This document shows positions 1-64,000 of a stretch of DNA of 64,000 nucleotides, one piece after another. A program made the translations under genes and the position numbers. The notes beneath the pieces were generated by a model. That model worked only from the letters and a program-made list of their open reading frames with translations. It had not been told where the DNA came from and made no database searches. Numbering within the stretch: the first letter of the stretch is position 1; each line of letters starts with the position of its first letter. Origin of the DNA: Escherichia phage AV111; the sequence record OR352941.1. One strand, 5' to 3'.

Positions 1-100
1 CAATAAACTCATCACGACGTTGCATGATGTCTTCACAATCCGTTTTAATTAAAATAGAAACAATAGTGGCAATTTCAGAAACGATTTCAATTTTAGTCAT
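1..100 (-). CDS. asiA: anti-sigma70 AsiA, N-terminal part (gene runs off the window edge)
   Basis: ATG at 98-100 (complement); translation MTKIEIVSEIATIVSILIKTDCEDI resembles the T4 AsiA N-terminus as recalled; position next to motA. Confidence 0.55.
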   Translation of the reverse strand, partial: MTKIEIVSEIATIVSILIKTDCEDIMQRRDEFI

Positions 101-148
101 TTTAATTTACTCAAGTATTCAATAGGACGTTCATTATTCAATAAGAAT

Positions 149-177
149 ATTGTAACACTATTCTTCTAGGTTGTACA
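149..177 (-). promoter_or_regulatory. early-type promoter (minus strand: -35 TGTACA, 17 nt, -10 TACAAT) upstream of asiA; -10 flanked by AAGAATA/TATTCTT inverted repeat
   Basis: hexamers read from sequence; same architecture as other early promoters in the window. Confidence 0.45.
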
Positions 178-411
178 TATGATTTTTCATCCGTACAACA
201 TATTCCTGATATATCTCTTCTACTGGTTCCTGGAACTTAAAATCAGCTCCCAGGAATTCCTCAAAGCACTCCTGCTCACGTGTACGCATACCTGATATAG
301 TATTCTCTAAGTTATGACTAATAGCCTTTACCCTTATGTTTCTGTTTACGCTTAGACTCTTTAAAGTTTTTCTTCTTGTCCTTATGGACAGACGCCTTAT
401 TGAAATCGTGC

Positions 412-693
412 TTAGCTACCAGATTGTTCATGCAATCTCCTTAATTGATATTCGAGAGAACTAATAATTTCTTTATTAGTTGCGATATACATATCACGCA
501 GGAAAGGCTTCAATCCTACCATGCTTTCATAAAATGTCTTAGAACTAATATCCTTTATATATTCATGGTCTAAAGCGTCCCATGCCGGTTGGTTAACATA
601 AGTACCCCAGTTATCTTCCATCATAGCATTCAGGCGTTTGATATGATTAATGTGGGCTTCGATTGCGTCAATTTGGAGTTGTTTAAGATTCAT
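412..693 (-). CDS. hypothetical protein (93 aa), asiA-motA interval
   Basis: ORF in track, tight packing with neighbours. Confidence 0.5.
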   Translation of the reverse strand: MNLKQLQIDAIEAHINHIKRLNAMMEDNWGTYVNQPAWDALDHEYIKDISSKTFYESMVGLKPFLRDMYIATNKEIISSLEYQLRRLHEQSGS

Positions 694-1154
694 TAGTAAA
701 GGTCCTCAGAGTAAAGTTCTTTTTCACTACCACCACGTTCAATACGAACTTGATTAGCATATGTTGCAATAATCATTGCTTCTTCACGCGTCCAGTAATT
801 AGAGTATTGGTCAATAAAACCTTGGTCGTCACCACAAACTTGTTGCGAGACTAATTGAGGACCAACTATATCAAGTACTTCAGCCATATCTTTAGAGTAA
901 TGACGAACTCCAGGAATAATCAGAGTTCCGCCGCTCTTCAATTTAAACCTATTAGCTGCACATACTATAACACGTTGAACTTTTTGGTCATTGTTCCAAT
1001 AGCACGTTTGCCAACAGATTTCAGGAACTTCATTCATTATATCATCAGCAGAATAATTATAACCGTAGGACTGGAATTTTTCTGCTAGACTTTCAGGAGT
1101 CTCACGAGACAAGGCCAAATCTAATAGCTCTAAACGTTCTTTAAATGATTTCAT
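693..1154 (-). CDS. hypothetical protein (153 aa)
   Basis: ORF in track; 4-nt overlap with downstream gene. Confidence 0.5.
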
Positions 1155-1480
1155 TTAAACCATTCCTTAATACGTTGCCAAATAGATTTTTGTGCTTGTT
1201 TATTTACACCAATCGAACGAATAACCGGTTGTGACTGCTGATATTCTTTATAATCTTCTTTATAGATTTCGTAAGCCGCATCAACAAATGAACTGATCGC
1301 TGCCATGTAGTTTTTACGAAGGCCAAATGGCGCATCATTATTTTCACGAATAACCATATATTGGCCTGCTTTAATCTTTACAATTGTCCCTAAATAAGCC
1401 CCGTGGTACCAAATATCCCATCCTTCCTGAGTAGGTTCTGCACATTTACGAAGTTCGTTAATAATATTCAGCTTATTCAT
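1151..1480 (-). CDS. hypothetical protein (109 aa)
   Basis: ORF in track; overlaps upstream stop. Confidence 0.5.
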
Positions 1481-1490
1481 TATGTATTCC

Positions 1491-2123
1491 TCACAGTACG
1501 TTAGTTACAAGGGTAATGATTTCTTTGGACACATTAGGGAAGTCAATGTAAGTATATTTACCACCGATCTTAATCTTAACATCATTTTCAAGAGAAGTAA
1601 ACAGCTTTGATTCAGTTTCTGACATGTTGTATGCAAAGATTCTAAGAGCACCATCTCGACGAATTTCGATCTGACGAATACCTAGAACTCGTTTTGCAAA
1701 TCGAACTTCTAAGTTACTACGGTTTTCACCAATTTCTTTAACTTCAACTTTATCTTTAATATTTTCAAAAACAAAGTTTGCTAATTCATGCATTTCAGGA
1801 GTAACTCCACGTGCTTTTCTGGTGTTACGTTTCTGAAGAAGTTCTGGAGCATTTTCTTGGGCAAATAGGTCTGCAGCTTTTTGGATAATATCCATTGCTT
1901 CGCCTGTTGCTATAAGTCCATCACCAGATTTTTCGACTAAACCTTTCTTAATCAATACACCAATGTTAGAGTTAACAACTGATGCATTGTATTCTGCTTC
2001 CAGAGCTTCACGGACATTGGCAGCAGTGGTGAAGTTGTTCTTAATGATATAAACCATTATTGCAGCAGTTTTTTCATTCAGAACGTTTTCAGAAGCTTTG
2101 ATGATGTAAGTAACTTTAGACAT
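1491..2123 (-). CDS. motA: middle-transcription activator MotA
   Basis: 210 aa; MSKVTYIIKAS...NSNIGVLIKKGLVEKSGDGLI closely matches T4 MotA as recalled; GGAG RBS. Confidence 0.9.
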   Translation of the reverse strand: MSKVTYIIKASENVLNEKTAAIMVYIIKNNFTTAANVREALEAEYNASVVNSNIGVLIKKGLVEKSGDGLIATGEAMDIIQKAADLFAQENAPELLQKRNTRKARGVTPEMHELANFVFENIKDKVEVKEIGENRSNLEVRFAKRVLGIRQIEIRRDGALRIFAYNMSETESKLFTSLENDVKIKIGGKYTYIDFPNVSKEIITLVTNVL

Positions 2124-2162
2124 TTTATTTCTCCAATTTGGTTGTTTTGTTTTGATAGGTCT

Positions 2163-2191
2163 ATAATATCATGTTTGAAGCACATGTAAAC
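2163..2191 (-). promoter_or_regulatory. early promoter upstream of motA (-35 GTTTAC, 17 nt, TGnTATTAT)
   Basis: plus-strand gtaaac at 2186-2191 and ataata at 2163-2168. Confidence 0.55.
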
Positions 2192-2219
2192 TGTTTTGTG
2201 AGGAAAAAAATGCACAAAA

Positions 2220-2235
2220 GGGAGCCGAAGCTCCC
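2220..2235 (-). terminator. intrinsic terminator-like hairpin GGGAGC-UUCG-GCUCCC followed by a U-rich tract, downstream of gene 52
   Basis: perfect 6-bp stem with UUCG tetraloop on the minus-strand RNA. Confidence 0.6.
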
Positions 2236-2311
2236 TAATCATGCATGTCCAACCAATACAGCCAAATCACTAGTGCAGCTATTGCACCGAGAAATCCTAA
2301 GGCTAGGGCAC

Positions 2312-3637
2312 TCAAAGTGCCTCCAAGTCTTTAGTGTACTCTGTCACAACATCAGTAGACTTCCAATACTCATTTTCTTCTTTCTTAGCTTTAGCTTCTT
2401 CTGCTAGTTTACGTGCTTCATCGGAAGTGATATGGAAGATGTTAAGACCTACCAGTTTATCGACATGTTCTTTATACATTTCGATTTGTGCTAGCTCTTC
2501 AGTCAAAGCTTTACGAGTCTTGCCCTGAATCACAATTTCGCCGCTGATAACTTTTTTGATGAAGTGTGCCTTAGCAAAAGCAAGTTTAAATGCTTTTTCA
2601 GATTCAATGATTTTGTTATCAATACGTTTCTGAACGTAAGTCTTACGGACTTCAACAAAATCTTTGATTAAGTCCACTACGTTATCATAGACCGCTAATT
2701 TACCCTTTTCATTAATCACTGTGATGTTTTGTGAACGACGTTCTATGAGACTAAAATCTTTCATGATTTTTTCATGACGTAGCTCTTCATCATCAGGAAG
2801 CGAGTACTCTTTACGGAACTTCACCTTAAACCCAAAGCCGTGTTCACCGCAATCATCTTCCCATGAGATTAGACCTTTGTCTTCCAACGGGTCAAGAACC
2901 TTACTCACATACGTTTCACGGTCGAATTTATATGGGATTTCAGTTATCTGCATTTGAGTGCGAGATGTGAACTTATATGTTCCGTGAATCTCATAACGCC
3001 CATCAACTTCATGTACTTCACCACGGAATTCCGGGAATTCAACTTTTGGCTTAGTGACATTTTTACCTTGAAGAGCTTGTAATACAGCCTTTTTTACCGA
3101 TTTAAAACTATGAGGCAGAATATTTGTTGCGTAACCGGTTGCAATACCAGAGACGCCATTCAAAAGAACTGTCGGAATAATAGGAAGATAGAATTTTGGT
3201 GGAATGTGTTCTTTATCTTCATGAGCTGGAGCATATTCAGTATCTTTATATACGTTATAGAAATTTTTACTTACACGAGCAAAAATATAACGAGATGCTG
3301 CAGCTTTTTGGACTGTTCGAGAACCAAAGTTGCCTTGGCCATCTAACAGTGGATAGTTGTTGTTCCATGTGTTAGCCATCAATGCACCTGCATCTTGTGC
3401 AGAAGATTCACCATGGTGATAACCTAAATCTGCAACACCGCCTGCAATTGACGCAAGTTTATGAAATTTTTCTTTATTGCCACGAGCCAAATCTAACGCA
3501 CGATGAACCACAAAACGTTGAACCGGCTTAAATCCATCAATCATGTTTGGGATTGCACGGTTTTCAACGGTGTACATCGCATATGCTAAGGCTTCGTTAT
3601 CAATAATACTTTTTAGATTACGAGAATTCAATTGCAT
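2312..3637 (-). CDS. 52: DNA topoisomerase II medium subunit gp52
   Basis: 441 aa; GyrA-like; matches T4 gp52 length and synteny. Confidence 0.9.
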   Translation of the reverse strand: MQLNSRNLKSIIDNEALAYAMYTVENRAIPNMIDGFKPVQRFVVHRALDLARGNKEKFHKLASIAGGVADLGYHHGESSAQDAGALMANTWNNNYPLLDGQGNFGSRTVQKAAASRYIFARVSKNFYNVYKDTEYAPAHEDKEHIPPKFYLPIIPTVLLNGVSGIATGYATNILPHSFKSVKKAVLQALQGKNVTKPKVEFPEFRGEVHEVDGRYEIHGTYKFTSRTQMQITEIPYKFDRETYVSKVLDPLEDKGLISWEDDCGEHGFGFKVKFRKEYSLPDDEELRHEKIMKDFSLIERRSQNITVINEKGKLAVYDNVVDLIKDFVEVRKTYVQKRIDNKIIESEKAFKLAFAKAHFIKKVISGEIVIQGKTRKALTEELAQIEMYKEHVDKLVGLNIFHITSDEARKLAEEAKAKKEENEYWKSTDVVTEYTKDLEAL

Positions 3638-3641
3638 ATTT

Positions 3642-3782
3642 TCACCATATTAATGAACGAATAACCATTATAACATCCGAAATGAAAAGCACTACTTGGA
3701 TTAGTCCAAACATCACACCGTAGTACAGAACCGTAAGCAACAACAAGAGCCCGAAGGCTCCTGCTAAGATTTTCTTAATCAT
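3642..3782 (-). CDS. small hydrophobic protein (46 aa), ac/52.1-like position
   Basis: ATG at 3780-3782, ends 3 nt before gene 52 ATG; below ORF-track length cutoff. Confidence 0.4.
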   Translation of the reverse strand: MIKKILAGAFGLLLLLTVLYYGVMFGLIQVVLFISDVIMVIRSLIW

Positions 3783-3928
3783 TACTCGCCTTTTAACACG
3801 TTAAAAAGAGCTAAGACCGCTAAGGTGCCTTGTGATACGGCCTGTTGAAATACCGTTGTTTCGCCTGTAACTAAAGTGTTAACGAATAAAAACGACCAAC
3901 ACAACAATGCAATAATCCATGATACCAT
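3782..3928 (-). CDS. small hydrophobic protein (48 aa)
   Basis: GAGGT RBS; stop overlaps the next ATG (TAATG). Confidence 0.4.
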   Translation of the reverse strand: MVSWIIALLCWSFLFVNTLVTGETTVFQQAVSQGTLAVLALFNVLKGE

Positions 3929-3980
3929 TTTAATTACCTCAAAAATAAATTAAAGGCCCAACTTAATAGGCCTGTATAAA

Positions 3981-4427
3981 TTAGTAACTCTGCAGAATGA
4001 ATTTGAAATTATCTGCCAGAAGACGGTTCATTTCAGTGAGTGTTTGATATTCTGATGTATGGTTGCGAGTGAATGCCAGAGCCAATTGACCTTTACCATA
4101 ACCAGTGGTCAGTGGTTTCATGTTCTTAGCTGCAACAAAGATTACATCATATTCAATATTGTTAGTGCCCATGGTACGGGCTAGTTGTGAACGGCCTTGA
4201 CGAATGTGAGAAAGAATTGCATCCAACCCTTGTTTAGAACGTTGACGTCCTACAAAGAATCGTGCTGCTACTTGTCGCCAATCAGATGAACCTTTAACAA
4301 AGAAGTAAAAACCTTCACGAGAACGAAACTCTTTAGAAACTTCAGAACCGTATTCGCCATTACGAACTACTGCAACAACTTCACCACCAACTGCCAGAAG
4401 GTCTTTACGAGTTAAATATTTGGACAT
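3981..4427 (-). CDS. ndd: nucleoid disruption protein Ndd
   Basis: 148 aa; RQRSKQG...[20 protein letters not shown]...[17 protein letters not shown] matches T4 Ndd as recalled. Confidence 0.9.
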
Positions 4428-4471
4428 GCTAATTTCCTCAATTGATTAATGTTTTTGTAATCCATGAGAGC

Positions 4472-4500
4472 ATTATACTCTGCTCTCAAGAGTTTGTACA
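4472..4500 (-). promoter_or_regulatory. early promoter upstream of ndd (-35 TGTACA, 17 nt, -10 TATAAT)
   Basis: hexamers read from sequence. Confidence 0.55.
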
Positions 4501-4503
4501 ATT

Positions 4504-4704
4504 TTATTCGGCTATATCAGAACGTTCAAAAAGCTCTTCAACAGTTAAACATTCAGTGTCATCTTCAATAAAGAATCGAGTCCAACACGTTGGGGCGATA
4601 CAGTTATGAGTTTGTCCGGCTATAGAAGCTACACGAATAAGCTGCTGGCCATTATTCAGGACAAATTTTTCACCAATTTCAACATCTTTAAAAAGCTTAG
4701 CCAT
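4504..4704 (-). CDS. hypothetical protein (66 aa)
   Basis: ORF in track, ATG start, RBS, own promoter. Confidence 0.5.
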   Translation of the reverse strand: MAKLFKDVEIGEKFVLNNGQQLIRVASIAGQTHNCIAPTCWTRFFIEDDTECLTVEELFERSDIAE

Positions 4705-4732
4705 TTTGTTTTCCTCTTGATTTGATGTGATT

Positions 4733-4762
4733 ACTATACCATAATCCTATCGTGATGTAAAC
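4733..4762 (-). promoter_or_regulatory. early promoter (-35 GTTTAC, 18 nt, -10 TATAGT)
   Basis: read from sequence; -10 flanked by GATTA/TAATC repeat. Confidence 0.5.
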
Positions 4763-4764
4763 AA

Positions 4765-4875
4765 TTAAATTACATTAAAATATGTTAAAGCCAACCATGT
4801 TCCAGTGAACGAACATGCAATGTAAAAACCAGTATCACAAATTGTTCTTAGTACAATAAGAAGTGCATTTTTCAT
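4765..4875 (-). CDS. tiny hydrophobic protein (36 aa)
   Basis: ATGA overlap with upstream tiny ORF; GAGGT RBS. Confidence 0.3.
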   Translation of the reverse strand: MKNALLIVLRTICDTGFYIACSFTGTWLALTYFNVI

Positions 4876-4958
4876 AAGTACCTCAATGCAATTGAAAATA
4901 TTATACAAATCATAGGGATACTAAGCAACCATATTCCAATCCACATTTTAGAGCTCAT
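4872..4958 (-). CDS. tiny hydrophobic protein (28 aa)
   Basis: ATG overlaps stop of ORF 4955..5218 (ATGA). Confidence 0.3.
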   Translation of the reverse strand: MSSKMWIGIWLLSIPMICIIFSIALRYL

Positions 4959-5218
4959 ATCTCAACTTCCGCGAGTTCCATATATCCTTTGTTGATAACC
5001 TCTTTAAGGTCTTTAGAAAGAATGACATTAAAATGGTCGTTCATATGTCCATTAACTAAACGAGTTATTTCGGCTTCAGATGACATATAAGGCACGTCCG
5101 AGTCCCAATGAGATAGACCCAAATGGGTATAAATCATCCCTTCGTCGTCTGCAGTGTTGTACATTGAAACAAATTCGCCTGTTACTTTATGTTTTGCGTA
5201 GAAAAATTTAAATTTCAT
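4955..5218 (-). CDS. hypothetical protein (87 aa)
   Basis: ORF in track, ATG start, own promoter. Confidence 0.5.
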   Translation of the reverse strand: MKFKFFYAKHKVTGEFVSMYNTADDEGMIYTHLGLSHWDSDVPYMSSEAEITRLVNGHMNDHFNVILSKDLKEVINKGYMELAEVEI

Positions 5219-5244
5219 GATGTTATCCTCTTTTAGATAGGACT

Positions 5245-5274
5245 ACTATATCATAGTCCTACTTAGTTGTAAAC
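5245..5274 (-). promoter_or_regulatory. early promoter (-35 GTTTAC, 18 nt, -10 TATAGT) with AGGACTA/TAGTCCT repeat around the -10
   Basis: read from sequence. Confidence 0.5.
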
Positions 5275-5286
5275 ACTTTTATGAAA

Positions 5287-5844
5287 TTAAAGATGAAGAT
5301 ACCACCCGTTGTAGTTGCTCTTGCGGACGATTTTCTTTAGGTCTTCATGGTCTCCCACGAACTTTATAGAATAGGAGAAGACGTCAGGTGAGGTTTCTTT
5401 GACATCTAATATAATAATGCAATCTGCGACTCGATGGTTCAAGAAGGGCCCTATATTGATTCCATTACCACCAGGATAATCACCACTGTATCCTGTGGTA
5501 ACCGAAATCCATTTAGAATCTATCTGGTGCGTCTTGACTTCGACACGCAACCCGCAATATTTAGGATGAGCTAACACGTCCCATGCATACGTGTACGGGT
5601 CTTCTACGTCTTCAATACCTTTATTAACATATCCATCTAGCCAATTTGCTACTACATACTCTGCAAAGACCGCAACCTTACAACGTCGAACAACGTCTTC
5701 TTTTATTTGACCTGGATCTTGTTTCAACGAGTACCGAGCAGTATCAGCGATCTTAACCTTCATTTCGCTAGTCAAAAACTCATTCGACAGGATAAATGTC
5801 GGAAGACTCTTCAGCCTCAACAGCCCCAAGTTCGTCTTTACCAT
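5287..5844 (-). CDS. denB: endonuclease IV DenB-like
   Basis: track ORF is 206 aa; internal ATG at 5844 with AGAGG RBS gives 185 aa, the T4 DenB length; synteny between ndd and rIIB. Confidence 0.7.
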   Translation of the reverse strand: MVKTNLGLLRLKSLPTFILSNEFLTSEMKVKIADTARYSLKQDPGQIKEDVVRRCKVAVFAEYVVANWLDGYVNKGIEDVEDPYTYAWDVLAHPKYCGLRVEVKTHQIDSKWISVTTGYSGDYPGGNGINIGPFLNHRVADCIIILDVKETSPDVFSYSIKFVGDHEDLKKIVRKSNYNGWYLHL

Positions 5845-6067
5845 AGATACCTCTGATGTGTAGTTCGCCAAAATAAATGCGGTCACCTTCTTCAAGATAT
5901 TCTGCATCTACAGGCGGAATTTCAATAACAACTTCGTCGCATTCTAACCAGCCGTAGTGTGCATCACCAGGATGTTTTACCAATTTAGCGCAATAAACTG
6001 ATTTACACTTATGATGACCACGAAGATTAGCAATTTTGGATTCTGATACGTCAAATGGATGAATCAT
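5780..6067 (-). CDS. hypothetical protein (95 aa), overlaps denB 5' end
   Basis: ATG at 6067 with RBS; overlap makes it uncertain. Confidence 0.3.
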   Translation of the reverse strand: MIHPFDVSESKIANLRGHHKCKSVYCAKLVKHPGDAHYGWLECDEVVIEIPPVDAEYLEEGDRIYFGELHIRGIYGKDELGAVEAEESSDIYPVE

Positions 6068-6087
6068 AATTACCCCTAAAGAAAAAA

Positions 6088-6103
6088 GGGGACCGAAGTC
6101 CCC
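6088..6103 (-). terminator. intrinsic terminator GGGGAC-UUCG-GUCCCC plus U6 tract, downstream of rIIB
   Basis: perfect 6-bp stem, UUCG loop, UUUUUUCUUU tail on minus RNA. Confidence 0.65.
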
Positions 6104-6108
6104 AATTA

Positions 6109-7044
6109 TTATTCTGCAAATAATTCAGTAACGTCTGAAATTACTTCATAACGACAAGTACGCATCTTAGCATCACCATAGTCAACTGGGATAGATACAA
6201 CATCACGTGGATGAACTTTAACCTTAACAACTTTATCTGAGCTAGAACCAAAGTAACGAATATATGATTTAGCACAAACATGTAGACCACGGGAGCAGGT
6301 TTGAGTATCATCATCGTTAACACGAGTACGAGGCATTGAAACAACTTTACCAGGCGAGTTATCAAATGTGCCGCTATAGCAATCTAAATAGTCTTTACGA
6401 ACTACTTTCCACGCATAGAAATGCCCATCTTCAGTGATTTCAATATCGTTTGCAACCAAGAAGTCGAATAAACGTTGTACAGCTTTTTCGCTTGGGTTTT
6501 CTAACAGGTTTTCAAGGAACGGCAGATAGAATTTAAAGTCTTCGCCTTTTTCCATGGAATCAATAATACGATTAACCAGTCCTGAACGAATCTCTATACC
6601 TTGATAAAATAAACTACCACCTTCAATAGTAACATTACCATCAACAAACTTAGTAATAGCTTTCTTGATGTTAATAAGTTCGACAGCTTTACTAAGGTTT
6701 CCTGCGACCAGATTAGCTTTAATTTCTTCAAAATTTGCATGACTTGATGGGGTCGCATTGTATGCTACGCGTCCTTCAATAATTGAAATAAATTTAGATG
6801 ACGCGTTCCATACGATTTCAGGACGATGTCCGCCGATAATAGGTTCATCATTTTCTGGGACCTGTTCTTCGTCTTCAAATTCAGCTGCTTTCTCTTCAGC
6901 TTTAAAATTCTTAACAATCTTACGAAGAGTATCTGTTGAAATGTCAAAGTAATCGGCAATTTCTTTACGGGTCCATTTGCCTGATTTAACCAGGCCATAA
7001 GCTTCTAACTGTTCTTCTTGGGACAAGCATTTGATATTGTACAT
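6109..7044 (-). CDS. rIIB: rIIB protein
   Basis: 311 aa; MYNIKCL... N-terminus and length match T4 rIIB; coupled to rIIA. Confidence 0.9.
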   Translation of the reverse strand: MYNIKCLSQEEQLEAYGLVKSGKWTRKEIADYFDISTDTLRKIVKNFKAEEKAAEFEDEEQVPENDEPIIGGHRPEIVWNASSKFISIIEGRVAYNATPSSHANFEEIKANLVAGNLSKAVELINIKKAITKFVDGNVTIEGGSLFYQGIEIRSGLVNRIIDSMEKGEDFKFYLPFLENLLENPSEKAVQRLFDFLVANDIEITEDGHFYAWKVVRKDYLDCYSGTFDNSPGKVVSMPRTRVNDDDTQTCSRGLHVCAKSYIRYFGSSSDKVVKVKVHPRDVVSIPVDYGDAKMRTCRYEVISDVTELFAE

Positions 7045-7053
7045 AATGTTTCC

Positions 7054-9267
7054 TTATTTGGCCGCTTCCACGGCCTTCATGAATTTAACGATTTGAGCGA
7101 CCTGTTCTTTGGAAAGAGTACCACGTCGTCCCATGTATTCTGACACAATATGATAATTGGTTTCGAATTCAATAACCATTTTATCATCATTATCGTAAGC
7201 ATTATCTTTAAGCTTATCGAAAATTTTAGCACACAATTCTAACTTCCTGTTCAGGTCTCTGTTATCAGCGCCTGCGAATCGATTCCATCCCCAGCGATTA
7301 TTTACTGTTGAGAGTTTTGCAAAGTCTTTACTGATTTCTTTGTTCTTAGAGCTAAAATACTTACTAAGGAAGTTAAGCTCTTCATTACGAGTAATATGAT
7401 TCAAATAAGGCTGTGCTCTACGACTTGGTGATACATACTCATCATAATCTACTTTATCGATTAGCATAATATAGTCATTAATTGATTTTTCAAACAAGCA
7501 TTCTACTTCACCAAGTTTACGAACTTTCTTAGCAATCTGTGGGCGAACTACAGTGAACTCTTTAATACCTGACAAATCGGCAATACGAGTCAAGAAACTA
7601 GAATCATAGTTCAACCAACCTTTATCTGCGTCAAGACATTCGGCGTTAGAACGATTACGAATTACAACATAACCTTGAATCTCATCAGCTTTACCGGCCG
7701 GAATAAAGAGATCTTCTGATACCCAAACATCGTTTTCATTCTTAAAGAACCGATGAGCACTTGGGGATTTAGGACGAGGTTGCGATGAACGTTCTTTAAC
7801 TTCAATCCACGGTTTAACTAATGCAAGAATTTCAGAGGTCTTATAAAATTTAAGGCTATCACCAGCGAAAATAACCTTTAATCGTTCCAGAAGTTTCATT
7901 GCAACTTCATCTTCCGGGTTAATGAATAATACGCTACTACCCCGTCCGGAAGGAACCTTATCAACGAGTGTTGATGCATCTGTGGAAGTCAAAGCATCGT
8001 TCAGAGCACGCATCATGGGTACGCGGCCTTTCACATCGTCAATAACAATATCAATATGCTTACGACTAATACCTAGCAGGCTATTAATTGAAATAGTTGC
8101 AGACGAGCTTCCGCTTTCACGAATACGACGAAGTCGTGGGTCTGAAACGATATCGTATACAACACCAAGGTTGCACCATTCAGGTCCCATTTTAAAACGT
8201 TTGTACAACTCGGAATAAGTTAGTTGTTCTTTAGAGTATTTCAGTGATTCAATATTAGACCCGGCTTTTTCCATGTATTTACGAGCAGAGTAACCAAGAG
8301 AATCGATTTCACGGAATACATGACGTGGATATTCACAATCAATCCATTTCTTAGAATCTTCAGCAAATAATTTTGCATCGATTTCTGCAACGCGTTTATG
8401 GATATTTGCTACTGTACGTTTATCAAATGACAATGCTTCACGAGACGGGGCTACATCTAGTTCACCCATAGGGAATTTAATATAAGCTGTAGTGCATCGC
8501 GTCATCATCCATGTTTGTTCTTTAATAACACTTCCAATTGGATATACAATACCACCGTAAACAGCCATGATATTACCACGTTCACCCCATGGAGCTTCCT
8601 TGGCCAAATATACATCGTCAAATTCAGGGAAGTATTTAATATCTTTAACACCACGAACTTCTGCAATATCACCTAGAGGACGCATAACATATGCAATTTC
8701 GGATGCGAACTTTTCAAAATCTTCTGGGTTAACAGGCACAACTACTTCAACGCCGGTCCGGTCATCAGGACCCATCTTATCTACAAAGGTCGGCTTAATT
8801 TGTGGACCCGTGTCATCTTGGTAGATTACGTAACCACGAACTTCGCCGTTGTGATAAGACGTAAGGTTAAACGTATCGGTATATGCTAGCGGAGCTTTAG
8901 AGCCGAGTCCGAATCCACCAATGAAATCGTTACTCGATGTTTTAGTTGAAGCAAAATATGAGTTATAGATTCCTGGCTCTTCGTCATTACCTCGAATGGT
9001 GAAATCACTCATACCAGGACCAAAGTCTCGAACTACAAAACGTGGGTCTAAACGACCTGGAGCCTGAACAATAAACTTATCAGTGCAACCATTAAGAATT
9101 TGTCCATCAATACAGTTTGTGATTAATTCACGTACACAAGCCAATTCTTTGTTTGTATAAAGGTCGTTAGACAAAATCTTATAAACTTTGCTATTGCCTT
9201 GAATAGTGAATGCTGTGCTCTTACCGCCTGAACCAATAATCGTTTCTTTAGCCGTTTCAATAATCAT
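7054..9267 (-). CDS. rIIA: rIIA protein (GHKL ATPase-like N-terminus)
   Basis: 737 aa; synteny and N-terminal similarity to T4 rIIA. Confidence 0.92.
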   Translation of the reverse strand: MIIETAKETIIGSGGKSTAFTIQGNSKVYKILSNDLYTNKELACVRELITNCIDGQILNGCTDKFIVQAPGRLDPRFVVRDFGPGMSDFTIRGNDEEPGIYNSYFASTKTSSNDFIGGFGLGSKAPLAYTDTFNLTSYHNGEVRGYVIYQDDTGPQIKPTFVDKMGPDDRTGVEVVVPVNPEDFEKFASEIAYVMRPLGDIAEVRGVKDIKYFPEFDDVYLAKEAPWGERGNIMAVYGGIVYPIGSVIKEQTWMMTRCTTAYIKFPMGELDVAPSREALSFDKRTVANIHKRVAEIDAKLFAEDSKKWIDCEYPRHVFREIDSLGYSARKYMEKAGSNIESLKYSKEQLTYSELYKRFKMGPEWCNLGVVYDIVSDPRLRRIRESGSSSATISINSLLGISRKHIDIVIDDVKGRVPMMRALNDALTSTDASTLVDKVPSGRGSSVLFINPEDEVAMKLLERLKVIFAGDSLKFYKTSEILALVKPWIEVKERSSQPRPKSPSAHRFFKNENDVWVSEDLFIPAGKADEIQGYVVIRNRSNAECLDADKGWLNYDSSFLTRIADLSGIKEFTVVRPQIAKKVRKLGEVECLFEKSINDYIMLIDKVDYDEYVSPSRRAQPYLNHITRNEELNFLSKYFSSKNKEISKDFAKLSTVNNRWGWNRFAGADNRDLNRKLELCAKIFDKLKDNAYDNDDKMVIEFETNYHIVSEYMGRRGTLSKEQVAQIVKFMKAVEAAK

Positions 9268-9279
9268 ATTTTTCTCTCA

Positions 9280-9480
9280 TCACAAGTTACGTTTAAAAAT
9301 TTCTGCTACTTCAAGAAGTTCTTCTTTAGTAGCTGTATCGGTTTGTATTTTATATCGAATTTCCTTAAAGCGTTCTTTAAAGGCTTCAGCTGATTCGATA
9401 TCAAAAAATCTTTGGATAAGCCGGAATTCCCGGAGCACTGCTTTATCAAAAAGTTCCAAGTCCACGTTATACGTTCTCAT
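9280..9480 (-). CDS. hypothetical protein (66 aa), rIIA.1 position
   Basis: ORF in track, GAAGAG RBS. Confidence 0.5.
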   Translation of the reverse strand: MRTYNVDLELFDKAVLREFRLIQRFFDIESAEAFKERFKEIRYKIQTDTATKEELLEVAEIFKRNL

Positions 9481-9505
9481 AATATTCTCTTCAGTAGATT
9501 CCTAG

Positions 9506-9556
9506 GGCACTATTACTAAAGACCATATAATTTATCATCTTATGTGTAATAGTGCC
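9506..9556 (-). promoter_or_regulatory. perfect 11-bp inverted repeat GGCACTATTAC/GTAATAGTGCC with a 29-nt loop containing a TATAAT-like element
   Basis: seen in sequence between glycosyltransferase gene stop and ORF 9280..9480 start. Confidence 0.4.
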
Positions 9557-9572
9557 TCAGGCGATTCAGGAT

Positions 9573-10673
9573 TTACGCTGTGAAGATTTTATCCCACATC
9601 GCAACAACTGCATCTCGATTATACTTCTTCCATACTGCTTCAGCACGTTTAACTCGAGCTTCGTATGTGTCAGTGAATTCTAATACAGCTTTTGTGTAAA
9701 GCGCAACTACTTCTTTCTTAGGAGTAGAGGAATCAATTTCTACACGCACAGTATCTGGGTCGTATTCGAATGTCGCATGAGGATAATCCTTAAAAACTAA
9801 CTGGATTACAGGGACACCTTTAGAAATGGCTTCAATAGAACTATTCTCTACCGTACCTGTGTCAGGACACGTATTAATAAGTGCTTTAGCTGTTTTAAGA
9901 CGTTCCATGATTTCACTGTGTGGAGCATCAATAATAACAGGATATTTAGCTGGTGGTGCCCATTTGCTTGGACAATAACCAATACCATTTTCGCCTAGTG
10001 CTTTAATTGCTTCAAGAGCAACATCAGTGCGACGCATCTTAGTGTCATAACGTTGAGCACTAATAATCAAATCAGTTGCCGGGAGAACTTCTGGCTTTTC
10101 AGACAAACAAATAACCGGGTAGTCATCAGGTTCAAATAATGGATTTTCGCGCCAGTAGTCATAATCAATTTTGTCAGTCAGACCTGAAGTCATATAACAA
10201 TATTTGCGTTCAAATTCACGGAAGGCTTTAGTAGGAGCATAGCTCTTCCCGCCGTTCTTGTGAATCTGGATAGTCTGATCCCAAATTTGAACAATACCAC
10301 GAGACACCGGTTCAAACGGCGTAGCCATAAAATTCTTATGAACTTTAGAGAGTCCAGCATCTTTAATTGCCTGAACGGTTAGTTTAGTCGGTTCCATAGT
10401 AACAACAAAATCGTATTCATGGATGCCGGCTAGTTCAACAATCTTACGAGCCATAGTATAACTCATACCTAGACTGAATTTAGTCAGATGACCAACAGGA
10501 TGATGATTAACCTTCCAATCACCAAACGTGTCATTATCAAAGCCGATATAATCAATATCAGCACCGATGGACACAAGATATTTCAACACATTTAAATGTA
10601 CTGCTTCAAGACCACCTTGTACACGGTCAGGATTAAATGGGACTGCACGAGATGGGATAAACATAACTTTCAT
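9573..10673 (-). CDS. GT-B fold glycosyltransferase-like protein; candidate DNA (hydroxymethylcytosine) glycosyl/arabinosyl-transferase
   Basis: 366 aa; C-terminal motif TGTVENSSIEAISKGVPVI resembles the GT4/GT-B donor-binding motif; lies next to rIIA where the proposed RB69 arabinosyltransferase maps (recollection). Confidence 0.55.
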   Translation of the reverse strand: MKVMFIPSRAVPFNPDRVQGGLEAVHLNVLKYLVSIGADIDYIGFDNDTFGDWKVNHHPVGHLTKFSLGMSYTMARKIVELAGIHEYDFVVTMEPTKLTVQAIKDAGLSKVHKNFMATPFEPVSRGIVQIWDQTIQIHKNGGKSYAPTKAFREFERKYCYMTSGLTDKIDYDYWRENPLFEPDDYPVICLSEKPEVLPATDLIISAQRYDTKMRRTDVALEAIKALGENGIGYCPSKWAPPAKYPVIIDAPHSEIMERLKTAKALINTCPDTGTVENSSIEAISKGVPVIQLVFKDYPHATFEYDPDTVRVEIDSSTPKKEVVALYTKAVLEFTDTYEARVKRAEAVWKKYNRDAVVAMWDKIFTA

Positions 10674-10699
10674 AATTAAGCCTTATTAAAATTAAAATG

Positions 10700-10717
10700 A
10701 AGCTCCCGAAGGAGCTT
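10700..10717 (-). terminator. terminator-like hairpin AAGCUCC-UUCG-GGAGCUU overlapping the HNH gene stop
   Basis: 7-bp stem, UUCG loop, U-rich tail. Confidence 0.55.
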
Positions 10718-11513
10718 AGGACATCCAACACATTTTATAACCTTTGCAGGTTCTGTTAGGATTATTTAATGCTTTCAATATATTAGAAGACCCTATATCT
10801 AAATACTCTCTTAATTCATAAAGATAGTTAAAATCAATAGTTTCACCTGTTTTTACACTTGTGATTCTTATAGGCCTTCTTTCATATTTAGATTTATACA
10901 ACTCTCTAGTCTTAGCTTTAGTTTCTTCTGACCTAGGAGTGTATGGTTTAAATCCTTTTGTTTTAAATGTTTCCATTCTTGATTTAGTTATTTTATCCCG
11001 GTGTTCTTTTGTTTTTACAGGTGCTTTTCGCCCATTCTCCCGAGATAACTTGTTGGCCTGTATTATTTTATCTATTGCTTCTTGCGTATGAGTTTTACCA
11101 TAAAATGGATTTAATTCGCCTATACGTTGTGAAGCAATATGTGACATTAATTCTCTTGTTGCTTTAGTATGTTTTTTACCTTTAAATGGGTTGCCATTTT
11201 TAGCAATCCATTCTTTCATAAATCTAGAGTGCTCTTTAGAGAATTCTTGTTTAAGCCAATCATAATCTCTAGAATTTCTAGCTCCCATGTAAAAAGCTCT
11301 AATAGCCATAAGCATAGAACGGTTCTTATGAATTTTATAAAGCAATAAATGGGCGATAAAATGCTCTCTAGGGGTCATTTTAACTAGATTTGATTTAGCA
11401 TTACTCCCGCCCATAGATTTAGGCAAAATATGGTGAGTTTCAGTATAATTAGGAATAGTGCTGCGGTTTTTAGCCGCAGCGATAAGTTTATCATAAATTT
11501 TACGATAATTCAT
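10716..11513 (-). CDS. HNH homing endonuclease (Mob-like, NUMOD repeats)
   Basis: HHILPKS...NLV..T..EH HNH motif; ATG at 11513 overlaps gene 39 stop (TAATG); track ORF start is an upstream alternative codon. Confidence 0.8.
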   Translation of the reverse strand: MNYRKIYDKLIAAAKNRSTIPNYTETHHILPKSMGGSNAKSNLVKMTPREHFIAHLLLYKIHKNRSMLMAIRAFYMGARNSRDYDWLKQEFSKEHSRFMKEWIAKNGNPFKGKKHTKATRELMSHIASQRIGELNPFYGKTHTQEAIDKIIQANKLSRENGRKAPVKTKEHRDKITKSRMETFKTKGFKPYTPRSEETKAKTRELYKSKYERRPIRITSVKTGETIDFNYLYELREYLDIGSSNILKALNNPNRTCKGYKMCWMS

Positions 11514-13333
11514 TATCCTAGCATCCAATCTTTACGGAGTTCAGGGTCGTTACCCATGAGCATTTCAAATAGTTCTTTCCAATTTTCAGGAAGTTTAACT
11601 ACGTCGTACACAGGGTTTTGAATCATTTCTTTATATTCATCTCGCTGAAGTGAGCCCAATCCCTTGATGTATCGAATACTATGCTTAGGCAGTGTATCTT
11701 TAACTTCTTCATACTCAGCTACAGTATAAAACCATTTTTGAGTTTTGCCAATTTGTGCAATAATTACAGGCGTTTTAACAAAGCGAATACGTCCTTGTTC
11801 AAACAATTCAGGCCAATTACTAAAGAAAGCAAGCAAAGCCGGATAAATGCTTCCAAGACCGTCATGATCGGCATCGGTCATAATTGCAATATTACGATAG
11901 TTCGTATTCTCTGCCTTTTCACCAAGAATAAGACCTGTGATAGCACAGATATCAAAGAGCTCTTTGTTCTTCATCATATCAGCATATGACATACCCCAGC
12001 TATTCATCACCTTACCACGTAATGGGAATCCGCCGTGTAGTTCACGGTCACGAACATCAATGAGATAACCAATTGCCGAATCACCTTCTGTTAAGAACAA
12101 TGTTGTATCTGCATCTTTACCACATTGGTTAGCTTTAATATGCTTATGAACCTTAGCTTTAGTTGCCTTTTTAGCTGCTTTAGTTTCTGCAGCCTTTTCT
12201 GCTGCCAATTTACGAGCTAATGCTGCTTCAACAATAGGCATAATCAAGGCTTCGTTTTTAAGAAGTGCCTGAGCAATTTTCTTAGCATCTAATTGGATAT
12301 GATTACGAATATCACCATACGTTGACGTTAAACGTTCTTTAGTCTGAGAATCAAAACGCATGTTGCTCATGTCTCTAATAAACATCAACATTGTGAGACA
12401 TTCTTTAACACGAGCTTTAGTGACTTCAATACCCTTATATTTCTTTTTAATACCTGGCAAAAGATGTTCGCAGATATCATCCATTACGCATTCAACATGA
12501 TGACCGCCGTTTTTAGTATGGATGTTATTCACATAAGTTAAATGACGGAAGCCATCTGGTGATGTTGTGAATGCTATAGAGACTTTATCATTTTCTTGAA
12601 TGATGTTATCTTCACCAAATTGTTTAGCAAATCGTTTAAAATTACCATCAACCTTTTTACCATTAAATGTGAACTTGATATCAGGATAAACGACTGCCAA
12701 TGTTTGAAGTCGATCTAAAGTAATATCTAAATAAATTTGAGATAAATTATGCTCTTCAAATGAAGAGAAATCAGGAGTGAAGATTACTTTAGTGCCTTTA
12801 CATTTAGATTTCTTAGAAGACCATGATTTGTTTTCCATTCCGTTTGAACAGTTAACAGTGATTTCATTTTCGCCATCTGACGTGATGCCTGTAAACAACG
12901 TAGAGAAGATATTAGTTAAACTACTCCCGACGCCGTTCATACCACCAGTCTTGCGTTCAGAATCATCACCAAAGTTACCACCAGCCTTTGGAATAGTCCA
13001 GGCTGCTACAGGCCCAGGAATTTGTTCACCTGTTTGGTCGGTAACTAAACCTTGAGGAATACCACGTCCGTTATCTTCCACCGAAACTTGATTATTTTTA
13101 ATTTGCACGTCAATTTTATTTGCAAACTTAAATGATGTACGAATAGCTTCATCAACCGAGTTGTCAATAATCTCATCGATTAATTTAACCAGACCAGGAA
13201 CATATTCAACTTGTTGATATTTACCAAACAAAAAACGCTCGTGGGCTTCTTTGGCCGAAGAACCAATATACATGCCACTACGTTTCTTAATATGTTCTAC
13301 ATCTGACAGTACCTTAATTTCATTTTTAATCAT
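11513..13333 (-). CDS. 39: DNA topoisomerase II large subunit gp39 (fused 39+60 ORF)
   Basis: 606 aa GyrB-like; MIKNEIKVLSDVEHIKKRSGMYIGSS matches T4 gp39; single ORF covers the region split into 39 and 60 in T4. Confidence 0.93.
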   Translation of the reverse strand: MIKNEIKVLSDVEHIKKRSGMYIGSSAKEAHERFLFGKYQQVEYVPGLVKLIDEIIDNSVDEAIRTSFKFANKIDVQIKNNQVSVEDNGRGIPQGLVTDQTGEQIPGPVAAWTIPKAGGNFGDDSERKTGGMNGVGSSLTNIFSTLFTGITSDGENEITVNCSNGMENKSWSSKKSKCKGTKVIFTPDFSSFEEHNLSQIYLDITLDRLQTLAVVYPDIKFTFNGKKVDGNFKRFAKQFGEDNIIQENDKVSIAFTTSPDGFRHLTYVNNIHTKNGGHHVECVMDDICEHLLPGIKKKYKGIEVTKARVKECLTMLMFIRDMSNMRFDSQTKERLTSTYGDIRNHIQLDAKKIAQALLKNEALIMPIVEAALARKLAAEKAAETKAAKKATKAKVHKHIKANQCGKDADTTLFLTEGDSAIGYLIDVRDRELHGGFPLRGKVMNSWGMSYADMMKNKELFDICAITGLILGEKAENTNYRNIAIMTDADHDGLGSIYPALLAFFSNWPELFEQGRIRFVKTPVIIAQIGKTQKWFYTVAEYEEVKDTLPKHSIRYIKGLGSLQRDEYKEMIQNPVYDVVKLPENWKELFEMLMGNDPELRKDWMLG

Positions 13334-13355
13334 GTTGTCTCCTCGTTATGAAGGT

Positions 13356-13380
13356 ATTCTATCATCCGAAATCTAAAGCA
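13356..13380 (-). promoter_or_regulatory. MotA-dependent middle promoter for gene 39 (MotA box TGCTTTA, 12 nt, -10 TAGAAT)
   Basis: read from sequence; fits the T4 middle promoter pattern. Confidence 0.55.
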
Positions 13381-13384
13381 AAAA

Positions 13385-13395
13385 GGGCCGAAGCC
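13385..13395 (-). terminator. short GGC-UUCG-GCC hairpin plus U5, downstream of ORF 13397..13822
   Basis: seen in sequence; weak stem. Confidence 0.4.
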
Positions 13396-13396
13396 A

Positions 13397-13822
13397 TTAT
13401 TTAAATTTAATTTTCTGAAGTGCATCAATTGCAGCCAGGCGCCCTTGTTCACTTTTAACTGTAATGACCACATCGCCTGATACGATCACCGAACCATCAA
13501 CAAATTCTATAGAGCCTTTTTTGAAATCGACAGCTGTATCTGGTTCCTGAACTTCTTCAAAGAATTTAAATTCTGCACCATAAAGCATAATATCACCTTG
13601 CATACTATGAATAGTTCGGCCATAATCGCCTACGGCTTCTACAGCAATAACCGAAACACCGTAACCAATCATCTCTTCCACAATAAAATCTTTGGACAAT
13701 AAAGTAGTATGCAGATTAGTATTAAGACGTTTACCAGTTGTATTAAGAATTCTCAAGAAATTATCTTCCTGCCCTTTGATAATACGATATTTCTTACCAA
13801 CTTCAAAACCTTTAAAAGCCAT
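13397..13822 (-). CDS. hypothetical protein (141 aa)
   Basis: ORF in track, ATG start. Confidence 0.5.
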   Translation of the reverse strand: MAFKGFEVGKKYRIIKGQEDNFLRILNTTGKRLNTNLHTTLLSKDFIVEEMIGYGVSVIAVEAVGDYGRTIHSMQGDIMLYGAEFKFFEEVQEPDTAVDFKKGSIEFVDGSVIVSGDVVITVKSEQGRLAAIDALQKIKFK

Positions 13823-13824
13823 AA

Positions 13825-14004
13825 TTAACCCTTCTTAAGTAAGTCGTAAAAACCACCGTTCACATGTTTAGGAGCAGAAACCCGACGAGTAGACAGACGA
13901 TGACATTCAGGGCAAACATCGTTTTCTCGTTCAGAAATCCTTTTAATTTTTTCATATTCATGTCCGCAATCTTCAGATTGGCATTTATAGTCGTATAACG
14001 GCAT
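13825..14004 (-). CDS. FmdB-like zinc-ribbon protein (59 aa)
   Basis: [18 protein letters not shown]...CPEC; ATG overlaps upstream stop (TAATG); below ORF-track cutoff. Confidence 0.55.
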   Translation of the reverse strand: MPLYDYKCQSEDCGHEYEKIKRISERENDVCPECHRLSTRRVSAPKHVNGGFYDLLKKG

Positions 14005-14435
14005 TATTGTTCCTTAAAGTGAGCTTTCAACATTTGATACAAAGACCATGCCTGGTCGCTATTTTCGATAGTAATCGACATCACAGGAAATTCAGACAAT
14101 TCATCAAGTTCTCCAGAGTCTTGCTCTTCAGACGCTTGATATGGATTTCCTACTTCATCGAAGAACTCAGCTTCGCATGTAGAAAGCCAGATAAAGTTTT
14201 CATCAAGGATATCACCACCTGTAGCGTATCCGACCATGCCAGTAGATGTCACAATTTTAGTAGGACGTCCAAGATGGTCAACATCTAATACTTTAAACGG
14301 TTCCATGCCAAGACGTCGTGCATAAATCCCATTATCAGTGTGGTCTTTAATAAACTCTTCTTGGGCACGTTTATCTATAAATTGATACCATGAGTTAACG
14401 CGGAATTTATTAGCCATTAGTAAGTTTCCTTCCAA
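14004..14435 (-). CDS. hypothetical protein (143 aa; start may be internal)
   Basis: ORF in track. Confidence 0.5.
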
Positions 14436-14644
14436 TAAGTTGTACCGTTTTCAGTGATTTCACGGAAGATACCATAGATAGGCATTTCATCGCCGAGTTT
14501 TTCGTAAACGTAAACCACTTCTGTGTAGCATAAAAATTCGGTCCAGTTTTTCTGTACAACAACTAAATCAGGATTAAACAGAACATCTTCAAACTCATCG
14601 ATGTTTGAATCAGTAGTTACGTTTTTAATGATTTGACGTTTCAT
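14417..14644 (-). CDS. hypothetical protein (75 aa)
   Basis: ATG at 14644 with AAGAGGAG RBS; track ORF over-extended into the promoter. Confidence 0.5.
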
Positions 14645-14672
14645 AATATTCTCCTCTTGTTTTGATAGGTCT

Positions 14673-14701
14673 ATAGTATCATAGACCATAGTTGTTGTAC
14701 A
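14673..14701 (-). promoter_or_regulatory. early promoter (-35 TGTACA, 17 nt, -10 TACTAT) inside hairpin GGTCTAT-N6-ATAGACC
   Basis: read from sequence. Confidence 0.5.
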
Positions 14702-15226
14702 TCATTTTAGCAAAATAAAATCAACTTGTTCTGCCAATGAACGTCTAAACATTAATTGACATCTTCCGAGGATGAAATCAGGTGCTTCATAGACCGCTAT
14801 GTAGTATCCTTTGGCTTTCAGGAGTTCAACATCCACCTGGTCATCAAACCATGCATAAACCGCGACAACACTTTCAAATCCAAAATAGAACTCTTGAGCC
14901 CAATCTTCGTTCAATTCAAATGTGTGCTCAACTCTATAGTATCTTAAGATATTTTGTTCAAGGAGTTTGTCTTCATTTACTGTAGGACGATTAGGGACAT
15001 TATAGTTGTCGCCGTGATGGTAGAAGTTACCTGAGAGTATTCCATGCTTATCAAGGAACTCCCATGTTTCTTCAGAGTTGTCGGTGCCTGACCAACCGTA
15101 CGGCGAGCGAGGTTCTTTATTCCAAGAGGTTTCCCAAATTCTGACGGCTTTACCATCTTCGATAGCAATTCCTGGTAATGATTCACGTTGAGTACAAAAA
15201 CTACGTTCTACGCGGTAAACTAACAT
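14702..15226 (-). CDS. hypothetical protein (174 aa)
   Basis: ATG start; promoter and RBS upstream. Confidence 0.55.
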   Translation of the reverse strand: MLVYRVERSFCTQRESLPGIAIEDGKAVRIWETSWNKEPRSPYGWSGTDNSEETWEFLDKHGILSGNFYHHGDNYNVPNRPTVNEDKLLEQNILRYYRVEHTFELNEDWAQEFYFGFESVVAVYAWFDDQVDVELLKAKGYYIAVYEAPDFILGRCQLMFRRSLAEQVDFILLK

Positions 15227-15252
15227 ATTATTCTCCTCTGGTTGATGTGGTT

Positions 15253-15281
15253 ATAATATCAAAACCAGAGGAGAAGTAAAC
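15253..15281 (-). promoter_or_regulatory. early promoter (-35 GTTTAC, 17 nt, -10 TATTAT); spacer arm pairs with the RBS
   Basis: 11-bp perfect inverted repeat TTCTCCTCTGG/CCAGAGGAGAA spanning 15231..15275. Confidence 0.55.
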
Positions 15282-15285
15282 AACT

Positions 15286-15705
15286 TTATGCAAAAGATGC
15301 TGGACAATATTTTTTGATTTGGAACTCAGGAACTACCATGAACTGTCCAGCGAAAACGATGTTATAAAGCTTAACACCATCTTCTACCCATTGGTCCGAA
15401 ATAAAACCAGCAACTTGATTCGTTGTCCACGGTGTTCCATCTGTTGCCGCAGCAATGGTGAACTCGTGGTCTTTTACAACTAAAACCGATCTGCACAGTT
15501 TCCATTTGAACGCGCGTTCTTCTGGCTCGATGAATTGGCTTTTAACGTAACCAATGTTACCATCAGCGTCACGAACTTTAACTTCGTTACGTCCAAAAAC
15601 CGGATCACTCACAGAAAGAACTTCGACCAACTTACCAGCAACTTTAGAGCGAGAAGCATCTGATACGTGTACATAATCACCAATAGAGAGATTTGCAATA
15701 TTCAT
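15286..15705 (-). CDS. hypothetical protein, DQW(V/I)EDG paralog family member A (139 aa)
   Basis: shares N-terminal and C-terminal motifs with the next two genes. Confidence 0.6.
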   Translation of the reverse strand: MNIANLSIGDYVHVSDASRSKVAGKLVEVLSVSDPVFGRNEVKVRDADGNIGYVKSQFIEPEERAFKWKLCRSVLVVKDHEFTIAAATDGTPWTTNQVAGFISDQWVEDGVKLYNIVFAGQFMVVPEFQIKKYCPASFA

Positions 15706-15714
15706 AATAATTCC

Positions 15715-16212
15715 TTAAGCTTTACGAGGAGACACATAGCGAGTGATTTCAGATTCTTCAACAACTCGGAAGTCACCTAAGAATACAATATTGTATAACT
15801 TTTTACCATCTTCAACCCATTGGTCACTAATGAAGCCGCACATAGTATCAGTTTTGCTTGGATAACCGTATTCGTCGATGTAATCAAATTCTTTATCGGT
15901 TATAAATTCAACGCCTTTGCAAAGGGCCCATTTGAACTGTGTAGTAGGCTCAACGATATCGTTTGAAGCAAAGTGTGCAGGTGCAACTTCTTCGCTTGAA
16001 GCAAATTGGACTCGTATATGTTTTTCCAGGAATTTAGGACTTACGTAAGCATACTGGGCATCTTGTCCGCCAAAACTCGGGATGATTCGAACTTTAACTT
16101 CTTTAACACGTCCCATGCCATTAGTACGAAGCCCTGCTACTTCAACCAGACGACCTGCAGCTTTAGAACGAGAAGCAGGAGATACACGAAGGATTTCACC
16201 AATAGTAATCAT
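15715..16212 (-). CDS. hypothetical protein, paralog family member B (165 aa)
   Basis: start moved to ATG at 16212 (MITIGEILRV...) by alignment with paralog A. Confidence 0.6.
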   Translation of the reverse strand: MITIGEILRVSPASRSKAAGRLVEVAGLRTNGMGRVKEVKVRIIPSFGGQDAQYAYVSPKFLEKHIRVQFASSEEVAPAHFASNDIVEPTTQFKWALCKGVEFITDKEFDYIDEYGYPSKTDTMCGFISDQWVEDGKKLYNIVFLGDFRVVEESEITRYVSPRKA

Positions 16213-16242
16213 AATTTCTCTCTCTTTGTTTAAATTGAATTC

Positions 16243-16271
16243 ACTATACTCCATCCATCCTTGGATGTACA
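16243..16271 (-). promoter_or_regulatory. promoter (-35 TGTACA, 17 nt, -10 TATAGT) with spacer palindrome CATCCA-TCCT-TGGATG
   Basis: read from sequence. Confidence 0.5.
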
Positions 16272-16274
16272 ACA

Positions 16275-16769
16275 TTAATTAAGGATATTAACCACAGCAC
16301 TACGTGGAACTACACTAAAATCACCTGCATGAACAACGTTCAGAAGTTCAACGCCGTCTTCAATCCATTGGTCAGTTACCCATCCACTCACTGGTCCTGC
16401 GAACGGACGTCGAATTGAAACAGCTTTACACAACAAATCAGTAGGCTCAATAGGCTTAATCAGAGTACCGTACATACAAGCGATATCCATATCAAAGTGG
16501 AGACCATCTTTAACAGGTGCTTCTTCAATCAACAGTTCAAAGTCTGTGCTTGGAAGGGCGGTAGTAGAAATTGTACCGTATGAATTTTTAATTTCTAAGA
16601 ATAACCAAGGGCCTTCCGTTTGTTTGATGAAGTTAACAATAGTGAAACTATTACCTTGAGTGGCACCTAAAATTTCACAAAACTTTTCATAAGCTCGCAC
16701 TGAAGCACCATACCAGTTAATTTGTTTTTCGTCTTTCAGGATGTAAGTAGCCGTAGTATTGATATTCAT
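16275..16769 (-). CDS. hypothetical protein, paralog family member C (164 aa)
   Basis: C-terminal GWVTDQWIEDG...AGDFSVV motif shared with A and B. Confidence 0.6.
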   Translation of the reverse strand: MNINTTATYILKDEKQINWYGASVRAYEKFCEILGATQGNSFTIVNFIKQTEGPWLFLEIKNSYGTISTTALPSTDFELLIEEAPVKDGLHFDMDIACMYGTLIKPIEPTDLLCKAVSIRRPFAGPVSGWVTDQWIEDGVELLNVVHAGDFSVVPRSAVVNILN

Positions 16770-16800
16770 AATGTTTTTCCTGTTTAGTTAAGATAAAAAG

Positions 16801-16830
16801 ATTATACTACAACCAAGGATGGTTGTAAAC
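16801..16830 (-). promoter_or_regulatory. promoter (-35 GTTTAC, 18 nt, -10 TATAAT) with spacer palindrome CAACCA-AGGA-TGGTTG
   Basis: read from sequence. Confidence 0.55.
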
Positions 16831-16835
16831 TGGTT

Positions 16836-17513
16836 TTATCGCTGTTTTACACTTAACGGGTCAGGATTCTCAGGGACATCTTCAAGGCCAAGCGCATAAC
16901 GCTGAGCATATTTTAACATCAAAATATCTTTAGCACAATCATGAATACTATCATGGGCAACGAATCCTTTTAGCGTACCCATCGGTAATGGACACATACT
17001 TAATCCTCGTGTCAACGAGTAAGCTTCGATTGCCGTACGAATATCACGTTGAGCCCAGAATTTAACCGGTTCTAATTTATCAGTATCAATATCTGGTTCA
17101 AGAACACCTTCATCACGATAGAGGTCACGAATCAAATCGACCAAGATCGGGAAGTCAAAGCTCATACCACGGCACCACATCTGTGATTTCCATTGGTCAA
17201 CTTTATTAGCTCGACAATAATCTAAAAAGATTTTAATGCCTTCAAGCGTAGTGACATCGTCTTCAGACGGGGCCAAGTTTTTACGTGCTTCTGCTGATTG
17301 TTCTTTCCACCATTTCATAGTGGATTTAGCGAAAACTCGCTTCCCTTTCTGAGAAGCTAAATTAAATTTAATTCGCTTACCTCGTTGAACAAGTTCTTCA
17401 AATGATTCAACAACTTCAGGGTCGGAATTATATGCAATAACCGCAAGGTCAATAACAGCCGCTTTTGATGTATTGCCGAATGTTTCAAAATCTATAATAA
17501 CATCAGTGCTCAT
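16836..17513 (-). CDS. dexA: exonuclease A (DEDD 3'-5' exonuclease)
   Basis: 225 aa; IIDFETFG motif; synteny with dda. Confidence 0.85.
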   Translation of the reverse strand: MSTDVIIDFETFGNTSKAAVIDLAVIAYNSDPEVVESFEELVQRGKRIKFNLASQKGKRVFAKSTMKWWKEQSAEARKNLAPSEDDVTTLEGIKIFLDYCRANKVDQWKSQMWCRGMSFDFPILVDLIRDLYRDEGVLEPDIDTDKLEPVKFWAQRDIRTAIEAYSLTRGLSMCPLPMGTLKGFVAHDSIHDCAKDILMLKYAQRYALGLEDVPENPDPLSVKQR

Positions 17514-17522
17514 AATTTTCTC

Positions 17523-18836
17523 TCAAATAAAATGGACGTCAAAACGACCACGAGTCGTGCCGACATATAGTAATTGTTTGGCTAATTCTGAATCGGCATA
17601 ATGGATACACGGTGTATAAACAAAGGCCGTGTCAACAGATATACCCTGGGCCTTATGGAAGGTTGATACAGGTAGTGCCTTCACCTTAGTGAACATGCGT
17701 TTAGCATCCCAGAATTCGCTCCATGGAGCTTTACCGCCTTTATTCCAGAATTTGTATGTTTCTGCGGTCTTAGCCAAAAACAAATTGAATTTATAAAGCT
17801 CTTCTTCAGAAGAAATAACCTTTATATCCTCTCGGACGTATTCCTCATCATCACCATATGTTTCTACTGTAAGATTCCAGTATCGTATCATATATTCGCC
17901 TGAAACACCACGTGCTTTAACGAATGTAGACGTTTCTACAGCATCTCGAATACGAACGAATTGCCCATTATTGAAAAGCATTTCGGTCATATTTTTACCG
18001 TCTAGCTTATATGTCTTAGTAAATGGCTCTTGTAGAACAATGACTTCGTCTTTAATAAATGGTTTTTCTGTTTCAAGAAGTTTTCGGCGAATAATTGAAT
18101 TTAACTTGTCCACCGACTTATTTGTGAATGCCATCATTCGATTTTCGAAAAGGTCTTCAGGAGTTTTAACGACGTTAAAATAGTTCATCATATACGATTT
18201 AAGGTCTGTATATCCATGAACGCCGTGCCCATCAACTACTTTATCGTAAATCCATTTGCCATTACGAATATCAGTCGCAACATCAATAATTGGTGCATTG
18301 CTACGTTTAACTTCTGTAAGGTTGCATTGCACGAAGTCTTTGTGAGTGAAGAAAGGACTTAGATACGCAGTTGATTCGCCTGGGTCTACCGGACGAATCT
18401 GGCATCGGTCGCCGATTCCAATTACTGTACACCATTTAGGGATACTAGCTAACATTATTTTAAACAGAGAACGGTCGCACATTGACGCTTCATCAAATAA
18501 CAGTACACGACACAAGGCTAAGTCGGGAACCTTTTTCTGTTCAAACAATACGTTTTCTTCGTATGTAGTTGGGTTGATTTTAAGAATGCTATGAATAGTC
18601 GATGCTTCTTGACCCGCAAGTTTGCTTAGAACCTTTTTAGCGGCATGTGTAGGGGCTGCTAAAATAATACCTGATTCTCCTGAAGAAATAAGAGCTTCAA
18701 CAATAAATCTAGTAAGGGTTGTTTTACCTGTACCAGCCGGTCCATTAATAGTTACATGATGTTTCTTTTCTTTAATAGCTTCCATAACAACGTTGAAGGC
18801 GTTTTTCTGGCCTTCAGTCAAATCATCAAATGTCAT
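17523..18836 (-). CDS. dda: Dda DNA helicase (SF1)
   Basis: 437 aa; Walker A GPAGTGKTT; length and synteny match T4 Dda. Confidence 0.9.
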   Translation of the reverse strand: MTFDDLTEGQKNAFNVVMEAIKEKKHHVTINGPAGTGKTTLTRFIVEALISSGESGIILAAPTHAAKKVLSKLAGQEASTIHSILKINPTTYEENVLFEQKKVPDLALCRVLLFDEASMCDRSLFKIMLASIPKWCTVIGIGDRCQIRPVDPGESTAYLSPFFTHKDFVQCNLTEVKRSNAPIIDVATDIRNGKWIYDKVVDGHGVHGYTDLKSYMMNYFNVVKTPEDLFENRMMAFTNKSVDKLNSIIRRKLLETEKPFIKDEVIVLQEPFTKTYKLDGKNMTEMLFNNGQFVRIRDAVETSTFVKARGVSGEYMIRYWNLTVETYGDDEEYVREDIKVISSEEELYKFNLFLAKTAETYKFWNKGGKAPWSEFWDAKRMFTKVKALPVSTFHKAQGISVDTAFVYTPCIHYADSELAKQLLYVGTTRGRFDVHFI

Positions 18837-19144
18837 CGTAAAGTCCCTGCAATTGGAATACTAACAATACGGCCAGTGTCCAGGATTCGTTGATACAATC
18901 TTTGCGTCTCCGCATCTAGTTTAATGTGTTTCATTTCAAGCTTATTAAACCAGAACTTACGCGGAGTTTCGACCATTCTTAGAACTCCCATTTTTAAATC
19001 TGTTTTATACTGTGTTTTCAAAGTATCGAAAACTTTATCTGCAATATCCTTTCTAAAAAATACTGCAGGACGATGCTCATCAAGTGGAACCGGGACAGTA
19101 AATCCTTCCATATCTCGATAAACTATTGCATATACATAAACCAT
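18833..19144 (-). CDS. hypothetical protein (103 aa), dda.1 position
   Basis: ORF in track; ATGA overlap with dda. Confidence 0.5.
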   Translation of the reverse strand: MVYVYAIVYRDMEGFTVPVPLDEHRPAVFFRKDIADKVFDTLKTQYKTDLKMGVLRMVETPRKFWFNKLEMKHIKLDAETQRLYQRILDTGRIVSIPIAGTLR

Positions 19145-19146
19145 AA

Positions 19147-19893
19147 TTAACCTTTAATCAGTTGGAATAATGATGCGCTAAGTGGTAAGCCACGTTTCAA
19201 TTTTAATTTACCAATGAAACCAATCTTTTCAAAACGTTGCAGACCTTGGATAACTTTATCATATGTATCGAAAAGCGATTCAGCGTCAGTTAATTTAGTT
19301 TTAGTTTTCCAGTCAGAGCCTTTAAGAAGAACGTTGAGTTTAGTAAGTTCATGGCCTTCTGCTTGATGTGAGCCATTAATGCGTGCTTTCAAAGCAACAA
19401 TTCTAAGTTTAGATTCGTTAGATAAAGGTTGATTTTTCATCATGTTCGCCATATGCTTAACACGATTTTCACGTTTTGCTCGGATTTTTAAAATAGTATC
19501 ATAAACCTTTTTAATTTGGGCCCATTTCTTCTCGTCGAGATTAAGTTTCTCTACTTTACGGGCAGAAGGATTAGCAATACGTCTTGCAACAGCGTCACGT
19601 TTCTCAATAAGTTCTTCTAATGTTAAATCAGAACGAGCCGTGTTATATTTTTTCTTAACTGGGATAACATTACCTTTAATGTAGCCGATATCGTTATTAA
19701 AACGTTCTAAGGATAATTTCTCACCTTCAACAGAGTTATTAAAGGATTCGCCTGAGTAAGCGCAGACCTTTTGATCAAGAATGTTTTTAAGGTAATTAAA
19801 GTCTAAGTTAAAATCCTTAGAGCGTCTCTTCGCAGAAGCTCTGGTGTGGTCAAGACGACGATTGATTTTGTTAATTTTATTATTTGATAACAT
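19147..19893 (-). CDS. srd: Srd-like protein
   Basis: 248 aa; position between dda and modA as in T4; sequence not independently recognised. Confidence 0.5.
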   Translation of the reverse strand: MLSNNKINKINRRLDHTRASAKRRSKDFNLDFNYLKNILDQKVCAYSGESFNNSVEGEKLSLERFNNDIGYIKGNVIPVKKKYNTARSDLTLEELIEKRDAVARRIANPSARKVEKLNLDEKKWAQIKKVYDTILKIRAKRENRVKHMANMMKNQPLSNESKLRIVALKARINGSHQAEGHELTKLNVLLKGSDWKTKTKLTDAESLFDTYDKVIQGLQRFEKIGFIGKLKLKRGLPLSASLFQLIKG

Positions 19894-19944
19894 AATATTT
19901 TCCTCTGTCTTACGGACGTTAAGGTCATTTAGCTGATAAGTCTA

Positions 19945-19970
19945 TAATATCATGCCCTCAGGTAGTGTAC
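19945..19970 (-). promoter_or_regulatory. early promoter (-35 GTGTAC, 17 nt, TGnTATTAT) upstream of srd
   Basis: read from sequence. Confidence 0.5.
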
Positions 19971-20046
19971 ACTCTTTTTTCGTAAAATGCTTTAATTTTT
20001 TATGTGTTATAATGGTTCTGAGTTCCATCCGGTTATTCCAATTCAG

Positions 20047-20655
20047 TCAGTAACTGACAATAGACAGATTCCAGATTGTATAACGTCCATCTTGAATAAT
20101 AGAATCTACACGCAGTGTAGTCCCTATAGGGAGCATAAATTCACATTCGTCAGATATAAGTCTAGCATTAGACCGTCTTGTCGCTTCAGGGAAAGCTCCA
20201 TTGAACTCACAAGATGGCGCAGCCAGAATCATGTTAAGCATATGTTCACGGAAGTTGAAAGCAAATGGTGCATCTTTGATGCAGAACATATTAAATGTTC
20301 CGTAAAAATTATACGAAGCAAAGTTACGTGCTACACCGAACACTGGGCTGAAGCTCATTACTCTGTCAAATTTAATAATACTACCAATGCCTTTATCATC
20401 AAGTGTGGCCATAGTTTTCTTAGAGATTCCACGATACATTGTCTCAGGAACAGAAGACGTCCAATTTCTACGAACGATTGAACTTAACTCCTGTTGAATA
20501 CAGTCTGGCTTGTTTTCCATACACTGCCAAAGGATGCTTTGTTCATTATCGTTGAATTGACTATCAATTTCGTACTGCAATACATCTTGATATTCGGGGG
20601 TTTGAGCACGACGAACCATTTCTTCAATTTCACACTCGTTATACGGCATAAACAT
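20047..20655 (-). CDS. modA: ADP-ribosyltransferase ModA-like
   Basis: 202 aa; YRG motif; paralog of the adjacent gene; synteny. Confidence 0.7.
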   Translation of the reverse strand: MFMPYNECEIEEMVRRAQTPEYQDVLQYEIDSQFNDNEQSILWQCMENKPDCIQQELSSIVRRNWTSSVPETMYRGISKKTMATLDDKGIGSIIKFDRVMSFSPVFGVARNFASYNFYGTFNMFCIKDAPFAFNFREHMLNMILAAPSCEFNGAFPEATRRSNARLISDECEFMLPIGTTLRVDSIIQDGRYTIWNLSIVSY

Positions 20656-20683
20656 TTAGGTTTCTCCTGTGGTTGATAGAGGT

Positions 20684-20712
20684 ATAGTATCATCATCGGA
20701 AGAGTTTGTACA
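20684..20712 (-). promoter_or_regulatory. early promoter (-35 TGTACA, 17 nt, -10 TACTAT) upstream of modA
   Basis: read from sequence. Confidence 0.5.
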
Positions 20713-21294
20713 CTAAAAATTCAACATTTTCAAATGAATGATTTTGTATAATCGAGATAAAGGGTCATATTCTAAGTCTTCAATTTCCACAATCTCAAAT
20801 CTAGAGATACCTGAGACCATGTACTCTTGTTCAGATTCAATCATATCTAGGACGTCAACACGCTTTTCTTCCATAATATGCTTAGGGTTCTTTCCGGCGA
20901 GTACAATGTTAACCATGTTTTGGTAGTAATCAAAAATGAATGGAGCATTCCTGAGACTAAGAATAGTGTACGTCTGATACTCCCAACTCCCAGAGAATTG
21001 ACGAGCTGTACTGAAATCAGTTGTGAACGATGTTACTCGTCCAGGAGACCAATGACATCCAACAGAAAGAAGTGAAAGACGTTCTACTTCTTCTGGAGTT
21101 ACACCACGGTAGAGTTCTACTGGTACTGTAGAAGTCATATGCTTACGAACAAGATGGTCTAATTCATAGTGGAAATCCGGGTCTTCCTTAGAATCGGTGC
21201 AAGCCCAGAGAATGTTTTGTTCTTGTTTAGTGAATTTGCTATCAATCAGATTTGTTAGGTATTCACGTTCTTGAAGTTCAGATTGACATGTCAT
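20713..21294 (-). CDS. modB: ADP-ribosyltransferase ModB-like
   Basis: 193 aa; YRG motif; paralog of modA. Confidence 0.7.
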   Translation of the reverse strand: MTCQSELQEREYLTNLIDSKFTKQEQNILWACTDSKEDPDFHYELDHLVRKHMTSTVPVELYRGVTPEEVERLSLLSVGCHWSPGRVTSFTTDFSTARQFSGSWEYQTYTILSLRNAPFIFDYYQNMVNIVLAGKNPKHIMEEKRVDVLDMIESEQEYMVSGISRFEIVEIEDLEYDPLSRLYKIIHLKMLNF

Positions 21295-21321
21295 GATAGA
21301 CCTCCATTTAAAGATAAGCCT

Positions 21322-21350
21322 ATCATAACACGAGAGGAGGGAATGTAAAC
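21322..21350 (-). promoter_or_regulatory. early promoter (-35 GTTTAC, 17 nt, -10 TATGAT) upstream of modB
   Basis: read from sequence. Confidence 0.5.
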
Positions 21351-21514
21351 TACTTTTTAAGCTTTCCTACTAAAGGTCCATCAGGGCCAGGTTGTTCTAA
21401 CATGAATAACGATGCTTTAAAAAGCAATGTTAACCCTTTCACCATTCGATACCATGTCTCAAAGTCTTTTTCCTTGATTTCTAGTAAAAATTTCTCTTTC
21501 AATTTATCTTTCAT
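21350..21514 (-). CDS. small protein (54 aa)
   Basis: ATG overlaps stop of ORF 21511..21699 (ATGA); below ORF-track cutoff. Confidence 0.3.
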   Translation of the reverse strand: MKDKLKEKFLLEIKEKDFETWYRMVKGLTLLFKASLFMLEQPGPDGPLVGKLKK

Positions 21515-21699
21515 TTCCAAGGACTCCATGGTGGAGGGTCGTCATAATAAGAGGCAAGGTCTTTCAGGGCTTCAACAGGTAAACTAAAGCCGTGTCGTTG
21601 TATAATACTATCTAGTTCATCAACAAGTTCACTACGATGCACTTTAGGAGCCTCAACTTCAGGCTCGTCAAACATACTCATAAGGTCCATATTATTCAC
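21511..21699 (-). CDS. hypothetical protein (62 aa)
   Basis: ORF in track. Confidence 0.45.
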   Translation of the reverse strand: MNNMDLMSMFDEPEVEAPKVHRSELVDELDSIIQRHGFSLPVEALKDLASYYDDPPPWSPWK

Positions 21700-22156
21700 C
21701 TAAATAAAAACTAGGCTGCTCGGAGAATGTTTCTAGCGCTACACCTTTTGTCTTAAAAAATTTCCAAATAGCTCGTTGCAAATGGATTAAATCTGCTAAT
21801 GATGTAATAAAGTATTTTTTGGCAAAATACTTATGGTCTCGATTTTCAAACAAGTCTAAACGCTTTTCAGGATTCACATAAACGGCATTTTCCGTAGATT
21901 CATAACCTAAGTCCTTTATGCCTTCTTCAAGACTAAACGGAGAATTTTTAGAATGAGTAATAGCTCCAACTCGCTCTACACGAATTTTGTAACCTTTAGG
22001 AATCTGCAATTTGCAGAATTCTTCTACGATATATTGCGGATTATTTAGACTTTTGTTAATGAGAATAGCTATTTCTAGTGGAGTCTTATCTTCTACTGGT
22101 ATATGTTTAAATGACTTGGCTTCAAGCAAATACATTTTAAATAACATAGCATCCAT
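21692..22156 (-). CDS. hypothetical protein (154 aa), mrh position
   Basis: ORF in track. Confidence 0.5.
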   Translation of the reverse strand: MDAMLFKMYLLEAKSFKHIPVEDKTPLEIAILINKSLNNPQYIVEEFCKLQIPKGYKIRVERVGAITHSKNSPFSLEEGIKDLGYESTENAVYVNPEKRLDLFENRDHKYFAKKYFITSLADLIHLQRAIWKFFKTKGVALETFSEQPSFYLGE

Positions 22157-22331
22157 TATAATTTCCTCGATGGTTCACCCATATAAAGTTTTACAATACG
22201 TTCGCCTTCATCTTCGACGAGCTTTTCTTCATGTTTCTGGAATTCTTTAGCCATATTCTCTTCAAGAACATCCAGCCAATCTTCTGGTCCGACACCATCA
22301 TTCCAGCTTTTAAACCATTTTACTATTCTGT

Positions 22332-22520
22332 TCATTCGCAGCTCCCTGAGTCCGAACTACAATCGGAATAACTTGAACCAGAATCTCCAGACCAGGATGA
22401 TACGTAAGAATGATTATAACTTGAAGAGTTTGAAGCAGACTTAGGACGAATAACTTCTTCCATCATGCCGTCACCAATGTATTCCCAACTTTTTTCATGT
22501 GTATCAGGAATAGGCATCAT
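22332..22520 (-). CDS. hypothetical Ser-rich protein (about 62 aa)
   Basis: internal ATG at 22520 downstream of the stop of ORF 22534..22761; track ORF over-extended. Confidence 0.35.
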   Translation of the reverse strand: MMPIPDTHEKSWEYIGDGMMEEVIRPKSASNSSSYNHSYVSSWSGDSGSSYSDCSSDSGSCE

Positions 22521-22533
22521 ACCTTCGCCTGGT

Positions 22534-22761
22534 TTAGCAGCAAACAACTTCTTCAGCATCGTAAGCATTAATTGTTCCTCGAACAAAACGAACACCACCA
22601 TCATCCCAACGGATTTCGGCATTAAATTTGACGTCTTCACCATCCATCATGAATGAGTGTACGACTACGTCATCATAATATCCAAGACCGTATTTCAACG
22701 AAACTTCTTGTGCAATCAAAGCGCCTAATGTGTTATTAGGTTTAATCCAACGATTTAACAT
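22534..22761 (-). CDS. hypothetical protein (75 aa)
   Basis: ATG start, AAGAGGAA RBS, promoter upstream. Confidence 0.5.
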   Translation of the reverse strand: MLNRWIKPNNTLGALIAQEVSLKYGLGYYDDVVVHSFMMDGEDVKFNAEIRWDDGGVRFVRGTINAYDAEEVVCC

Positions 22762-22789
22762 ATTGTTTTCCTCTTGAGTAAGTAAGAAT

Positions 22790-22819
22790 ATCTTAACACA
22801 GTTTTTAGTGGATGTAAAC
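22790..22819 (-). promoter_or_regulatory. early promoter (-35 GTTTAC, 18 nt, -10 TAAGAT)
   Basis: read from sequence. Confidence 0.45.
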
Positions 22820-22835
22820 TCTAGAAACGAAAAAA

Positions 22836-22853
22836 GGAATCCCGAAGGATTCC
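22836..22853 (-). terminator. intrinsic terminator GGAAUCC-UUCG-GGAUUCC plus U6, downstream of soc
   Basis: perfect 7-bp stem, UUCG loop, U-run. Confidence 0.65.
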
Positions 22854-22862
22854 TTAAATTAT

Positions 22863-23099
22863 TTAACCACCTACTTCCGTGGGTGTGAACATTGCTTTGT
22901 TCTTAGTACGCCAATCTGCTGCGTCAGTCACCACAGTAGTGTAAGCAGCTTTTTCAGACGGGAAAGTCTGATAATGAGCATCAGCAATTCGGTGCTCATT
23001 TGAGTAAATCTCAAACGGTACAGAAACTTCCATACCTTTAACTTCTTTACCTTCACCAGCAGGATGCGTAAAGGTTTTGATGTTTACATAACCACCCAT
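22863..23099 (-). CDS. soc: small outer capsid protein Soc
   Basis: 78 aa; GYVNIKTF...AHYQTFPSEKAAY matches T4 Soc as recalled. Confidence 0.9.
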   Translation of the reverse strand: MGGYVNIKTFTHPAGEGKEVKGMEVSVPFEIYSNEHRIADAHYQTFPSEKAAYTTVVTDAADWRTKNKAMFTPTEVGG

Positions 23100-23130
23100 A
23101 ATTAACTCCTTTGTTGTTTAATTACAGGTG

Positions 23131-23138
23131 TATTTATA
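23131..23138 (-). promoter_or_regulatory. late promoter TATAAATA (minus strand) about 32 nt upstream of the soc ATG
   Basis: exact T4 late consensus octamer. Confidence 0.6.
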
Positions 23139-23144
23139 ACTTAA

Positions 23145-23666
23145 TTAGTAACCATTATCCTGACGTTCAAAGTTGTGTTGGTTTTTCAAGTAGTAAAGTT
23201 TAAAGATTTCTTCTGCTGTAAGACCAAGACCCTGGAACATATTCAGAACGAAATGAAGAATATCAATCATCTCAAATTTAATTTCAAGCTGGTCTTCAGG
23301 AGACAGTTCATCGATACGACGATTTCGATATTCAGCATGTTGTGCTTTCCATGGCTTCCATACAGAGCTAGCGGCTTTTTCACCATTGCTCATACCGCCA
23401 AGTGAAGTCAGCAGTTCACGGAATTCGTCATCAATATAATCTTTCTGATTACGCAGCCAATCAACAACATCGCCTGCAGTGGCCAATTCATCAGGATGTT
23501 TGTTATGTTCAGGCTTGTCATTTGCCAGACGAACCTGTAAAGATTTCTGCATATCAAGCATTACCTGCAGTGGGTCTTTATCTTCGTGAATCAGAGCATT
23601 AAAATAAGCTTCTTCTGCTTTATCAACGCCTTCGATCAGTTGACTACATTCGTTGAAATGTGGCAT
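23145..23666 (-). CDS. 56: dCTP pyrophosphatase gp56 (MazG-like)
   Basis: internal ATG at 23666 with AAGGAA RBS; MPHFNECSQLIEG...WKPWKA...LEIKFEMIDILHFVLNMF matches T4 gp56 as recalled; about 173 aa. Confidence 0.85.
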   Translation of the reverse strand: MPHFNECSQLIEGVDKAEEAYFNALIHEDKDPLQVMLDMQKSLQVRLANDKPEHNKHPDELATAGDVVDWLRNQKDYIDDEFRELLTSLGGMSNGEKAASSVWKPWKAQHAEYRNRRIDELSPEDQLEIKFEMIDILHFVLNMFQGLGLTAEEIFKLYYLKNQHNFERQDNGY

Positions 23667-24317
23667 GTTATTTTCCTTTCTTATGAAGTTTTCTATCATA
23701 TGTCTATAGCAGATATTAGGATAACCTGCCTTGACAGCTATTTTATTAAATTTTGTGCGCTTAGGTCTATTATTATAAACCCATAATTCATAAAGCGCAT
23801 CATAACTATTCCATATTTCTCCTCGCCTAGGATTTGGTAAACCATATCGAGGCGAATTTTTACCGCTAAATCTTCCTTTTCGGGCTTTACTCATATTAGC
23901 CTTGGCTTCATCGGATATAATTTTACCTTTATGAGCTAGACGCATTTTAGCTTTAGTTTCTTCTGGAGTCTTTTTACCTTTAATCCATGACGGCTTGCCA
24001 TATCTAGGATTATTTTCACCCGAGAAAAGAACAGAGTTTTGGATTTTAAGGGTTTCTATTAATCTACTTGTTAATTTAACACCTTTATTATATCGCATTA
24101 AATTTACAGCATAATGCAATCCTCTCACATCTGGATATATTTTAGTTAATAATCTATGAGCTATAAAATGCTCACGCGCAGTTAACTCAACAAGATTGTT
24201 TTTGCCATCTGCTCCTCCCATACATCTAGGAATTATATGATGGCGTTCTTTATATCCGCAAAGCCGCCGGCATTTAGCTTTTGTAATTAAAGCAGAGTAA
24301 ATTTTTTGGTAATTCAC
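23667..24317 (-). CDS. HNH homing endonuclease, in frame with gene 56 (no stop before 56)
   Basis: N-terminus MNYQKIY...HHIIPRCMGG..NLVELTAREH is paralogous to HNH 10716..11513; initiates at GTG 24317; the adjacent ATG at 24319 is out of frame. Confidence 0.6.
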
Positions 24318-24405
24318 ATATATCCTTTCAATTCAGTATAAAAGAGTTTAATTCTAACATTAATTTTATAAAGCGTAATAAATAATAGGTAACTAAGGAG
24401 ATATT

Positions 24406-24603
24406 ATGTTTAAACTTCCGTCGTTAATCAACGCTATTAAAGGCAATAAAAAGAAAACTGCTATCGCTGCAATAGTTGTAGGTGGCATTATTTCATGGAA
24501 CTTCGGGATTGCACCATTGTTAGTTGCCCATGGTATTATAGTTCCTTCCGTTCCATTGGATACTGTAGTTGATTTGGCCTTTGCTATTATAGGGCTTGTT
24601 TAA
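24406..24603 (+). CDS. small hydrophobic protein (65 aa) on the plus strand
   Basis: AAGGAG RBS 5 nt before the ATG; intergenic between 56 and 61; convergent with gene 61. Confidence 0.45.
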   Translation: MFKLPSLINAIKGNKKKTAIAAIVVGGIISWNFGIAPLLVAHGIIVPSVPLDTVVDLAFAIIGLV

Positions 24604-25622
24604 ATCTTCGAATAACGAGATAATCTCATTTTAGCATGCAACCCACTTGAAATATTCTGTTTCATATATTCTAAAATTTCTTGTGGTGTTGCATTTTCTT
24701 TCATTACCATATCATTCACATCCTTTGATCTCCATGGAGCTAGGTCCCAGAACATGACACGTTCGCCTGCATCAACTAATCGCTTCATGCGAGCTATAGT
24801 ATCCGGATGCCTAGGTTCATTATCCATTACCCATACCCGACGTTCTTTAAATGGTACCACATCTAAATCTATTGAGCCGCCTGTAATAGCGATTGCATTG
24901 GGTATGAATAAACTATCAATAGGGCCTTCCATTACCCAGACGTCTCCTTCCTTAACACGTTCAACACCATAAATTTTTGTTGCAGACTCAAACGCTTTAA
25001 TAGTGATATATTTCTGAGGAGCATCTTTGCGAAGTGCACGTCCTTGAAATGACTCGGCCTTCCCATCTTTATTAAAAATAGGAATCACTAAACGTGGTTC
25101 AGGAATCTCTTTCTTATACGTACCCGGTTGAATCTTGTTGACCAATTTGGGCCATTCTAATGTGAACCATAATCTGTTCCATGATTCTTTAGGAATACAC
25201 CGAGACTTAACATATTTCACAATAGGATGCTCTTCAGGCAACTTGTCTAGACGAGAACAAGACGGCAAAGAATTTATAGTCTTTTTCTCTGGCTCCGGTT
25301 TAGCTTCAGGAACCTTTTCAATCTTTGGTTCCATTCTAGCTTTTTCTTTACGAACTTCCATTAGATATTCGCGATAAAGCTCTTCATCATACTCTTTTAA
25401 GTATCCGGAAATTGTATTGTGGTATTGACAGTTATAGCAATGCACATTACCAGGAGTACCGCCATAATACCATCCGCGAGCTTTCATTGCATCTGTCTGG
25501 GAGTCGCCACAAACTGGACATCGAAATGTTAATTTAAATGTGCTTGAATTATTGATTTGTCTAAAACGAGGTAGGTGAGAAAACGCACGATAAGCAAATT
25601 CATTATCTATCCATTCAGCCAT
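24600..25622 (-). CDS. 61: DNA primase gp61
   Basis: 340 aa; zinc ribbon CPVCGDS...CYNC plus TOPRIM; matches T4 gp61. Confidence 0.9.
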   Translation of the reverse strand: MAEWIDNEFAYRAFSHLPRFRQINNSSTFKLTFRCPVCGDSQTDAMKARGWYYGGTPGNVHCYNCQYHNTISGYLKEYDEELYREYLMEVRKEKARMEPKIEKVPEAKPEPEKKTINSLPSCSRLDKLPEEHPIVKYVKSRCIPKESWNRLWFTLEWPKLVNKIQPGTYKKEIPEPRLVIPIFNKDGKAESFQGRALRKDAPQKYITIKAFESATKIYGVERVKEGDVWVMEGPIDSLFIPNAIAITGGSIDLDVVPFKERRVWVMDNEPRHPDTIARMKRLVDAGERVMFWDLAPWRSKDVNDMVMKENATPQEILEYMKQNISSGLHAKMRLSRYSKI

Positions 25623-25635
25623 AGTATTCTCCAGA

Positions 25636-25655
25636 GGCCTTAAATTAATAAGGCC
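25636..25655 (-). promoter_or_regulatory. hairpin GGCCUUA-N6-UAAGGCC in the gene 61 leader, just upstream of its GGAG RBS
   Basis: 7-bp perfect inverted repeat seen in sequence. Confidence 0.4.
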
Positions 25656-25661
25656 ATCTTA

Positions 25662-26156
25662 TCACAACTTATTAATATTTACTTTAATTCGCTTTCTTTT
25701 CTTGGAAGGAATTTGTTCGGGACCTTTATTTACGACTGCACCTGTAGTTGTTCCTGATGCAATAGCTTGAGGGCTGCCACCTGAATCGCCAGCAACCATA
25801 TCCTCAAATAAAGGGAGCTCTTTAAATATTTCTTTCTGTTGTTCTTCCGTAATGTTATAGCGTGAAGCTACAGCACTCCAGGCAGACATCATTGAGGCCA
25901 TTCCATTAAGACCTGGAACAGTGCTCATCATTCGCTTCATTGAACGAACTGAAGCATGAAAAGGTGTATACGCCGCTTTTTCTTCGGGAGTAGAAGGACG
26001 TTTAAGAACACTTCCACGTTCATCGATGATTTTGGCTTCGTATGCTTTCCATTCGGTAAAAGGTTTTTGCATTAGTCGAATAAACTTATATGCGTAAACA
26101 GAATCTATTGCAGTGTTAATAATACCCATAGGTACCTCCTGAGTATATTTAATCAA
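25662..26156 (-). CDS. hypothetical protein (164 aa)
   Basis: ORF in track. Confidence 0.5.
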   Translation of the reverse strand: MIKYTQEVPMGIINTAIDSVYAYKFIRLMQKPFTEWKAYEAKIIDERGSVLKRPSTPEEKAAYTPFHASVRSMKRMMSTVPGLNGMASMMSAWSAVASRYNITEEQQKEIFKELPLFEDMVAGDSGGSPQAIASGTTTGAVVNKGPEQIPSKKRKRIKVNINKL

Positions 26157-26347
26157 TTACAAAGATTGCTTTGTCACCATTTATATCTGTGACTTCATAT
26201 GTAGTGCCTTCATACTGTGGAATATTCCAAATTACACCGTCATTAGCTTTTACGCTAATATGGCATTAGTGTTTTGAAACAACTTCATAATCTTCAAAAC
26301 TTGTAAAAACACTAATTTTAGAACCAGTGCAAATTGCAGTAGTCATT

Positions 26348-27007
26348 TTAACCTCGATTCATAAATGCATTAAATATTTGGTCATCAACAGAAATTTCTA
26401 ATTCAACTTCAATTGCTTCAGCCTTTTCTTCAGGTGGTAATTCGTATCCACACACTACAATTTTTTCATCGATATCAAAATATACAGAAGCAATACGATT
26501 AATGTTACTTTCAGTTAAGTCTAAATCAACATCAACATCTTTTTGACCTACGCTTAAAGGATAACTAATACGAGTTATTTTATTATCTTTAACAAAGAGT
26601 CCACCAACATACTCTGTGCTACGTTTGAAGTTTACACGTTTCCGAATTGAAAGATATGATACATCTTTACCGTGAGCTCGGCTCATAGGACATAATGAAT
26701 AGCTAGAATAAGAGATGTCAAATCCTACACCTTCAATATGAGCCAACGTGTCATGATTAAACCAATTATAATCATATGCCAAATCCATTATATTGTAATA
26801 TGTGAAAGGCACAGGATTAACATCATATGTTGTACCTTTAAAATCTGCCCAGGCAACGATTTCGTTATCTTTAACAATTACAAAAATTACACCAATATGG
26901 TATCCGTTATTATTTTCATTCGGCGTTATATTATAACATTGTGCATTAGGAAATTTACCATATTTAAATGGCGCGTTTTTGTGCATATAATAAATCATAT
27001 TATTCAC
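26348..27007 (-). CDS. hypothetical protein (219 aa)
   Basis: ORF in track. Confidence 0.5.
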   Translation of the reverse strand: MNNMIYYMHKNAPFKYGKFPNAQCYNITPNENNNGYHIGVIFVIVKDNEIVAWADFKGTTYDVNPVPFTYYNIMDLAYDYNWFNHDTLAHIEGVGFDISYSSYSLCPMSRAHGKDVSYLSIRKRVNFKRSTEYVGGLFVKDNKITRISYPLSVGQKDVDVDLDLTESNINRIASVYFDIDEKIVVCGYELPPEEKAEAIEVELEISVDDQIFNAFMNRG

Positions 27008-27293
27008 CTGTGATTTCGGTTACGATATCTTTGTTATCGAAATTAGGGTCACAATACAAAACATAGTTGTACTGCATGATACCGCCAGACTTAAGTTGTT
27101 CAACAACTTTATTAACCATATTAGGACGGTCTCGTTTAGTGATGTTCATGATATCAGAGAAGATTTGTTGTTCAACATCTTCTTGATTTGCAGTCATTGA
27201 CCACTCACAGAGGTCTTTATCATAACCTGCCGTAACTGGAGCCGGTGCACATGATACTGCAAGTAAGATTGCTGCCAATGATAACTTTTTCAT
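27000..27293 (-). CDS. sp: periplasmic spackle-like protein (signal peptide)
   Basis: 97 aa with N-terminal signal peptide; position between 61 and 41; T4 Sp is 97 aa. Confidence 0.55.
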   Translation of the reverse strand: MKKLSLAAILLAVSCAPAPVTAGYDKDLCEWSMTANQEDVEQQIFSDIMNITKRDRPNMVNKVVEQLKSGGIMQYNYVLYCDPNFDNKDIVTEITGE

Positions 27294-27322
27294 TTTAACT
27301 CCTTAGTTGATTTGATAGGACT

Positions 27323-27352
27323 ACTATACCATAGTCCATCTATAATGTAAAC
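27323..27352 (-). promoter_or_regulatory. early promoter (-35 GTTTAC, 18 nt, -10 TATAGT) with AGGACTA/TAGTCC repeat
   Basis: read from sequence. Confidence 0.5.
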
Positions 27353-27356
27353 AAGT

Positions 27357-27605
27357 TTATTCTTTTTCGCGAATAATAATTACTTGTTGAGGCTGCTGAG
27401 CAGATTTCTTTTCGGCGACGATAGACCAAATTAAAGTTCCAATCCAACCAATCATCGTCCAGTTAAAGAGTAAAGATACAAAGAAGATTGCTGTTGTGCT
27501 TTTTGTGCCACGAATAAGTGCGATTACCCAAGGCAACATGTAAATGATGATTGAACCAATACCTGCGATTAAAACTGCTACTGAACTAGCTACGAATAAT
27601 TCCAT
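27357..27605 (-). CDS. small membrane protein (82 aa)
   Basis: two hydrophobic segments. Confidence 0.5.
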   Translation of the reverse strand: MELFVASSVAVLIAGIGSIIIYMLPWVIALIRGTKSTTAIFFVSLLFNWTMIGWIGTLIWSIVAEKKSAQQPQQVIIIREKE

Positions 27606-27666
27606 GTTAATTTCCTCTTGATTTGTTATGTTTATAGTATCTTGTTTTAACTTTGGTGTAAACCAA

Positions 27667-28035
27667 TTAATTAAATTTGTTTAAACGTTCAATACACTGG
27701 ACGTAGTTATTCGCGATTTGTTTCTGGGTAGGCTCTTTACCAGTTGTTTCAACATAGCGAATGAATGCGATTTCAGTAGCCTGTAGACAATGTTCTTTAA
27801 CGCGTTGTTCTTTTGACAATGCTACGGTATCAGAGTCACGATAACGTTGAGCATGGGCATCAGCTTGAATCATTCGATTACCTACAGTAACCGGGTCTTC
27901 CACTTCAACTTTAGGTTGGTCGTACTGTTTAACATTCGGATTGTAAATCAATTGGCCGACGTTATTAGGGATAAAGCCATGGGCACCACATCCGGTTAAT
28001 CCAAATACCATTGCTAAAGCGATTAATTTTTTCAT
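27667..28035 (-). CDS. putative lipoprotein (122 aa)
   Basis: signal peptide with lipobox LTGC. Confidence 0.55.
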   Translation of the reverse strand: MKKLIALAMVFGLTGCGAHGFIPNNVGQLIYNPNVKQYDQPKVEVEDPVTVGNRMIQADAHAQRYRDSDTVALSKEQRVKEHCLQATEIAFIRYVETTGKEPTQKQIANNYVQCIERLNKFN

Positions 28036-28063
28036 TTCAATTTCCTCTGTAGTTGATAGAAAG

Positions 28064-28093
28064 ATAGTAACACAGTATGTGGTGCTTGTAAAC
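28064..28093 (-). promoter_or_regulatory. early promoter (-35 GTTTAC, 18 nt, -10 TACTAT)
   Basis: read from sequence. Confidence 0.5.
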
Positions 28094-28095
28094 AG

Positions 28096-28308
28096 CTATT
28101 TTAAACTTTTTCGAAATTTGCGTTTTTCTTGACGAATCTGTCGTTTAGTCGGACGTACAGCAAATTTAACGAAGTCTACTTTGCCGTGTGGAAACTTTTC
28201 AGATGCTTCGCAGTCCATCATTAGTTCCCATCCTTCCAGAATAAGAGCTTTCCATTGTGTAGTTGATGCAAATTCGTATGTTGATGGTTTAAACACAGTT
28301 GAATACAT
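28096..28308 (-). CDS. small basic protein, RPTKRQ-tail family (70 aa)
   Basis: ATG at 28308 with GAGGA RBS; C-terminal VRPTKRQIRQEKRKFRK. Confidence 0.5.
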   Translation of the reverse strand: MYSTVFKPSTYEFASTTQWKALILEGWELMMDCEASEKFPHGKVDFVKFAVRPTKRQIRQEKRKFRKSLK

Positions 28309-28309
28309 A

Positions 28310-28501
28310 TTATCCTCTGAAATCAGCTTCAAAAACTTTCTCGTCATTAATAAATGCTTTAACTAATGCATTGTTCACTTCAGCAAGTTGTACCGTAACC
28401 CACTCGATTTCTTCGCGATCACCTGATAACATGATATCTTTAGTGAACATCTCACCGCTTTTAAACCAACCGATAAAAGTAACTTTAGTTAATTTGCTCA
28501 T
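28310..28501 (-). CDS. dmd: Dmd-like protein (63 aa)
   Basis: ATG at 28501; position upstream of 41 region; recollection of T4 Dmd is weak. Confidence 0.45.
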   Translation of the reverse strand: MSKLTKVTFIGWFKSGEMFTKDIMLSGDREEIEWVTVQLAEVNNALVKAFINDEKVFEADFRG

Positions 28502-28815
28502 ATTTCCTCGCAAAAGGCCCATTCAGCGTGATAAACTGTAGCACCTTTAGTATTATTCATTTGAACTACGTCTACCGGAGAAATTACTCGATAGAGACGT
28601 GGTTCACCTCCATAAGAGCGTGCTGCTCGTCCTGCATAAATCTTTGCTAAACCGATATCTTCAGTAAAGAATACACGATCCAAGTTTTTCTTACGTCCAG
28701 TTTCAGACAGAACTCCTGTTTCTTCAGGAGGACAAAGCATGTTTTCGATGTTAGCTGAACTACTTGAACCGTGATAAAAAATCTTAAATTCTGCTTTACA
28801 ATCGATGGTTTTCAT
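28498..28815 (-). CDS. hypothetical protein (105 aa)
   Basis: ATG start, GGAG RBS. Confidence 0.5.
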   Translation of the reverse strand: MKTIDCKAEFKIFYHGSSSSANIENMLCPPEETGVLSETGRKKNLDRVFFTEDIGLAKIYAGRAARSYGGEPRLYRVISPVDVVQMNNTKGATVYHAEWAFCEEI

Positions 28816-28841
28816 TTTGTTCTCCAGTAGTTGATAGGTCT

Positions 28842-28870
28842 ATAATAACACAACTACTGGAGAAGTAAAC
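28842..28870 (-). promoter_or_regulatory. early promoter (-35 GTTTAC, 17 nt, -10 TATTAT) inside a 14-bp inverted repeat that pairs the spacer with the RBS
   Basis: TTCTCCAGTAGTTG/CAACTACTGGAGAA perfect repeat spanning 28820..28864. Confidence 0.55.
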
Positions 28871-29245
28871 TTAAAAACGTAATTTAGATATATCCGCGTT
28901 GATTTCGTTTTGGTTTGCGTCGTATGCAATTAAACGAACCGCTTTAGATGGGTCATTCAATGCATAGAAATGATGGAACATTGCTCGAACGATATCACCA
29001 TTTACGAGTTCTACCTGGATAGGAGAACCTTTTTCGAGTTGGAAATGTTCATAAGCTTTGATGGTTCGTAGATAATCAAGTTTTTGATTTCCAGCTCCAA
29101 CTATTTGTACGATACGTTTGCCTGTGTTTTCCATATGAGATACAATAGTTTTAGGAGCAAGAATAACGTAGGTTGCCAGCGGAGAAACTACTTCAACAGT
29201 TGTGTTTTCGGTGATTGCAGTAAAAATTGCTTGAGACATATTCAT
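28871..29245 (-). CDS. hypothetical protein (124 aa)
   Basis: ORF in track, ATG start. Confidence 0.5.
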   Translation of the reverse strand: MNMSQAIFTAITENTTVEVVSPLATYVILAPKTIVSHMENTGKRIVQIVGAGNQKLDYLRTIKAYEHFQLEKGSPIQVELVNGDIVRAMFHHFYALNDPSKAVRLIAYDANQNEINADISKLRF

Positions 29246-29274
29246 AATGTTTTCCTCTTGGTTTGTGTAAGTAC

Positions 29275-29304
29275 ATCATATCATGCCTAGAGGAAGATGT
29301 AAAC
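29275..29304 (-). promoter_or_regulatory. early promoter (-35 GTTTAC, 18 nt, -10 TATGAT) with imperfect spacer/RBS inverted repeat
   Basis: TTCCTCTAGG vs CCAAGAGGAA, 9 of 10 pairs. Confidence 0.5.
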
Positions 29305-29311
29305 CCCGAAA

Positions 29312-29327
29312 GGAGACCGAAGTCTCC
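29312..29327 (-). terminator. hairpin GGAGAC-UUCG-GUCUCC immediately downstream of gene 41
   Basis: perfect 6-bp stem, UUCG loop; short U tail. Confidence 0.5.
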
Positions 29328-29333
29328 TTTTTA

Positions 29334-30776
29334 TTAAAATTTTAACTCATTGGCTAAGCTATCTAGGTCAGCACGTGTTGCTTTGGCTTTACCTACGCGT
29401 TCCGTACGATTCACCTCTGCCTGACGCATCTGAGCACCTGCGTTTTCATTTACTGTGTTAGGTGTGTTCATGCCTTCTTGCTCAATCTCAACCCATTTCT
29501 GATTGCCTTTACGTACACCCATCAGGAATTTATTCCACTTATTCTTATCGCCGTATCGTGATTTGATTTGTTTGATAAGTTGTTGTTCAGCTTGTGCAAG
29601 TTCTTCGGTTTCAATTACAGCCAACATGAAATCTGCCGTTGCTGGTAAACCTGCTGATTCTGCGATATCACTCATGTTCATGTCTGAAGCATCCCATGCT
29701 GCACGTCCTACTTGAGCTGCAGTCCATAGAACTGTTTCAGATTCTACTGCTAATGCACGAAGTTCTTCTGCGATAGCTTTAACTAATGTGTAGCTATTTT
29801 CAGTGTAAACTCTGATACGACAAGACCCACAAATACCTAAGTAATCAACCATGATTACAGACGGCACAAAGTTCTTCTTAAGTTTTAACTCATTAAGCAA
29901 TGCACGAAATGTATTAGCATTAGCTCCACCAGTAGGATACTGTTTAACTACTAAACGTCCTAATGTGGATTTTGAACGCCATTTTTCCATCTTGGCTTTA
30001 TATTCAGCATAAGATACGTTACCATCATCGATATCATCGAGTGATACGTCAAGCATGTTTGCATCTATACGCTTAGCACAAACTTCTTCAGCCATTTCCA
30101 TGGAAATATAAAGAACATTATGACCTGTTTGAAGATAATCTGCAGCAAGTGAACAAAGGCCTAAAGATTTACCGACGTTAACACCAGCCATTAAAACGTT
30201 TAGTGTACCTGTTTCAGCACCACCTTTGGTGATTTTATTCAAAATGTTTAATTTGAACGGGACCTTACGTGCTTTATTTAGATAAGAAAGCCAGCGTGCT
30301 TCGTAGTCTTCCATCCAGTCGTGTCCAACATAACTATCGAACGAAATTGAAAGTGCTTGACGCATAATATCAGGAATAGCTCCTACGTCAGGCATTTTCT
30401 TGTTACGTTGTTCTGGAGGTAGTTCAGCATTAGACTGAATCTCAATGATTTTGGATGTAGCATTATACATCGCTTTTTGCTGGACATATTTCTCAGTTTC
30501 TTTAACCAACCATTCGTGGTCTTCAGGAGTATCAGCCAATTTTTCAATTAGGTCTGAAGTTCCTTTATATTCGGCTTCAGTTAAAGAACTGTTATCTAAA
30601 GCCACCTTTAACGCATTGATAGATGGCATTGCATTATATTCGTTAACGTGGCTCTTTATAATTTTAAAGACATTTTTTGCCGGTCCACGCTCAAAATACT
30701 CAGAATCCATATAAGGCCAGACCTTAGAAAAATAAGCCTGGTCATATACGAGATGAGACAAAATAATTTCTACCAC
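29334..30776 (-). CDS. 41: replicative DNA helicase gp41 (DnaB-like)
   Basis: 480 aa; strong match to T4 gp41 throughout as recalled. Confidence 0.95.
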   Translation of the reverse strand: MVEIILSHLVYDQAYFSKVWPYMDSEYFERGPAKNVFKIIKSHVNEYNAMPSINALKVALDNSSLTEAEYKGTSDLIEKLADTPEDHEWLVKETEKYVQQKAMYNATSKIIEIQSNAELPPEQRNKKMPDVGAIPDIMRQALSISFDSYVGHDWMEDYEARWLSYLNKARKVPFKLNILNKITKGGAETGTLNVLMAGVNVGKSLGLCSLAADYLQTGHNVLYISMEMAEEVCAKRIDANMLDVSLDDIDDGNVSYAEYKAKMEKWRSKSTLGRLVVKQYPTGGANANTFRALLNELKLKKNFVPSVIMVDYLGICGSCRIRVYTENSYTLVKAIAEELRALAVESETVLWTAAQVGRAAWDASDMNMSDIAESAGLPATADFMLAVIETEELAQAEQQLIKQIKSRYGDKNKWNKFLMGVRKGNQKWVEIEQEGMNTPNTVNENAGAQMRQAEVNRTERVGKAKATRADLDSLANELKF

Positions 30777-30785
30777 GATAACTCC

Positions 30786-31127
30786 TTAAAAGAATTTAAA
30801 TTTTTTCTTGGTTCGTTCATTAAAAGCTTGTTGTACTTGCATTGTAACACATTTTTCAACATGTGGTGCAAGTTCTGCTTTTCTGTCCTGGTCAAGAACT
30901 GCAAAGTCCATTACGATTTTACCACCAACCCAGTCTAGTTTTGTAATATAGACTATATGATGGGAACCGTCTTCAAGTGTAATCAGAATCTCTTGAATGA
31001 CATTTTCCATTGCTGAACGGATAATTTTAAGAGATTCATTAAACACTCGTTCTTTGCGAATGTCCTCCCCTTCCGAAGAAGGGGATTCATCAACGATTTC
31101 TAGATTTAAATCATCGAGATTATTCAT
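30786..31127 (-). CDS. 40: gp40-like protein
   Basis: ATG at 31127 overlaps uvsX stop (ATGAATAA); about 113 aa; synteny. Confidence 0.6.
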   Translation of the reverse strand: MNNLDDLNLEIVDESPSSEGEDIRKERVFNESLKIIRSAMENVIQEILITLEDGSHHIVYITKLDWVGGKIVMDFAVLDQDRKAELAPHVEKCVTMQVQQAFNERTKKKFKFF

Positions 31128-32292
31128 CGAAATCTTCCATTTCGTCAAGGTCGTTTTCAATATCTGCTGCAGACGGAGCATCAGAAGTTTTAACCGGAAC
31201 TTTAGTTGTTGCTTTGCAATTAATAAGGTCATTAACAGCGTCATCAACTTCTTTAATAGAAGAGATAGCACCTAGTTTATATTTAGTTTCAATTGCATCT
31301 CGGAAAGGCTTATGTTTAAACAACGGCCCCCAGAATTCTACACAATCAGTAGCTTTAGCACGCCATGATTTCTCTTCACGAATCATTTCGCCTGTTTCTT
31401 CGTCAAGGAATTCGCGAGCATACCAACCGGCTTTAGGCTTAACCACAAAACCGATTTCAGTTGCCATTTCTAGCAAGCCGCTGAATGGGTCGATACCACC
31501 ATCAAAATTAACCGTGATCGGGAAAGTAGATTTCTCTTTAACTGTACGAGATTTTTCTGCTTTCAACGTGAAGTCATAACCGGTCAATTCTGTACCTTCT
31601 TTAACCTGACGTTTAGAGATAAAAAATACCGTGTTGGCAGAATAAAGAATACCTGTACCACCACCCATAATCTCTTTAGGATATAGTCCGCCGATTTCCA
31701 TTGCTGTATGGTTGATTGCAACACATGGAATATCTTTAATAGTCAGATAAGGAGTCACAATGCGGAACAGAGATTTAAGTGCCTTAGCACGAGACATATC
31801 ACCTACAACTTTCTCGTTCAACGCATCTTCGGTTTCTTTCTTAGATGCAGTATTACCGATTGAATCGATAAAGATAATAACTTTATCACCGCGTTCAATC
31901 GCGTCAAGCTGATTAGTCATATCAACTTTAAGTTGTTCGACAGATTGAATCGGAGTATGAACTACACGGTCTAAATCAACACCCATTGAACGAAAATAAG
32001 ATTCTGAAGCACCAAATTCTGAATCATAGAACAAACAAATTGCATCTTTATATTTCTTCATATATGCTGCAACCATGGTCAGTCCAAACAACGTTTTAAA
32101 GTGTTTAGAAGGAGCAGCAAAAATAGTCAAGCCTGATTGCAATCCTGCATTCAGAGCACCACCTAGTGCAATATTCAACATCGGAATACGAGTAGGGACT
32201 TCATCACGATTATTAAACAGCTTAGACTTAGTCAAGTCTGCAGTCATTTTAGAAGTAGAAGCTTTAATCAGACGAGATTTTAAATCAGACAT
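31120..32292 (-). CDS. uvsX: UvsX recombinase (RecA-like)
   Basis: 390 aa; matches T4 UvsX length and N-terminus. Confidence 0.95.
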   Translation of the reverse strand: MSDLKSRLIKASTSKMTADLTKSKLFNNRDEVPTRIPMLNIALGGALNAGLQSGLTIFAAPSKHFKTLFGLTMVAAYMKKYKDAICLFYDSEFGASESYFRSMGVDLDRVVHTPIQSVEQLKVDMTNQLDAIERGDKVIIFIDSIGNTASKKETEDALNEKVVGDMSRAKALKSLFRIVTPYLTIKDIPCVAINHTAMEIGGLYPKEIMGGGTGILYSANTVFFISKRQVKEGTELTGYDFTLKAEKSRTVKEKSTFPITVNFDGGIDPFSGLLEMATEIGFVVKPKAGWYAREFLDEETGEMIREEKSWRAKATDCVEFWGPLFKHKPFRDAIETKYKLGAISSIKEVDDAVNDLINCKATTKVPVKTSDAPSAADIENDLDEMEDFDE

Positions 32293-32345
32293 TGTATTTT
32301 TCCATAGGCATCATTATATTTTACTCATGTTTAAAAGATAAGATG

Positions 32346-32370
32346 ATTATATACTAAGAGTTATACAGCA
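32346..32370 (-). promoter_or_regulatory. middle-type promoter upstream of uvsX (MotA-like box TGCTGTA, 12 nt, -10 TATAAT)
   Basis: read from sequence; box deviates from TGCTT by one base. Confidence 0.45.
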
Positions 32371-32390
32371 TTTAAAACTTTAAATGGCTC

Positions 32391-32939
32391 TTAACGAGCC
32401 CATTTAATGATTTCTGTAATCAAATTATTACGTTCGCTTGCATTAAATCCTATAACTTTGTTAGAACCATCATGATTAAGTAATTGATACGTTTGGATTT
32501 TGTTATGAATTGCAAACTCTTCAAAATGTGAAATGACTGTATTAAAACCGAATGAAGACAAAGTAATAAGGTCGTCTTCAAAACTTTCAGACATTTCGTT
32601 ACGTGTTAAAATAATTGTGAACACATCATGGTTTTGGCAAAGACGAACATAATCCTGTTCATAAACGTCAAGAACCGAGTCCGCATCTTGTCGAATACGT
32701 CCATAAACCCAGTTACTAATATATCCACGGTCTAACAGATAAATCTTAGTAGGGTCTAAATAATTCAACATCGTTTCGAAACAGCCAACTTCATTTCGAG
32801 ACTTAACATCGAAACGTCCATCAACTGTTCGTTTAGGGAAATCAATCTTTACATATCTTTCACTAATTTCCATTATGTCATTAATGAAAGTTGTTTTACC
32901 AGCATTATCTGGGCCATCTACTAAAATAATTTTAGCCAT
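32391..32939 (-). CDS. P-loop kinase-like protein (182 aa)
   Basis: Walker A DGPDNAGKTT at the N-terminus; sits where T4 has beta-gt. Confidence 0.55.
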   Translation of the reverse strand: MAKIILVDGPDNAGKTTFINDIMEISERYVKIDFPKRTVDGRFDVKSRNEVGCFETMLNYLDPTKIYLLDRGYISNWVYGRIRQDADSVLDVYEQDYVRLCQNHDVFTIILTRNEMSESFEDDLITLSSFGFNTVISHFEEFAIHNKIQTYQLLNHDGSNKVIGFNASERNNLITEIIKWAR

Positions 32940-32940
32940 T

Positions 32941-33840
32941 TTATTCCTCGATTACGACATCTTCATATTTAGGTATATTATACGGCGAAGAAATTAAAGC
33001 GTTAAAGTAGATGAACTCACCAAGACCTGGATGGAATACTTCTTCAGGATTTTCGAAATATTGAATCTTCGGACGTCCTTTAAGAATTTGATAGTACTCA
33101 GTTTTAGTTGGATTAAAAATTCGAATCAGCGCTTCTTCAGGATACTTATTTCTGTCGAAACTATTATTTGGATCAGTTATATAAAGCGGTTGACCTAATT
33201 GAATTGCGCATTCAACCACTTGTTCAAAACGATAGCATGGGTCACTAATTCGAAATGGATGAAAAATACCATCTAGATGAATAGGAGCCAAATCACCTAC
33301 AAGACGCTGCATGACGGAAGGACGTATAACTTTCTGCGTTACGATAATCTTATTACCATCTGCACCTGCGTTAACCAGCACTTCTTTTTGACGTTCATTC
33401 AACACAGTAGTTTGAAGTGAACGATTAACAGACAACATGTCGGTTTTTAAGAATTCATCAATATAAAAACGTGGTTTATTAGGGTCTGCAGTGATATTGA
33501 AATTGAATTCTACATCAAAAGCGCCGTCATATCCAGTGATATCTGTGATTAGAAAATCGCAATCATAATAAGCAATTAATGAATCAACTACAAATTCATT
33601 TTCAGACCAGAAATATTTACGAGTGTTATACGCGTTATCTTTATACCATAATGGAACAAACTTAAATTCTGGAAAAAGACGTTCGCATTCTTTAATATCA
33701 GATGCATTACGTGGATATGTAATCACATCACCCGGATTAGCACGGTGCAAATGAAGTTGGAAGTTGCCATCCTTAAGGATAGCATACTGTCCAGTTTCAT
33801 AAGACCGCATACTCAAGATAGGTACGCGGAAAATAGCCAT
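32941..33840 (-). CDS. hypothetical protein (299 aa)
   Basis: ORF in track; part of the cassette between uvsX and gene 43. Confidence 0.5.
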   Translation of the reverse strand: MAIFRVPILSMRSYETGQYAILKDGNFQLHLHRANPGDVITYPRNASDIKECERLFPEFKFVPLWYKDNAYNTRKYFWSENEFVVDSLIAYYDCDFLITDITGYDGAFDVEFNFNITADPNKPRFYIDEFLKTDMLSVNRSLQTTVLNERQKEVLVNAGADGNKIIVTQKVIRPSVMQRLVGDLAPIHLDGIFHPFRISDPCYRFEQVVECAIQLGQPLYITDPNNSFDRNKYPEEALIRIFNPTKTEYYQILKGRPKIQYFENPEEVFHPGLGEFIYFNALISSPYNIPKYEDVVIEE

Positions 33841-34556
33841 TAGTCAAGGAATCCTTTAACATAATCAAAATCACGTTCAAACACATGGGCACTTACCATG
33901 GTATGAGTATAATCACCAACTTCTACACCACATTCGTTAGCGATATAATGAAGTAATTTTCCTTGGAGATAAAAATCCAACTGCATAACAACAGCACAGT
34001 TCTGAGAACGCATATGACAGTGGGTATAAAGCTTACCATCACGAATATAATAAGTCACTGAGTCAGTACATGGATATTCAAGCGTTTCGTCTGAATCAAG
34101 CAAAGCCTGATCAGAACTTTCTAGAATTTGGAACACAACTCTTCGAGAGTTAGGCTTCTCTTTAAGTTCTTTTAGAAGAGCTGGTAATTGAGCCGCAATG
34201 CGAGGACCATAGAAAGTGTTGAAGTTCGCCGGCAAAACATCTGATTTTGGTTTAGAAATAAATTTAGCGACATTAGGATATGCCTTAAACGCTTCTTCTG
34301 CGTTGGTACCACCAGAAATCATAAACTTCCAGAAGTCTTCGGCATATTCATAAGAGATGCGGTTAATACGTGGGTCGGTCATTTTGAATGATGACGGAGT
34401 GTCAACAACTACTGTCATAGACCCAATTTCATTACAACGTCCAATACGAGAATCAGTTACGAATTCCGGGTTTTCTAAAATTTCACGATTGACTGCTTTA
34501 AATGCGGTTTGAAAATCTGCGGCTTTGATATATTTCATTGTGTTATGTTTTCCCAT
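33840..34556 (-). CDS. thymidylate-synthase-family pyrimidine hydroxymethylase, divergent gp42-like
   Basis: motifs NSRR, EYPCT (catalytic Cys), YYIRDGK, HMRSQN align with T4 gp42 DSRR, FMCT, YLIRDKK, MRSND but overall identity is low. Confidence 0.65.
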   Translation of the reverse strand: MGKHNTMKYIKAADFQTAFKAVNREILENPEFVTDSRIGRCNEIGSMTVVVDTPSSFKMTDPRINRISYEYAEDFWKFMISGGTNAEEAFKAYPNVAKFISKPKSDVLPANFNTFYGPRIAAQLPALLKELKEKPNSRRVVFQILESSDQALLDSDETLEYPCTDSVTYYIRDGKLYTHCHMRSQNCAVVMQLDFYLQGKLLHYIANECGVEVGDYTHTMVSAHVFERDFDYVKGFLD

Positions 34557-34597
34557 GTTTACCTCAATACAATTATTATATACTCAATTCGTAAAGC

Positions 34598-34837
34598 TTA
34601 TTTGAATTTCTTGGCAGTGTTGATATAACGTAAAGCTTCAGCATCGATACTTCCAAGAACACTATGAAGAAATGCATCAGCGTAGTATTCCAATTGAACA
34701 GATTCTTTAATCACTTTAGCCGCTTTAGTTTCAAACAGGCCCATCAGGGCCTTTTTAAGAATTTGTTCATTAGTGTTCAGTTTCATAGTCAAAATCTCTT
34801 CATTAAGTTGGTGGTTAAAAGTTTTTCTAGAAATCAT
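34598..34837 (-). CDS. hypothetical protein (79 aa)
   Basis: ORF in track. Confidence 0.4.
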   Translation of the reverse strand: MISRKTFNHQLNEEILTMKLNTNEQILKKALMGLFETKAAKVIKESVQLEYYADAFLHSVLGSIDAEALRYINTAKKFK

Positions 34838-35994
34838 TCCGGGTACCTCAAAGCGTCATCAGAGTTAGTTATATCAATAATAGATATAGAGTTTTCTGCT
34901 AACCCGTTTTTAGATAATTGACGTTTATAATATCTTTCACAATATGTACACGTCGTCCCGCAGATTTCATTAGCACAATCGAAATCTGGATGTCTGAACC
35001 ACCTTTTTTCTAAAAAGCCATCTAACAAAGAGGTTTCAATATTTACTGTATGTGAAAACTCAGTTTCGTTTTCAAGAGTGAAAATAGTCTCTAAAGGCTT
35101 CCACAGTTCTAACAAATTACCTTCAAACTTTTCAGAAGCGTATGCTTCAAGAACTTTCAAAATGTAGTCTGTGCTACCTGTACGTCCTGAAACTTTGAAT
35201 TGAGTGATACCAATATCATTATAAAGTTTCAAATCTTGAGGACGAACAAAACGAGTTCTCAACCAGTTAAATGGGTCTGTATCACGAGCTTTAATACAGT
35301 GCTGCATAGGATATCCGTTTAAGGATTTAGCATCATCAGCTGTAACATCAGTACTATGGAAAATATAGCAAGAGTCACGATAGCTACAATGTGTTGTATA
35401 CCCTTTACCAGCATTAGAACAGAACTCATTTACAAGAACTTCAAATATTATATTGTTCTTATTGCAAAACTCTGCTGCACGCTTCAGGAAAGAAACTGAA
35501 CGGTTCTTATGAATTCCACAGCAGACCTTTTTGATATTATATTGGTCATGCAAGTATTTGATTTGAGTTACAGCATCGACATGTAGAATTGTTGAAACTT
35601 CAATCTCAATGTCTTTATTGACTTCACGAACAATTTCCATAACAACAGGGTTAGCGATAGTAATACGCCATACGCCTATTGACCAAAGATACTGAACATA
35701 ATCCTGAATAGCTTTCTTCTTCCACTCAACTAGTTCTCTTTTTGAACCAGGATTTATCGTGTTGAGTGTATAGTTAAAGCAAATACCTAATTCGTTACAA
35801 CGTTTAACGTAATCTTCTAACATCTTTTTGTCAACGTCAGGAAGCCTAAAATCAGGTCTGGCTGCTACAAAAGCCATTTCTCTTGTAGAGCCGTATACTT
35901 CGTTTATCAAGCTATTAGGATAGGTTTTATTGAGCTCTACGATTTTATCAAGAAGAGCTAAATCAAAATTCGTTCCGATTTTAAAAGTATTCAT
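34834..35994 (-). CDS. Cys-cluster protein (386 aa), possible Fe-S enzyme
   Basis: C-terminal CX4CX3CX2C cluster and an EFCSNAGKGYTTHCS segment reminiscent of the peptidase U32 signature. Confidence 0.5.
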   Translation of the reverse strand: MNTFKIGTNFDLALLDKIVELNKTYPNSLINEVYGSTREMAFVAARPDFRLPDVDKKMLEDYVKRCNELGICFNYTLNTINPGSKRELVEWKKKAIQDYVQYLWSIGVWRITIANPVVMEIVREVNKDIEIEVSTILHVDAVTQIKYLHDQYNIKKVCCGIHKNRSVSFLKRAAEFCNKNNIIFEVLVNEFCSNAGKGYTTHCSYRDSCYIFHSTDVTADDAKSLNGYPMQHCIKARDTDPFNWLRTRFVRPQDLKLYNDIGITQFKVSGRTGSTDYILKVLEAYASEKFEGNLLELWKPLETIFTLENETEFSHTVNIETSLLDGFLEKRWFRHPDFDCANEICGTTCTYCERYYKRQLSKNGLAENSISIIDITNSDDALRYPE

Positions 35995-36056
35995 TTTTTT
36001 TGCATCTCGCGTTAATTGATGCGATGGTTTTTTTTTTGCAGGTCTTACTTAAATTA

Positions 36057-36458
36057 TTATAGATTCGGTTTATATGATTTAAATGTTTCGAATTCGCCTT
36101 TATTCATAAGAGCTTTGAATTCATCAGGACGCATAGCTTTGTCGTCGATAATCCAATCATATACTGGTTTATGTGTTAGCAAATTATGGTACTTCAAACC
36201 AATGTTTTCCAAGTTCTGAATAAGACTTGGGAGAATGTCAATTGCTATACGACCAGGACCTACTGACTTCATACCACGAGCAGTGTAAAGCGTTATGGTA
36301 TGCCCTGCATCATACAGGGCATTAATGGCAGACACCATTTCGACGTCTGGTTTGAAGTTCACGTAATCACGATTGTTATTCCATTCCGTGATGCAATCAT
36401 CGACATCAAAACAAAGATTAAGCATGTTTTCTACACAGTGCATTAGATTCGTTCCCAT
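36057..36458 (-). CDS. HAD-superfamily phosphatase (133 aa)
   Basis: motif I FDVDDCIT (DxDxT), motif II TARG, motif III WIIDDK. Confidence 0.65.
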   Translation of the reverse strand: MGTNLMHCVENMLNLCFDVDDCITEWNNNRDYVNFKPDVEMVSAINALYDAGHTITLYTARGMKSVGPGRIAIDILPSLIQNLENIGLKYHNLLTHKPVYDWIIDDKAMRPDEFKALMNKGEFETFKSYKPNL

Positions 36459-38128
36459 TGATGAGTGATATCGCCACCGATTGGACGATAAGAAACACCA
36501 GTTTCTTTATCAGTTAGTACCCATTTACCAGGATTTTTTGTAATCAGAGTAGCCGTTACAGGTTCTGCTACGTCATAACTAATAGAGCCGTCTTGAAGTA
36601 CACGGCCCATGTTACGTAATTGCTTAGTCAGAAGTTCCATACCTTTATAATATGCTGCTACCGCTTTAAGTGGATTATTCTTGAAATAACCACCTAATGC
36701 AATCCAGATAATTGCTACAGCCAAATGATGATACTCGTTAAACGAACTCATCTTTCCATATTTGTAAACTAATGGATTGATGTTAATAGTCACATTACAA
36801 GTTGTTTCATCAATAGTAAACTGTCCCCAGGCCGGATTAGCATTGAATTCATCATAACCTGAAACAGCATAAAGCACTTTAGCTTCATCATACAATTTTG
36901 GCCCGTAAATCTTGGTTTCGCCAAAATATCCACGAGGGTCGATAAACTTGACTTCGCCGTTATCAGTAATCATAGTATTACTGAAGTTCGGGTCACCATG
37001 AATAACAGAGTACTGTCCCTGAGAACGGTTATGATAACGAATAAGGTGTTCTAAAGCTTGTTTCAGCATTGGCTTCAGACGTCCAATCTTAGTGTAGTTC
37101 ACATGTGTGATTTTACCAAATGAATCAATCAATGGTTGAATACTTTCACAACGATCAATAACTTTCGTATAGAATTCTTTAGTGAAATCACGACGAACAG
37201 TTTCAGGACTTACAAAATAAGTGTCTGTGCTGAATTTCAGTGCATCTAAAATTGCATCAACAATTTGTGGACGAGCAAGACTTGATTTGGATTTAATATA
37301 TTCAAATGCCGGCTTACCTTTAATGCGTTCCATTTCAAAGTTATTTTCATTAACAGAAACTAACTGAGGAACTGAATCTGATTTCACTTTAAGATACCAC
37401 GAAATCTCATCTTTCTGAAGAGCTCGACCCTGTTCGGTTAATGCGAATTTAGTTACAGTTTCTTCACCAATTTCAACTGCATTAAAACTACGATTAAGTT
37501 CACGAACTTCATGAGCTTTTTCAAGTTTAGGCATATCACCTAAATCAATTAGATTCATAAGCTCTGATTTATTGAATGCGCTGCCGTAAAGGAATTCTAC
37601 GAAATCACGTCCTTTGCAGTATTCATGAATTTCCTCATCGGTAGAACCCATATAGAATTCCCAGTCTTTGAACTGATAAATTCCTACAACATTACCACCT
37701 GTTGAACCTACGTTAGTGATATTTTCACCGTCGAAATTATATCGACATTCATCACCCTTAACATAGATTGCGTTAACATTCCAAGACCATGAACCAAAAT
37801 CAGGAATAATATCACACCAGTTAACAATTACGTTATGGCCGTCTAAATCTTTGTGTAATTTAGCAAGAGCATAAGCAGAACCATACGCTTCATCAACTGT
37901 ACGAATAGTCACATTGAACCCTTCTTGCTCACAATAAGCTCGAACAGTTTCAGCAAATTTTGAATGAACTACTACAATAATTTCATCTGCGCCAAGGTCA
38001 GAATAAATTGTATACAAATTGCTCAGAATAGTGTCTTGTTTATAGTTAACAAGCACCTTAGGAATATGATGCGTTATTGGATACAAACGAGTTGCCAGTC
38101 CAGCACCAAGAATAACAGCTTTTTTCAT
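36443..38128 (-). CDS. bifunctional sugar-1-phosphate nucleotidyltransferase / kinase (561 aa)
   Basis: N-terminus MKKAVILGAGLATRLYPIT (GxGTRLxPxT); C-terminal HGDPNFSN (HxDxxxxN) kinase motif. Confidence 0.7.
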   Translation of the reverse strand: MKKAVILGAGLATRLYPITHHIPKVLVNYKQDTILSNLYTIYSDLGADEIIVVVHSKFAETVRAYCEQEGFNVTIRTVDEAYGSAYALAKLHKDLDGHNVIVNWCDIIPDFGSWSWNVNAIYVKGDECRYNFDGENITNVGSTGGNVVGIYQFKDWEFYMGSTDEEIHEYCKGRDFVEFLYGSAFNKSELMNLIDLGDMPKLEKAHEVRELNRSFNAVEIGEETVTKFALTEQGRALQKDEISWYLKVKSDSVPQLVSVNENNFEMERIKGKPAFEYIKSKSSLARPQIVDAILDALKFSTDTYFVSPETVRRDFTKEFYTKVIDRCESIQPLIDSFGKITHVNYTKIGRLKPMLKQALEHLIRYHNRSQGQYSVIHGDPNFSNTMITDNGEVKFIDPRGYFGETKIYGPKLYDEAKVLYAVSGYDEFNANPAWGQFTIDETTCNVTININPLVYKYGKMSSFNEYHHLAVAIIWIALGGYFKNNPLKAVAAYYKGMELLTKQLRNMGRVLQDGSISYDVAEPVTATLITKNPGKWVLTDKETGVSYRPIGGDITHQWERI

Positions 38129-38156
38129 GTTGAAGTCCTCATTGGTAAGTAGGAGT

Positions 38157-38181
38157 ATTGTACACTATTCTAGTTAAAGCA
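38157..38181 (-). promoter_or_regulatory. MotA-type middle promoter for the nucleotidyltransferase/kinase gene (TGCTTTA, 12 nt, -10 TACAAT)
   Basis: read from sequence. Confidence 0.5.
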
Positions 38182-38313
38182 TTCATACTTTGCTTGTAGT
38201 CCAATCATAATCCATCCAATTACAAGTGTTGGAATCATTACCGGAGCCGTTAAGCTCCAGTAGATAGTCATGACAAGCATCAATAGTAAAAGTCCTATTG
38301 TTATTGCTTTCAT
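38170..38313 (-). CDS. small hydrophobic protein (47 aa)
   Basis: ATG overlaps SIS gene stop (ATGA); below ORF-track cutoff. Confidence 0.35.
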   Translation of the reverse strand: MKAITIGLLLLMLVMTIYWSLTAPVMIPTLVIGWIMIGLQAKYECFN

Positions 38314-38945
38314 TGTTCGCCTCGTAACATGGCACCTAGTGCACCGCCTGGATGGAACTTAAGGAAATCATTAGAGGTAAATCCACGTTCAGACGAAAGG
38401 TTGATAGCAAACGTATCGATAAGCGCTAACAACAATGTAGTGGACATTGTCGGAGCTAAAGAGTTCTCGTCAACTTCTACCGCGATACCGGTACAGAACG
38501 TATAATCAAAAAGAGCTTCGTATTCTTGTGGAATGTCAGGGTTACAATGTAACAGAATCTGTTTAACCTGAGGACGAATCATACGAAGATGTTTAGCAAC
38601 ACCTATCATTTCTTCAGTCTTACCAGAACGACTGATGTGAACTAATACATCATTAGGTGCAATAAATCCTGCGTCACCATGAGAATAATGCCCAGTGTTC
38701 AAGTACATACTCGGGATACCGAGTGAAGCAAATGTCTCAGAAGCTTTAGTTGCGATATTAGCATTCTTACCAACACCTGTAATAATTACCCGGCTTTCAT
38801 AATTGCTAAGTCCGGGGCGTCGAAGAGTTTCTAGAATAGCATTATAACGAGCAGGGTTTTGACTAATTACTTTGGCCATAGCGGCCAAAGAAGAAGCTTG
38901 TTTTATGATTGCGTCAATAGCGATAGTAATAGGAGTAGTTTTCAT
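38310..38945 (-). CDS. SIS-domain sugar-phosphate isomerase, KdsD/GutQ-like (arabinose-5-phosphate isomerase-like)
   Basis: ITGVGKN, HISRSGKTEE, APTMSTT, HPGGALG motifs align with the KdsD SIS domain as recalled. Confidence 0.75.
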   Translation of the reverse strand: MKTTPITIAIDAIIKQASSLAAMAKVISQNPARYNAILETLRRPGLSNYESRVIITGVGKNANIATKASETFASLGIPSMYLNTGHYSHGDAGFIAPNDVLVHISRSGKTEEMIGVAKHLRMIRPQVKQILLHCNPDIPQEYEALFDYTFCTGIAVEVDENSLAPTMSTTLLLALIDTFAINLSSERGFTSNDFLKFHPGGALGAMLRGEQ

Positions 38946-38985
38946 ATTTCTCTCATTTAATTAGTTTACCGTCCATGACATTATA

Positions 38986-41697
38986 TCAAAAATCGAACAT
39001 ATCGAACAGAGATGCTTTCTTCTCATAATCGAGTTTCGCTGCTGATGTGAATCCTTCAAGTGGTTTAATAAATGTCTTCTCAAGGAGAACAGTGTAGTCC
39101 ATCCAATGAAGTACATCGTCTTTAATTAAATCTGTGATTTCAGTACCAGAAGGCCATGCGATACATTTATCACCGAATGGGTTTCCTTCACGTAAAGGCA
39201 GAACATATACTTTTTCACCTTCTACAACTTGCGGCGCATCAATATTACCTTTGATAGCTCGGTTATATGTCAGAATTCCACGAATATGGAACGGGCATTT
39301 GGGGCCAGGGAATCCACCGACATCATATTTAGCAATGTTATTCGCAGAAGATACCGACGCGATGCTAATATAATTCAATTGACGGAATTCTTTTTCAAAC
39401 TCTTTAAAATATTCTTGTAATGATTCTTCACCTTCTTGAAGCATACGACGAATACATTCTTTAAGAGCTTTCTGTACTGCTTTAGGGGTCGAAGATTTCT
39501 GAGTCTCTAGACCCATGATTTTGAGTTTAGGCTCAGCGTAACGAGTGCCTTCCATATCCCACACGTTTAATGCATAACGTTTCTTACCAGTCCAGAATCC
39601 ACCAATACCTTTAGAACCGAGCGGAGGGCCAGCAATAGCTTCTCGGTCCATGAACATCAAATGTTGCTTATTATTCATGTATTCACACATTTCACGGAAA
39701 CCTCTATCAATAGCTGGTTCCATACGTTCACGTGCAAACTTATCTAAGAAGTCTACCCAATGGTTGGTATCACGGAATTTAGATTCACCAACCTTATCAA
39801 TAATTTTATCTGCAGATACGTAAATGGAGTCTGTATCACCATATAGAACGAAAGCTTCGCCTTCTGTACCACAAACTTCATTCAGATATTCATTAACTTT
39901 ACGTTCAATCCACTGTAAAGCCATTTGCCCAAATGTTGTGATTGCAGTTGCATTACGCAAATCGTAATAACGGAACCAAACGTTTCCAAGTGCACCATAA
40001 AGTGAGTTGATAAGCAATTTACGGTTAATCTGTGCAGTCATACCTGCAACTTCAGTACGTTGAGCTCTAAACAACATTTCATTAAGAGATTTAGCAGACA
40101 ACTTTTTAATCTTTTCTTTAATCTCATCACTGAAGTCGAAACGATAATCAACATCTAATGGTTCGTCAACAGAAAGATTAGGATTATGCAATGCCTCTTT
40201 AATTATTTCGCCATTACGTTGAGCTGCAAGCATGTAACCTTTATGTTCTTTACGTTGATTAAAGACCTTAGTGATTTCAGTTGGAACTACACCATCACGG
40301 TCTTTATAATACATCATGCCGTTAGGAGAGCAACTGTACACATCTGAAGGACGTTCAGCGATTGCGTTAATATAATCATGCAGTGGAGCTACTTTAAACG
40401 TTCCTGCTATTGTTTCAGGGCTAATATTCACTTGGCGAATAATACTTGGATACAGAGATGTAAGGTCGAAACTCATTACATATTTGTATCGATTTGGAAT
40501 AGGTTCCTTAACAAAAGCGCCAGGATAAGGTTGAACCGGGTGAGAACGACCTTGTGGAATCACCTTGTTCTGCTCTTTAAGGCTATTAAAAATAATAGCA
40601 TCCCATGTTTTAATTGGACTGAACACAGATTGAATCTGAATTTTAGCATAATAACCCATGTCCAAGCTCAAGTTAATGAACTGGCGTTTAGCATCAATTT
40701 GCAATACACGATATACGTCGATAATGTTATAAGAAATATATCGTTGGTGATTGCTTTCACGAAGCTTAGAAATAGGGCCGTCATATTTCAGTTTACCAAC
40801 GTTCAATTCAAATTCTGAAATGTAATCCAGAGAATACGACGGTTGGTTCGTGAAAGAGAACTTTTTGTAAAGGTCAATGTAATCAAGAACAGAGATACCG
40901 AACAATGTAATGATTTCACGAGAACCATACATGTTTTCGATAACTTTAACACGAGTTTTACGATGTGGTGATAAACGTTTCGCAGTAGATTCGCCAAAAA
41001 TATTCTTGATTCGGTTATACACATATGGAATATCAAATGACTCAACGTTCCATCCAGTCAAAATGACAGGAGTTTTCTGTTGCCAGAAGTTGAGATATTC
41101 CATCAACAATTCTTTTTCGTTATCGAACGGCATATAAATGATTTTATCGATAATTTCGGATGGAACTTCATCACCGCCTTGTTCTTGAAGCTTAGCAGCG
41201 ATTTCAATAGACCATTCTTCTACATTACCATATGGAGAATTCAATAGATCAAATACGTAGAACCTGTCGTCAATTGAGTCATAATGGGTGATAGCATCAA
41301 TCGGATGTTTTGCTTGTGACGGCTCAGGGAACCCATCCGGAGATGTTACTTCGATGTCGAAGTTAGCCACACGAATTTTTGTATGGTCGTATTTGATTTC
41401 ATAGTTATAAGTGTCAGACAAATACGCCAATTTGAAATCGTCCATGCCAAGTGCTTCAAGTCCGATATCTTCCATGCGTTTAATCCATTGAGACGCATCG
41501 CGCATATTAGCGAACAACTTACGAGTACACGGCTTACCGTAGATATCGAAATATTTCGTAGCCTGACTTTCTGGACAATGAGCAAACAGTGATGGTTTAT
41601 ATTCTACTTCACGAGTACGTTCACGGCCATTAGAATCGATGTAACGTTCAAAAATTGAATCACCAATCTGTTCAACCGTTAAGTAAAATTCTTTCAT
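38986..41697 (-). CDS. 43: DNA polymerase gp43 (family B), RB69-type
   Basis: 903 aa; N-terminus MKEFYLTVEQIGDSIFERYID and C-terminus LFDMFDF match the RB69 polymerase as recalled. Confidence 0.97.
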   Translation of the reverse strand: MKEFYLTVEQIGDSIFERYIDSNGRERTREVEYKPSLFAHCPESQATKYFDIYGKPCTRKLFANMRDASQWIKRMEDIGLEALGMDDFKLAYLSDTYNYEIKYDHTKIRVANFDIEVTSPDGFPEPSQAKHPIDAITHYDSIDDRFYVFDLLNSPYGNVEEWSIEIAAKLQEQGGDEVPSEIIDKIIYMPFDNEKELLMEYLNFWQQKTPVILTGWNVESFDIPYVYNRIKNIFGESTAKRLSPHRKTRVKVIENMYGSREIITLFGISVLDYIDLYKKFSFTNQPSYSLDYISEFELNVGKLKYDGPISKLRESNHQRYISYNIIDVYRVLQIDAKRQFINLSLDMGYYAKIQIQSVFSPIKTWDAIIFNSLKEQNKVIPQGRSHPVQPYPGAFVKEPIPNRYKYVMSFDLTSLYPSIIRQVNISPETIAGTFKVAPLHDYINAIAERPSDVYSCSPNGMMYYKDRDGVVPTEITKVFNQRKEHKGYMLAAQRNGEIIKEALHNPNLSVDEPLDVDYRFDFSDEIKEKIKKLSAKSLNEMLFRAQRTEVAGMTAQINRKLLINSLYGALGNVWFRYYDLRNATAITTFGQMALQWIERKVNEYLNEVCGTEGEAFVLYGDTDSIYVSADKIIDKVGESKFRDTNHWVDFLDKFARERMEPAIDRGFREMCEYMNNKQHLMFMDREAIAGPPLGSKGIGGFWTGKKRYALNVWDMEGTRYAEPKLKIMGLETQKSSTPKAVQKALKECIRRMLQEGEESLQEYFKEFEKEFRQLNYISIASVSSANNIAKYDVGGFPGPKCPFHIRGILTYNRAIKGNIDAPQVVEGEKVYVLPLREGNPFGDKCIAWPSGTEITDLIKDDVLHWMDYTVLLEKTFIKPLEGFTSAAKLDYEKKASLFDMFDF

Positions 41698-41701
41698 TTA
41701 A

Positions 41702-41725
41702 TTTCCTTTAGACGAGTTATTGTCT
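41702..41725 (-). promoter_or_regulatory. gene 43 translational operator candidate: hairpin AGAC-AAUAACUC-GUCU next to the AGGAAA RBS
   Basis: 4-bp stem with 8-nt loop directly upstream of the RBS, as described for T4 gp43 autoregulation. Confidence 0.5.
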
Positions 41726-41755
41726 TTTGTTTGTTGATGAACTTATTATACTCCA

Positions 41756-41775
41756 AATGGGACCGAAGTCCCATT
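41756..41775 (-). terminator. hairpin AAUGGGAC-UUCG-GUCCCAUU between regA and gene 43
   Basis: perfect 8-bp stem, UUCG loop; no strong U-run. Confidence 0.5.
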
Positions 41776-41778
41776 GCT

Positions 41779-42156
41779 TTAATTACCAATTGTATATTTT
41801 GCTTTCAAAGTCCAGTCATCTTTCTGTTTAAAAGAGATAACACGGAAGTTATTAGTCAGGCCAAACAGATCTTCACGAGCAGAGTCTTCAATAACAATCA
41901 ATCCCCAGTCTTCAAGCAACTGGGCAATCGAATCACGTCGCTGATAGTCTTCACCGTCAATATCAACCTGACGTCCATCCATACGCAACATTTCTTTAAA
42001 GTGGACGATGTAGTATTTACCTTGCTTTTGGAGGATATGACAGGACTGATAAAGAACTTTATCCTTGTTATTAGCGATGCCCATACGGGTCAAAGTCTCT
42101 TTGACTTTCAGAAAATCTTCGGGGTTCTTCAATTTAATTTCAATCATTTTTACCAT
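41779..42156 (-). CDS. regA: translational repressor RegA
   Basis: [25 protein letters not shown]...[11 protein letters not shown] matches T4 RegA as recalled; true start may be the ATG at 42147. Confidence 0.88.
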
Positions 42157-42713
42157 TCCAATGCTAATTTTTTAAATTGTTTTTGTTCTTTCACATTTTT
42201 TGTAACTTCTTTGAGAAACTCATCAGTGACCATGGCCTTCAGTTCTTTAAGGACTATTGGCAACTTGTTATTTTTTTCAAGGAGCCGCTTATACTCGGTA
42301 GCATCATTCATGTTGATTGTGTAACGTTTCATCAACAGTTTGATAACTAGTAACTCTGAAGTGTCTTCGACTAGTTTAGCCCATTTAGAGAATCGACGAC
42401 CACGTGGAATTGCCGCCATCATATAGTTGAAGTGCGCTTCATCACTTAATTCAGAACCGACTAAGTTCATCATGTAAACGGCTGGCATACATTCCGGGAA
42501 CTGGGATAATGAGTTCTCAACCATAAATTTTGAGTAGTCGACCTGAGCAATTGACATAGATTTCTTTTCATTAATAGCATTAATGATTTTAAAGAATTCA
42601 TTCTCAGGTTTTTCTTTAAACATGTCAGCACATTTTTGAATCGCATCAGCGTCATTAGACTTCCATGCAATTTGGTGCTCGTTAAGTTGGACGTCATCAT
42701 CAAATAAGTTCAT
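42150..42713 (-). CDS. 62: clamp loader small subunit gp62
   Basis: 187 aa; matches T4 gp62 length and sequence. Confidence 0.92.
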
Positions 42714-42714
42714 A

Positions 42715-43677
42715 TTATTTCCAAGTCAGTTCGCAGGTCAGTTGAAGAAGCATATACATAACATGTAATTCAATATTACTTGCTAATCCATGAAATTTAT
42801 TATTTTCGCCTGCGATTTCATAAAGCGAAATAATACTTTTACCAGGTGCAACTTGGTCATAACATTCTGAAACTAATTTATCGATGAACCATGAATAATC
42901 TGCGGCATATTTTGGAGCTAATGCACGAAGCTGTTTGATATCTTTGTTCTTCATTGCTTCGATAACATCATCTACCGTGCCACGATCATTGGTTACAATC
43001 GACAAAATACCTGCATCAAGAACACCTTTAGACGAGTACCTGTCTAATTGACCAATTGTACGTCGAAAGTCCGGGAAGTTCTTTTTAACCAGAGCTGCAA
43101 CAACTTTCATATCAGCGATTTCGATATTTTCGTTCTTACAGATTTCAACCATGCGATGAATCATTTTCTTCATCATTGAGATTTTATCTTCTTCGGTTGG
43201 ACGTCCGAATTCGATAACTCGACAACGACTACGTAATGGTTCAATAATTCCATCGATGTTGTTGGCAGTAATAATAATAGAACAGTTACTAGAGAATTCT
43301 TCCATGAATGTACGAAGGTGACGTTGTGATTCAGCGAGGCCACTACGGTCAAATTCATCGATAACAATAACTTTAGGCTTGCCTTCCATTGAGACTGAAC
43401 GAGCAAATGCAGTTAACGGACCGCGTACAAAATCAATTTTACAATCAGAACCGTTGACGAACATCATTTCAGCGTTGATATCGTTACATAGTGCTTTTGC
43501 CACGGTTGTTTTACCGGTACCAGGAGATGGAGAGTGTAAAATAATATGAGGAAGTTTTCCTTTAGATACTAAAGACTTGAATGTTTCATGGTCATACGCA
43601 GGCAGAATACATTCGTCAATGGAAGAAGGACGATATTTCTGTTCTAGAATGTGCTCTTTGGAATTGATAGTAATCAT
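42715..43677 (-). CDS. 44: clamp loader large subunit gp44 (AAA+)
   Basis: 320 aa; Walker [11 protein letters not shown]; matches T4 gp44. Confidence 0.95.
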
Positions 43678-43702
43678 GTAATTTTCCTCATTATCATTAA
43701 AC

Positions 43703-43720
43703 TGGAGGATTTCTCCTCCA
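43703..43720 (-). promoter_or_regulatory. gene 44 leader hairpin GGAGGA-GAAA-UCCUCC (GNRA loop) upstream of the AAUGAGGAAA RBS region
   Basis: 6-7 bp perfect stem seen in sequence. Confidence 0.4.
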
Positions 43721-43752
43721 TAATCGTACTACATTAAACGTAAAGCTTTGAC

Positions 43753-44439
43753 TTAGAAGTCGTGAGTAGAATCGGCTTCCATTGCAATAACATAACTTAC
43801 TTGAGAGCTTTCAAACTTGGCTGCAACTTTATCACCAGCTCCCCACAACATTACTTTATAGTTACCTGGCTGGATTTTCATATTAGCCATATTGATTACG
43901 AAGTTAAAGTTGTTAGAACCATCATAATCGGTAAGAGTCAAAGAATACTTAGGACGAGTTAGTCCGGAATCTTCAACTTTATTATAGCCATTGATAACAA
44001 TTTTACCATCTTTATTTGTAATAGCAATTATATCAATCTGAAGACCACGTGAAACTCGAAGCAATTGTTGAAGGTCTTCAGCTTTAATTTCAGTAATCAC
44101 AGAAGCCACTGGGAATTGAATTGGCTTATTAGGAAAAACAATGGTGCTCTTGTCAGCGGCAGGCCAATAAACTGTGGAACGTGTATCTGCAATTTTAATA
44201 TTGCCATCGGTGTGCATTGAAATTTCAGCATCATCGGACACTAGACTCAAAATGCTTAAGAAGCTATTCAAATCATAAAGTGCTACGTCAAAATCAATTT
44301 CATCAGAGATATTTGCTTCCGCATAAGTGGTGCCATTAACTGCACGAGTCATAATAAATTTACCTTGACTAAGCAGAATGCCAGAGTTAATAGAAGCGAA
44401 GTTTTTCAGAATATTTACGGTTTCACGGCTAAGTTTCAT
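43753..44439 (-). CDS. 45: sliding clamp gp45
   Basis: 228 aa; near-identical to T4 gp45 as recalled. Confidence 0.95.
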   Translation of the reverse strand: MKLSRETVNILKNFASINSGILLSQGKFIMTRAVNGTTYAEANISDEIDFDVALYDLNSFLSILSLVSDDAEISMHTDGNIKIADTRSTVYWPAADKSTIVFPNKPIQFPVASVITEIKAEDLQQLLRVSRGLQIDIIAITNKDGKIVINGYNKVEDSGLTRPKYSLTLTDYDGSNNFNFVINMANMKIQPGNYKVMLWGAGDKVAAKFESSQVSYVIAMEADSTHDF

Positions 44440-44711
44440 TTAGGTTTCCTATTAGCATAATAATTTGTCCAAGACCGGATAGCACCTTGGTATGATTCAT
44501 CATTAAAACCATGCTGAATTGCATGTTTTCTAAATGTAATATAACTTGGTTTTCCTAAAGCAATCCACAATTCCTTTAATTTTTGTTCATGAAATATCCA
44601 TGTACCTCTAGCTTTAGATTTTCTGAATTTATCCTTAAATTCTTTGGTTGCATTTCTTTTCGAAGCTGCGATAGAGGCCTTTGCTCTATTTTCAGGTTTA
44701 GACCAATACAA
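44436..44711 (-). pseudogene. ORF without any ATG; resembles a Seg endonuclease C-terminal module; possible frameshifted remnant (or rpbA-region gene)
   Basis: track start is TTG and there is no internal Met; by-eye similarity to the C-terminal part of the Seg protein at 56441..57262. Confidence 0.3.
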
Positions 44712-45325
44712 TGTTTTAGATATTTTATTTTATCTTTAACATTAGGAGAATTCATTATATCTTTAAATTTTAAAGCAAAATCTCTATCGCTAAACATTTT
44801 TTTAGAACGAATAGAAACTTTCTCTCTTCGTTCTTTGGTCCAATATGTTTTTTGAAATTCTCTAATTGCGTTTAAATGATTCTCCGACAATTTGCAATTT
44901 TTTCTAACACCGACGTAATCTTCATTTATTTCGTTTTTAGAAAGTTTTACTATTTTGCCTGTTTTTAAATTTTTATACGGTGCATATCCTTTAGCTGATA
45001 TTCTAGACTTCTCGTTAGCATAAGCCTTATTAAAATATTTTTCATTTGAAACGGCTTTAACATTGAGTTGGAATAGTCTTTCTATTCTTCTAGGGTCTAA
45101 TGTGGTTTCGCCTAAAATTTTTACAGAATATTCGCCTTGGTCTATTAATCTGTTATATAAAGGAGAATACGAGGAATTAACACTACCGGTATATATTTTA
45201 CCGGTAGAATCTTCAATAATATCCTTTCCATTAAAATGACACGAAACTTTAGAACCTATATAATAACACGGGTATTCATTTTTAATCTCACGATTATAAA
45301 AGGTTATAAGATATATTAAATTCAT
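44576..45325 (-). CDS. Seg-like GIY-YIG homing endonuclease
   Basis: N-terminal YYIGSK...NGKDII...YTGS motif; ATG at 45325; inserted between 45 and 46 regions. Confidence 0.6.
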   Translation of the reverse strand: MNLIYLITFYNREIKNEYPCYYIGSKVSCHFNGKDIIEDSTGKIYTGSVNSSYSPLYNRLIDQGEYSVKILGETTLDPRRIERLFQLNVKAVSNEKYFNKAYANEKSRISAKGYAPYKNLKTGKIVKLSKNEINEDYVGVRKNCKLSENHLNAIREFQKTYWTKERREKVSIRSKKMFSDRDFALKFKDIMNSPNVKDKIKYLKHCIGLNLKIEQRPLSQLRKEMQPKNLRINSENLKLEVHGYFMNKN

Positions 45326-45330
45326 AATTA

Positions 45331-45747
45331 TCAAGCAGCAACCATCTGCTTTTTAATAGCTTCAGGCAGTGATTCAATATATTCTGGAATTTTAGAAGCA
45401 ACAATTTCGCCAGCTGCAATTAGTTGTTCGTCGGCATCAACACAGTAAAAATCTTCAAGGCGTTCAGAACCGTCTTTATCAAGAACGATTTTAGCACCTG
45501 CTTCGATAGAATCTTTATAGTGCTTACGCATCAAATGAATCCACATATCAGACACATCGTTATCAATAAAACCATAAATCATAAAACGAGTTTCTTGTGG
45601 CAAAGATTGGAGTTTTTTAGCACTTGCGTCATCACAATGCAGGACCCATGCTTTACGAACACGATTATGGTTATGCGGGTTAGCGTCAGTACGGATAGAA
45701 GTAACTTTCAGATCAGCAGCGGTAAAACCTTTAGCAGTAGTAAACAT
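45331..45747 (-). CDS. hypothetical protein (138 aa)
   Basis: ORF in track. Confidence 0.5.
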   Translation of the reverse strand: MFTTAKGFTAADLKVTSIRTDANPHNHNRVRKAWVLHCDDASAKKLQSLPQETRFMIYGFIDNDVSDMWIHLMRKHYKDSIEAGAKIVLDKDGSERLEDFYCVDADEQLIAAGEIVASKIPEYIESLPEAIKKQMVAA

Positions 45748-45759
45748 ATTATTTCTCTC

Positions 45760-45960
45760 TTATTCGTAGAAGTCGGTAACTGTCCATGCGGAATTGCGAT
45801 TAGACATTATTTTATTATACTCATCTTTAAAAGCAGATTTGAGCATTTGTTCAGTGACAATATGTTCTTCACCTGAAAACGTATTGGTCAAAACATATTT
45901 TTTAATTTCAGGGACAACGAGAAGATGTTGTCCAGTTGAATACTCCATGTTGTTCTCCAT
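45760..45960 (-). CDS. hypothetical protein (66 aa)
   Basis: ORF in track. Confidence 0.4.
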   Translation of the reverse strand: MENNMEYSTGQHLLVVPEIKKYVLTNTFSGEEHIVTEQMLKSAFKDEYNKIMSNRNSAWTVTDFYE

Positions 45961-46002
45961 TTAATTTGATGTGGTCATTATAACCACATCGTGTTAAAGC
46001 GT

Positions 46003-47691
46003 TTATGAAACAGTCATTACAGTAAATCGTCCAACTTTGCTCATTTGCAAATGTTGTCCATAACGTTGAGGGTCATGGTCCCTATGAGAAATAATGAACA
46101 CGTTAGTATTTTGTAAACTTCCAAGAATGGTATCTATAGCCTTAACAGCTTCAGAATCAACTGCCCCATCAAAAACCTCATCAAGAATCAGAGTGTTGAT
46201 TTTAACACCAGAGACCTTTTCAGCAATATCTCGCCATGTAAACAACAACGCGATATCAATGCGTGCTTTTTCACCTTGACTAAATGAAGCATAACTAAAA
46301 TCTTCACGACCACGTGATTTTATAGATTCATTGAATTCTTCATCAATAGAAAACACGTAATCAGCTTCCATAATTTTAAGATAATGGTTAATCTGCTTGT
46401 TGAACAGAGGCACATATTTTTTAATGATAGCACCTTTAATACCAGAATCTTTTAACATATCTGTGATAATACCACGATGGTATTTTTCAAGAACGATATC
46501 CGATTTTGTTTTAATGATTTTATCAAGTTCTTTTTGAAGCAAAGCTATCTCATCGGCATGGTCGATAAATTCTGCTGAGGCTTGCTCTATTGCAGCTTTA
46601 ACTTTCTTAGCTTTATCAATAGTGGCAATCATTGCTTGTTTCTTGGTACGAATATCGGATGCAAGGTCCTGCTTAGTCTTAACATTAGCTCTATATTCGT
46701 CCACTAGGACACTCAGATTATCTCTGTGACAGGTAAGTTGCTCGAATGAGTGATTACATTCATGAAGCTTATCGGTAATCTTAGAGACAATAGGGTCACC
46801 CTGGTGCAATTGTGATGCACAAGTAGGACATGTGCCACCGTCATGATACATCTTAATAACTTTGTTATATGAGTCGATTTTAGATTTAATCAAGAATGCT
46901 TCTTGTCCTATCTTGTTGAATGCCTCAGTAGGGTCTTCATCAAGAACGATATTAAGTAGTCGCTCATTAGCTTCTTCGATTTCTGCTTTTAATGAACGAG
47001 CTTCTTTGGCTAGGTCGTCATACATATTCTGTAGACGCGCTACATTATCACCAGATAATTTCTTTTGACGTTCGATATTCTCGTTATAAATCTTAATTTG
47101 TTGGATAACACCATCTTTCTTGGCATCAAGAACTTGTCCCTGAGAATTAAGTTCGCGAACTTGAGACTTATTGATTTTATCCATTTCAGCGAGTGTGCCG
47201 ACTTCTAAAAGGTCTTCGACAAGTTTTCTACGAGCAGGGGTGCTAAGAGCCATGAAAGGGGTATACCCTGCCGTCCCAAGCACAACGATCTGTTTAAAAG
47301 ACGCGTATGACATTCCGATGCTACGTTCAAATTCTTCTTGGAAGTCACGACTGCTGGCAGATTCATCAAGACGAACACCGTCAACGGAGATTTCGAAAAT
47401 ATTGGGCTTTTGGCCTCGTTTAATGAAGTATTTTTTATCATCGAATTCCATCCAAAGCTCAACTAAGAGCTCTTTCTTGTTCGTGCTATTAATGATTTGT
47501 CCTTTCTTAACATCACGAAATGGTTTACCGAAAAGTCCGAAAGTAATGGCTTCTAACATCGTAGATTTACCACCGCCATTTTTACCGGTGATTAAGGTCT
47601 TTTGGACTTTATCTAATTGGATATCGATAGGATTCCCACCTACCGACATGATGTTTTGATAACGAACACGATTTAATTTAAATGATTTCAT
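46003..47691 (-). CDS. 46: recombination endonuclease subunit gp46 (Rad50/SbcC-like)
   Basis: 562 aa; Walker A GKNGGGKST; matches T4 gp46. Confidence 0.95.
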   Translation of the reverse strand: MKSFKLNRVRYQNIMSVGGNPIDIQLDKVQKTLITGKNGGGKSTMLEAITFGLFGKPFRDVKKGQIINSTNKKELLVELWMEFDDKKYFIKRGQKPNIFEISVDGVRLDESASSRDFQEEFERSIGMSYASFKQIVVLGTAGYTPFMALSTPARRKLVEDLLEVGTLAEMDKINKSQVRELNSQGQVLDAKKDGVIQQIKIYNENIERQKKLSGDNVARLQNMYDDLAKEARSLKAEIEEANERLLNIVLDEDPTEAFNKIGQEAFLIKSKIDSYNKVIKMYHDGGTCPTCASQLHQGDPIVSKITDKLHECNHSFEQLTCHRDNLSVLVDEYRANVKTKQDLASDIRTKKQAMIATIDKAKKVKAAIEQASAEFIDHADEIALLQKELDKIIKTKSDIVLEKYHRGIITDMLKDSGIKGAIIKKYVPLFNKQINHYLKIMEADYVFSIDEEFNESIKSRGREDFSYASFSQGEKARIDIALLFTWRDIAEKVSGVKINTLILDEVFDGAVDSEAVKAIDTILGSLQNTNVFIISHRDHDPQRYGQHLQMSKVGRFTVMTVS

Positions 47692-47942
47692 ATGTATTCT
47701 CTTCGAATGAAGTCCTCTACATATTTTAACATGTCATCTCTATCAGCAAAATATTCATCTAGTTCTGCATACATAACAACACCTGGTGCATACTCACAGG
47801 TAACATACATTGTTCCAAAGAAACGAGGAGTTGATTCCTCGTAATTCTCAGTCCATTCAACGATACCAATATAACCGTCACCAATACTAAATTCATGACG
47901 ATGGATTTCATAATCAGTCTTCGTCATTATACGCATCCTCAA
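47688..47942 (-). CDS. hypothetical protein (84 aa), 46.1 position
   Basis: ORF in track, coupled. Confidence 0.5.
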   Translation of the reverse strand: MRMRIMTKTDYEIHRHEFSIGDGYIGIVEWTENYEESTPRFFGTMYVTCEYAPGVVMYAELDEYFADRDDMLKYVEDFIRREYI

Positions 47943-48171
47943 TACACGCTTCAGCCATTTTAAGAATAGAGCCGGGAGTATCGTTGTCCATTATATTAAA
48001 GCTAAATTCAATAGCCCAGTCGGTGCAGACATGAACTGCTTTAACTTCATTGCCTTCAACGCGTAATGGCTCAATCCAATACTTGATAGTGTTCTCGAAT
48101 CCATCATCGTCTTTAACGTCCATTTCAACTTCAAGTCCAAGCCCAGCATTATTAAATTCATCTAAAGTCAT
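47914..48171 (-). CDS. hypothetical protein (85 aa), 46.2 position
   Basis: ORF in track, coupled. Confidence 0.5.
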   Translation of the reverse strand: MTLDEFNNAGLGLEVEMDVKDDDGFENTIKYWIEPLRVEGNEVKAVHVCTDWAIEFSFNIMDNDTPGSILKMAEACIEDAYNDED

Positions 48172-49187
48172 TGTGTTGCCTCAATATAAAGTTCGTTGGA
48201 ATATTTGACCAGCGCTTCTCTGTCTTCGTCTGAGATATCTGGAATCGCGTCAATATATTCTTTAATGATATCTTGAAGTGATTTAATCTCGATTTCCTGG
48301 TCGTCATCAGATTCAACACTGTTATCAACTTTAGAAACCATGCGAAGAGAGTGAACTACTTTTTCAAGTTCAGATTCAAACTTAGTCAACTCTGAATCAA
48401 TTTCTGATACTATAACACGTAAGGCTAGATTAGTATAATCAGAATAATTGATTTTGCCTTTAAACGGATAAGTGATTCGTCGATGCCATGTTGTTTCATT
48501 AGGAATAAATTCCATACGTTCAACATCAGTGTCAAATACCCAGAATCCGCGCGGGTCATTCTCATCACCTGCAGTAAGGGTCCATGGTGTCCCAATATAT
48601 TTGACGTTAGCAGCTTCAGAGATTGTGTGGAAGTGGCCGGACCAGACTTGTTTATAGGTCTTTAAGAAATCAGGTTCAAGCCCATGAGACTTCATTCCTT
48701 TATAGAAATAAAAGCCGTTAAGTTCCCAGTGACCAACACAATACGCAGCAGAAGAAGTCTTGATGTGCTCTAAGATTTCACCTGTATTTTCTTCACACAT
48801 CCATGGAACGATATCAATCAGACATCCGTCAAAATCTACAGTAGTCGGATGCTCGTAAATAGTAAAGTTTTCAAATTGAGTTAACAATTCAGAAACAGTG
48901 TTAGGTGTTATTGTATTCTTAAACGCCATGTCATGGTTTCCTATCGTGACATGAACGTGAATGCCTGCTTTAGAAATCATATCAACGATTTCACGATTGA
49001 ATTCCATTGTACGATGTGTTATTGCTTTACGGACGTCAAACCAATCACCGTACTGAATCCAAGTTTTAATCCCGTGTTTCTTAGAGTATTCAATTGCTTG
49101 TTGAATACCATCACGTTGAATATCTTGAACCCATGGGTCGTCTTGTTTGACTCCGATATGGAAGTCGCCTAAGTGCAAAATTTTCAT
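48168..49187 (-). CDS. 47: recombination nuclease subunit gp47 (Mre11/SbcD-like)
   Basis: 339 aa; phosphoesterase motifs GDFH, GNHD; matches T4 gp47. Confidence 0.95.
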   Translation of the reverse strand: MKILHLGDFHIGVKQDDPWVQDIQRDGIQQAIEYSKKHGIKTWIQYGDWFDVRKAITHRTMEFNREIVDMISKAGIHVHVTIGNHDMAFKNTITPNTVSELLTQFENFTIYEHPTTVDFDGCLIDIVPWMCEENTGEILEHIKTSSAAYCVGHWELNGFYFYKGMKSHGLEPDFLKTYKQVWSGHFHTISEAANVKYIGTPWTLTAGDENDPRGFWVFDTDVERMEFIPNETTWHRRITYPFKGKINYSDYTNLALRVIVSEIDSELTKFESELEKVVHSLRMVSKVDNSVESDDDQEIEIKSLQDIIKEYIDAIPDISDEDREALVKYSNELYIEATQ

Positions 49188-49210
49188 ATTATTTCCTCAT
49201 TAGTTAATTC

Positions 49211-49234
49211 ATTCTATCATCCGTTTATAAAGCA
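49211..49234 (-). promoter_or_regulatory. MotA-dependent middle promoter for gene 47 (TGCTTTA, 11 nt, -10 TAGAAT)
   Basis: read from sequence. Confidence 0.55.
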
Positions 49235-49239
49235 AAAAA

Positions 49240-49257
49240 GGAACTCCGAAGAGTTCC
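49240..49257 (-). terminator. intrinsic terminator GGAACUC-UUCG-GAGUUCC plus U6
   Basis: perfect 7-bp stem, UUCG loop, U-run; abuts the stop of the small ORF upstream. Confidence 0.65.
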
Positions 49258-49430
49258 TATCCACATAGTACACCGTACAGAGGCTCATTTGAACTTTTAA
49301 ATCGAATGGGCTTGTACGTAATAGTTCCTTCGGCTTTAGCTTTATCATAAGACTCTTTAAAACGTCTCATTCTTTCTGCTTTGCCTTTACGGATTTTATC
49401 GAAATTTTCAGAAGTCGGGATGTTCGTCAT
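49257..49430 (-). CDS. small protein (57 aa)
   Basis: ATG with GAGAGG RBS; below ORF-track cutoff. Confidence 0.35.
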   Translation of the reverse strand: MTNIPTSENFDKIRKGKAERMRRFKESYDKAKAEGTITYKPIRFKSSNEPLYGVLCG

Positions 49431-49469
49431 GCATAAGCACCTCTCAGAAAATGCCTAAATCGATTTCTC

Positions 49470-49676
49470 TCATCGTTTCCACCATTTCTTAACTTGAAAT
49501 GAATCAACCCACACGAGTTGTTTTGGGTCTGCCTTTACAATAGGCGGACAAATTTCTGTAATAGAACCGTCGTGATATTCCTTTTCAGAAATTTTAACAC
49601 AAAGAGGACCACCCAATTTAACGGTGAACCCTGCGTTCAGCTTCAGACGTTTAAACTTTGTTTGAACTAGCGCCAT
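49470..49676 (-). CDS. hypothetical protein (about 68 aa)
   Basis: track ORF starts at TTG; first ATG at 49676. Confidence 0.4.
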   Translation of the reverse strand: MALVQTKFKRLKLNAGFTVKLGGPLCVKISEKEYHDGSITEICPPIVKADPKQLVWVDSFQVKKWWKR

Positions 49677-49974
49677 TAATGATGTCCTCAATAGCCTGTC
49701 GAGTAGTAACCCATTGGATTTTAATTAACTTGTCATTGTATGGTTGTCGTAGAATATCCCGAGATTTCTTAATAGCATATTCGTAAGCTTCGAAGTTGTT
49801 TTTAATTGCTGCTTCTTGAGCATGGGCATAAAGACGGTTTAGTTCAAAACGATTCTTTTTAAGAATCTTTTCGGATTTTTTACGTGCTTCAGCTTCATTT
49901 TTCTTTTGGATTTCTTGTAGCATTTTAGCTACTGCATCTTCTGCTTCTTTATTTTCAATAATCTCGGTAGTCAT
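49651..49974 (-). CDS. hypothetical protein (107 aa)
   Basis: ORF in track. Confidence 0.5.
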   Translation of the reverse strand: MTTEIIENKEAEDAVAKMLQEIQKKNEAEARKKSEKILKKNRFELNRLYAHAQEAAIKNNFEAYEYAIKKSRDILRQPYNDKLIKIQWVTTRQAIEDIINGASSNKV

Positions 49975-49975
49975 A

Positions 49976-50191
49976 TTATCTCATTAAATTAAAATAAAAA
50001 CGTCCATCCTCTTCAATACAGAACTCATATTCAACTGGAGTCCCGTTTATCGAAAATGACACGTCATGTGGGTTCAAAGGGTCGATGTCAAAATTAATTT
50101 TAAATTCACGACCCAACAGTTTTACCAAATAAGGGATTGCTTCGTCAAAAGGTTCTTCTAAGTAGTTAGAGATGTCAATTGTCATCCTCAT
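49976..50191 (-). CDS. hypothetical protein (start uncertain)
   Basis: track ORF 49976..50269 overlaps gene 55 3' end; internal ATG at 50191. Confidence 0.4.
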
Positions 50192-50732
50192 ATAAAAAAT
50201 CCAAACTAGGCGAATCGCTAACAACTTCCTTCTTTTCAGCCCCAGGAGCTTTATAAGCGGATTCTTCATAATGCGTCATTTTATCGTAGATGTCTTGAAT
50301 AAATGTTTCATCTACCAACGCTACCATATCATCGTCATGACTGTCGTAGACATTATGAACGAAGTAACTATATTTCTTTGCAACTTCCTTACGTTCTTTT
50401 TTGATACGTTGGACAAAAGCATTAAAACAAGCTCGAGTTATGTATGCATGTGGGTTATTGTACTTAGTTTCGTCGAAATTATGAAGTCCCTTAATAGAGG
50501 CTTCAATCCCATCTGCAATCATCTCCTGCTTCCAAGACTGGGTATATCCTGAAAAGTTGAAACGTTTGGACAGGCCTTCGGCGATAAGCATAATTGCTAA
50601 ACCGATGGTATCATTCTGACGAATAATTTTGTTTGGGTCTTTATTATTTAAGAGCTCCTTTTTCCACTCGATTATAGCGGCGAGAAGCTCTTTATTATTC
50701 ACATAGTTATTTTTAGGTTTTTGTTCAGTCAT
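50175..50732 (-). CDS. 55: late sigma factor gp55
   Basis: ATG at 50732 with AAGAGG RBS (track start is TTG); near-identical to T4 gp55 as recalled. Confidence 0.92.
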
Positions 50733-50760
50733 AAGTACCTCTTGGCTCAATTCATAGGTC

Positions 50761-50800
50761 TATTATATCATAATATTTAGAGACCTATCTTAAAGCACGA
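50761..50800 (-). promoter_or_regulatory. promoter region upstream of gene 55 with TATAAT, MotA-like box GTGCTTTAA and inverted ATAGGTCT/AGACCTAT elements
   Basis: read from sequence; exact promoter type unresolved. Confidence 0.4.
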
Positions 50801-50804
50801 GATA

Positions 50805-51074
50805 CTATCGGAGCAAACAATAAGCCTGAAACACTTTTTCCATTAAACGTTTGAACTCATGGATATCGATATAAAGCTCAGTAAGACCGGCATTATAAAG
50901 AAAATCTAAAAAGTTCTCATGTGTTTCGTTATAGACGCCTTCGTTTAATTGAGATACATGAGTTTCCCAAAAACCAACACCTTTAACGAATGGAAAATAC
51001 GTGACTTTCATGTATTCGTCAACATAAAATTCGCCCAGCTTTTCTTCAGTTATACTGATTCGAGTTAATTTCAT
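50805..51074 (-). CDS. hypothetical protein (89 aa)
   Basis: ORF in track. Confidence 0.5.
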   Translation of the reverse strand: MKLTRISITEEKLGEFYVDEYMKVTYFPFVKGVGFWETHVSQLNEGVYNETHENFLDFLYNAGLTELYIDIHEFKRLMEKVFQAYCLLR

Positions 51075-51298
51075 TCTAGTTCCTTTGCTGCTTCAAGAGC
51101 AACATCCAGCGAATCAAATTGGTCAACGAAATCAATATTCAACGCATCGTCAACCGTAGCATATAACCACCATTGTTTGAATTCGTATTCTAGAATAAAT
51201 CCAGGACCTTCAATCTGAGGAAGACCTAGACTATTTGTACCAACTTCGTAACCAGCTAGACGCAGGTCATTAATCAAAGTTTCTGTTAATACGCTCAT
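51071..51298 (-). CDS. hypothetical protein (75 aa)
   Basis: ORF in track. Confidence 0.5.
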   Translation of the reverse strand: MSVLTETLINDLRLAGYEVGTNSLGLPQIEGPGFILEYEFKQWWLYATVDDALNIDFVDQFDSLDVALEAAKELE

Positions 51299-51627
51299 TT
51301 TACCGCCTTAACAATTTTAAGGTCAACGAATTTTTTCTTACGTTGATTTTTCATACGACGGATAGTCTTTTCAGAGATTTCATGTTTCTGATAAGCTTTA
51401 GATTCAACACCAAATGCAGCAACGTCAAATTCAGAAAGAATATATTGTACTAGAATTTCACGAATAGAATTACGTCCAATTTTCTGGTCGTGTTTTTGCA
51501 TGATTTCATAAAGACGGAATTCCCACGCATCAAGAACTTGAGGAGTAACAATATTGCCAGATTCCAGAAGAGCAACAACTTTATCGAAAGCGAAAGAATT
51601 AACTACGTTTTTGATTTTAGTAGACAT
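51295..51627 (-). CDS. hypothetical protein (110 aa)
   Basis: ATG at 51627 with GAGGAAAA RBS; track ORF extends into the promoter. Confidence 0.5.
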   Translation of the reverse strand: MSTKIKNVVNSFAFDKVVALLESGNIVTPQVLDAWEFRLYEIMQKHDQKIGRNSIREILVQYILSEFDVAAFGVESKAYQKHEISEKTIRRMKNQRKKKFVDLKIVKAVK

Positions 51628-51664
51628 ATTATTTTCCTCGGTTATTTTATTATCCAACGAGAGA

Positions 51665-51693
51665 ATTATACTCATCTCTCAAGAGTTTGTATA
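51665..51693 (-). promoter_or_regulatory. early promoter (-35 TATACA, 17 nt, -10 TATAAT)
   Basis: same CTCTCAAGAGTTTGTA element as the ndd promoter. Confidence 0.5.
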
Positions 51694-51933
51694 CTATTTT
51701 TTAAGCATGAAAAGTAAGTAATTTGTATCACGTGGAGTAATATCAACACCCATATCAAAGATGCCTTTATAGATTGGGTATTTGTTTTCGGTTGTATCGA
51801 AGCTGAAACTATTTCCATCACAACTAACAGTAATAGCATCTGTTAAAATGTCATACTCAATCCTAACAATTGAATCCCCAATTTTAACGTCGAGGTGTTT
51901 TTTGAATTTGATAAAATCTAATTCTTGGGCCAT
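51694..51933 (-). CDS. hypothetical protein (79 aa)
   Basis: ORF in track. Confidence 0.45.
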   Translation of the reverse strand: MAQELDFIKFKKHLDVKIGDSIVRIEYDILTDAITVSCDGNSFSFDTTENKYPIYKGIFDMGVDITPRDTNYLLFMLKK

Positions 51934-51996
51934 GATATTTTCCTCATTTTAAGACGATAGGAAGATAATAACATGTCTTCCTATCATTGTACATTA

Positions 51997-52197
51997 TTAA
52001 CCGAACTTTTTAGCGCCTTTCCAGCCTTCGTACATAACTGCACAAGTCAGTAGTACAGCTTGCTGGCATTCTTTGTATTTGTAAATCCAGAACCAGCGTA
52101 AGAAGTCTTCATCCTCAACGCCGTTGAGTTTCATATTGGCAAAGAATTCGGCACGTTCTTCACGAAGCTTTTGCGATAACATAGATTCAGGATTCAT
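51997..52197 (-). CDS. hypothetical protein (66 aa)
   Basis: ORF in track. Confidence 0.45.
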   Translation of the reverse strand: MNPESMLSQKLREERAEFFANMKLNGVEDEDFLRWFWIYKYKECQQAVLLTCAVMYEGWKGAKKFG

Positions 52198-52328
52198 TTT
52201 GTGTTCCAGGCCCCATTTTCATCGATGAACTTAATCCAGTCATTTACAGACCATTTAGTTGTATCACCCTTTGGATTAACATTTAAAGTATATAATCCCT
52301 GCTTAAAAAGCATTCGTTTGATATTCAT
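52194..52328 (-). CDS. small protein (44 aa)
   Basis: ATG at 52328 with GAGGAAATT RBS; track ORF over-extended. Confidence 0.4.
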   Translation of the reverse strand: MNIKRMLFKQGLYTLNVNPKGDTTKWSVNDWIKFIDENGAWNTK

Positions 52329-52335
52329 AATTTCC

Positions 52336-52656
52336 TCAACTGTAACGATAACATTCGTTAGCTTTACGTTTGGCTTCAGTATGAGAAGTATTATAATCAT
52401 ACTCTTCTTTACTGTAAACATCTTTTTTCAACTTATGAACTTCTTTGCGGAGTTGTCGATTCATTTCATTCTTGACTTCAGAATCAACGCCTTTCATACG
52501 TTTCCATTTATCTGAGCGGAAAATGTTTTCAACCATGTCTTTGTGGCTAACACCGTCAGGAGCTTTACGCTTACCAAAATAGTCATAATCGCGAACTTTC
52601 AAATCTTTACGACGATACGTTTTACCCATAAGTACCTCAGAGGTTGATTGATACAA
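52336..52656 (-). CDS. hypothetical basic protein (106 aa)
   Basis: ORF in track. Confidence 0.45.
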   Translation of the reverse strand: MYQSTSEVLMGKTYRRKDLKVRDYDYFGKRKAPDGVSHKDMVENIFRSDKWKRMKGVDSEVKNEMNRQLRKEVHKLKKDVYSKEEYDYNTSHTEAKRKANECYRYS

Positions 52657-52885
52657 CGCGTTTGATAAAATTCACTTCACTTACTGAAAGGTCTTTAAGA
52701 CCGATTGATTCTAAACGCTGAGTAAGCGTCAACATCGGGATATAATCCCAATGAGTTTTAGTTGCTTGATAAGTACGAACTCCATTAGCAATTTCAACGT
52801 TCAAATCGGAAATGGTAATGAATATCGGACGTTCGTTATTTACATTAAGAGATAGAACAACTTTCTTTGAATCTAAACTAATCAT
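52637..52885 (-). CDS. hypothetical protein (82 aa)
   Basis: ORF in track. Confidence 0.45.
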   Translation of the reverse strand: MISLDSKKVVLSLNVNNERPIFITISDLNVEIANGVRTYQATKTHWDYIPMLTLTQRLESIGLKDLSVSEVNFIKRVVSINL

Positions 52886-53064
52886 GGCTTAATTTCCTTC
52901 GCAATTGAACAGAAGATACCACGGTCACAAAGCATTTCACCAATTTCTGGATATTTGATTGAACGGTACCAAACATCCAGGCTTGAAACTCTGGTTATCT
53001 GTACGGCATTACCATTGACAGAATAGTACTGGTCAACCTTAATTTCTTTATCTTCAATTGTCAT
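52882..53064 (-). CDS. small protein (60 aa)
   Basis: ATG at 53064 with GAGGAAAA RBS; track ORF over-extended. Confidence 0.45.
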   Translation of the reverse strand: MTIEDKEIKVDQYYSVNGNAVQITRVSSLDVWYRSIKYPEIGEMLCDRGIFCSIAKEIKP

Positions 53065-53092
53065 TTTATTTTCCTCTATAGCAGATGGTTTA

Positions 53093-53121
53093 ATCTTAAC
53101 ACATCTATTGAGGATGTAAAC
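53093..53121 (-). promoter_or_regulatory. early promoter (-35 GTTTAC, 17 nt, -10 TAAGAT)
   Basis: read from sequence. Confidence 0.45.
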
Positions 53122-53213
53122 TGTTTTATGAAAATATTTTTTGATTTGAGAGGGGCACAAGGAGATAGTGAAGTGAAGATTCCAATGGATTATATTAGAA
53201 ATGAGATAAAGAA

Positions 53214-53232
53214 GACCAGGCGGCACCTGGTC
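53214..53232 (-). terminator. GC-rich hairpin GACCAGG-N5-CCUGGUC overlapping the nrdH stop codon
   Basis: 7-bp perfect stem; stands out in AT-rich context. Confidence 0.45.
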
Positions 53233-53554
53233 AATCTTCTATGATATCAGAGTCATATCCTAATGAAATCAAGGACTTTTTAAACTCTGCAATATTCTTT
53301 TGTTTCTTATCATTTAAAAATATGACAGGATAACGAATATTAAGTGAAGTGAATCCTGCACGTTTAGCAAGAGATACGATTAAAGGACGGTCATATTCAA
53401 TCTTACCATTATTAGTGAGGACTTTATAAAATGTATAAGGAGCATTGAGCTCCTTTAAAAGTTTTGTAACAGTATAACATCCTGGACAACGTCCAACTTC
53501 TTCAGGGATGCCATAAATTTCAATCTTGTTCTTTAAGTTCGAGTTTTGTTCCAC
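53231..53554 (-). CDS. nrdH: glutaredoxin-like protein NrdH-like
   Basis: CPGC active site preceded by KIEIYG; probable GTG start at 53554 with AAGGA RBS. Confidence 0.6.
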   Translation of the reverse strand: MEQNSNLKNKIEIYGIPEEVGRCPGCYTVTKLLKELNAPYTFYKVLTNNGKIEYDRPLIVSLAKRAGFTSLNIRYPVIFLNDKKQKNIAEFKKSLISLGYDSDIIED

Positions 53555-53837
53555 GAGAAATAATTCCTTGGTAAGCCCAATAAGGAGGATTAACAGAATC
53601 CTCACCAGAGTTTTCTTCAGGAAAATAAACCTGGATAACGAAGCCGGATTCATCAAAGGTAAAATAAACCGTAGGCAGTTCACCTAACAAATCGGCACGA
53701 GCGTTGATTTCTTCGAGGTCTTGTTCACGTCCAGCCCAGAAGCTTGGGTTCAGACTACATTCATAGAAATAATAGTCATTACCGAACATATCAAAACCAT
53801 TCCAACTCTCTACTACATACCGCTCAAAACTAATCAT
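53520..53837 (-). CDS. hypothetical protein (105 aa)
   Basis: ORF in track. Confidence 0.45.
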   Translation of the reverse strand: MISFERYVVESWNGFDMFGNDYYFYECSLNPSFWAGREQDLEEINARADLLGELPTVYFTFDESGFVIQVYFPEENSGEDSVNPPYWAYQGIISRGTKLELKEQD

Positions 53838-53839
53838 AA

Positions 53840-54055
53840 TTAAGCCTTTTTATCAAGAACAGAATTCAGTTTATTAGTAATTTTGTCCAAACGTTCATTG
53901 AATTCGCTGGAGGATAAACCCTTTTCTGGAGAAATTAAACTAATCACGAAAAATACACCAGTAAAAGGAATAAGAAAAATAGCTCCAACTGCCATAAACA
54001 AAAAGAACGTTACAGTTGTAAGAAAATCAGCTAAACCTTTACGAAATTTGTACAT
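53840..54055 (-). CDS. small membrane protein (71 aa)
   Basis: single hydrophobic span. Confidence 0.5.
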   Translation of the reverse strand: MYKFRKGLADFLTTVTFFLFMAVGAIFLIPFTGVFFVISLISPEKGLSSSEFNERLDKITNKLNSVLDKKA

Positions 54056-54165
54056 ATTTACCCTTAATTAACTAAGCATTGATAATCATTAAACTATATT
54101 GCGAATAAAATTCTGGACCAAAACGAAAAATCATATCATTTATAGTATCCATAATGTAATTCAAT

Positions 54166-54636
54166 TTAATCATGTTTCCACACCCCATCGGTATTTGACC
54201 AAAGTCGCTGATTATCTGATCCTCGCCACAGCTTTTTAGTCGGAAGATTTTTCTCATACTTCCCATCAATAATAACATCAACATATTTAAGCATTTCTAG
54301 TTGTTTAATATCTTCAAACTTATATCCTGTCCACAACCAAATGCTTTTATTGGGATAAAGATTTTTTACTGTTTGAACAATGCAATGAATAACATCTCGA
54401 TTATCAGGATAGAGAGGGTCTCCTCCGGTTATAGTCAATCCTTCTATATAATCGTTATTCAAACATTCAATTAATTGTTCTAGTGTTTCACCAGTGAATG
54501 GAATACCATTTCTAGCATTCCATGTTGATTTATTATAGCACCCTTCACATTTATGCAAACAACCTGTAACGAAAAGAACGACCCTGCATCCAGGGCCATT
54601 CACAAAATCGCAAGGATAAAATCTATCATAATTCAT
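54166..54636 (-). CDS. nrdG: anaerobic ribonucleotide reductase activating protein NrdG (radical SAM)
   Basis: 156 aa; CX3CX2C motif CLHKCEGC near the N-terminus; synteny with nrdD. Confidence 0.9.
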   Translation of the reverse strand: MNYDRFYPCDFVNGPGCRVVLFVTGCLHKCEGCYNKSTWNARNGIPFTGETLEQLIECLNNDYIEGLTITGGDPLYPDNRDVIHCIVQTVKNLYPNKSIWLWTGYKFEDIKQLEMLKYVDVIIDGKYEKNLPTKKLWRGSDNQRLWSNTDGVWKHD

Positions 54637-56450
54637 TGGTGTTTAACCCTATGCATGATTTCTTTATTTTTGCCGAGATTAAATCCGCGTTCGTTCGGGT
54701 TTCCCAAATAACCGCATGTTCTTCTTATGGTGTTCATCTTTTTAGGATCAGTTTCTCCGCAAACTGAACAAACAAATCCGTTTTCAGTAGGAGTCATTTC
54801 ATGGGTACTTCCACATGTAAAACATTTATCTACTGGCATATTAACACCAAAATAATCTAAATGTTGTGCAGCATAATCCCACACGGCCTCAAGTCCTTTT
54901 AAGTTATTTTTCATATCAGGAAGTTCAACATAAGAAATGTGACCACCTGTCGCAATGAAATGATATGGCGCTTCACGAGAAATCTTTTCAAACGGAGTAA
55001 TATTTTCTTCTACTGAAACGTGGAAACTGTTAGTGTACCAGCCTTTATCGGTAACATCTTTTACACTTCCATATTTTTCTGTATCGAGTTTACAGAAGCG
55101 ATAACAAAGGTTTTCAGCAGGAGTAGAATACAAACTAAAAGCAAAACCAGTTCTTTCAGTCCACTGCTTAAGATGAGCATTCATTTTAGTTAAAATTTCT
55201 TGCCCAATATCACGGCCGACAAGAATATTCAATTCGTGAATACCAATGTATCCTAAAGACACTGAACTTCTACCGTTTTTAAATAACTCAATTATGTCGT
55301 CATCAGGTTTAAGACGAACCCCGAATGCACCTTCTTGGTAAAGAATAGGAGCTACAGTTGCTTTAACTCCTTTTAAGGAACTAATTCTACACATCAAAGC
55401 TTCAAAACACAGGTCCATTCGTTCGTTAAATAGCTCAACAAATTTCTGTTCATTGAACTGTGTTCCAATATAAGAATCTAACGCAATACGAGGAAGATTC
55501 AGTGTTACAACACCAAGATTATTACGTCCATCAAGAATTTCATTACCAGTCGAATCTTTCCATACGCTCAAGAAACTACGGCAACCCATTGGAGAAACTG
55601 GAACTGAAGAACCGGTAATAGCTTTATTATTCTTAACCGAAATAATGTCAGGATACATTCTTTTGCTTGCACATTCTAACGCAAGTTGTTTAATATCATA
55701 GTTTGGATCATCTTTATAAAGATTAACACCTTCTTCAACAAACATAACAAGTTTAGGAAAAATAGGAGTTATTCCATCACGACCAAGACCTTTAATGCGG
55801 TTTTTAAGAATTGCCTTCTGAATCATTCGTTCAGTCCAATCGGTTCCCGTACCAAATGTAATTGTTACAAAAGGAGTTTGTCCGTTTGAACTAAAGAGAG
55901 TGTTTACTTCATATTCATAAGCTTGGAATGCATCGTATACGTCTTTTTCTGTTTTAGATTGAGCATAATTCAACGCGTCAGCGATTTGCCATTTTTCTGC
56001 ATCTTCAACATGTTTAGCGTATGTACGTTTAACATAAGGAGAAAGAACTTTATCGACATTCGCAAAAGTCGTTCCGCCGTATTGGTGTGAAGCAACTTGT
56101 GCAGTAATTTGTGCCATAATTGCAGTAGCAACACCAATCGATTTAGGCGTTTCAATTTGAGCATTGCCTAATTTAAATCCGTTCTCAAGCATCCCTTTTA
56201 AATCTACTAAACAACAATTAGTAAAAGGCAATGATATACTGTAATCTAAATCATGAAAATGAATTAACCCGGCATTATGAGCATTTACAATATGGCTTGG
56301 AAGAATACTGCAAGCGATATGTTTAGAAACAATACCGGCCATTAAATCTCTTTTTGTTGGAAAGACACGAGAATCTTTGTTGGCGTTTTCGGTATTTAAT
56401 TCTTTATCTTTATTTGAAATAAAATTTAAAACATCTTTCTCTAAAGACAT
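54633..56450 (-). CDS. nrdD: anaerobic ribonucleoside-triphosphate reductase NrdD
   Basis: 605 aa; C-terminal glycyl-radical motif RTCGYLG; uninterrupted ORF. Confidence 0.95.
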   Translation of the reverse strand: MSLEKDVLNFISNKDKELNTENANKDSRVFPTKRDLMAGIVSKHIACSILPSHIVNAHNAGLIHFHDLDYSISLPFTNCCLVDLKGMLENGFKLGNAQIETPKSIGVATAIMAQITAQVASHQYGGTTFANVDKVLSPYVKRTYAKHVEDAEKWQIADALNYAQSKTEKDVYDAFQAYEYEVNTLFSSNGQTPFVTITFGTGTDWTERMIQKAILKNRIKGLGRDGITPIFPKLVMFVEEGVNLYKDDPNYDIKQLALECASKRMYPDIISVKNNKAITGSSVPVSPMGCRSFLSVWKDSTGNEILDGRNNLGVVTLNLPRIALDSYIGTQFNEQKFVELFNERMDLCFEALMCRISSLKGVKATVAPILYQEGAFGVRLKPDDDIIELFKNGRSSVSLGYIGIHELNILVGRDIGQEILTKMNAHLKQWTERTGFAFSLYSTPAENLCYRFCKLDTEKYGSVKDVTDKGWYTNSFHVSVEENITPFEKISREAPYHFIATGGHISYVELPDMKNNLKGLEAVWDYAAQHLDYFGVNMPVDKCFTCGSTHEMTPTENGFVCSVCGETDPKKMNTIRRTCGYLGNPNERGFNLGKNKEIMHRVKHQ

Positions 56451-57262
56451 AATTCTAATTTATCCTTTTGAAATTCTTCGTCTAAATATGGGTTCCAACC
56501 CATTTTAAACCTTTTGATGAAATTATCAATTCTAAATTTCGGTAAGTTTAAATCCGCAAAAATAGATGATTTACTTTTAAAATCTGGACCTAAATAATCA
56601 TATAAAATTTCTGCGTATTTTAACCATAATATATAAGTACCAGATTTAATTGCTCTCGGAGTTTTCCAAGGTTTTACACCATACATCGGATTTCCACTTC
56701 CTTTATGCCTGATAGAAGATGAAATTCCAATTTTAATTTTAGCTTCCTCTGTATGCGAAAATCCATGATGTGGATTTTCTTTCCAGTATTTTTTAGAAGC
56801 TTCTGATATTTTCTTTCTGGCTAAATTAGTATGATGCTTTCCATAAAATCCATGATTTTTACCTTTATTACGATTTCTTTTAATCATGGTTATTGATTGC
56901 TTTTTTCTAGTTTCTTTAGAAGGAGAAACACCATACGTTGTAAATTGACCATTAGCATATGCTAAATTAAAATACTCTTTATTCCATATATCTTTTTCTA
57001 TATTCTTTTGAAATTCAGCTTCAATGCTAGTTATTTGCTCATCTCCGACTAATTGAAAATATAATATTTCAACTTTCGGCGTTTCTTTCAACAGGGCTTT
57101 TTGAAATTCGGAAGATGACGAAGACGAATAATAAAATTTACCATTTTTATCAATAATATTCGTTCCGTCAAAAGTGCAATTAGTTTTACTTCCAATGTAA
57201 TAATATGGCGGGGTTTTAGCATTAATTCTATTAATAAATGATAGTTTATATACTACATTCAT
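56441..57262 (-). CDS. Seg-like GIY-YIG homing endonuclease
   Basis: YYYIGSK...NGKFYY N-terminal motif, NUMOD-like repeats; ATGA overlap with gene 49 stop and overlap with nrdD start. Confidence 0.7.
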   Translation of the reverse strand: MNVVYKLSFINRINAKTPPYYYIGSKTNCTFDGTNIIDKNGKFYYSSSSSSEFQKALLKETPKVEILYFQLVGDEQITSIEAEFQKNIEKDIWNKEYFNLAYANGQFTTYGVSPSKETRKKQSITMIKRNRNKGKNHGFYGKHHTNLARKKISEASKKYWKENPHHGFSHTEEAKIKIGISSSIRHKGSGNPMYGVKPWKTPRAIKSGTYILWLKYAEILYDYLGPDFKSKSSIFADLNLPKFRIDNFIKRFKMGWNPYLDEEFQKDKLELCL

Positions 57263-57732
57263 TTTAAACTCTTTCTAAGCTGCTTTTTGAATGAAGCTAT
57301 TAATTGTGTTTTAGTATCAGATTCATTATATTCAAATCCTCTTTGAAGCATCTCAGCCATCATTTCCTCTTTGCCTAGTCTTGAGAACTCTTTAGTTTTG
57401 TCTGGAACAAAATTAGGATGGATATTATTATCAGAATAATCTTGTTTCAAATAAGCAAGAAGAGCTTCAAGCCATTCGAGGTAGTCAACATCACGTCCTT
57501 TAAGACCGGAACGATTGAACTTATGCTTCATTTGGCCTTCTGCTGCGTTGCACAGAGAACAGAGTAACCCACGAACTCTACCGGCTTTTGGCCCGTTTAA
57601 TTCGTGGTCGTGGTCAAGATGGTTACCTTGAACATCAGGGTCTAATTCACGGTGGCAAATAGGACACTTACCATTCTGTGCATCATAAAATTTTTGTTTT
57701 TCTTCTTTGTATAATTTGCCAGATAATAACAT
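57259..57732 (-). CDS. 49: endonuclease VII gp49 (Holliday junction resolvase)
   Basis: 157 aa; near-identical to T4 gp49 as recalled. Confidence 0.95.
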   Translation of the reverse strand: MLLSGKLYKEEKQKFYDAQNGKCPICHRELDPDVQGNHLDHDHELNGPKAGRVRGLLCSLCNAAEGQMKHKFNRSGLKGRDVDYLEWLEALLAYLKQDYSDNNIHPNFVPDKTKEFSRLGKEEMMAEMLQRGFEYNESDTKTQLIASFKKQLRKSLK

Positions 57733-57762
57733 AATAAACCCTTACCATATATAAGATAAGGG

Positions 57763-57770
57763 TATTTATA
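57763..57770 (-). promoter_or_regulatory. late promoter TATAAATA (minus strand) about 31 nt upstream of the gene 49 ATG
   Basis: exact late consensus octamer. Confidence 0.55.
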
Positions 57771-57772
57771 AT

Positions 57773-57952
57773 TTAGTAAACGTTATAAAAGTCTCGATGA
57801 AAACGTTTATACTGTCGAATCATTCTTTTAGTAGGACGTGTTACCGAAATGATTGAAGTCCTCATGTTCGGATTGTTTGGAGCCCCAATCATAATAAATT
57901 TCCAGGATTTTTGGCCGTTTGTTCTTTCGCCATAAAATAGTTCAGTTTTCAT
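57773..57952 (-). CDS. small basic protein, RPTKRQ-tail family (59 aa)
   Basis: C-terminal VTRPTKRMIRQYKRFHRDFY; below ORF-track cutoff. Confidence 0.4.
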   Translation of the reverse strand: MKTELFYGERTNGQKSWKFIMIGAPNNPNMRTSIISVTRPTKRMIRQYKRFHRDFYNVY

Positions 57953-57961
57953 AATAAACCT

Positions 57962-58375
57962 TTAACTTAAACGTCTTTCTAAATATTCAATGTATTCCGC
58001 TGCGGCTTGCATCAGATTACCTTCATAACCGTCATTATTTTCTTGGGCGGCTAATTTAGCTAAAGCATAAGAAATACGTTCACCTTCGAATTCGCCAAGT
58101 CCACCATCACAAACTACTTGGTCAATTTCTTCGAGTTCATCTATTGAATGGGATTCCCAGAAGCACCAAAGAGAAGTATCACGGTCATAGATGCAAAGTT
58201 TCTCACCTGTGTTCAACATCACTTCAATAATGCCATGGTCGCCATAACCATCTTCGGTAGTAGTGCCAATTACCTTGATGATTGTTCCTTTCTTTAATTC
58301 AGGAAACTTATCTTGGAGTTCTTCGTCATCTTTAACAATCTTGAACCACTTACCACGTGTGTCAGAAATATTCAT
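57962..58375 (-). CDS. hypothetical protein (137 aa)
   Basis: ATG at 58375 with GAGGA RBS; track ORF over-extended. Confidence 0.5.
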   Translation of the reverse strand: MNISDTRGKWFKIVKDDEELQDKFPELKKGTIIKVIGTTTEDGYGDHGIIEVMLNTGEKLCIYDRDTSLWCFWESHSIDELEEIDQVVCDGGLGEFEGERISYALAKLAAQENNDGYEGNLMQAAAEYIEYLERRLS

Positions 58376-58376
58376 A

Positions 58377-58547
58377 TCAATATCCTCTATAAAAGTTGCG
58401 ATGCGTGCGTTTCGCTTTGCGAAGCTGACGTTTAGTTGGTCGAACCGTAAATGGTCGTCCGGAGAAAAAATTCGGATCGGTTTTAATAAGCAAATACCAA
58501 TCATGCTTGCCATTTTTTAATAAACGGTACAATAATTTAACTTGCAT
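58377..58547 (-). CDS. small basic protein, RPTKRQ-tail family (56 aa)
   Basis: ATG at 58547; C-terminal TVRPTKRQLRKAKRTHRNFY. Confidence 0.4.
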   Translation of the reverse strand: MQVKLLYRLLKNGKHDWYLLIKTDPNFFSGRPFTVRPTKRQLRKAKRTHRNFYRGY

Positions 58548-58675
58548 AATAATCTCTTCCCATCTCCATATCAATTAATTCATTTATTGAAGGTTCATCA
58601 TAACACGTTTCTTCGTCGTTGTAAACTGTTTCGACGTCTGGCTCGACTGTCTCCCATCGAGCCGAATACCATGGC

Positions 58676-59032
58676 TTAACCCCGGAGTTTATTGAGCTCT
58701 TCATAATCAATCCAGGATTCTAGCCCTGACGGCAGGTCACATTCAATGTTCCACAGAAGCTCTTCAATGGCTTGCAGGCGATTATATTCTTCAACGGTAA
58801 TGGTAACCATTGGTGCAACCGGTTCTGCCTTTTTAACCATCATGTCGTTCATCAGGACGTAAAGGTCATCACGAACGACAGTGTCGTTCCATCCCCATGA
58901 TTTGGCTTCGTAAGCTAATGATGAAGGGAGCACATTTAAAACTTCAATAATAGTTGGAGCATCAGGACCAAGTTCATTGGCACAAACTTCGTATACATCT
59001 TGGAAATCTTTAAGATTTAATGAATATGTCAT
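58676..59032 (-). CDS. hypothetical protein (118 aa)
   Basis: ORF in track. Confidence 0.5.
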   Translation of the reverse strand: MTYSLNLKDFQDVYEVCANELGPDAPTIIEVLNVLPSSLAYEAKSWGWNDTVVRDDLYVLMNDMMVKKAEPVAPMVTITVEEYNRLQAIEELLWNIECDLPSGLESWIDYEELNKLRG

Positions 59033-59050
59033 TTAAAATTTTCTCGCAGG

Positions 59051-59347
59051 TTATTGTTCTACCCATGAACAAGAGACTTCAAAATCAGGACCACCGTATT
59101 CCCAGTGATATTCACCAACAGGAATCCAGTCACCGTGCTCGTTTTCTTCATAGTCCTCAGGCTCAAGGCCAACGAATCGCCATTGGACACCGATGATTCG
59201 ATTACCCATCATTACTCGAAATTCGCCCCATGGATTATCGATAGCATACTGAATATCGTTCTTGGCACGAGAGCACATTTCTTGATATAATAAAGCTTCT
59301 AATTCACCCTGGTCATAAGGGCCAGGGAAAGTTAAATCAATACTCAT
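59051..59347 (-). CDS. hypothetical protein (98 aa)
   Basis: ORF in track. Confidence 0.5.
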   Translation of the reverse strand: MSIDLTFPGPYDQGELEALLYQEMCSRAKNDIQYAIDNPWGEFRVMMGNRIIGVQWRFVGLEPEDYEENEHGDWIPVGEYHWEYGGPDFEVSCSWVEQ

Positions 59348-59607
59348 TTAAAATATTCTCGCAGTTGATCAAATCCGCCAATGTGACTTCCGTCAGGAGC
59401 AAACACTTGAGGCATAGTCAATCCAACTTGTGATTCACGTCCAAGCTTAACCAGAAGCTCAGTAATTTTCTCATCATCGAACACACCTTTTTCTGGCATA
59501 ACATTAATGAATTCGAATGGCTGTTTCTTAACAGTCAGCAATCGTTTCGCATTATCACAATAAATGCATTTATGAATAGTAGAGTCATAACCGTACACTT
59601 TAAACAT
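59344..59607 (-). CDS. nrdC: thioredoxin/glutaredoxin NrdC
   Basis: ATG at 59607 with AAAGGA RBS; MFKVYGYDSTIHKCIYCDNAKRLL matches T4 NrdC as recalled. Confidence 0.9.
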   Translation of the reverse strand: MFKVYGYDSTIHKCIYCDNAKRLLTVKKQPFEFINVMPEKGVFDDEKITELLVKLGRESQVGLTMPQVFAPDGSHIGGFDQLREYFK

Positions 59608-60013
59608 TATTTTTCCTTTCATCGATTAAATATGCAACACCAAATACAATACATGTAATAAAACCTGTGATACCGATAGAGAACATCAACACTGTACCAA
59701 AGAACCAAATCAAGTTATCTTTGGTAGTTTGTTTGATATCCATCTCACGAATTTCTATAGCTATCGTATCACCTTTATTCAGAAGCGTATAAAACGATGG
59801 CGATACACGCCTGTCAAAAACTCGTCCTTGTTCATCTTTATAAACTGCAATAAATTCCAGTTTAGAATATTTTCCTGTAGATTGGCCTGAGATTAATTCT
59901 ACTACCTCCACAGGAATTACTTTAGTTTCCATGTAAGTATTCTGGCTGTTCCAAATGAATGGAATGATGGCAAAAACTAAAGCTGCAATAAAACAACGAA
60001 GGCTATATCTCAT
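59600..60013 (-). CDS. membrane protein (137 aa)
   Basis: two hydrophobic segments. Confidence 0.5.
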   Translation of the reverse strand: MRYSLRCFIAALVFAIIPFIWNSQNTYMETKVIPVEVVELISGQSTGKYSKLEFIAVYKDEQGRVFDRRVSPSFYTLLNKGDTIAIEIREMDIKQTTKDNLIWFFGTVLMFSIGITGFITCIVFGVAYLIDERKNNV

Positions 60014-60318
60014 TATAATGTTCTCTCAAATTTGTGGAAGCATTTACGGCATTTCAATTTCAAGTTATCAGTGGTCCAGTTAACCAGTTGGACTTGGATA
60101 GTTCCACATTCCGGGCATGGATGTTTTGCTGCCGATTTGGCAGCATTTTCACGTCGTTCAACCATTTTCATTATTTCGTTCCATGCCGGAGGAACGAACT
60201 CTTCTTCACCGTGGATTTTATCTCGCTGAACAAATTCAATCTTTGAACTATCGTCAATAAACTTAACCAAGCCATGATTAGTGCTCATATCAATATCCTC
60301 TAAAAGACGTAGTTTCAT
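60013..60318 (-). CDS. zinc-ribbon protein (101 aa)
   Basis: CPECG...CRKC cysteine pairs. Confidence 0.5.
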   Translation of the reverse strand: MKLRLLEDIDMSTNHGLVKFIDDSSKIEFVQRDKIHGEEEFVPPAWNEIMKMVERRENAAKSAAKHPCPECGTIQVQLVNWTTDNLKLKCRKCFHKFERTL

Positions 60319-61268
60319 TATAACACCTCAATGGCATTTCGTAAACCGTCCGCTTTCGCATTCAGAGCTTTTAACGATTTAGTTTGTTCTGCAATCTGGG
60401 CTTCGACTTCTTTCAGACGAGATTTGAGGTACTCACGTTCTTCGCTCAAGTTGTCAACTTTTTCTACTTTAGGTTCTTTAATAGTCTTAAGTTTATACTC
60501 GTTAGGGTTCTTCAACTTAATTCGGGTACGAGAACTATATAACATTGAACCGTTATCTTCGGATTCGTCGAACGTTTCAACAACATCCATAGTCTCTAAC
60601 AATGTAATAAGTTTATAAGACAACGAACGAATAGTTTTGTTGTGCTTATTAATTTCTTCGGCTTTCATAGTACCGAGATTACGTGAGTAGTAATAAGGAA
60701 CCTGGATATCAATTGACAATGATGCGTTACCATTACCAGTTGGTTTGAATACTGCAGTAACCCAATCTTTAACATGAACTTTATTTGTACGGCCATCACC
60801 GCCAGTGAATAATTTACGAGAATGTTTAAAAAGCATATTCACTTGTTTATTGAATTCACAAGCAAATTTATCAGCAAATTTAGTTTCAGGAATGGTAGAT
60901 AACCAATCAGCCAAATGAGTCTTTTTAACATCATTAACAATAGTGAATTCAACCAAATCGGTTTTAGATGTCACAGATTTAATAAAGCTCGGTTTCATAA
61001 AGTTTTTAATGTTATCGCGAGCTACAGTAGAAGATAATAAACGAGAACGTTTGAACCATTGAAGCAGCGTCCCTAGTGAATGAGAATATGCATTTTGAGT
61101 ATCTTTACAGATATGATTTTCTTGGCCTGTGTATGTACCAAAATCGCGAAGAATACCACTTACTACATCTCGGTGTGGAACATCAAATCCTAGTGCACCA
61201 ACAGCGCGCTGGGCACGAACGTTAGCGATAAGACCGGCAAAGTATTCAATGTAATGTGAACGTGTCAT
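60318..61268 (-). CDS. hypothetical protein with C-terminal coiled coil (316 aa)
   Basis: ORF in track; own promoter carrying the shared palindrome. Confidence 0.5.
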   Translation of the reverse strand: MTRSHYIEYFAGLIANVRAQRAVGALGFDVPHRDVVSGILRDFGTYTGQENHICKDTQNAYSHSLGTLLQWFKRSRLLSSTVARDNIKNFMKPSFIKSVTSKTDLVEFTIVNDVKKTHLADWLSTIPETKFADKFACEFNKQVNMLFKHSRKLFTGGDGRTNKVHVKDWVTAVFKPTGNGNASLSIDIQVPYYYSRNLGTMKAEEINKHNKTIRSLSYKLITLLETMDVVETFDESEDNGSMLYSSRTRIKLKNPNEYKLKTIKEPKVEKVDNLSEEREYLKSRLKEVEAQIAEQTKSLKALNAKADGLRNAIEVL

Positions 61269-61296
61269 AATATTTTCCTCTCGTTAAGATAGATTC

Positions 61297-61326
61297 ATTA
61301 TACTCCAACCATCCTTGGTTGTAAAC
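61297..61326 (-). promoter_or_regulatory. promoter (-35 GTTTAC, 18 nt, -10 TATAAT) with spacer palindrome CAACCA-TCCT-TGGTTG
   Basis: read from sequence. Confidence 0.55.
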
Positions 61327-61330
61327 CGTT

Positions 61331-62287
61331 TTATGATTTTAATGCATTCATTGCGTTAAAAAGTTTAGAATACTGCAACTGGAGATTCGTTACAACACTT
61401 TGAGCATCACGAAGCTTAGCTTGTGCTTTGTCAAGTTCAACGGACAGTTGGTCTACAGTAGCCTTGATTTGGTTGTAATAATAATCTTCGGCCGGAAGAA
61501 GGTCATTAGAAACATTTAGTTTTACTGCCGACAGTTTGCACACATTTGGCAAACCTTTAAACATATCGGGTTGTGCCGGAGAATATGCGCTTAGAACCTC
61601 TGCATTACCGACTGGTGTTGCTGTGATATTGCCTTCGAACGTTGCATTTTCCTTTTTAAGATTTTGATAGTATTCAGAGTCTTTGTGCCACCATGGCGCA
61701 GGAACCTTTTTACCAATAGATACACGAGCCTGGATAGCGATATGGCCCTTATTCTTGATAATGTCGATAATATTAAGCTCACGAGAATAAATCGCTTTAA
61801 TCTGGTGGATATTATCACCTAAAACTTCCAACGCTTGGTGGAATACACGAGCAACGTTATCATTCTTAGGTTTATACGTAAGAGTGAACTCATTCTCACT
61901 GATAACCATGATTTCCAACTTATCGTAAGTATATTTCAAATGTTTCATGTTAATTGCTTGAGGACGAATACGAGAAGCAATGGCCATCAAATTGTTAAGG
62001 TTATTTCTGAACTGTTTAGCAAAATATTGTCCGGTGCCGCCGATACAAAAATTACGAAGTTTCTGTTTGGCTAATAAACGGCTGAACTCACCATTTTTAA
62101 TGAACTCTTTAACGGGTGTGTTGGTAACGCATTCAAATTGAGTAAACTTACGAGAAGTAATCCCATAATATGAACAGATTTCCTCAATCTCTTCAGGAGT
62201 CTTTACAGGCATACGGATAGGATTAGGTCCTGGAGTATATGCGTTCGAGGTAAATTCTTTAATAAGTTCTCTACGTGTAATAGCCAT
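61331..62287 (-). CDS. hypothetical protein with C-terminal coiled coil (318 aa)
   Basis: ORF in track; own promoter carrying the shared palindrome. Confidence 0.5.
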   Translation of the reverse strand: MAITRRELIKEFTSNAYTPGPNPIRMPVKTPEEIEEICSYYGITSRKFTQFECVTNTPVKEFIKNGEFSRLLAKQKLRNFCIGGTGQYFAKQFRNNLNNLMAIASRIRPQAINMKHLKYTYDKLEIMVISENEFTLTYKPKNDNVARVFHQALEVLGDNIHQIKAIYSRELNIIDIIKNKGHIAIQARVSIGKKVPAPWWHKDSEYYQNLKKENATFEGNITATPVGNAEVLSAYSPAQPDMFKGLPNVCKLSAVKLNVSNDLLPAEDYYYNQIKATVDQLSVELDKAQAKLRDAQSVVTNLQLQYSKLFNAMNALKS

Positions 62288-62313
62288 TTTATATTCCTCA
62301 TGTTGAAAAATTT

Positions 62314-62342
62314 ATTATACTCCAACCATCCTTGGTTGTACA
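62314..62342 (-). promoter_or_regulatory. promoter (-35 TGTACA, 17 nt, -10 TATAAT) with the same spacer palindrome CAACCATCCTTGGTTG
   Basis: read from sequence. Confidence 0.55.
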
Positions 62343-63338
62343 TCATTCCTTAAGAAGTTTTACTACCTGAATAAGATTAGCTCGTTCTGTTTTATTTTTA
62401 CCGTTTAAGCCTGCTAATCGTGAGATTTCATCGTCAGTCTGCTGAATAGTTACATTAAGTTCGTTAATCAAAGCTTCAAAGTATTTGATTTGCTCAGCAT
62501 GTTTTGATTCAAATTTCTGAACCGGAATAACGTCTTGGTTTAGTTCATCAATAAGGTCTTTAAGAGCATCTTCTTGGTTGATATCATATTCAACTTCTTT
62601 TATTTCTTCAACGAGCTCGTCTTTATATCTAACGTCTTTTAGTCCTGGTGCGGGTCCCGAAATCTCTTCTTTAAGAGTACAAACATATCCAATACGATAT
62701 CCAATGCCATCTCGCTTGATATCAACTTCGTCGATAAATCCACAATGTTTAAGTCCAGAGCCGATTATGTCAAAATATCCTTGACGTCGCCCTTCAAACG
62801 TTACACGAACTACTAAGACGGTTTTACCTGCAACCTTTTGAAGCTCACATTTATAAAAGTCAGTTGAACCTGAATAACGTGGATGAGTTTTAAAGTTCAT
62901 CTGACGATCTAGGCCCATTTGTAAACGTGCTGATACAGCCAGAAAACGTGTTTGGTTCTCGTTAAGATGAGCAACAATCTGTTTCAAAGGCATTTTACCC
63001 TGTTCACGACCGAACAAATCGGTACGTCCTAAATTACGCAGGATATTGTTAGAGTTAATCATCGACAGAACGTTAAGTTTATTCAGCGCGCTGAAGATTC
63101 CATCAGCCATTGATTTTCCATAACCTTTACACGCTTTAATAAGTGCTCGCGGCAGATTAGTATAAATTTCAGACGGCATATGAAAATCAAATTTTCTAAC
63201 CAATAATTGATGAACTTGGATAGCAATTTGCTCATAATTAAGTGCTCTGCGATCGTTATGGTCTTTAAACCACACTTTAATCTGTGAAGCACATAAACCG
63301 TTAATTTCATGTTTTACCGCATCAGATGTAATGCTCAT
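62343..63338 (-). CDS. hypothetical protein with C-terminal coiled coil (331 aa)
   Basis: ORF in track. Confidence 0.5.
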   Translation of the reverse strand: MSITSDAVKHEINGLCASQIKVWFKDHNDRRALNYEQIAIQVHQLLVRKFDFHMPSEIYTNLPRALIKACKGYGKSMADGIFSALNKLNVLSMINSNNILRNLGRTDLFGREQGKMPLKQIVAHLNENQTRFLAVSARLQMGLDRQMNFKTHPRYSGSTDFYKCELQKVAGKTVLVVRVTFEGRRQGYFDIIGSGLKHCGFIDEVDIKRDGIGYRIGYVCTLKEEISGPAPGLKDVRYKDELVEEIKEVEYDINQEDALKDLIDELNQDVIPVQKFESKHAEQIKYFEALINELNVTIQQTDDEISRLAGLNGKNKTERANLIQVVKLLKE

Positions 63339-63373
63339 AACTATTTCCTCAGATTGAATTGGAACTCAAAACC

Positions 63374-63397
63374 ATTATAACCCGTCCTTGGGTAAAG
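63374..63397 (-). promoter_or_regulatory. TATAAT -10 preceded by degenerate palindrome ACCC-AAGGAC-GGGT; no clear -35
   Basis: read from sequence. Confidence 0.35.
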
Positions 63398-63400
63398 CGT

Positions 63401-63928
63401 TTATGCGTGAACCGTCTTTAAACGTTCTTCAAATTTCCGAAGAGTACTAATACGTTCTGCTTTCTGTTTTGTATAGTTTGCAATACGTTCTGAAGTGAGA
63501 GCGTATCGTTCGTTTACTGTTTCTTTCATGAAGTCAGGGATTTCACGAGAAGCTTTAATTTCATCAAACTTATCGAGTACCGCCTGGTCTTCAGCGATTA
63601 AATTTTCGTACATCTCGATATCTTTCTTGATAAACTCGATATCTTCCTGGGTTACTTTGGATAAACGAGATGCTTTATCCTTTTTGTACTGATCGTTAGT
63701 TTCACGAGACCAGAATAATGTACGTTTTTTGTTAGTGTTTTTGTAGACTTCCACAATTCCAACTGAATCGATGATAGCAATCCAATTCCAGCGAGATTTG
63801 AAAATCTGACCTCCGTCCACGGTAATCTCGTTACCATAAGCAATGTCATTAAAGAACTTACTTTGTGCTTCAGATTTAAATTTACCGTCGTTATAATTTA
63901 CCAGGTTGAAAATATCTTTAGCGTTCAT
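63401..63928 (-). CDS. hypothetical protein (175 aa)
   Basis: ATG start, GGAGG RBS. Confidence 0.5.
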   Translation of the reverse strand: MNAKDIFNLVNYNDGKFKSEAQSKFFNDIAYGNEITVDGGQIFKSRWNWIAIIDSVGIVEVYKNTNKKRTLFWSRETNDQYKKDKASRLSKVTQEDIEFIKKDIEMYENLIAEDQAVLDKFDEIKASREIPDFMKETVNERYALTSERIANYTKQKAERISTLRKFEERLKTVHA

Positions 63929-63955
63929 GTTTTACCTCCAGTAGTTGATAGGTCT

Positions 63956-63984
63956 ATAATAACATAACCATAGACCTTGTAAAC
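63956..63984 (-). promoter_or_regulatory. early promoter (-35 GTTTAC, 17 nt, TGnTATTAT) with AGGTCTAT/ATAGACCT repeat
   Basis: read from sequence. Confidence 0.5.
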
Positions 63985-64000
63985 AACTAAAAGAAACTTT

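Follow-up and report, generated by a model that had tools for sequence, protein, structure and literature searches.

A U32-family protein encoded in the DNA-modification cassette of Escherichia phage AV111 is a candidate oxygen-independent pyrimidine C5-hydroxylase

It was not until 2025-2026 that the pathway by which RB69-like phages make 5-hydroxycytosine was resolved; the single hydroxylase in it depends on O2. In RB69, each chemical step to arabinosyl-5-hydroxycytosine is assigned to gene products other than gp50, the product contains only 5-hydroxycytosine and arabinose, and the sole step requiring O2 is that of gp48, as determined by 18O2 labelling (PMC13326640). RB69-like phages destroy dCTP and therefore have no fallback on ordinary cytosine, and they infect gut bacteria often living without oxygen, a paradox. 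What, then, is the role of the U32-family gene of the same cassette, unexplained since 2006? We propose that its product hydroxylates pyrimidines at C5 with prephenate and without O2, as an anaerobic counterpart to gp48, a reading that, without biochemistry, we place slightly above an even chance.

The window analysed here, a stretch of 64,000 nucleotides of Escherichia phage AV111 (OR352941.1), carries at 34834..35994 an open reading frame of 386 aa with an ATG start, as the original prediction had it; the strand, which that prediction did not give, is minus. The protein is the ortholog of RB69 gp50 (RB69p050, NP_861740; 99.5% amino acid identity), and the pN/pS of 0.086 against RB69 reveals purifying selection. 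Both motifs that had been pointed out are present, EFCSNAGKGYTTHCS at residues 190-204 and CANEICGTTCTYC at residues 340-352, the latter corresponding to C340-X4-C345-X3-C349-X2-C352. The resemblance goes beyond chance: Pfam Peptidase_U32 (PF01136) matches residues 94-286 (35137..35715, minus strand) with 42.2 bits and an E value of 7.3e-11, above the gathering score of 22.4 bits, and the domain is also found in 117 of the 120 listed homologs. The AF2 model (pLDDT 93, pTM 0.91) displays strand/helix alternation over this core, meets the TIM-barrel criterion and has the U32 structure 5d88 (Mk0906) as its top fold match. Profile search and structure prediction, both suggested beforehand as checks, thus agree with the suspected U32 membership, and neither a missing U32 match nor a lack of cysteine conservation, which together would have refuted it, was encountered. 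The statement that no T4 gene corresponds to this one also holds, as the 221 phage records with a homolog, in every case at least 80% identical, are all of RB69-like or further lineages distinct from T4. Base composition gives no sign of recent acquisition, and promoter and terminator scans gave chance-level results only. The U32 annotation itself is old and is not new here.

Judging from sequence profiles, the phage protein is a member of a clade separate from the characterised U32 proteins. The NCBIfam equivalog models do not recognise it (the only match, UbiU, reaches 18.5 bits vs a cut-off of 440), a PDB sequence search returned zero matches, and the profile of the clade reaches 1,713 of 1.84 billion representatives at E<=1e-3. 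Mk0906, a Methanopyrus kandleri U32 'peptidase' of unknown function, is only 11-14% identical to the phage protein, and its 247-residue core is without the C-terminal cysteine module. The closest characterised relative is RlhA (YdcP), the E. coli 23S rRNA 5-hydroxycytidine C2501 synthase of the same Pfam family (HHalign prob 88%, E 3.4e-6, residues 53-285), whose reaction, like the chemistry proposed here, is hydroxylation of cytosine at C5. The two proteins have in common a K-x-x-G-R motif, with K267 and R271 found in 130/130 divergent representatives of the phage clade. RlhA activity relies on the prephenate pathway and on iron (PMC5727448).

Nine of the 13 cysteines (C158, C192, C203, C209, C233, C340, C345, C349 and C352) are invariant in 121/121 homologs down to 47% identity, C177 is kept in 118 of the 121, and C66, C72 and C159 vary freely. 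The first group, predicted metal centre 1 (C192-X10-C203-X5-C209-X23-C233; 35296..35421, minus strand), is a variant of the canonical U32 [4Fe-4S] motif. HHalign aligns C203 and C209 with C169 and C176, the first two Fe-S cysteines of RlhA, leaving the third and fourth positions unaligned; C192 and C233 apparently replace the CX15CX3C pair of RlhA. Among 130 divergent representatives, C192 is found in 128 and C233 in 130, and C203 and C209 are found in 80 each, co-varying and becoming G/H in about a fifth of members. Conservation of this kind suggests that C192, C203, C209 and C233 bind a cluster, an inference that remains to be shown; a precedent for the variant motif is the fourth ligand position, which varies between UbiU (C232) and UbiV (C39). 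The second group, the subfamily-specific C-terminal motif CX4CX3CX2C (predicted metal centre 2; 34939..34977, minus strand), is the phage protein's own in comparison with RlhA, and HHalign finds its cysteines missing from UbiU, UbiV and TrhP. They are present in 108-113 of the 130 representatives; nearly all the others show a gap in the alignment, substitutions numbering 0-4 per position, a pattern that suggests a family-specific C-terminal cluster in which the metal may be Fe-S or Zn. C192, C233 and the four C-terminal cysteines thus persist in members far more divergent than the 121 homologs.

The resemblance of an internal segment to the U32 signature stands only in part. The family match supports it, and HHalign recovers a degenerate form of the signature with a 5-residue insertion and CX5C. 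The exact PROSITE-type pattern E-x-F-x(2)-G-[SA]-[LIVM]-C-x(4)-G-x-C-x-[LIVM]-S, checked on the E. coli proteins, matches UbiU, TrhP and RlhA and fails in the phage protein, as it does in UbiV. That canonical cysteine motif and signature are only partly kept limits the hydroxylase reading. A radical SAM protein, a family whose profiles the original prediction had named for checking, was rejected: the spacing of C345-X3-C349-X2-C352 fits, but there is no match to Pfam Radical_SAM (PF04055) at E<=1, no such fold occurs among the leading structural matches, C340 is a fourth invariant cysteine, and the motif lies C-terminal to the U32 barrel.

The neighbouring genes of the cassette described here are all on the minus strand. 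The U32 gene shares an ATGA stop/start overlap, indicative of translational coupling, with the gene of a gp49-like 79-aa protein (34598..34837) of unknown function, which has a pN/pS of 0.31, a 3-helix model of moderate quality (pLDDT 72) with no fold match, and no Pfam CM_2, NCBIfam, PDB or BLAST match. We considered this protein as a diverged or duplicated chorismate mutase and rejected it, given that HHalign against the phage chorismate mutase profile yields a probability of 0.2%, no profile matches, and in four phages a gp49-like gene stands in tandem with a real chorismate mutase. Two genes downstream of the U32 gene lies that of the ThyA-family ortholog of RB69 gp48 (33840..34556; Pfam Thymidylat_synt, 99.2% amino acid identity). 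This neighbour had been taken for a hydroxymethylase; it is now known from experiment to be an O2- and flavin-dependent 5-hydroxy-dCMP synthase, which needs FMN and whose product carries an oxygen atom from 18O2 (PMC13326640). Further along are the putative first DNA arabinosyltransferase (32941..33840; RB69 gp46:47 equivalent, an intact 299-aa ORF) and a thymidylate-kinase-like nucleotide kinase (32391..32939; RB69 gp45 equivalent, PHROG 761), both after PMC13326640 Table 1. On the other side lie a HAD phosphatase (36057..36458; RB69 gp51 / AfhF-like, TIGR01689 50.5 bits; PMC13326640), a bifunctional sugar kinase / NTP-transferase (36443..38128; RB69 gp52:53, an intact 561-aa ORF with Pfam NTP_transferase and kinase-like matches, AfhE-like according to PMC6024577 and PMC13326640) and a SIS-domain arabinose-5-phosphate isomerase (38310..38945; RB69 gp55 equivalent, KpsF/GutQ 110.7 bits, KdsD 105 bits). 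AV111 also encodes the anaerobic ribonucleotide reductase nrdD/nrdG.

In the mechanism that we propose, the U32 protein would hydroxylate a pyrimidine deoxynucleotide at C5 in the absence of O2, in AV111 converting dCMP to 5-hydroxy-dCMP. Prephenate would donate the oxygen atom, a role already proposed for it with RlhA, TrhP and UbiU/UbiV, and each of the two conserved cysteine groups would carry an Fe-S cluster, the pair removing the two electrons taken from the ring. The data themselves establish U32 family and fold, conservation of the cysteines, purifying selection, phylogenetic distribution and gene neighbourhoods; that the protein binds Fe-S clusters, draws on prephenate, works without O2 and acts on dCMP, as opposed to dCTP, DNA or RNA, is inference. 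The protein would be isofunctional with the ThyA-like synthase (RB69 gp48, DLP3 gp80), giving the same product in the same pathway although the latter has the unrelated thymidylate synthase fold, and it would be usable under anoxia. As the anaerobic counterpart of gp48, it would allow arabinosyl-5-hydroxycytosine DNA still to be built in a facultatively anaerobic host without oxygen, as in the gut. Because no chorismate mutase is encoded by AV111, we propose that prephenate comes from host PheA/TyrA. Prephenate has been shown to be the oxygen donor for UbiU/V and is proposed as such for U32 proteins generally, and the direct hydroxylase activity of RlhA and TrhP has not been reconstituted in vitro (PMC10990095).

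Pairs of aerobic and anaerobic hydroxylases are known. The tRNA modification ho5U34 is made by the unrelated TrhO, which depends on O2, and TrhP, which is of U32 type and depends on prephenate, a pairing described as an adaptation to oxic and anoxic life (PMC6599085). The proposed gp48/gp50 pair follows the same logic, and ubiquinone likewise has dual routes. The aerobic enzyme of the phage is, however, a ThyA-fold flavoenzyme whereas TrhO is a rhodanese, the proposed substrate is a deoxynucleotide destined for DNA rather than a tRNA, and HHalign to TrhP is weak (prob 23%). UbiU-UbiV, the U32 O2-independent ubiquinone hydroxylases, contain one [4Fe-4S] per subunit held by four conserved cysteines (PMC6747719, PMC10990095), which makes two clusters per functional unit, while the phage protein is predicted to have two in one chain. 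They differ from it in acting on a lipid substrate as a heterodimer with the UbiT carrier, and HHalign gives a probability of 6% or none. In Synechococcus phage S-B43, CmoA/CmoX make carboxymethylcytosine, so that prephenate and a re-purposed RNA-modification family modify C5 of DNA cytosine (PMC12783734). This is the documented phage case of prephenate-to-DNA chemistry in the literature searched; there, prephenate is used by the SAM carboxylase CmoA and not by a U32 protein, and profile searches found no CmoA-like gene in the AV111 cassette. Full-text search, which did not extend to He et al. 2026 or Mahler et al. 2025, found no paper linking U32 and prephenate with phage DNA modification, and the Thanatos, Durham-collection and Tevenvirinae papers are silent on U32, chorismate and prephenate as regards DNA modification.

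The distribution of homologs bears on oxygen. We find that the hosts of 221/221 U32-bearing phage records are Enterobacterales or Shewanella, and that 11 of 11 matches in 185,579 species genomes fall in anaerobe-type or uncultured lineages. The ThyA-like synthase occurs in phages of strict aerobes, from which the U32 gene is absent: it is found in 0/57 Acinetobacter and 0/20 Rhizobium phage records that carry the synthase. About 40 E. coli Dhakavirus-type records also have the synthase and no U32 gene, so a facultatively anaerobic host does not make the gene necessary; few phage clades, and therefore few independent events, underlie the host correlation. Distant viruses suggest, moreover, that U32 can stand in for the ThyA-like synthase: within the ~6-8 kb covered, U32 keeps company there with cassette-type sugar and glycosyltransferase genes (19/33) or with a fused NMP kinase-methyltransferase (5/33), and a ThyA-like gene is close by in just 1/33, vs 15/15 T4-like loci.

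A second association concerns prephenate. An AroQ chorismate mutase gene adjoins the U32 gene in 56 phage records (CM_2 40.9 and 32.8 bits, GA 27). In Entb_45 the two genes share an ATGA overlap, that is, translational coupling, and in Shewanella phage Thanatos they have moved together. Likewise, a chorismate mutase, a Bacillus-type DAHP synthase or a fusion of the two lies <=6 kb from the U32 gene in 10 of 33 non-redundant distant homologs. For one such locus we rejected the reading of the DAHP_synth_1 neighbour as a KDO8P synthase of sugar metabolism (DAHP synthase 221 vs KDO8PS 67 bits). The 82-aa ORFs upstream of U32 in jumbo-phage loci were also rejected as chorismate mutases, which are located there just downstream. 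AV111 itself encodes no chorismate mutase, and in the Klebsiella Clarke_MM3-type lineage the U32 gene lacks any partner ORF, so the link is indirect for AV111.

A question remains, might the protein belong to the sugar branch of the pathway instead? The original prediction of a U32 Fe-S-type protein with a role in nucleotide or sugar modification is supported overall, and Lee et al. 2026 labelled gp50 a 'sugar or heterocycle reductase' (PMC13326640 Table 1); PMC13390438 carries a label in the same sense, and the 'epimerase' of the Durham-collection paper is probably the same reading. Reduction, epimerisation or isomerisation of a pathway intermediate (arabinose phosphate or NDP-arabinose) would suit the TIM-barrel fold, common to many sugar-phosphate enzymes, and the position of the gene between those for the HAD phosphatase and the ThyA-like enzyme. 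In distant viruses, U32 co-occurs with homologs of the SIS isomerase, the AfhE-like enzyme and the gp46:47-type glycosyltransferase in 19/33 lineages, the arabinosyltransferase homologs adjoining it, and co-location with sugar genes suits such a role equally well. However, the route from ribulose-5-P to UDP-arabinofuranose is already fully assigned to gp55, gp52:53 and gp51, and a U32 gene is altogether missing from the clusters of DLP3 (PMC13326640), Konradin and Dhakavirus IME281. Arabinose and no other sugar is reported for RB69 DNA. A sugar role also leaves unexplained the association with chorismate mutase and DAHP synthase, the similarity to RlhA, and a module without sugar genes in which U32 accompanies a fused NMP kinase-methyltransferase (5/33). 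We consider it unlikely, though not to be neglected.

Since RNA is the sole substrate of the characterised pyrimidine-hydroxylating U32 proteins, of which RlhA aligns best by profile, the protein might instead form ho5C or ho5U in host or phage tRNA or rRNA and tune translation during infection. T4-like phages do encode tRNAs. Yet in 15/15 T4-like loci the U32 gene lies within the DNA-modification cassette and moves with it, among genes for deoxynucleotides and DNA glycosylation, and distant homologs adjoin dCMP deaminase, dUTPase, thymidylate kinase, dNK and NT5C. At 386 aa the protein is without the lengthy C-terminal extension found in RlhA (653 aa), which acts on rRNA, and in TrhP (453 aa), and enterobacterial hosts already possess both of these enzymes. 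An RNA substrate is in our view very unlikely.

We give hardly any more weight than a slight one to an Fe-S redox partner that supplies gp48 with reduced flavin or electrons and is itself no hydroxylase. The loosely bound FMN of gp48 has to be re-reduced at each turnover (PMC13326640), the two genes are neighbours, and two conserved cysteine groups suggest electron transfer. Nevertheless, gp48 and a kinase suffice for 5hodC in E. coli without gp50 (PMC13326640), and gp48 homologs occur without U32 in the phages of Acinetobacter and Rhizobium and in Dhakaviruses. Conversely, a ThyA-like gene is found near U32 in only 1/33 distant lineages, where it is weak, vs 15/15 T4-like loci; as only ~6-8 kb around the distant U32 genes were covered, it could lie elsewhere in those genomes. 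The chorismate mutase/DAHP synthase linkage, too, is left unexplained by a redox partner. A protease or collagenase, for which only the name of the family and the 'peptidase' label in most GenBank records speak, merits next to no credence, given that the label is historical, that characterised U32 members are Fe-S proteins for O2-independent hydroxylations (PMC6747719, PMC10990095) and that the context of the gene is wholly nucleotide and sugar metabolism.

Could the hydroxylase reading extend beyond AV111? That the mostly viral U32 clade (~490 clusters at 50% identity), with the AV111 gene as founding example, hydroxylates pyrimidine deoxynucleotides at C5 in a prephenate-dependent manner without O2 is a tentative proposal, which falls somewhat short of an even chance. 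If true, DNA metabolism would have its first prephenate-dependent hydroxylase, alongside those of RNA and quinone metabolism, and the newly recognised 'organic oxygen donor' chemistry would extend to DNA precursors. A gene long without explanation would gain a function, and the paradox of an O2-requiring pathway in phages of the often anoxic gut would be resolved. Enteric T4-like phages would pair an aerobic (ThyA-like) and an anaerobic (U32) route, as they do for ribonucleotide reduction, whereas in viruses of strict anaerobes the U32 route would be the only one leading to glycosylated or O-methylated 5-hydroxypyrimidine DNA. Shikimate-pathway genes in phages would find an explanation, some of these viruses encoding chorismate mutase and DAHP synthase that would meet a stoichiometric demand of ~10^7 prephenate molecules per burst. 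Phages without the U32 gene, such as Dhakaviruses, are predicted to be oxygen-dependent, which would matter for phage therapy in the anoxic gut, and hundreds of uncultured viruses of anaerobes would stand out as probably containing pyrimidines with hydroxyl, glycosyl or methoxy groups.

The protein encoded at 34834-35994 is best explained as an O2-independent, prephenate-dependent dCMP C5-hydroxylase paired with the ThyA-like enzyme gp48, a reading that we hold with somewhat better than even confidence; this function was not found in the literature accessible to search. The ORF predicted there is real, on the minus strand, with an ATG start and 386 aa, and contains both quoted motifs (EFCSNAGKGYTTHCS, residues 190-204; CANEICGTTCTYC, residues 340-352). 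The window comes from an RB69-like Mosigvirus whose cassette DNA is 98-99% identical to that of phages FL31, JK42 and APCEc01, and the U32 protein is 99.5% identical to RB69p050 (gp50), its gene being under purifying selection (pN/pS 0.086 versus RB69). All cassette genes lie on the minus strand: DNA polymerase gp43 is followed by a SIS arabinose-5-P isomerase (38310-38945), a bifunctional kinase/NTP-transferase (36443-38128), a HAD phosphatase (36057-36458), the U32 ORF, the 79-aa ORF gp49 (34598-34837), the ThyA-family enzyme (33840-34556), a glycosyltransferase (32941-33840), a thymidylate-kinase-like protein (32391-32939) and UvsX. The glycosyltransferase and the bifunctional enzyme are single intact ORFs here (299 and 561 aa), and are split in RB69 (NC_004928, locus L060) into p046/p047 (22156-23056) and p052/p053 (17873-19559); this is in line with the published attribution of the RB69 splits to sequencing error. 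The stretch 35995-36030 (minus strand), ahead of the U32 gene, has an eight-A run immediately 5' of the ATG and a 7-bp stem-loop about 10 nt from it (36007-36024), and a promoter-like TTTAAA-16-TATAAT lies at 36083-36056; promoter-like sites occur overall at chance frequency, and none of the three is evidence for regulation.

The modified base of RB69 DNA is 5-hydroxycytosine (5hoC), mono- and di-arabosylated, and not arabinosyl-hmC (Lee et al., NAR 2026, PMC13326640). The same study identifies gp48 as an FMN-binding 5-hydroxy-dCMP synthase that takes its oxygen from O2, as determined by 18O2 labelling, proposes that gp55, gp52:53 and gp51 lead from ribulose-5-P to UDP-arabinofuranose, and proposes gp46:47 and gp3 as the transferases in RB69. 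The placement originally predicted, between a hydroxymethylase and sugar-nucleotide enzymes, is right as to position, but the neighbour is the 5-hydroxy-dCMP synthase. gp50 appears solely in Table 1, as 'sugar or heterocycle reductase', without discussion, and where the Discussion turns to RNA hydroxylation, citing the pathways of RlhA and TrhP, it draws no connection to gp50 (PMC13326640). A June 2026 paper sharing an author with Lee et al. speaks only of sugar-modifying genes and describes the full pathway as uncharacterised, and full-text literature searches, with incomplete coverage, found no link between U32 or prephenate and phage DNA hydroxylation. A sugar-pathway enzyme, as the neighbouring genes and the published label would have it, remains the foremost alternative, if an improbable one; every chemical step to the known RB69 product is assigned to genes other than U32. 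Given that, and given that the gp48 step is the sole O2-dependent step on the route to this product, the U32 protein is most simply seen as an O2-independent way to do the job of gp48.

The U32 gene is accessory to the aerobic 5hoC pathway. DLP3 makes tri-arabinosyl-5hoC without any U32 gene (PMC13326640), and among phage records the ThyA-like synthase is found in 373 and the U32 gene in 221. In Acinetobacter phage Konradin the phosphatase directly adjoins the ThyA-like gene, and in E. coli Dhakavirus IME281 phosphatase, thymidylate kinase and ThyA-like gene follow one another, with no U32 or small partner ORF between in either phage. The IME281 cassette (locus L010, 3853-8589) also lacks the SIS isomerase and is reduced to an AfhE-like enzyme, phosphatase, kinase, ThyA-like synthase and glycosyltransferase; its arabinose-5-P presumably comes from host KdsD/GutQ.

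Enterobacter phage Entb_45 has a genuine AroQ chorismate mutase gene (CM; CM_2 40.9 bits, gathering score 27) that overlaps the U32 stop in an ATGA, and in Shewanella phage Thanatos-2, whose CM scores 32.8 bits, the U32-CM pair has relocated together to a different cluster position. Phage CM occurs in 56 records and adjoins U32 and ThyA-like genes in every record listed or examined. Chorismate mutase yields prephenate, the experimentally shown oxygen donor of UbiU/UbiV and the proposed donor for U32 proteins generally (PMC10990095), and RlhA and TrhP need it to function (PMC10990095, PMC6599085). CM is absent from the window phage. There, the start of gp49 overlaps the U32 stop through ATGA, as CM does in Entb_45; gp49 was rejected as a CM and is one of an unrelated family of small helical proteins. 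Since gp49-like and CM genes coexist in tandem in four phages (order U32, gp49-like, CM, ThyA-like), Mosigviruses would have lost CM, and prephenate would depend on host PheA/TyrA. Klebsiella phages of the Clarke_MM3 type have neither gp49 nor CM; in the Clarke_MM3/SAKp28 lineage and locus L013 the U32 gene is 89% identical and is followed directly by the ThyA-like gene, some 45 bp away, and the lineage differs in upstream order (AfhE-like, phosphatase, kinase-like, U32). The distinct gp49 family, always right after the U32 gene, has the conserved motifs INHKLNEE and DAFxHSxxGxIxAExxRHINxAK (comparison loci L014:7155-7328, L019:7158-7394, L022:7155-7391, L027:7152-7382 and L021/L023:7158-7502). 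It evolves faster than U32 (pN/pS 0.31 versus 0.086), also occurs in truncated forms of 47-58 aa in complete Mosigvirus genomes, and in Serratia CHI14-type and EcS1 phages persists as an N-terminal remnant fused in frame to CM (114-aa ORF).

The distant-homolog set INDEPENDENTLY comprises 44 loci, 40-58% identical (33 from IMG/VR, 3 from metagenome contigs, and 8 of the 11 species-genome matches), which form 33 clusters at 90% identity. An unbiased count of Pfam domains in the three genes on either side, made in 23 of the 44 loci, gave thymidylate kinase (8), DAHP_synth_1 (5), CM_2 (4), DNA polymerase III alpha (4), dUTPase (3), SIS (3) and dCMP deaminase (2). One DAHP_synth_1 neighbour scored 221 bits as a Bacillus-type DAHP synthase versus 67 as a KDO8P synthase, and the latter identity was rejected. 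CM, DAHP synthase or a fusion of the two is no more than 6 kb from the U32 gene in 10/33 lineages; homologs of the window's SIS isomerase, AfhE-like enzyme or gp46:47-type glycosyltransferase accompany it in 19/33, a glycosyltransferase being directly upstream in 8 loci. Another 5/33 lineages instead have a fused NMP kinase-SAM methyltransferase, an unknown protein of about 265 aa and U32, adjoining a phage GP88-family gene. A ThyA-like gene is nearby in 1/33 distant lineages (weak) versus 15/15 T4-like loci. From these counts we infer that U32 takes the place of the missing O2-dependent hydroxylase, beside an NMP kinase and a hydroxyl-decorating enzyme. By inference, the kinase neighbours favour a nucleoside-monophosphate substrate, and the presence of dCMP deaminase and dUTPase hints that for some members this is dUMP instead of dCMP. 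That the protein hydroxylates RNA, as its relatives RlhA and TrhP do, seems unlikely beside such neighbours; that it serves as a redox partner of gp48, next to which it is encoded in T4-like phages, is slightly less likely still, with a ThyA-like gene so rare near its distant homologs.

The three-gene module (loci L004, L062 and L068-L071; e.g. L071:3936-5213, 5201-6004, 6001-7089) occurs in anaerobe genomes and MAGs (Phocaeicola faecalis, Tannerella, Woesearchaeota, BRC1); its kinase part is guanylate-kinase-like and its middle protein has no Pfam match. The module suggests a hydroxylate-then-O-methylate nucleotide pathway, perhaps to a 5-methoxypyrimidine. L004 has a second, faintly U32-like gene (13227-14360, 377 aa) 4 kb from the main homolog, preceded by a radical SAM/SPASM gene (12160-13185) and set among NT5C, dNK and nucleoside deoxyribosyltransferase-like genes. 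Jumbo-phage-sized contigs (L003, 466-kb JGI; L044/L047/L049/L050/L053/L055, 191-294-kb IMG/VR; L052, 148-kb; L038, L040-L042) carry a U32 homolog with CM immediately downstream or a fused CM-DAHP synthase adjoining, several also with SIS and AfhE-like genes, DNA polymerase III alpha or dCMP deaminase; in phages, the presence of shikimate-pathway genes seems linked to the U32 enzyme.

U32 superfamily membership, annotated before this analysis, is established, and membership in the hydroxylase subgroup is likely and biochemically untested. The resemblance to the U32 signature originally predicted holds for the superfamily, but the exact PROSITE-type signature matches UbiU, TrhP and RlhA, not this ORF. 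Nine of the 13 cysteines (C158, C192, C203, C209, C233, C340, C345, C349, C352) are invariant in 121/121 sequences reaching down to 47% identity, among them the C-terminal four of the original prediction; C177 is retained in 118/121, and C66, C72 and C159 vary freely. Among 130 more divergent full-length representatives, C192 is kept in 128 and C233 in 130, C203 and C209 co-vary (both Cys in 80, G and H instead in about 25-28), and 108-113 have the C-terminal four, nearly all the remainder being alignment gaps and substitutions numbering 0-4 at each position. HHalign places C203/C209 on RlhA C169/C176, the first two ligands of the canonical U32 [4Fe-4S] motif CX6CX15CX3/4C (PMC6747719). Given this conservation and alignment, two metal centres are inferred, a putative variant of the canonical one (C192-X10-C203-X5-C209-X23-C233) and a putative clade-specific C-terminal CX4CX3CX2C. 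A radical SAM identity, despite the CX3CX2C spacing, was rejected: a fourth invariant Cys accompanies the spacing, a Pfam search gave no radical SAM match at E<=1, and no radical-SAM fold is among the leading structural matches. A protease, as the family name Peptidase_U32 implies, is a scarcely credible alternative. The original prediction, of a U32-like protein with a role in nucleotide or sugar modification, is supported with the corrections made here.

As a dCMP hydroxylase, the protein would bind dCMP in the U32 barrel, two electrons would leave the pyrimidine ring via the Fe-S centres, and prephenate decarboxylation would supply hydroxide, added at C5, to give 5hodCMP, phenylpyruvate and CO2; this chemistry follows the scheme proposed for U32 proteins (PMC10990095). 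Phage kinases would convert 5hodCMP to 5hodCTP for replication, and arabinosylation would follow on DNA. With some 62,000 cytosines to a genome and a burst taken as about 150, demand would reach roughly 10^7 prephenate molecules per cell; such a need, we infer, would account for the CM and even DAHP synthase encoded by many relatives.

Each of the 221 phage records with the U32 gene, all at least 80% identical, lists a host from the Enterobacterales or Shewanella, both facultatively anaerobic groups, and the gene is found in 0/57 Acinetobacter and 0/20 Rhizobium phage records with a ThyA-like synthase. A scan of 185,579 species genomes, by fixed peptide patterns and not exhaustive, gave 11 matches, all in anaerobe-type or uncultured lineages, including Erysipelotrichales, Oscillospiraceae, Gastranaerophilaceae, Romboutsia, Tannerella, Phocaeicola faecalis and Woesearchaeota. 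Few clades underlie the phage host-oxygen correlation, and about 40 E. coli Dhakavirus-type records without the gene are a caveat to it. In favour of the U32 hypothesis, the window also encodes an anaerobic ribonucleotide reductase, nrdD (54633-56450, minus strand, 94% amino acid identity to RB69) and nrdG (54166-54636, minus strand, 98.7%), so for one O2-dependent nucleotide enzyme this phage already has an anaerobic duplicate, and it is equipped to replicate without oxygen. Phages of the RB69 type encode a dCTPase (RB69p028); we therefore infer that the lack of a functional hydroxylase in anoxia would leave them with no cytosine nucleotide for polymerisation.

Follow-up and report, generated by a model that had tools for sequence, protein, structure and literature searches.

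The intercistronic region upstream of gene 43 in the analyzed DNA of Escherichia phage AV111 (sequence record OR352941.1; 64,000 nt, hereafter called the window) very probably carries a gp43 translational operator of the RB69 type, accompanied by a P43-type promoter and a C(UUCG)G hairpin. Judging by its sequence, AGAC-AAUAACUC-GUCU represents the hairpin of the translational operator published for RB69 gene 43, because the RNA is identical and its length of 16 nt is the one given for RB69 in the review PMC3014915. Between positions −115 and +3 relative to gene 43 (118 nt), the window agrees with RB69 at every base. Given this 100% RNA identity and the near-identical gp43, binding of gp43 and the resulting repression can be expected in this phage with high confidence. 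It should be stressed that the element is already known and is well described in the literature.

Organization of the regA-43 region and the operator hairpin

The 903-aa product of the ORF located downstream of the analyzed spacer matched, over its full length, the polymerase chains 1CLQ, 1IG9, and 1WAJ (approximately 2090–2096 bits), which we take to be PDB entries of the RB69 DNA polymerase. A 700-nt query around the regA-43 site showed 98.9% identity to phage RB69 and 99.9% identity to vB_Eco_mar005P1, and its top matches were all Mosigvirus phages with regA, 43, and 62 annotated. These top matches, together with the polymerase match, indicate therefore that the window originates from an RB69-type T4-like phage, and the region, as identified by sequence comparison, is the regA-43 intercistronic control region of such a (Mosigvirus) phage, encoded on the minus strand. 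The features distinguished there are as follows:

42715–43677, minus strand: gene 44 (from the ORF list)
42150–42713, minus strand: gene 62 (from the ORF list)
41779–42156, minus strand: regA, translational repressor RegA (from the ORF list; labeled regA in RB69 and other Mosigvirus records)
41781–41779, minus strand: UAA stop codon of regA (read from the sequence)
41775–41756, minus strand: C(UUCG)G hairpin (hairpin 1), AAUGGGAC-UUCG-GUCCCAUU, 8 bp, loop 41767–41764
41745–41754, minus strand: GGAGUAUAAU block (GGAG and TATAAT)
41754–41751, minus strand: GGAG (read from the sequence)
41750–41745, minus strand: TATAAT, putative −10 element of the gene 43 promoter
41738–41740, minus strand: expected start of gene 43 transcription, deduced from the analogous T4 P43 (leader of about 41–43 nt)
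41710–41725, minus strand: operator hairpin (hairpin 2), AGAC (41725–41722), AAUAACUC (41721–41714), GUCU (41713–41710); −28 to −13 from the A of AUG
41698–41709, minus strand: single-stranded 3' part of the operator, i.e., Shine-Dalgarno sequence and spacer to AUG
41707–41704, minus strand: Shine-Dalgarno sequence AGGA, −10 to −7
41697–41695, minus strand: AUG of gene 43 (read from the sequence)
38986–41697, minus strand: gene 43, family B DNA polymerase, 903 aa (from the ORF list; labeled gp43 in RB69)

Read along the minus strand, the order is UAA (regA stop)-AGC-AAUGGGAC-UUCG-GUCCCAUU-U-GGAG-UAUAAU-AAGUUCAUCAACAAACAAA-AGAC-AAUAACUC-GUCU-AA-AGGA-AAUUAA-AUG, and the two hairpins are separated by exactly 30 nt. 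An earlier note on this DNA had proposed an operator-like hairpin with a 4-bp stem and an 8-nt loop (AGAC…GUCU) just 5' of the polymerase ribosome binding site, which was found at 41725–41710, in front of AGGA at 41707–41704. It had also placed an 8-bp UUCG hairpin about 30 nt further upstream, between regA and gene 43, and this hairpin is located at 41775–41756. The 87-nt spacer is present, with at least 99% identity, in 144 phage records.

The background on the operator and the promoter was drawn from two reviews (PMC3014915 and PMC2988021). The gp43 proteins of T4 and of RB69 are autogenous translational repressors, and their operator consists of an upstream hairpin and a sequence overlapping the ribosome binding site; the hairpin comprises 18 nt in T4 but 16 nt in RB69, the loop nucleotides (-UAAC-) being the same in both, and in RB69 gp43 it is the palm domain to which the RB69 operator RNA can be crosslinked (Uzan and Miller 2010, PMC3014915). 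Both polymerases have been described as RNA-binding autogenous repressors of differing specificities, for which binding of RNA and binding of DNA are mutually exclusive (Borjac-Natour et al., PMC535899). A text search of the literature for the loop string AAUAACUC returned unrelated papers only. The first SELEX experiment was directed at the T4 gene 43 operator, and within the operator loop, which has a UAAC core, the 3' AC is important for binding. Wang et al. are said to have found, in 1997, that T4 gp43 acts specifically on its own operator, while RB69 gp43 reportedly represses both.

Compared with the RB69 operator (Wang, Pavlov and Karam 1997; Petrov and Karam 2002; both via PMC3014915), the spacer sequence, the 16-nt hairpin, and the Shine-Dalgarno spacing are the same, the polymerase is essentially the same, and no difference was detectable, although the phage analyzed here is a separate isolate. 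The homologous leader of T4 reads AAGGGGC-UUCG-GCCCCUU-AUUU-GGAGUAUAAU-AUAUCAAG-AGCCU-AAUAACUC-GGGCU-AUAAACU-AAGGA-AUAUCU-AUG. The T4 operator (Andrake et al. 1988; Tuerk et al. 1990) thus shares with that of the window the 8-nt loop AAUAACUC and the position in the leader, downstream of the GGAGUAUAAU block and a C(UUCG)G hairpin. The two differ in the stem (5 bp, AGCCU/GGGCU, 18 nt in T4 versus 4 bp, AGAC/GUCU, 16 nt in the window), in the distance from the hairpin end to AUG (18 versus 12 nt), and in the distance from TATAAT to the operator hairpin (8 versus 19 nt). The presence of the same loop at the homologous site of T4 bears out the match to the T4 operator layout that had been claimed in the earlier note. 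Alignment with the T4 and RB69 operators, proposed there as a check which could have placed them elsewhere or with another loop sequence, mapped both exactly to this position and with the same loop.

In the folding analysis (ViennaRNA), the 96-nt region reached −15.9 kcal/mol (z = −2.3), with both hairpins in the minimum-free-energy structure. The operator hairpin by itself is thermodynamically weak (−3.2 kcal/mol), and its pairs form with a probability of about 0.84 in the predicted leader plus early coding sequence. The hairpin lies in the leader of the DNA polymerase gene, directly 5' of the Shine-Dalgarno sequence, and AGAC-AAUAACUC-GUCU has the expected shape of a 4–5-bp stem with the 8-nt loop AAUAACUC. 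The 3' extension containing the ribosome binding site is unstructured in the minimum-free-energy structure predicted for the intergenic region, where the Shine-Dalgarno sequence and the spacer are unpaired; in the ensemble including the coding sequence they are unpaired in approximately 50%.

A stem of 4 bp closing a loop of 8 nt has no significance as a shape alone. Either strand of the window contains 414 such Watson-Crick hairpins (about 6.5 per kb), and the motif AATNACTC occurs in it 13 times versus 13.6 expected. The significance of the operator comes instead from its position, its identity to a characterized element, and the covariation in relatives. The gp43 operator has no Rfam family; a scan of positions 41500–42000 at permissive thresholds gave only noise matches (E > 1). 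Another hairpin with the exact loop AAUAACUC, having a 5-bp stem which includes two G-U pairs, is present at about 55779–55760 on the minus strand, within a 605-aa ORF (54633–56450, minus strand), possibly nrdD. It was rejected as a second operator and judged coincidental, since it is embedded in the ORF and chance alone would yield about 0.25 such sites.

Comparative support across T4-like phages

For the comparative analysis, gene 43 leaders were gathered from annotated phages of many genera and, additionally, by a pattern scan of IMG/VR, in which the pattern required AATNACTC and the matches were filtered by the gene 43 N-terminus. The layout composed of a tetraloop hairpin, GGAGUAUAAU, a 4–5-bp stem with an 8-nt loop, AAGGA, and AUG was found in Mosigvirus, Tequatrovirus, Dhakavirus, Winklervirus, Tegunavirus, Marfavirus, Jiaodavirus, and Kanagawavirus. 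In Bragavirus, which is outside Tevenvirinae, the operator layout is present but the GGAGUAUAAU block is absent.

The operators were aligned as 13 distinct hairpins from about ten T4-like lineages, anchored on the loop only, so that no pairing bias was introduced. The nucleotides A1A2U3 and A5C6U7C8, together with the following G, are invariant, i.e., seven of the eight loop positions are fixed, while A, C, or U occupies position 4. The loop AAUNACUC is thus kept in all 13 distinct operators while the stem covaries, and the stems observed were AGAC/GUCU, AGUC/GACU, AGGC/GUCU, GACC/GGUC, AGCCU/GGGCU, AGACU/GGUCU, AGUCC/GGACU, and AUUCU/GGAAU. In the 5-pair structure, 83% of cells were paired versus 56% in shuffled alignments (none of the 500 shuffles reached the observed value), both sides had changed in 17 cells, and compensatory changes were found in three of the five pairs. 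When the 3' partner was slid by 1–3 columns, pairing fell to 23–45%. This shows that the operator hairpin is under structural selection.

A stem of at least 4 bp was present in 27 of the 28 IMG/VR matches with a recognizable gene 43 N-terminus, and the remaining one (L110) has a GUCC/GGAC pairing in a shifted register. Most matches to the pattern were due to chance and were removed by the N-terminus filter; those not located upstream of gene 43 constitute an internal negative control, as approximately 90% of them have a stem of 0–2 bp.

Natural operator loops differ at position 4 only and comprise AAUAACUC, AAUCACUC, and AAUUACUC (in L003, L004, L006, L007, L009, L011, L105, and other leaders). 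The -CAAC- loop, known as the "major variant" from SELEX (PMC3014915), was absent from all of the leaders collected, among which those from the IMG/VR pattern could not have included it, as AATNACTC was required. No AAUNACUC hairpin was found in the gene 43 leader of the examined Biquartavirus, Pseudotevenvirus, Krischvirus, Slopekvirus, and Morganella phages, which is consistent with the statement that certain gp43 proteins lack autoregulation or rely on different loops (PMC3014915). The loop variants of the operator may track lineage differences in the RNA specificity of gp43.

An extra small hypothetical ORF is present between regA and gene 43 in Dhakavirus, some Tequatrovirus (RB14-type), Kanagawavirus, and Bragavirus (L003, 640–897; L005, 683–904; L009, 683–847; L011, 1581–1808). 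Where such an ORF is inserted, the module of hairpin, TATAAT, and operator adjoins gene 43 and not regA. In kaaroe (Escherichia phage, Krischvirus RB49; L014, about 1880–1952), in turn, a sigma-70 consensus TTGACA-N17-TATAAT replaces the hairpin-GGAGTATAAT module, and there is no AAUNACUC hairpin.

The element is real but ordinary, and the main value of its identification is that of a positive control, i.e., a textbook gp43 RNA-protein autoregulatory element was recovered from sequence alone, without tools. The comparative additions are modest (covariation for both hairpins in about ten T4-like lineages, the natural AAUCACUC and AAUUACUC loops, and the lack of an Rfam family), and the understanding of gp43 autoregulation is unchanged by them.

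The gene 43 promoter and the C(UUCG)G hairpin

Between the two hairpins, where the earlier note had pointed to a TATAAT, this hexamer is located at 41750–41745. It is most likely the −10 element of gene 43's own MotA-dependent promoter, a homologue of the middle promoter P43 of T4. This reading was adopted because the T4 P43 start lies directly downstream of the T4 TATAAT with which that of the window aligns. The P43 start has been placed at 29933 (Hinton 2010, PMC2988021, Table 1), i.e., 5 nt downstream of the T4 TATAAT, which, with the gene 43 ATG at 29893, gives a 40-nt leader. Expression of the gene 43 region of T4 is highly MotA-dependent according to T4 RNA-seq and omics papers. The hexamer at 41750–41745 has the form TAnnnT, as defined for a −10 element without a −35 match. 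The sigma-70 consensus scan found no two-hexamer promoter at this site on the minus strand, which is expected for a promoter lacking the −35 element. The 10-mer GGAGUAUAAU, which includes the hexamer, is present also in T4, Dhakavirus, Marfavirus, Jiaodavirus, and Kanagawavirus.

The consensus of the MotA box is (a/t)(a/t)(a/t)TGCTT(t/c)A, centered near −30 and separated from the −10 element by approximately 12 ± 1 bp. The promoter of the window shares with T4 P43 the GGAGTATAAT sequence and, about 30 bp before the expected start, a G/ACTTCG element. In T4, the GCTT of the hairpin loop falls at −31 to −28 from the P43 start, at the site expected for the MotA box core, whereas the corresponding core of the window is ACTT, one mismatch from GCTT, and the spacing between the core and TATAAT is 15 nt versus 17 nt in T4. 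The whole MotA-like elements are GGGACTTCG-N13-TATAAT in the window, inside the hairpin (41772–41745), GGGGCTTCG-N15-TATAAT in T4 (L002, 2468–2439), and TTTACTTTA-N12-TATAAT in Jiaodavirus (L008/L010), where it lies apart from the hairpin. It should be mentioned that the spacing in T4 P43 exceeds the canonical one, although P43 is an experimentally listed middle promoter. In the record of SA79RD (Mosigvirus), two annotations cover the same sequence, namely a predicted rho-independent terminator and a "T4 middle promoter GCTT(N13-15)TATAAT with 1 bp mismatch", and a Tequatrovirus record also contains a predicted middle promoter at the homologous site. Owing to the ACTT core, the MotA dependence of the window promoter is uncertain.

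The UUCG hairpin (GGGAC-UUCG-GUCCC in its inner part) starts 3 nt after the regA stop and has a predicted folding energy of −10.3 kcal/mol. Its stem was paired in 95% of cells, with compensatory changes in seven of the eight pairs across 12 lineages, in an alignment which was chosen by a best-hairpin search and therefore leans towards structure. In relatives, the tetraloop of the upstream hairpin is UUCG, UACG, UUAC, or GAAA. Downstream of the hairpin, the sense strand continues with UGGAGUAUAA. This tail does not constitute a U-tract (at least five U in the 8 nt directly after the hairpin) of the kind that defines an intrinsic terminator, and the terminator consensus scan did not call the hairpin on the minus strand; a terminator was called on the plus strand only. 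U-rich tails do follow this hairpin in several relatives, among them Jiaodavirus, Dhakavirus, and Bragavirus. In the plus-strand reading (41756–41785), the hairpin is followed by GCTTTAATTA and is terminator-like, and it might stop antisense transcription coming from the gene 43 side.

In the window there are nine C(UUCG)G-type hairpins with a stem of at least 6 bp, all on the transcribed (minus) strand: 49258–49239, 41775–41756, 31085–31066, 29330–29309, 22855–22834, 10717–10700, 6103–6088, 3766–3741, and 2236–2219. Those starting at 49258, 22855, and 6103 are each followed by a U-tract and are terminator-like, and others precede promoter-like sequences, e.g., that at 29330, followed by GTTTAC. 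According to a paper citing Tuerk et al. (1988), C(UUCG)G hairpins are abundant in intergenic regions of T4 and were linked to reverse-transcriptase stops and to mRNA stability. The copy at 41775–41756 belongs to this class, having, like the T4-type hairpins, a UUCG loop closed by C-G, a stable G+C-rich stem, an intergenic location, and orientation on the transcribed strand. Unlike the copies at 49258, 22855, and 6103, it lacks a U-tract, and it overlaps the promoter. Because a proper U-tract is missing, it is more likely to act as an RNA 3'-end/stability element, or as a weak terminator, for transcripts of the regA cluster, and in this reading it would also overlap the activator site of the promoter that follows.

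The loop of this hairpin, as DNA (ACTTCG), sits at the site expected for the MotA box of the gene 43 promoter. It is conceivable, though rather unlikely in our estimation, that a dual use exists here, in which the RNA ends or stabilizes transcripts of the regA cluster while the G/ACTTCG of the DNA loop serves as the MotA box core of P43. If so, the end of upstream transcription and the activation of the polymerase promoter would be linked through a single sequence.

Alternative explanations and the proposed mechanism

That the 4-bp hairpin arose by chance in an A/U-rich leader, with no function, would agree with the frequency of such hairpins (about 6.5 per kb per strand), the loop motif occurring as often as expected, the energy of just −3.2 kcal/mol, and the lack of an Rfam family match. 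Yet seven of the eight loop positions are invariant and the stem covaries in about ten lineages, the matches of AATNACTCG elsewhere almost never have a stem, and the sequence is that of an experimentally characterized operator. The covariation and the identity to the characterized RB69 operator exclude a chance hairpin for practical purposes, leaving it a negligible probability. It also appears very improbable that RegA is the main factor controlling initiation of gene 43, through the A/U-rich AAAUUAAAUG, with the hairpin being incidental. Sites known to be bound by RegA lack structure, are rich in A/U, and overlap the AUG (e.g., AAAUUAUGAUU in T4 gene 44), UAA-rich sequences were selected in SELEX with RB69 RegA (PMC3014915), and the window does carry GGAAAUUAAAUGAAA; such sites, however, need no hairpin, whereas it is the hairpin with its loop that is the conserved and covarying part, and the literature assigns the control of gene 43 to gp43 itself (PMC3014915, PMC535899). 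RegA control of the A/U-rich initiation region may nevertheless form an extra layer. T4 gp43 is not known to be among the proteins whose synthesis is regA-sensitive.

Both hairpins could also be considered determinants of RNA stability or processing rather than protein operators, with hairpin 1 acting as a barrier to 3' exonucleases, a RegB cut at GGAG separating the regA and gene 43 mRNAs, and hairpin 2 as a 5' stabilizer against RNase E. This would be in line with the abundance of CUUCGG hairpins in intergenic regions of T4-type phages, their link to mRNA stability, and the nine copies on the transcribed strand here, as well as with GGAGUAUAAUAA (41754–41743, minus strand), which partly fits the RegB consensus GG*AGRAYARAA (five of the seven downstream positions). 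However, resistance to RegB is stated in a review for the majority of middle transcripts that contain an intergenic GGAG, and both the invariant loop of hairpin 2 and the published binding of gp43 would be left unexplained. We accept such a role in part for hairpin 1; it does not fit hairpin 2, and as an account of both hairpins it seems highly unlikely.

In the preferred reading, i.e., that of a gp43 operator, the UUCG hairpin would most likely either protect the 3' end of the 45-44-62-regA transcripts or act as a weak site of termination or pausing for them. The GGAGTATAAT sequence would supply the −10 element of a dedicated gene 43 promoter, a putative MotA/AsiA-dependent homologue of P43 whose start is shown in T4 and predicted here, from which a gene 43 mRNA with a leader of about 40 nt would be produced. 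The operator would be composed of the 16-nt AGAC-AAUAACUC-GUCU hairpin and the adjoining unstructured Shine-Dalgarno segment. With gp43 in excess of its DNA substrates, free gp43 would bind the operator RNA and cover the ribosome binding site, and the bound protein (hairpin at −28 to −13, Shine-Dalgarno sequence at −10 to −7) would block 30S initiation, so that polymerase synthesis stops. Primer-template DNA would compete with the RNA and titrate gp43, by which synthesis could follow replication demand. A loop change, such as AAUAACUC to AAUAAGGC, or disruption of the stem would be expected to alter gp43 synthesis.

The GGAGUAUAAUAA sequence is conserved in several genera, and read-through transcripts may be cut there.

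Follow-up and report, generated by a model that had tools for sequence, protein, structure and literature searches.

A SegG-like homing endonuclease gene between rpbA and gene 45 of a T4-like phage, split by a probable single-base deletion

In Escherichia phage AV111 (OR352941.1), a Mosigvirus-type T4-like phage, two overlapping open reading frames (ORFs) lie between rpbA and gene 45. Are they a complete endonuclease gene and the remnant of another, or one gene that has been broken, and if so, was it broken in the phage or only in the sequence record? We analysed the locus within a window of 64,000 nt, the whole stretch of DNA considered here. A first-pass annotation of its letters had described a Seg-like GIY-YIG gene overlapped by a methionine-free frame, and had read the pair as a frameshifted or duplicated endonuclease. 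The ORF check agreed on two overlapping minus-strand ORFs in different frames (44576..45334 and 44436..44711, sharing about 136 nt), and translation confirmed that the 91-aa frame starts at TTG and contains no ATG codon; it also lacks a ribosome-binding site of its own. The features of the locus are as follows.

45331..45747, minus strand: rpbA (RNA polymerase binding protein), from the ORF, the annotation in relatives and PF10789 (Phage_RpbA) on homologous contigs
44576..45325, minus strand: 5' part of the split homing endonuclease gene, 249-aa frame (GIY-YIG domain, linker and helical repeat 1)
44723..44726, minus strand: frameshift site, A4 for A5, GATAAAATAAAA[A]TATCT, from the alignment with six relatives carrying the gene and frame arithmetic
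44436..44729, minus strand: 3' part of the split gene, -1 frame (helical repeat 2 and conserved C-terminal module)
43753..44439, minus strand: gene 45 (sliding clamp), the intact downstream neighbour, from the ORF and annotations in relatives

The endonuclease gene forms an insert of about 890 bp on the minus strand that separates rpbA from gene 45. Its ATG at 45325, from which the 249 aa are counted (the listed ORF begins at a TTG), follows the rpbA TGA stop after 5 nt. Past the frameshift, this frame reads about 47 codons out of register before it stops at 44576-44578, while the -1 frame is open from 44729, upstream of the TTG of the listed 91-aa ORF. The two open frames share 151 A-rich nucleotides, and a -1 shift is needed to join them. 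The stop of the 3' part overlaps the gene 45 start (ATGA), and gene 45 aligns with that of JK42 without indels.

All six gene-carrying close relatives in the alignment have A5 on the gene strand where the AV111 stretch has A4, and the intact translation runs through the region as ...NVKDKIKISKTLYWSK.... A single uninterrupted 296-aa ORF spans both frames in five close relatives (AV116, FL31, AV109, AV114 and AV118) and is also unbroken in three metagenome contigs encoding P0001. The two overlapping frames are one homing endonuclease gene, split by deletion of a single A from an A5 run. Because one A is missing at 44723-44726, the 3' third of the gene is shifted into the -1 frame, and translation ends at 249 aa without the second repeat and the C-terminal module; the truncated product might keep some residual activity. 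The single-ORF relatives, the one missing A and the empty sites described below bear out the earlier suggestion of a frameshifted endonuclease in the rpbA region upstream of gene 45. Annotators should join both ORFs into one frameshifted (pseudo)gene encoding a SegG-like GIY-YIG homing endonuclease, in place of two hypothetical proteins.

In a minority of T4-like phages the junction between rpbA and gene 45 (rpbA|45) is taken up by a free-standing homing endonuclease gene (HEG), the one that is split in AV111, and its insertion is polymorphic. Carriers account for 9 of 197 Mosigvirus-type, 25 of 521 Tequatrovirus-type and 3 of 34 Gaprivervirus-type records, and in every carrier the HEG lies at the rpbA|45 junction; rpbA directly adjoins gene 45 in most related phages. 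The HEG flanks are 95-99% identical to empty sites, and the gene is present or absent at this one fixed site among near-identical genomes. Homologues with 49-63% identity occupy the same junction in Tequatrovirus, Gaprivervirus and metagenomic phages. The G+C content of the HEG is 29%, compared with 37% for the window. Our literature search found no description of an endonuclease at rpbA|45, and a review of T4 mobile elements mentions neither rpbA nor gene 45 (PMC2988022). The family comprises uncharacterised free-standing endonucleases at rpbA|45 in at least three Tevenvirinae genera and in unclassified metagenomic T4-like contigs.

Uninterrupted, the gene encodes 296 aa, in which a GIY-YIG nuclease domain of the SegG type is followed by a linker, two tandem helical repeats of about 46 aa and a C-terminal three-helix module. 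The N-terminus bears IYLITF...YYIGS, with L-I-Y at aa 3-5 and Y-Y-I-G-S at aa 21-25, which gives the two beta-strand motifs about 10-15 residues apart that mark the GIY-YIG group, and the catalytic domain (aa 1 to about 140) has the GIY-YIG alpha/beta fold. The GIY-YIG motif noted in the first pass for 44576..45325 agrees with a match of the N-terminus to phrog_7504 'homing endonuclease' (E 1e-16) and with the match to T4 SegG. Across 10 homologues Y5, Y22, I23, G24, S25, E82 and N99 are invariant, and E82 (..IERLFQ) and N99 (YFNKAYA) are also conserved in SegG. The catalytic residues of I-TevI are E75, N90 and R27, the last placed after the YIG strand. Motif similarity suggests that E82 and N99 are equivalent to E75 and N90, the MAFFT alignment with I-TevI being poor. 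No arginine in aa 26-80 is invariant across the family, R60 of the Mosigvirus protein being E, E or S in other clades; the lack of an R27-like arginine may be a trait of this divergent subgroup, of which the experimentally active SegG is also a member.

Among curated families, only PHROG homing-endonuclease families match the intact protein, the 91-aa frame matching phrog_655 (E 1e-7). At E <= 1 it matches no Pfam family, the GIY-YIG model included; an NCBIfam scan gave no match, to TIGR01453 or otherwise, and PDB sequence searches with the protein and with a profile of the C-terminal module returned only noise. Because the Pfam GIY-YIG model misses the protein, its nuclease activity is predicted from homology to T4 SegG, an experimentally active endonuclease, and site-specific cleavage is putative by the same analogy. 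NUMOD3 (PF07460) was not found in the rpbA|45 endonuclease even at E <= 1; it is present in the protein encoded at 56441-57262 of the window (E 1e-8) and in the distant homologues P0026 and P0154. The tandem helical repeats may be distant relatives of NUMOD3.

44613..44887 (approximate), minus strand: tandem duplication of a helical module of about 46 aa, aa 147-192 and 193-238 of the intact protein, found with hhalign

The sub-alignments of the two repeats match each other with a probability of 97.4% (E 1.2e-11, hhalign), and the frameshift falls early in the second copy. The repeat escaped BLASTP of the 91-aa against the 249-aa frame and was found only by profile-profile comparison. A structure model predicts the region to be all-helical, and some proteins match it in three to four stretches. 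The short DNA repeat that had been noticed near 44700 and 44840 is present (CCAATACAATGTTTT at 44703-44717 and CCAATATGTTTT at 44840). It is weak at the DNA level, and its CCAATA..TGTTTT segments (44703-44717 and 44840-44853) encode the K-T-(L)-Y-W of each copy. The internal protein repeat is old and family-wide, not a local duplication. The best-conserved part of the family is the C-terminal module of about 55 aa (RGTW...LW.ALGKP.Y..FRK.A..HGFNDESYQGAIRSW.NYY.NRK.K), which also occurs in HNH and other GIY-YIG endonucleases and is presumably DNA-binding.

This architecture bears on the other reading offered by the first-pass annotation, a duplicated remnant. On this view a complete, shorter GIY-YIG gene would be followed by what is left of a second endonuclease, a relative of the 56441..57262 protein, in the 91-aa frame. 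Both the 91-aa frame and the 56441..57262 protein match phrog_655, and repeats do exist, a short one in the DNA and another within the protein. However, the phrog_655 match, the sole link between the two, is indirect and involves overlapping parts of a heterogeneous profile, and the proposed likeness to the C-terminus of the 56441..57262 protein disappears on direct comparison: BLASTP gave E = 4, the family profile aligned with residues 1-164 only, and a profile of 14 C-terminal-module sequences matched with a probability of 0.1%. The C-terminus of that protein aligns with SegG instead. What survives of the idea that the frame resembles the gene's own C-terminal module is the internal tandem repeat, which is family-wide and old. 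In all intact members, across four clades, the 91-aa part is in frame as the protein's own C-terminus; intact orthologues show it to be the gene's own 3' third, with no second copy, and we rejected the duplication, to which we give next to no credence. Programmed recoding is another way of accounting for the frames, with -1 ribosomal frameshifting or transcriptional slippage joining them to yield a low, regulated amount of full-length enzyme. The -1 direction of the shift, the A-rich overlap and the suitability of low expression for a toxic nuclease would agree with it, but the 151-nt overlap contains no X XXY YYZ slippery heptamer and an A run of 4 nt is too short for efficient polymerase slippage. 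Further, there is no conserved recoding site, since the frameshifts of other broken copies vary in position and sign. With the heptamer absent and the gene in a single frame in close relatives, we also rejected this very improbable reading.

A harder question is whether the phage itself carries an intact gene and the A is missing only from the record, through a homopolymer error of sequencing or assembly. The difference is one base in an A5 run, most other broken public copies also show homopolymer length changes, and one of these records (ESh24) is flagged 'UNVERIFIED' in GenBank; in addition, the public gene catalogue holds no exact copy of the truncated 249-aa protein. We consider such an error possible but doubtful. 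Against it, about 45 kb aligned to JK42 contain no second frame-breaking indel in coding regions, and a lone random error landing in the HEG is a priori unlikely because only 10 of the window's 290 A/T runs of 5 or more (about 3%) lie there. Six independent frameshifts are seen in the family, including the AV111 copy, five of them in A/T runs and two in the same A7 run; in AV115 this type of change takes A7 to A11, an unusual size for a miscall. Among the aligned relatives all frameshifts fall inside the dispensable HEG, rpbA and gene 45 on either side being free of them, a pattern that points to relaxed selection more than to random error. Intact and independently broken copies also coexist among genomes about 98% or more identical over the aligned locus. 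From these observations we infer a biological indel, and the reading that we favour is that the rpbA|45 HEG was probably inactivated in AV111 by genuine slippage, in the decay phase of a selfish gene. What the locus shows is not a new type of element but decay of an ordinary and recurrent sort, or possibly a slip in sequencing. The rpbA|45 HEGs offer a handy natural series on HEG decay with persistence, and leave current concepts unchanged.

If the intact enzyme cleaves DNA, the adjacent start of gene 45 is where its target may be sought.

44414..44450, minus strand: gene 45 initiation region (AGGAAA at 44445-44450, ATG at 44437-44439) and the first 26 nt of gene 45, candidate recoded (cleavage-immune) site

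In genomes with the HEG, the insert supplies the gene 45 ribosome-binding site and codons 3-11 of gene 45 are recoded. The first 26 nt of the gene differ at 12 positions from those of HEG-less Mosigviruses, and this exact 5' allele is confined to the 9 HEG-carrying Mosigvirus-type records. Tequatrovirus carriers show 13 differences in nt 7-33 and none in the next 87 nt, and Gaprivervirus carriers 7 differences in nt 9-21; the clusters in the three clades are limited to about nt 7-33 and followed by near identity. The changes include a synonymous Ser switch (TCT to AGY) plus AAA to CGT, TCT AAA being retained in the Tequatrovirus HEG-carrying allele. The HEG-less Yersinia phage MHG19 shares its gene 45 5' allele with the HEG-carrying contig L010, so the HEG-type allele is not strictly tied to HEG presence; the MHG19 allele could reflect HEG loss or ancestry. 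Judged from the sequence, the substitutions may confer immunity to cleavage, and the sharply bounded recoded segment near the sliding-clamp start codon is a candidate target.

The endonuclease gene appears to be a promoter-less cassette that itself contains candidate signals for its neighbour.

44538..44564, minus strand: MotA-box middle-promoter-like motif ATTGCTTTA-N12-TATATT, inside the endonuclease 3' end, about 100-125 nt upstream of the gene 45 ATG
44754..44779, minus strand: second MotA-box-like motif TTTGCTTTA-N11-TATAAT, inside the endonuclease gene

The motif at 44538..44564 recurs in L008, L010 and VR26 without any change of position (-129 relative to the end of the gene), although synonymous changes surround it, and perfect matches to this type of motif number only 7 on the gene strand and 2 on the other strand of the window. 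It is a candidate embedded promoter for gene 45. The second motif is conserved in L008 and VR26 but not in L010 or L016. The endonuclease start has no Shine-Dalgarno sequence, and in other clades it overlaps the rpbA stop (ATGA/GTGA). No perfect match to the late-promoter TATAAATA was found in the region, sigma-70 promoter-like sequences were fewer than expected from shuffling, and RNA structure around the endonuclease start was insignificant (z = 0.15). Separately, three terminator-like hairpins were counted against 0.9 expected, one of them inside the endonuclease gene.

On the model of T4 SegG and the other Seg enzymes, the enzyme would cut a HEG-less allele during mixed infection at the 5' end of gene 45 or close to it, and repair from the HEG-carrying genome would copy in the HEG with short flanks, HEG-carrying alleles being protected by their recoded codons 3-11. 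Slippage in the A5 run would then inactivate a dispensable selfish gene, marking the decay phase of the HEG life cycle, and we propose that the broken DNA persists on account of the gene 45 expression signals that it now contains. A more elaborate and improbable reading treats the A/T runs of the endonuclease as a reversible on/off switch, a population-level phase variation in which the nuclease would be silenced by homopolymer slippage, because the DNA that supplies the gene 45 ribosome-binding site and MotA-type promoter cannot be deleted, and could revert when HEG-less competitors are met. More modestly, this uncharacterised Seg-type family may target the first sliding-clamp codons and drive marker exclusion there.

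Among known systems, T4 SegG is the closest in its nuclease domain, with 38% identity over aa 1-136 and common motifs (MN.VY..tF...PpYYIGSK...GK.Y.sS...E..Q..v.a.N..YFN.aYA). Like segG, the rpbA|45 gene appears to be a promoter-less cassette just upstream of an essential replication gene. They differ in locus (59|32 for segG), in length (210 aa against 296 aa for the intact rpbA|45 protein) and in the C-terminal half, where the tandem helical repeats and the W..LW..G.P...FRK.A..G..D.SYQ module cannot be aligned with the SegG C-terminus. SegG is experimentally active, whereas the rpbA|45 family is known from sequence and its AV111 copy is frameshifted. With another locus and a similarity limited to aa 1-136, we rejected orthology with SegG; only the nuclease domain is SegG-like. 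Both endonuclease coding regions harbour expression signals of the neighbouring gene, the promoters of gene 32 being located within segG according to the T4 review (PMC2988022) and the signals in the rpbA|45 HEG being predicted from motifs.

The gene at 56441-57262 (between nrdD and gene 49; 'SegG homing endonuclease' in JK42) has a homologous catalytic domain (31% identity over 192 aa, E 2e-13; hhalign probability of 99% against the rpbA|45 family profile over residues 1-164), and both genes are free-standing and abut or overlap their neighbours. The 56441-57262 protein is intact and has NUMOD3 repeats and a SegG-like C-terminus, a region unrelated to that of the rpbA|45 protein by direct comparison. 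I-TevI of the T4 td intron would share the same two-part plan, with an N-terminal GIY-YIG domain, a linker and a C-terminal helical DNA-binding region. In contrast to the free-standing rpbA|45 gene it is intron-encoded; the rpbA|45 protein has no Pfam GIY-YIG or NUMOD match and no conserved R27-equivalent arginine, and the DNA-binding modules differ. The T4 review (PMC2988022) discusses degeneration as a phase in the life cycle of homing endonucleases, a second paper (PMC2790892) names it in its title, and the disabled AV111 HEG fits this phase. One parallel is the defunct I-TevIII of the T4 nrdB intron, likewise a disabled endonuclease ORF whose DNA persists, whereas the AV111 lesion is a single-base homopolymer frameshift that is revertible in principle.

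A frameshifted Seg-like endonuclease gene lies between rpbA and gene 45 of phage AV111, and the copy in the window has decayed (or been mis-sequenced); the element itself is of a known kind. The window is about 98% identical to the Mosigvirus group of T4-like phages (megablast), and the minus strand carries every gene of this region, from gp44 to gp46:

42715-43677, minus strand, gp44 clamp loader
43753-44439, minus strand, gp45 sliding clamp
44436-44711, minus strand, 91-aa frame
44576-45334, minus strand, ORF of the 249-aa frame, with its ATG at 45325
45331-45747, minus strand, rpbA
45760-45960, minus strand, gene 45.2
46003-47691, minus strand, gp46

The first-pass annotation had described two overlapping ORFs here, the shorter free of ATG codons, and a short DNA repeat; all of these are present, the repeat as CCAATACAATGTTTT at 44703-44717 and CCAATATGTTTT at 44840. 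The 249-aa frame begins MNLIYLITF...YYIGSK. The 91-aa frame, at -1 relative to it, is open from 44729, has TTG as its sole possible start and lacks initiation signals of its own. In the close relatives AV116, FL31 and AV109, and by tblastn in AV114 and AV118, the insert is one 296-aa ORF across both frames, as it is in three metagenome contigs. Alignment with six relatives carrying this homing endonuclease gene (HEG) showed that the window is missing one A of an A5 run (44723-44726, gene strand GATAAAATAAAA[A]TATCT; intact translation ...NVKDKIKISKTLYWSKPEN...). Because the relatives encode one intact ORF and a single A is missing, the 91-aa frame is the gene's own 3' third and no separate element. 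The frameshifted, inserted endonuclease of the first-pass annotation is thus borne out, and its alternative of a duplicated remnant is refuted.

The missing A is probably a real mutation, judging from the sequence comparisons. Over about 45 kb aligned to the HEG-less Mosigvirus JK42, no other indel breaks a coding frame, and homopolymers differ in length only between genes, near 35994 and 36028. These differences (T8 versus T7 and T10 versus T5 in this Shigella phage) sit between a U32-peptidase-like gene and its upstream neighbour. The window has 290 A/T runs with a length of at least 5, and just 10 of them fall in the endonuclease gene; in the aligned stretches, the essential genes on either side hold no frameshift. 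Further, five more independent frameshifts occur in the family:

G2285, A7 to A6
JM17/FL18, A6 to A7
AV115, A7 to A11
ESh24, T6 to T7
EC121, CC to CCC

A sequencing error, with the gene intact in the phage, is the less probable account, and a doubtful one; it draws on the facts that all frameshift events but one are homopolymer changes, that the ESh24 record is marked UNVERIFIED and that no second copy of the exact truncated protein was found. Programmed frameshifting could also join the two frames, but this is unlikely: the 151-nt overlap has no slippery heptamer, relatives use a single frame, and the other broken copies are shifted at different sites and with different signs.

The intact protein has no match in Pfam or NCBIfam. 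Two PHROG families labelled 'homing endonuclease' do match it, PHROG 7504 in the N-terminal ~135 residues (E 1e-16) and PHROG 655 in the 91-aa frame (E 1e-7), and residues 1-136 match T4 SegG at 38% identity (tblastn), an experimentally characterised GIY-YIG homing endonuclease (PMC2988022). Y5, Y22-I-G-S25, E82 and N99 are invariant across ten homologues, among which no conserved Arg equivalent to I-TevI R27 was found. Beyond the nuclease domain the protein is helical, and one module there is duplicated in tandem, as residues 147-192 and 193-238 (hhalign probability 97%, E 1e-11), which accounts for the DNA repeat, since both of its copies encode K-T-(L)-Y-W. The best-conserved part is the last ~55 residues (RGTW..LW.ALGKP.Y..FRK.A..HGFNDESYQGAIRSW.NYY.NRK.K). 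HNH endonucleases and other GIY-YIG endonucleases also end in this module, some of them in two copies.

The predicted 249-aa product would retain the nuclease domain and the first repeat and lose the second repeat and the conserved C-terminal module. The specificity of I-TevI resides in its C-terminal DNA-binding region, and by analogy the product has most likely lost site-specific cleavage activity.

The first-pass annotation had also likened the 91-aa frame to the C-terminus of a second Seg-like protein (56441-57262), and this likeness did not hold (BLASTP E = 4; profile probability 0.1%); that C-terminus aligns instead with the C-terminus of SegG. The two endonucleases share a homologous catalytic domain, with 31% identity (E 2e-13) and an hhalign probability of 99% over residues 1-164. 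The second gene, free-standing, intact and on the minus strand, lies between nrdD (54633-56450) and gene 49/endonuclease VII (57259-57732), overlapping both; its protein carries NUMOD3 repeats (Pfam E 1e-8). The JK42 record names its counterpart 'SegG homing endonuclease', at a locus different from T4 segG.

The flanks match 197 phage records, and 9 of these have the insert of ~850 bp; in the rest a 42-nt spacer separates rpbA from gene 45. Among 5.8 billion proteins, full-length matches form only four 90%-identity clusters (99, 63, 60 and 49% identity), and the genes all sit between rpbA and gene 45 and meet both neighbours in ATGA-type overlaps. Similarly, in a phage collection without the window's own genome, all 37 records with a full-length homologue (Mosigvirus, Gaprivervirus VR26 and TH15, and about 22 Tequatrovirus) have it at this junction; 25 of 521 Tequatrovirus-type and 3 of 34 Gaprivervirus-type records have the element. 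The gene of VR26 and TH15 actually starts at a GTG that overlaps the stop of rpbA, and only a shorter ORF is annotated. The VR26 annotation (KP007362.1), a 210-aa 'putative DNA endonuclease', is probably N-terminally truncated, since a full 295-aa homologue (1117-2004) is open from that GTG (GTGA). Two stand-alone catalogue fragments of the family, P0006 (139 aa, C-terminal, profile positions 157-295) and P0007 (126 aa, N-terminal, positions 1-125), probably come from metagenomes, either as additional split or truncated copies or as pieces cut off at contig ends. Some records already carry the annotation '(putative) homing endonuclease', and our literature search found no paper describing an endonuclease at this junction; the family is uncharacterised, yet already sequenced and partly annotated. 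The gene's G+C content is 29%, against 37% for the window.

Each HEG-carrying allele was compared with its closest HEG-less relative. Apart from the replaced spacer, differences fall only in the final one or two rpbA codons and in a dense cluster where gene 45 begins: 12 in nt 9-26 for the window versus NBG1 (three across the following 94 nt), 13 in nt 7-33 for the Tequatrovirus allele L016 versus Nami (none across 87 nt) and 7 in nt 9-21 for VR26 versus VR25 (one across 129 nt). Codons 4-5 change from TCT AAA to AGY CGT in three clades; the synonymous Ser switch takes more than one base change and so points to selection at the DNA level. The exact Mosigvirus gene 45 allele is confined to the nine records with the HEG. 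This pattern fits homing with protective target changes, falling short of proof; against it, the Tequatrovirus HEG-carrying allele retains TCT AAA, and Yersinia phage MHG19, which is HEG-less, shares the allele of HEG-carrying contig L010. The two agree in all of the first 39 nt of gene 45 (MHG19, OQ331036.1, 2001-2039; L010, 4876-4914). MHG19, which has no endonuclease at the rpbA-gene 45 junction, could descend from a carrier that lost the element and kept the recoded allele; a different 'homing endonuclease' lies on the opposite strand between its genes 46 and 45.2.

The endonuclease ATG follows the rpbA stop by 5 nt, with no Shine-Dalgarno sequence or significant local RNA structure at this start. 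A perfect 9-bp stem hairpin within the coding sequence (45183-45207, minus strand, CTACCGGTA-N7-TACCGGTAG, codons S-T-G-K-I-Y-T-G-S), flagged by a terminator scan and without a real T tract, could be a processing element, an attenuation element or chance. At its other end, the endonuclease gene overlaps the ATG of gene 45 with its stop codon, and its last codons contain the AGGAAA of gene 45. Two perfect MotA-box/-10 motifs lie inside the gene (44564 and 44779), and the whole window has only seven on the gene strand and two on the other; three further clades keep the 44564 motif in exactly the same place, although synonymous changes surround it. In the Tequatrovirus phages T4 and Nami, the spacer that the insert displaces opens with a MotA box of its own (TTGCTTTA), followed by TATAAAAT (406-460); the Mosigvirus empty site lacks one in the 470 nt upstream of gene 45. 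The native gene 45 promoter layout therefore differs between genera hosting the same family. These embedded, putative gene 45 signals offer a possible reason why broken copies are kept and not deleted, and they have a parallel in segG, which carries gene 32 promoters (PMC2988022).
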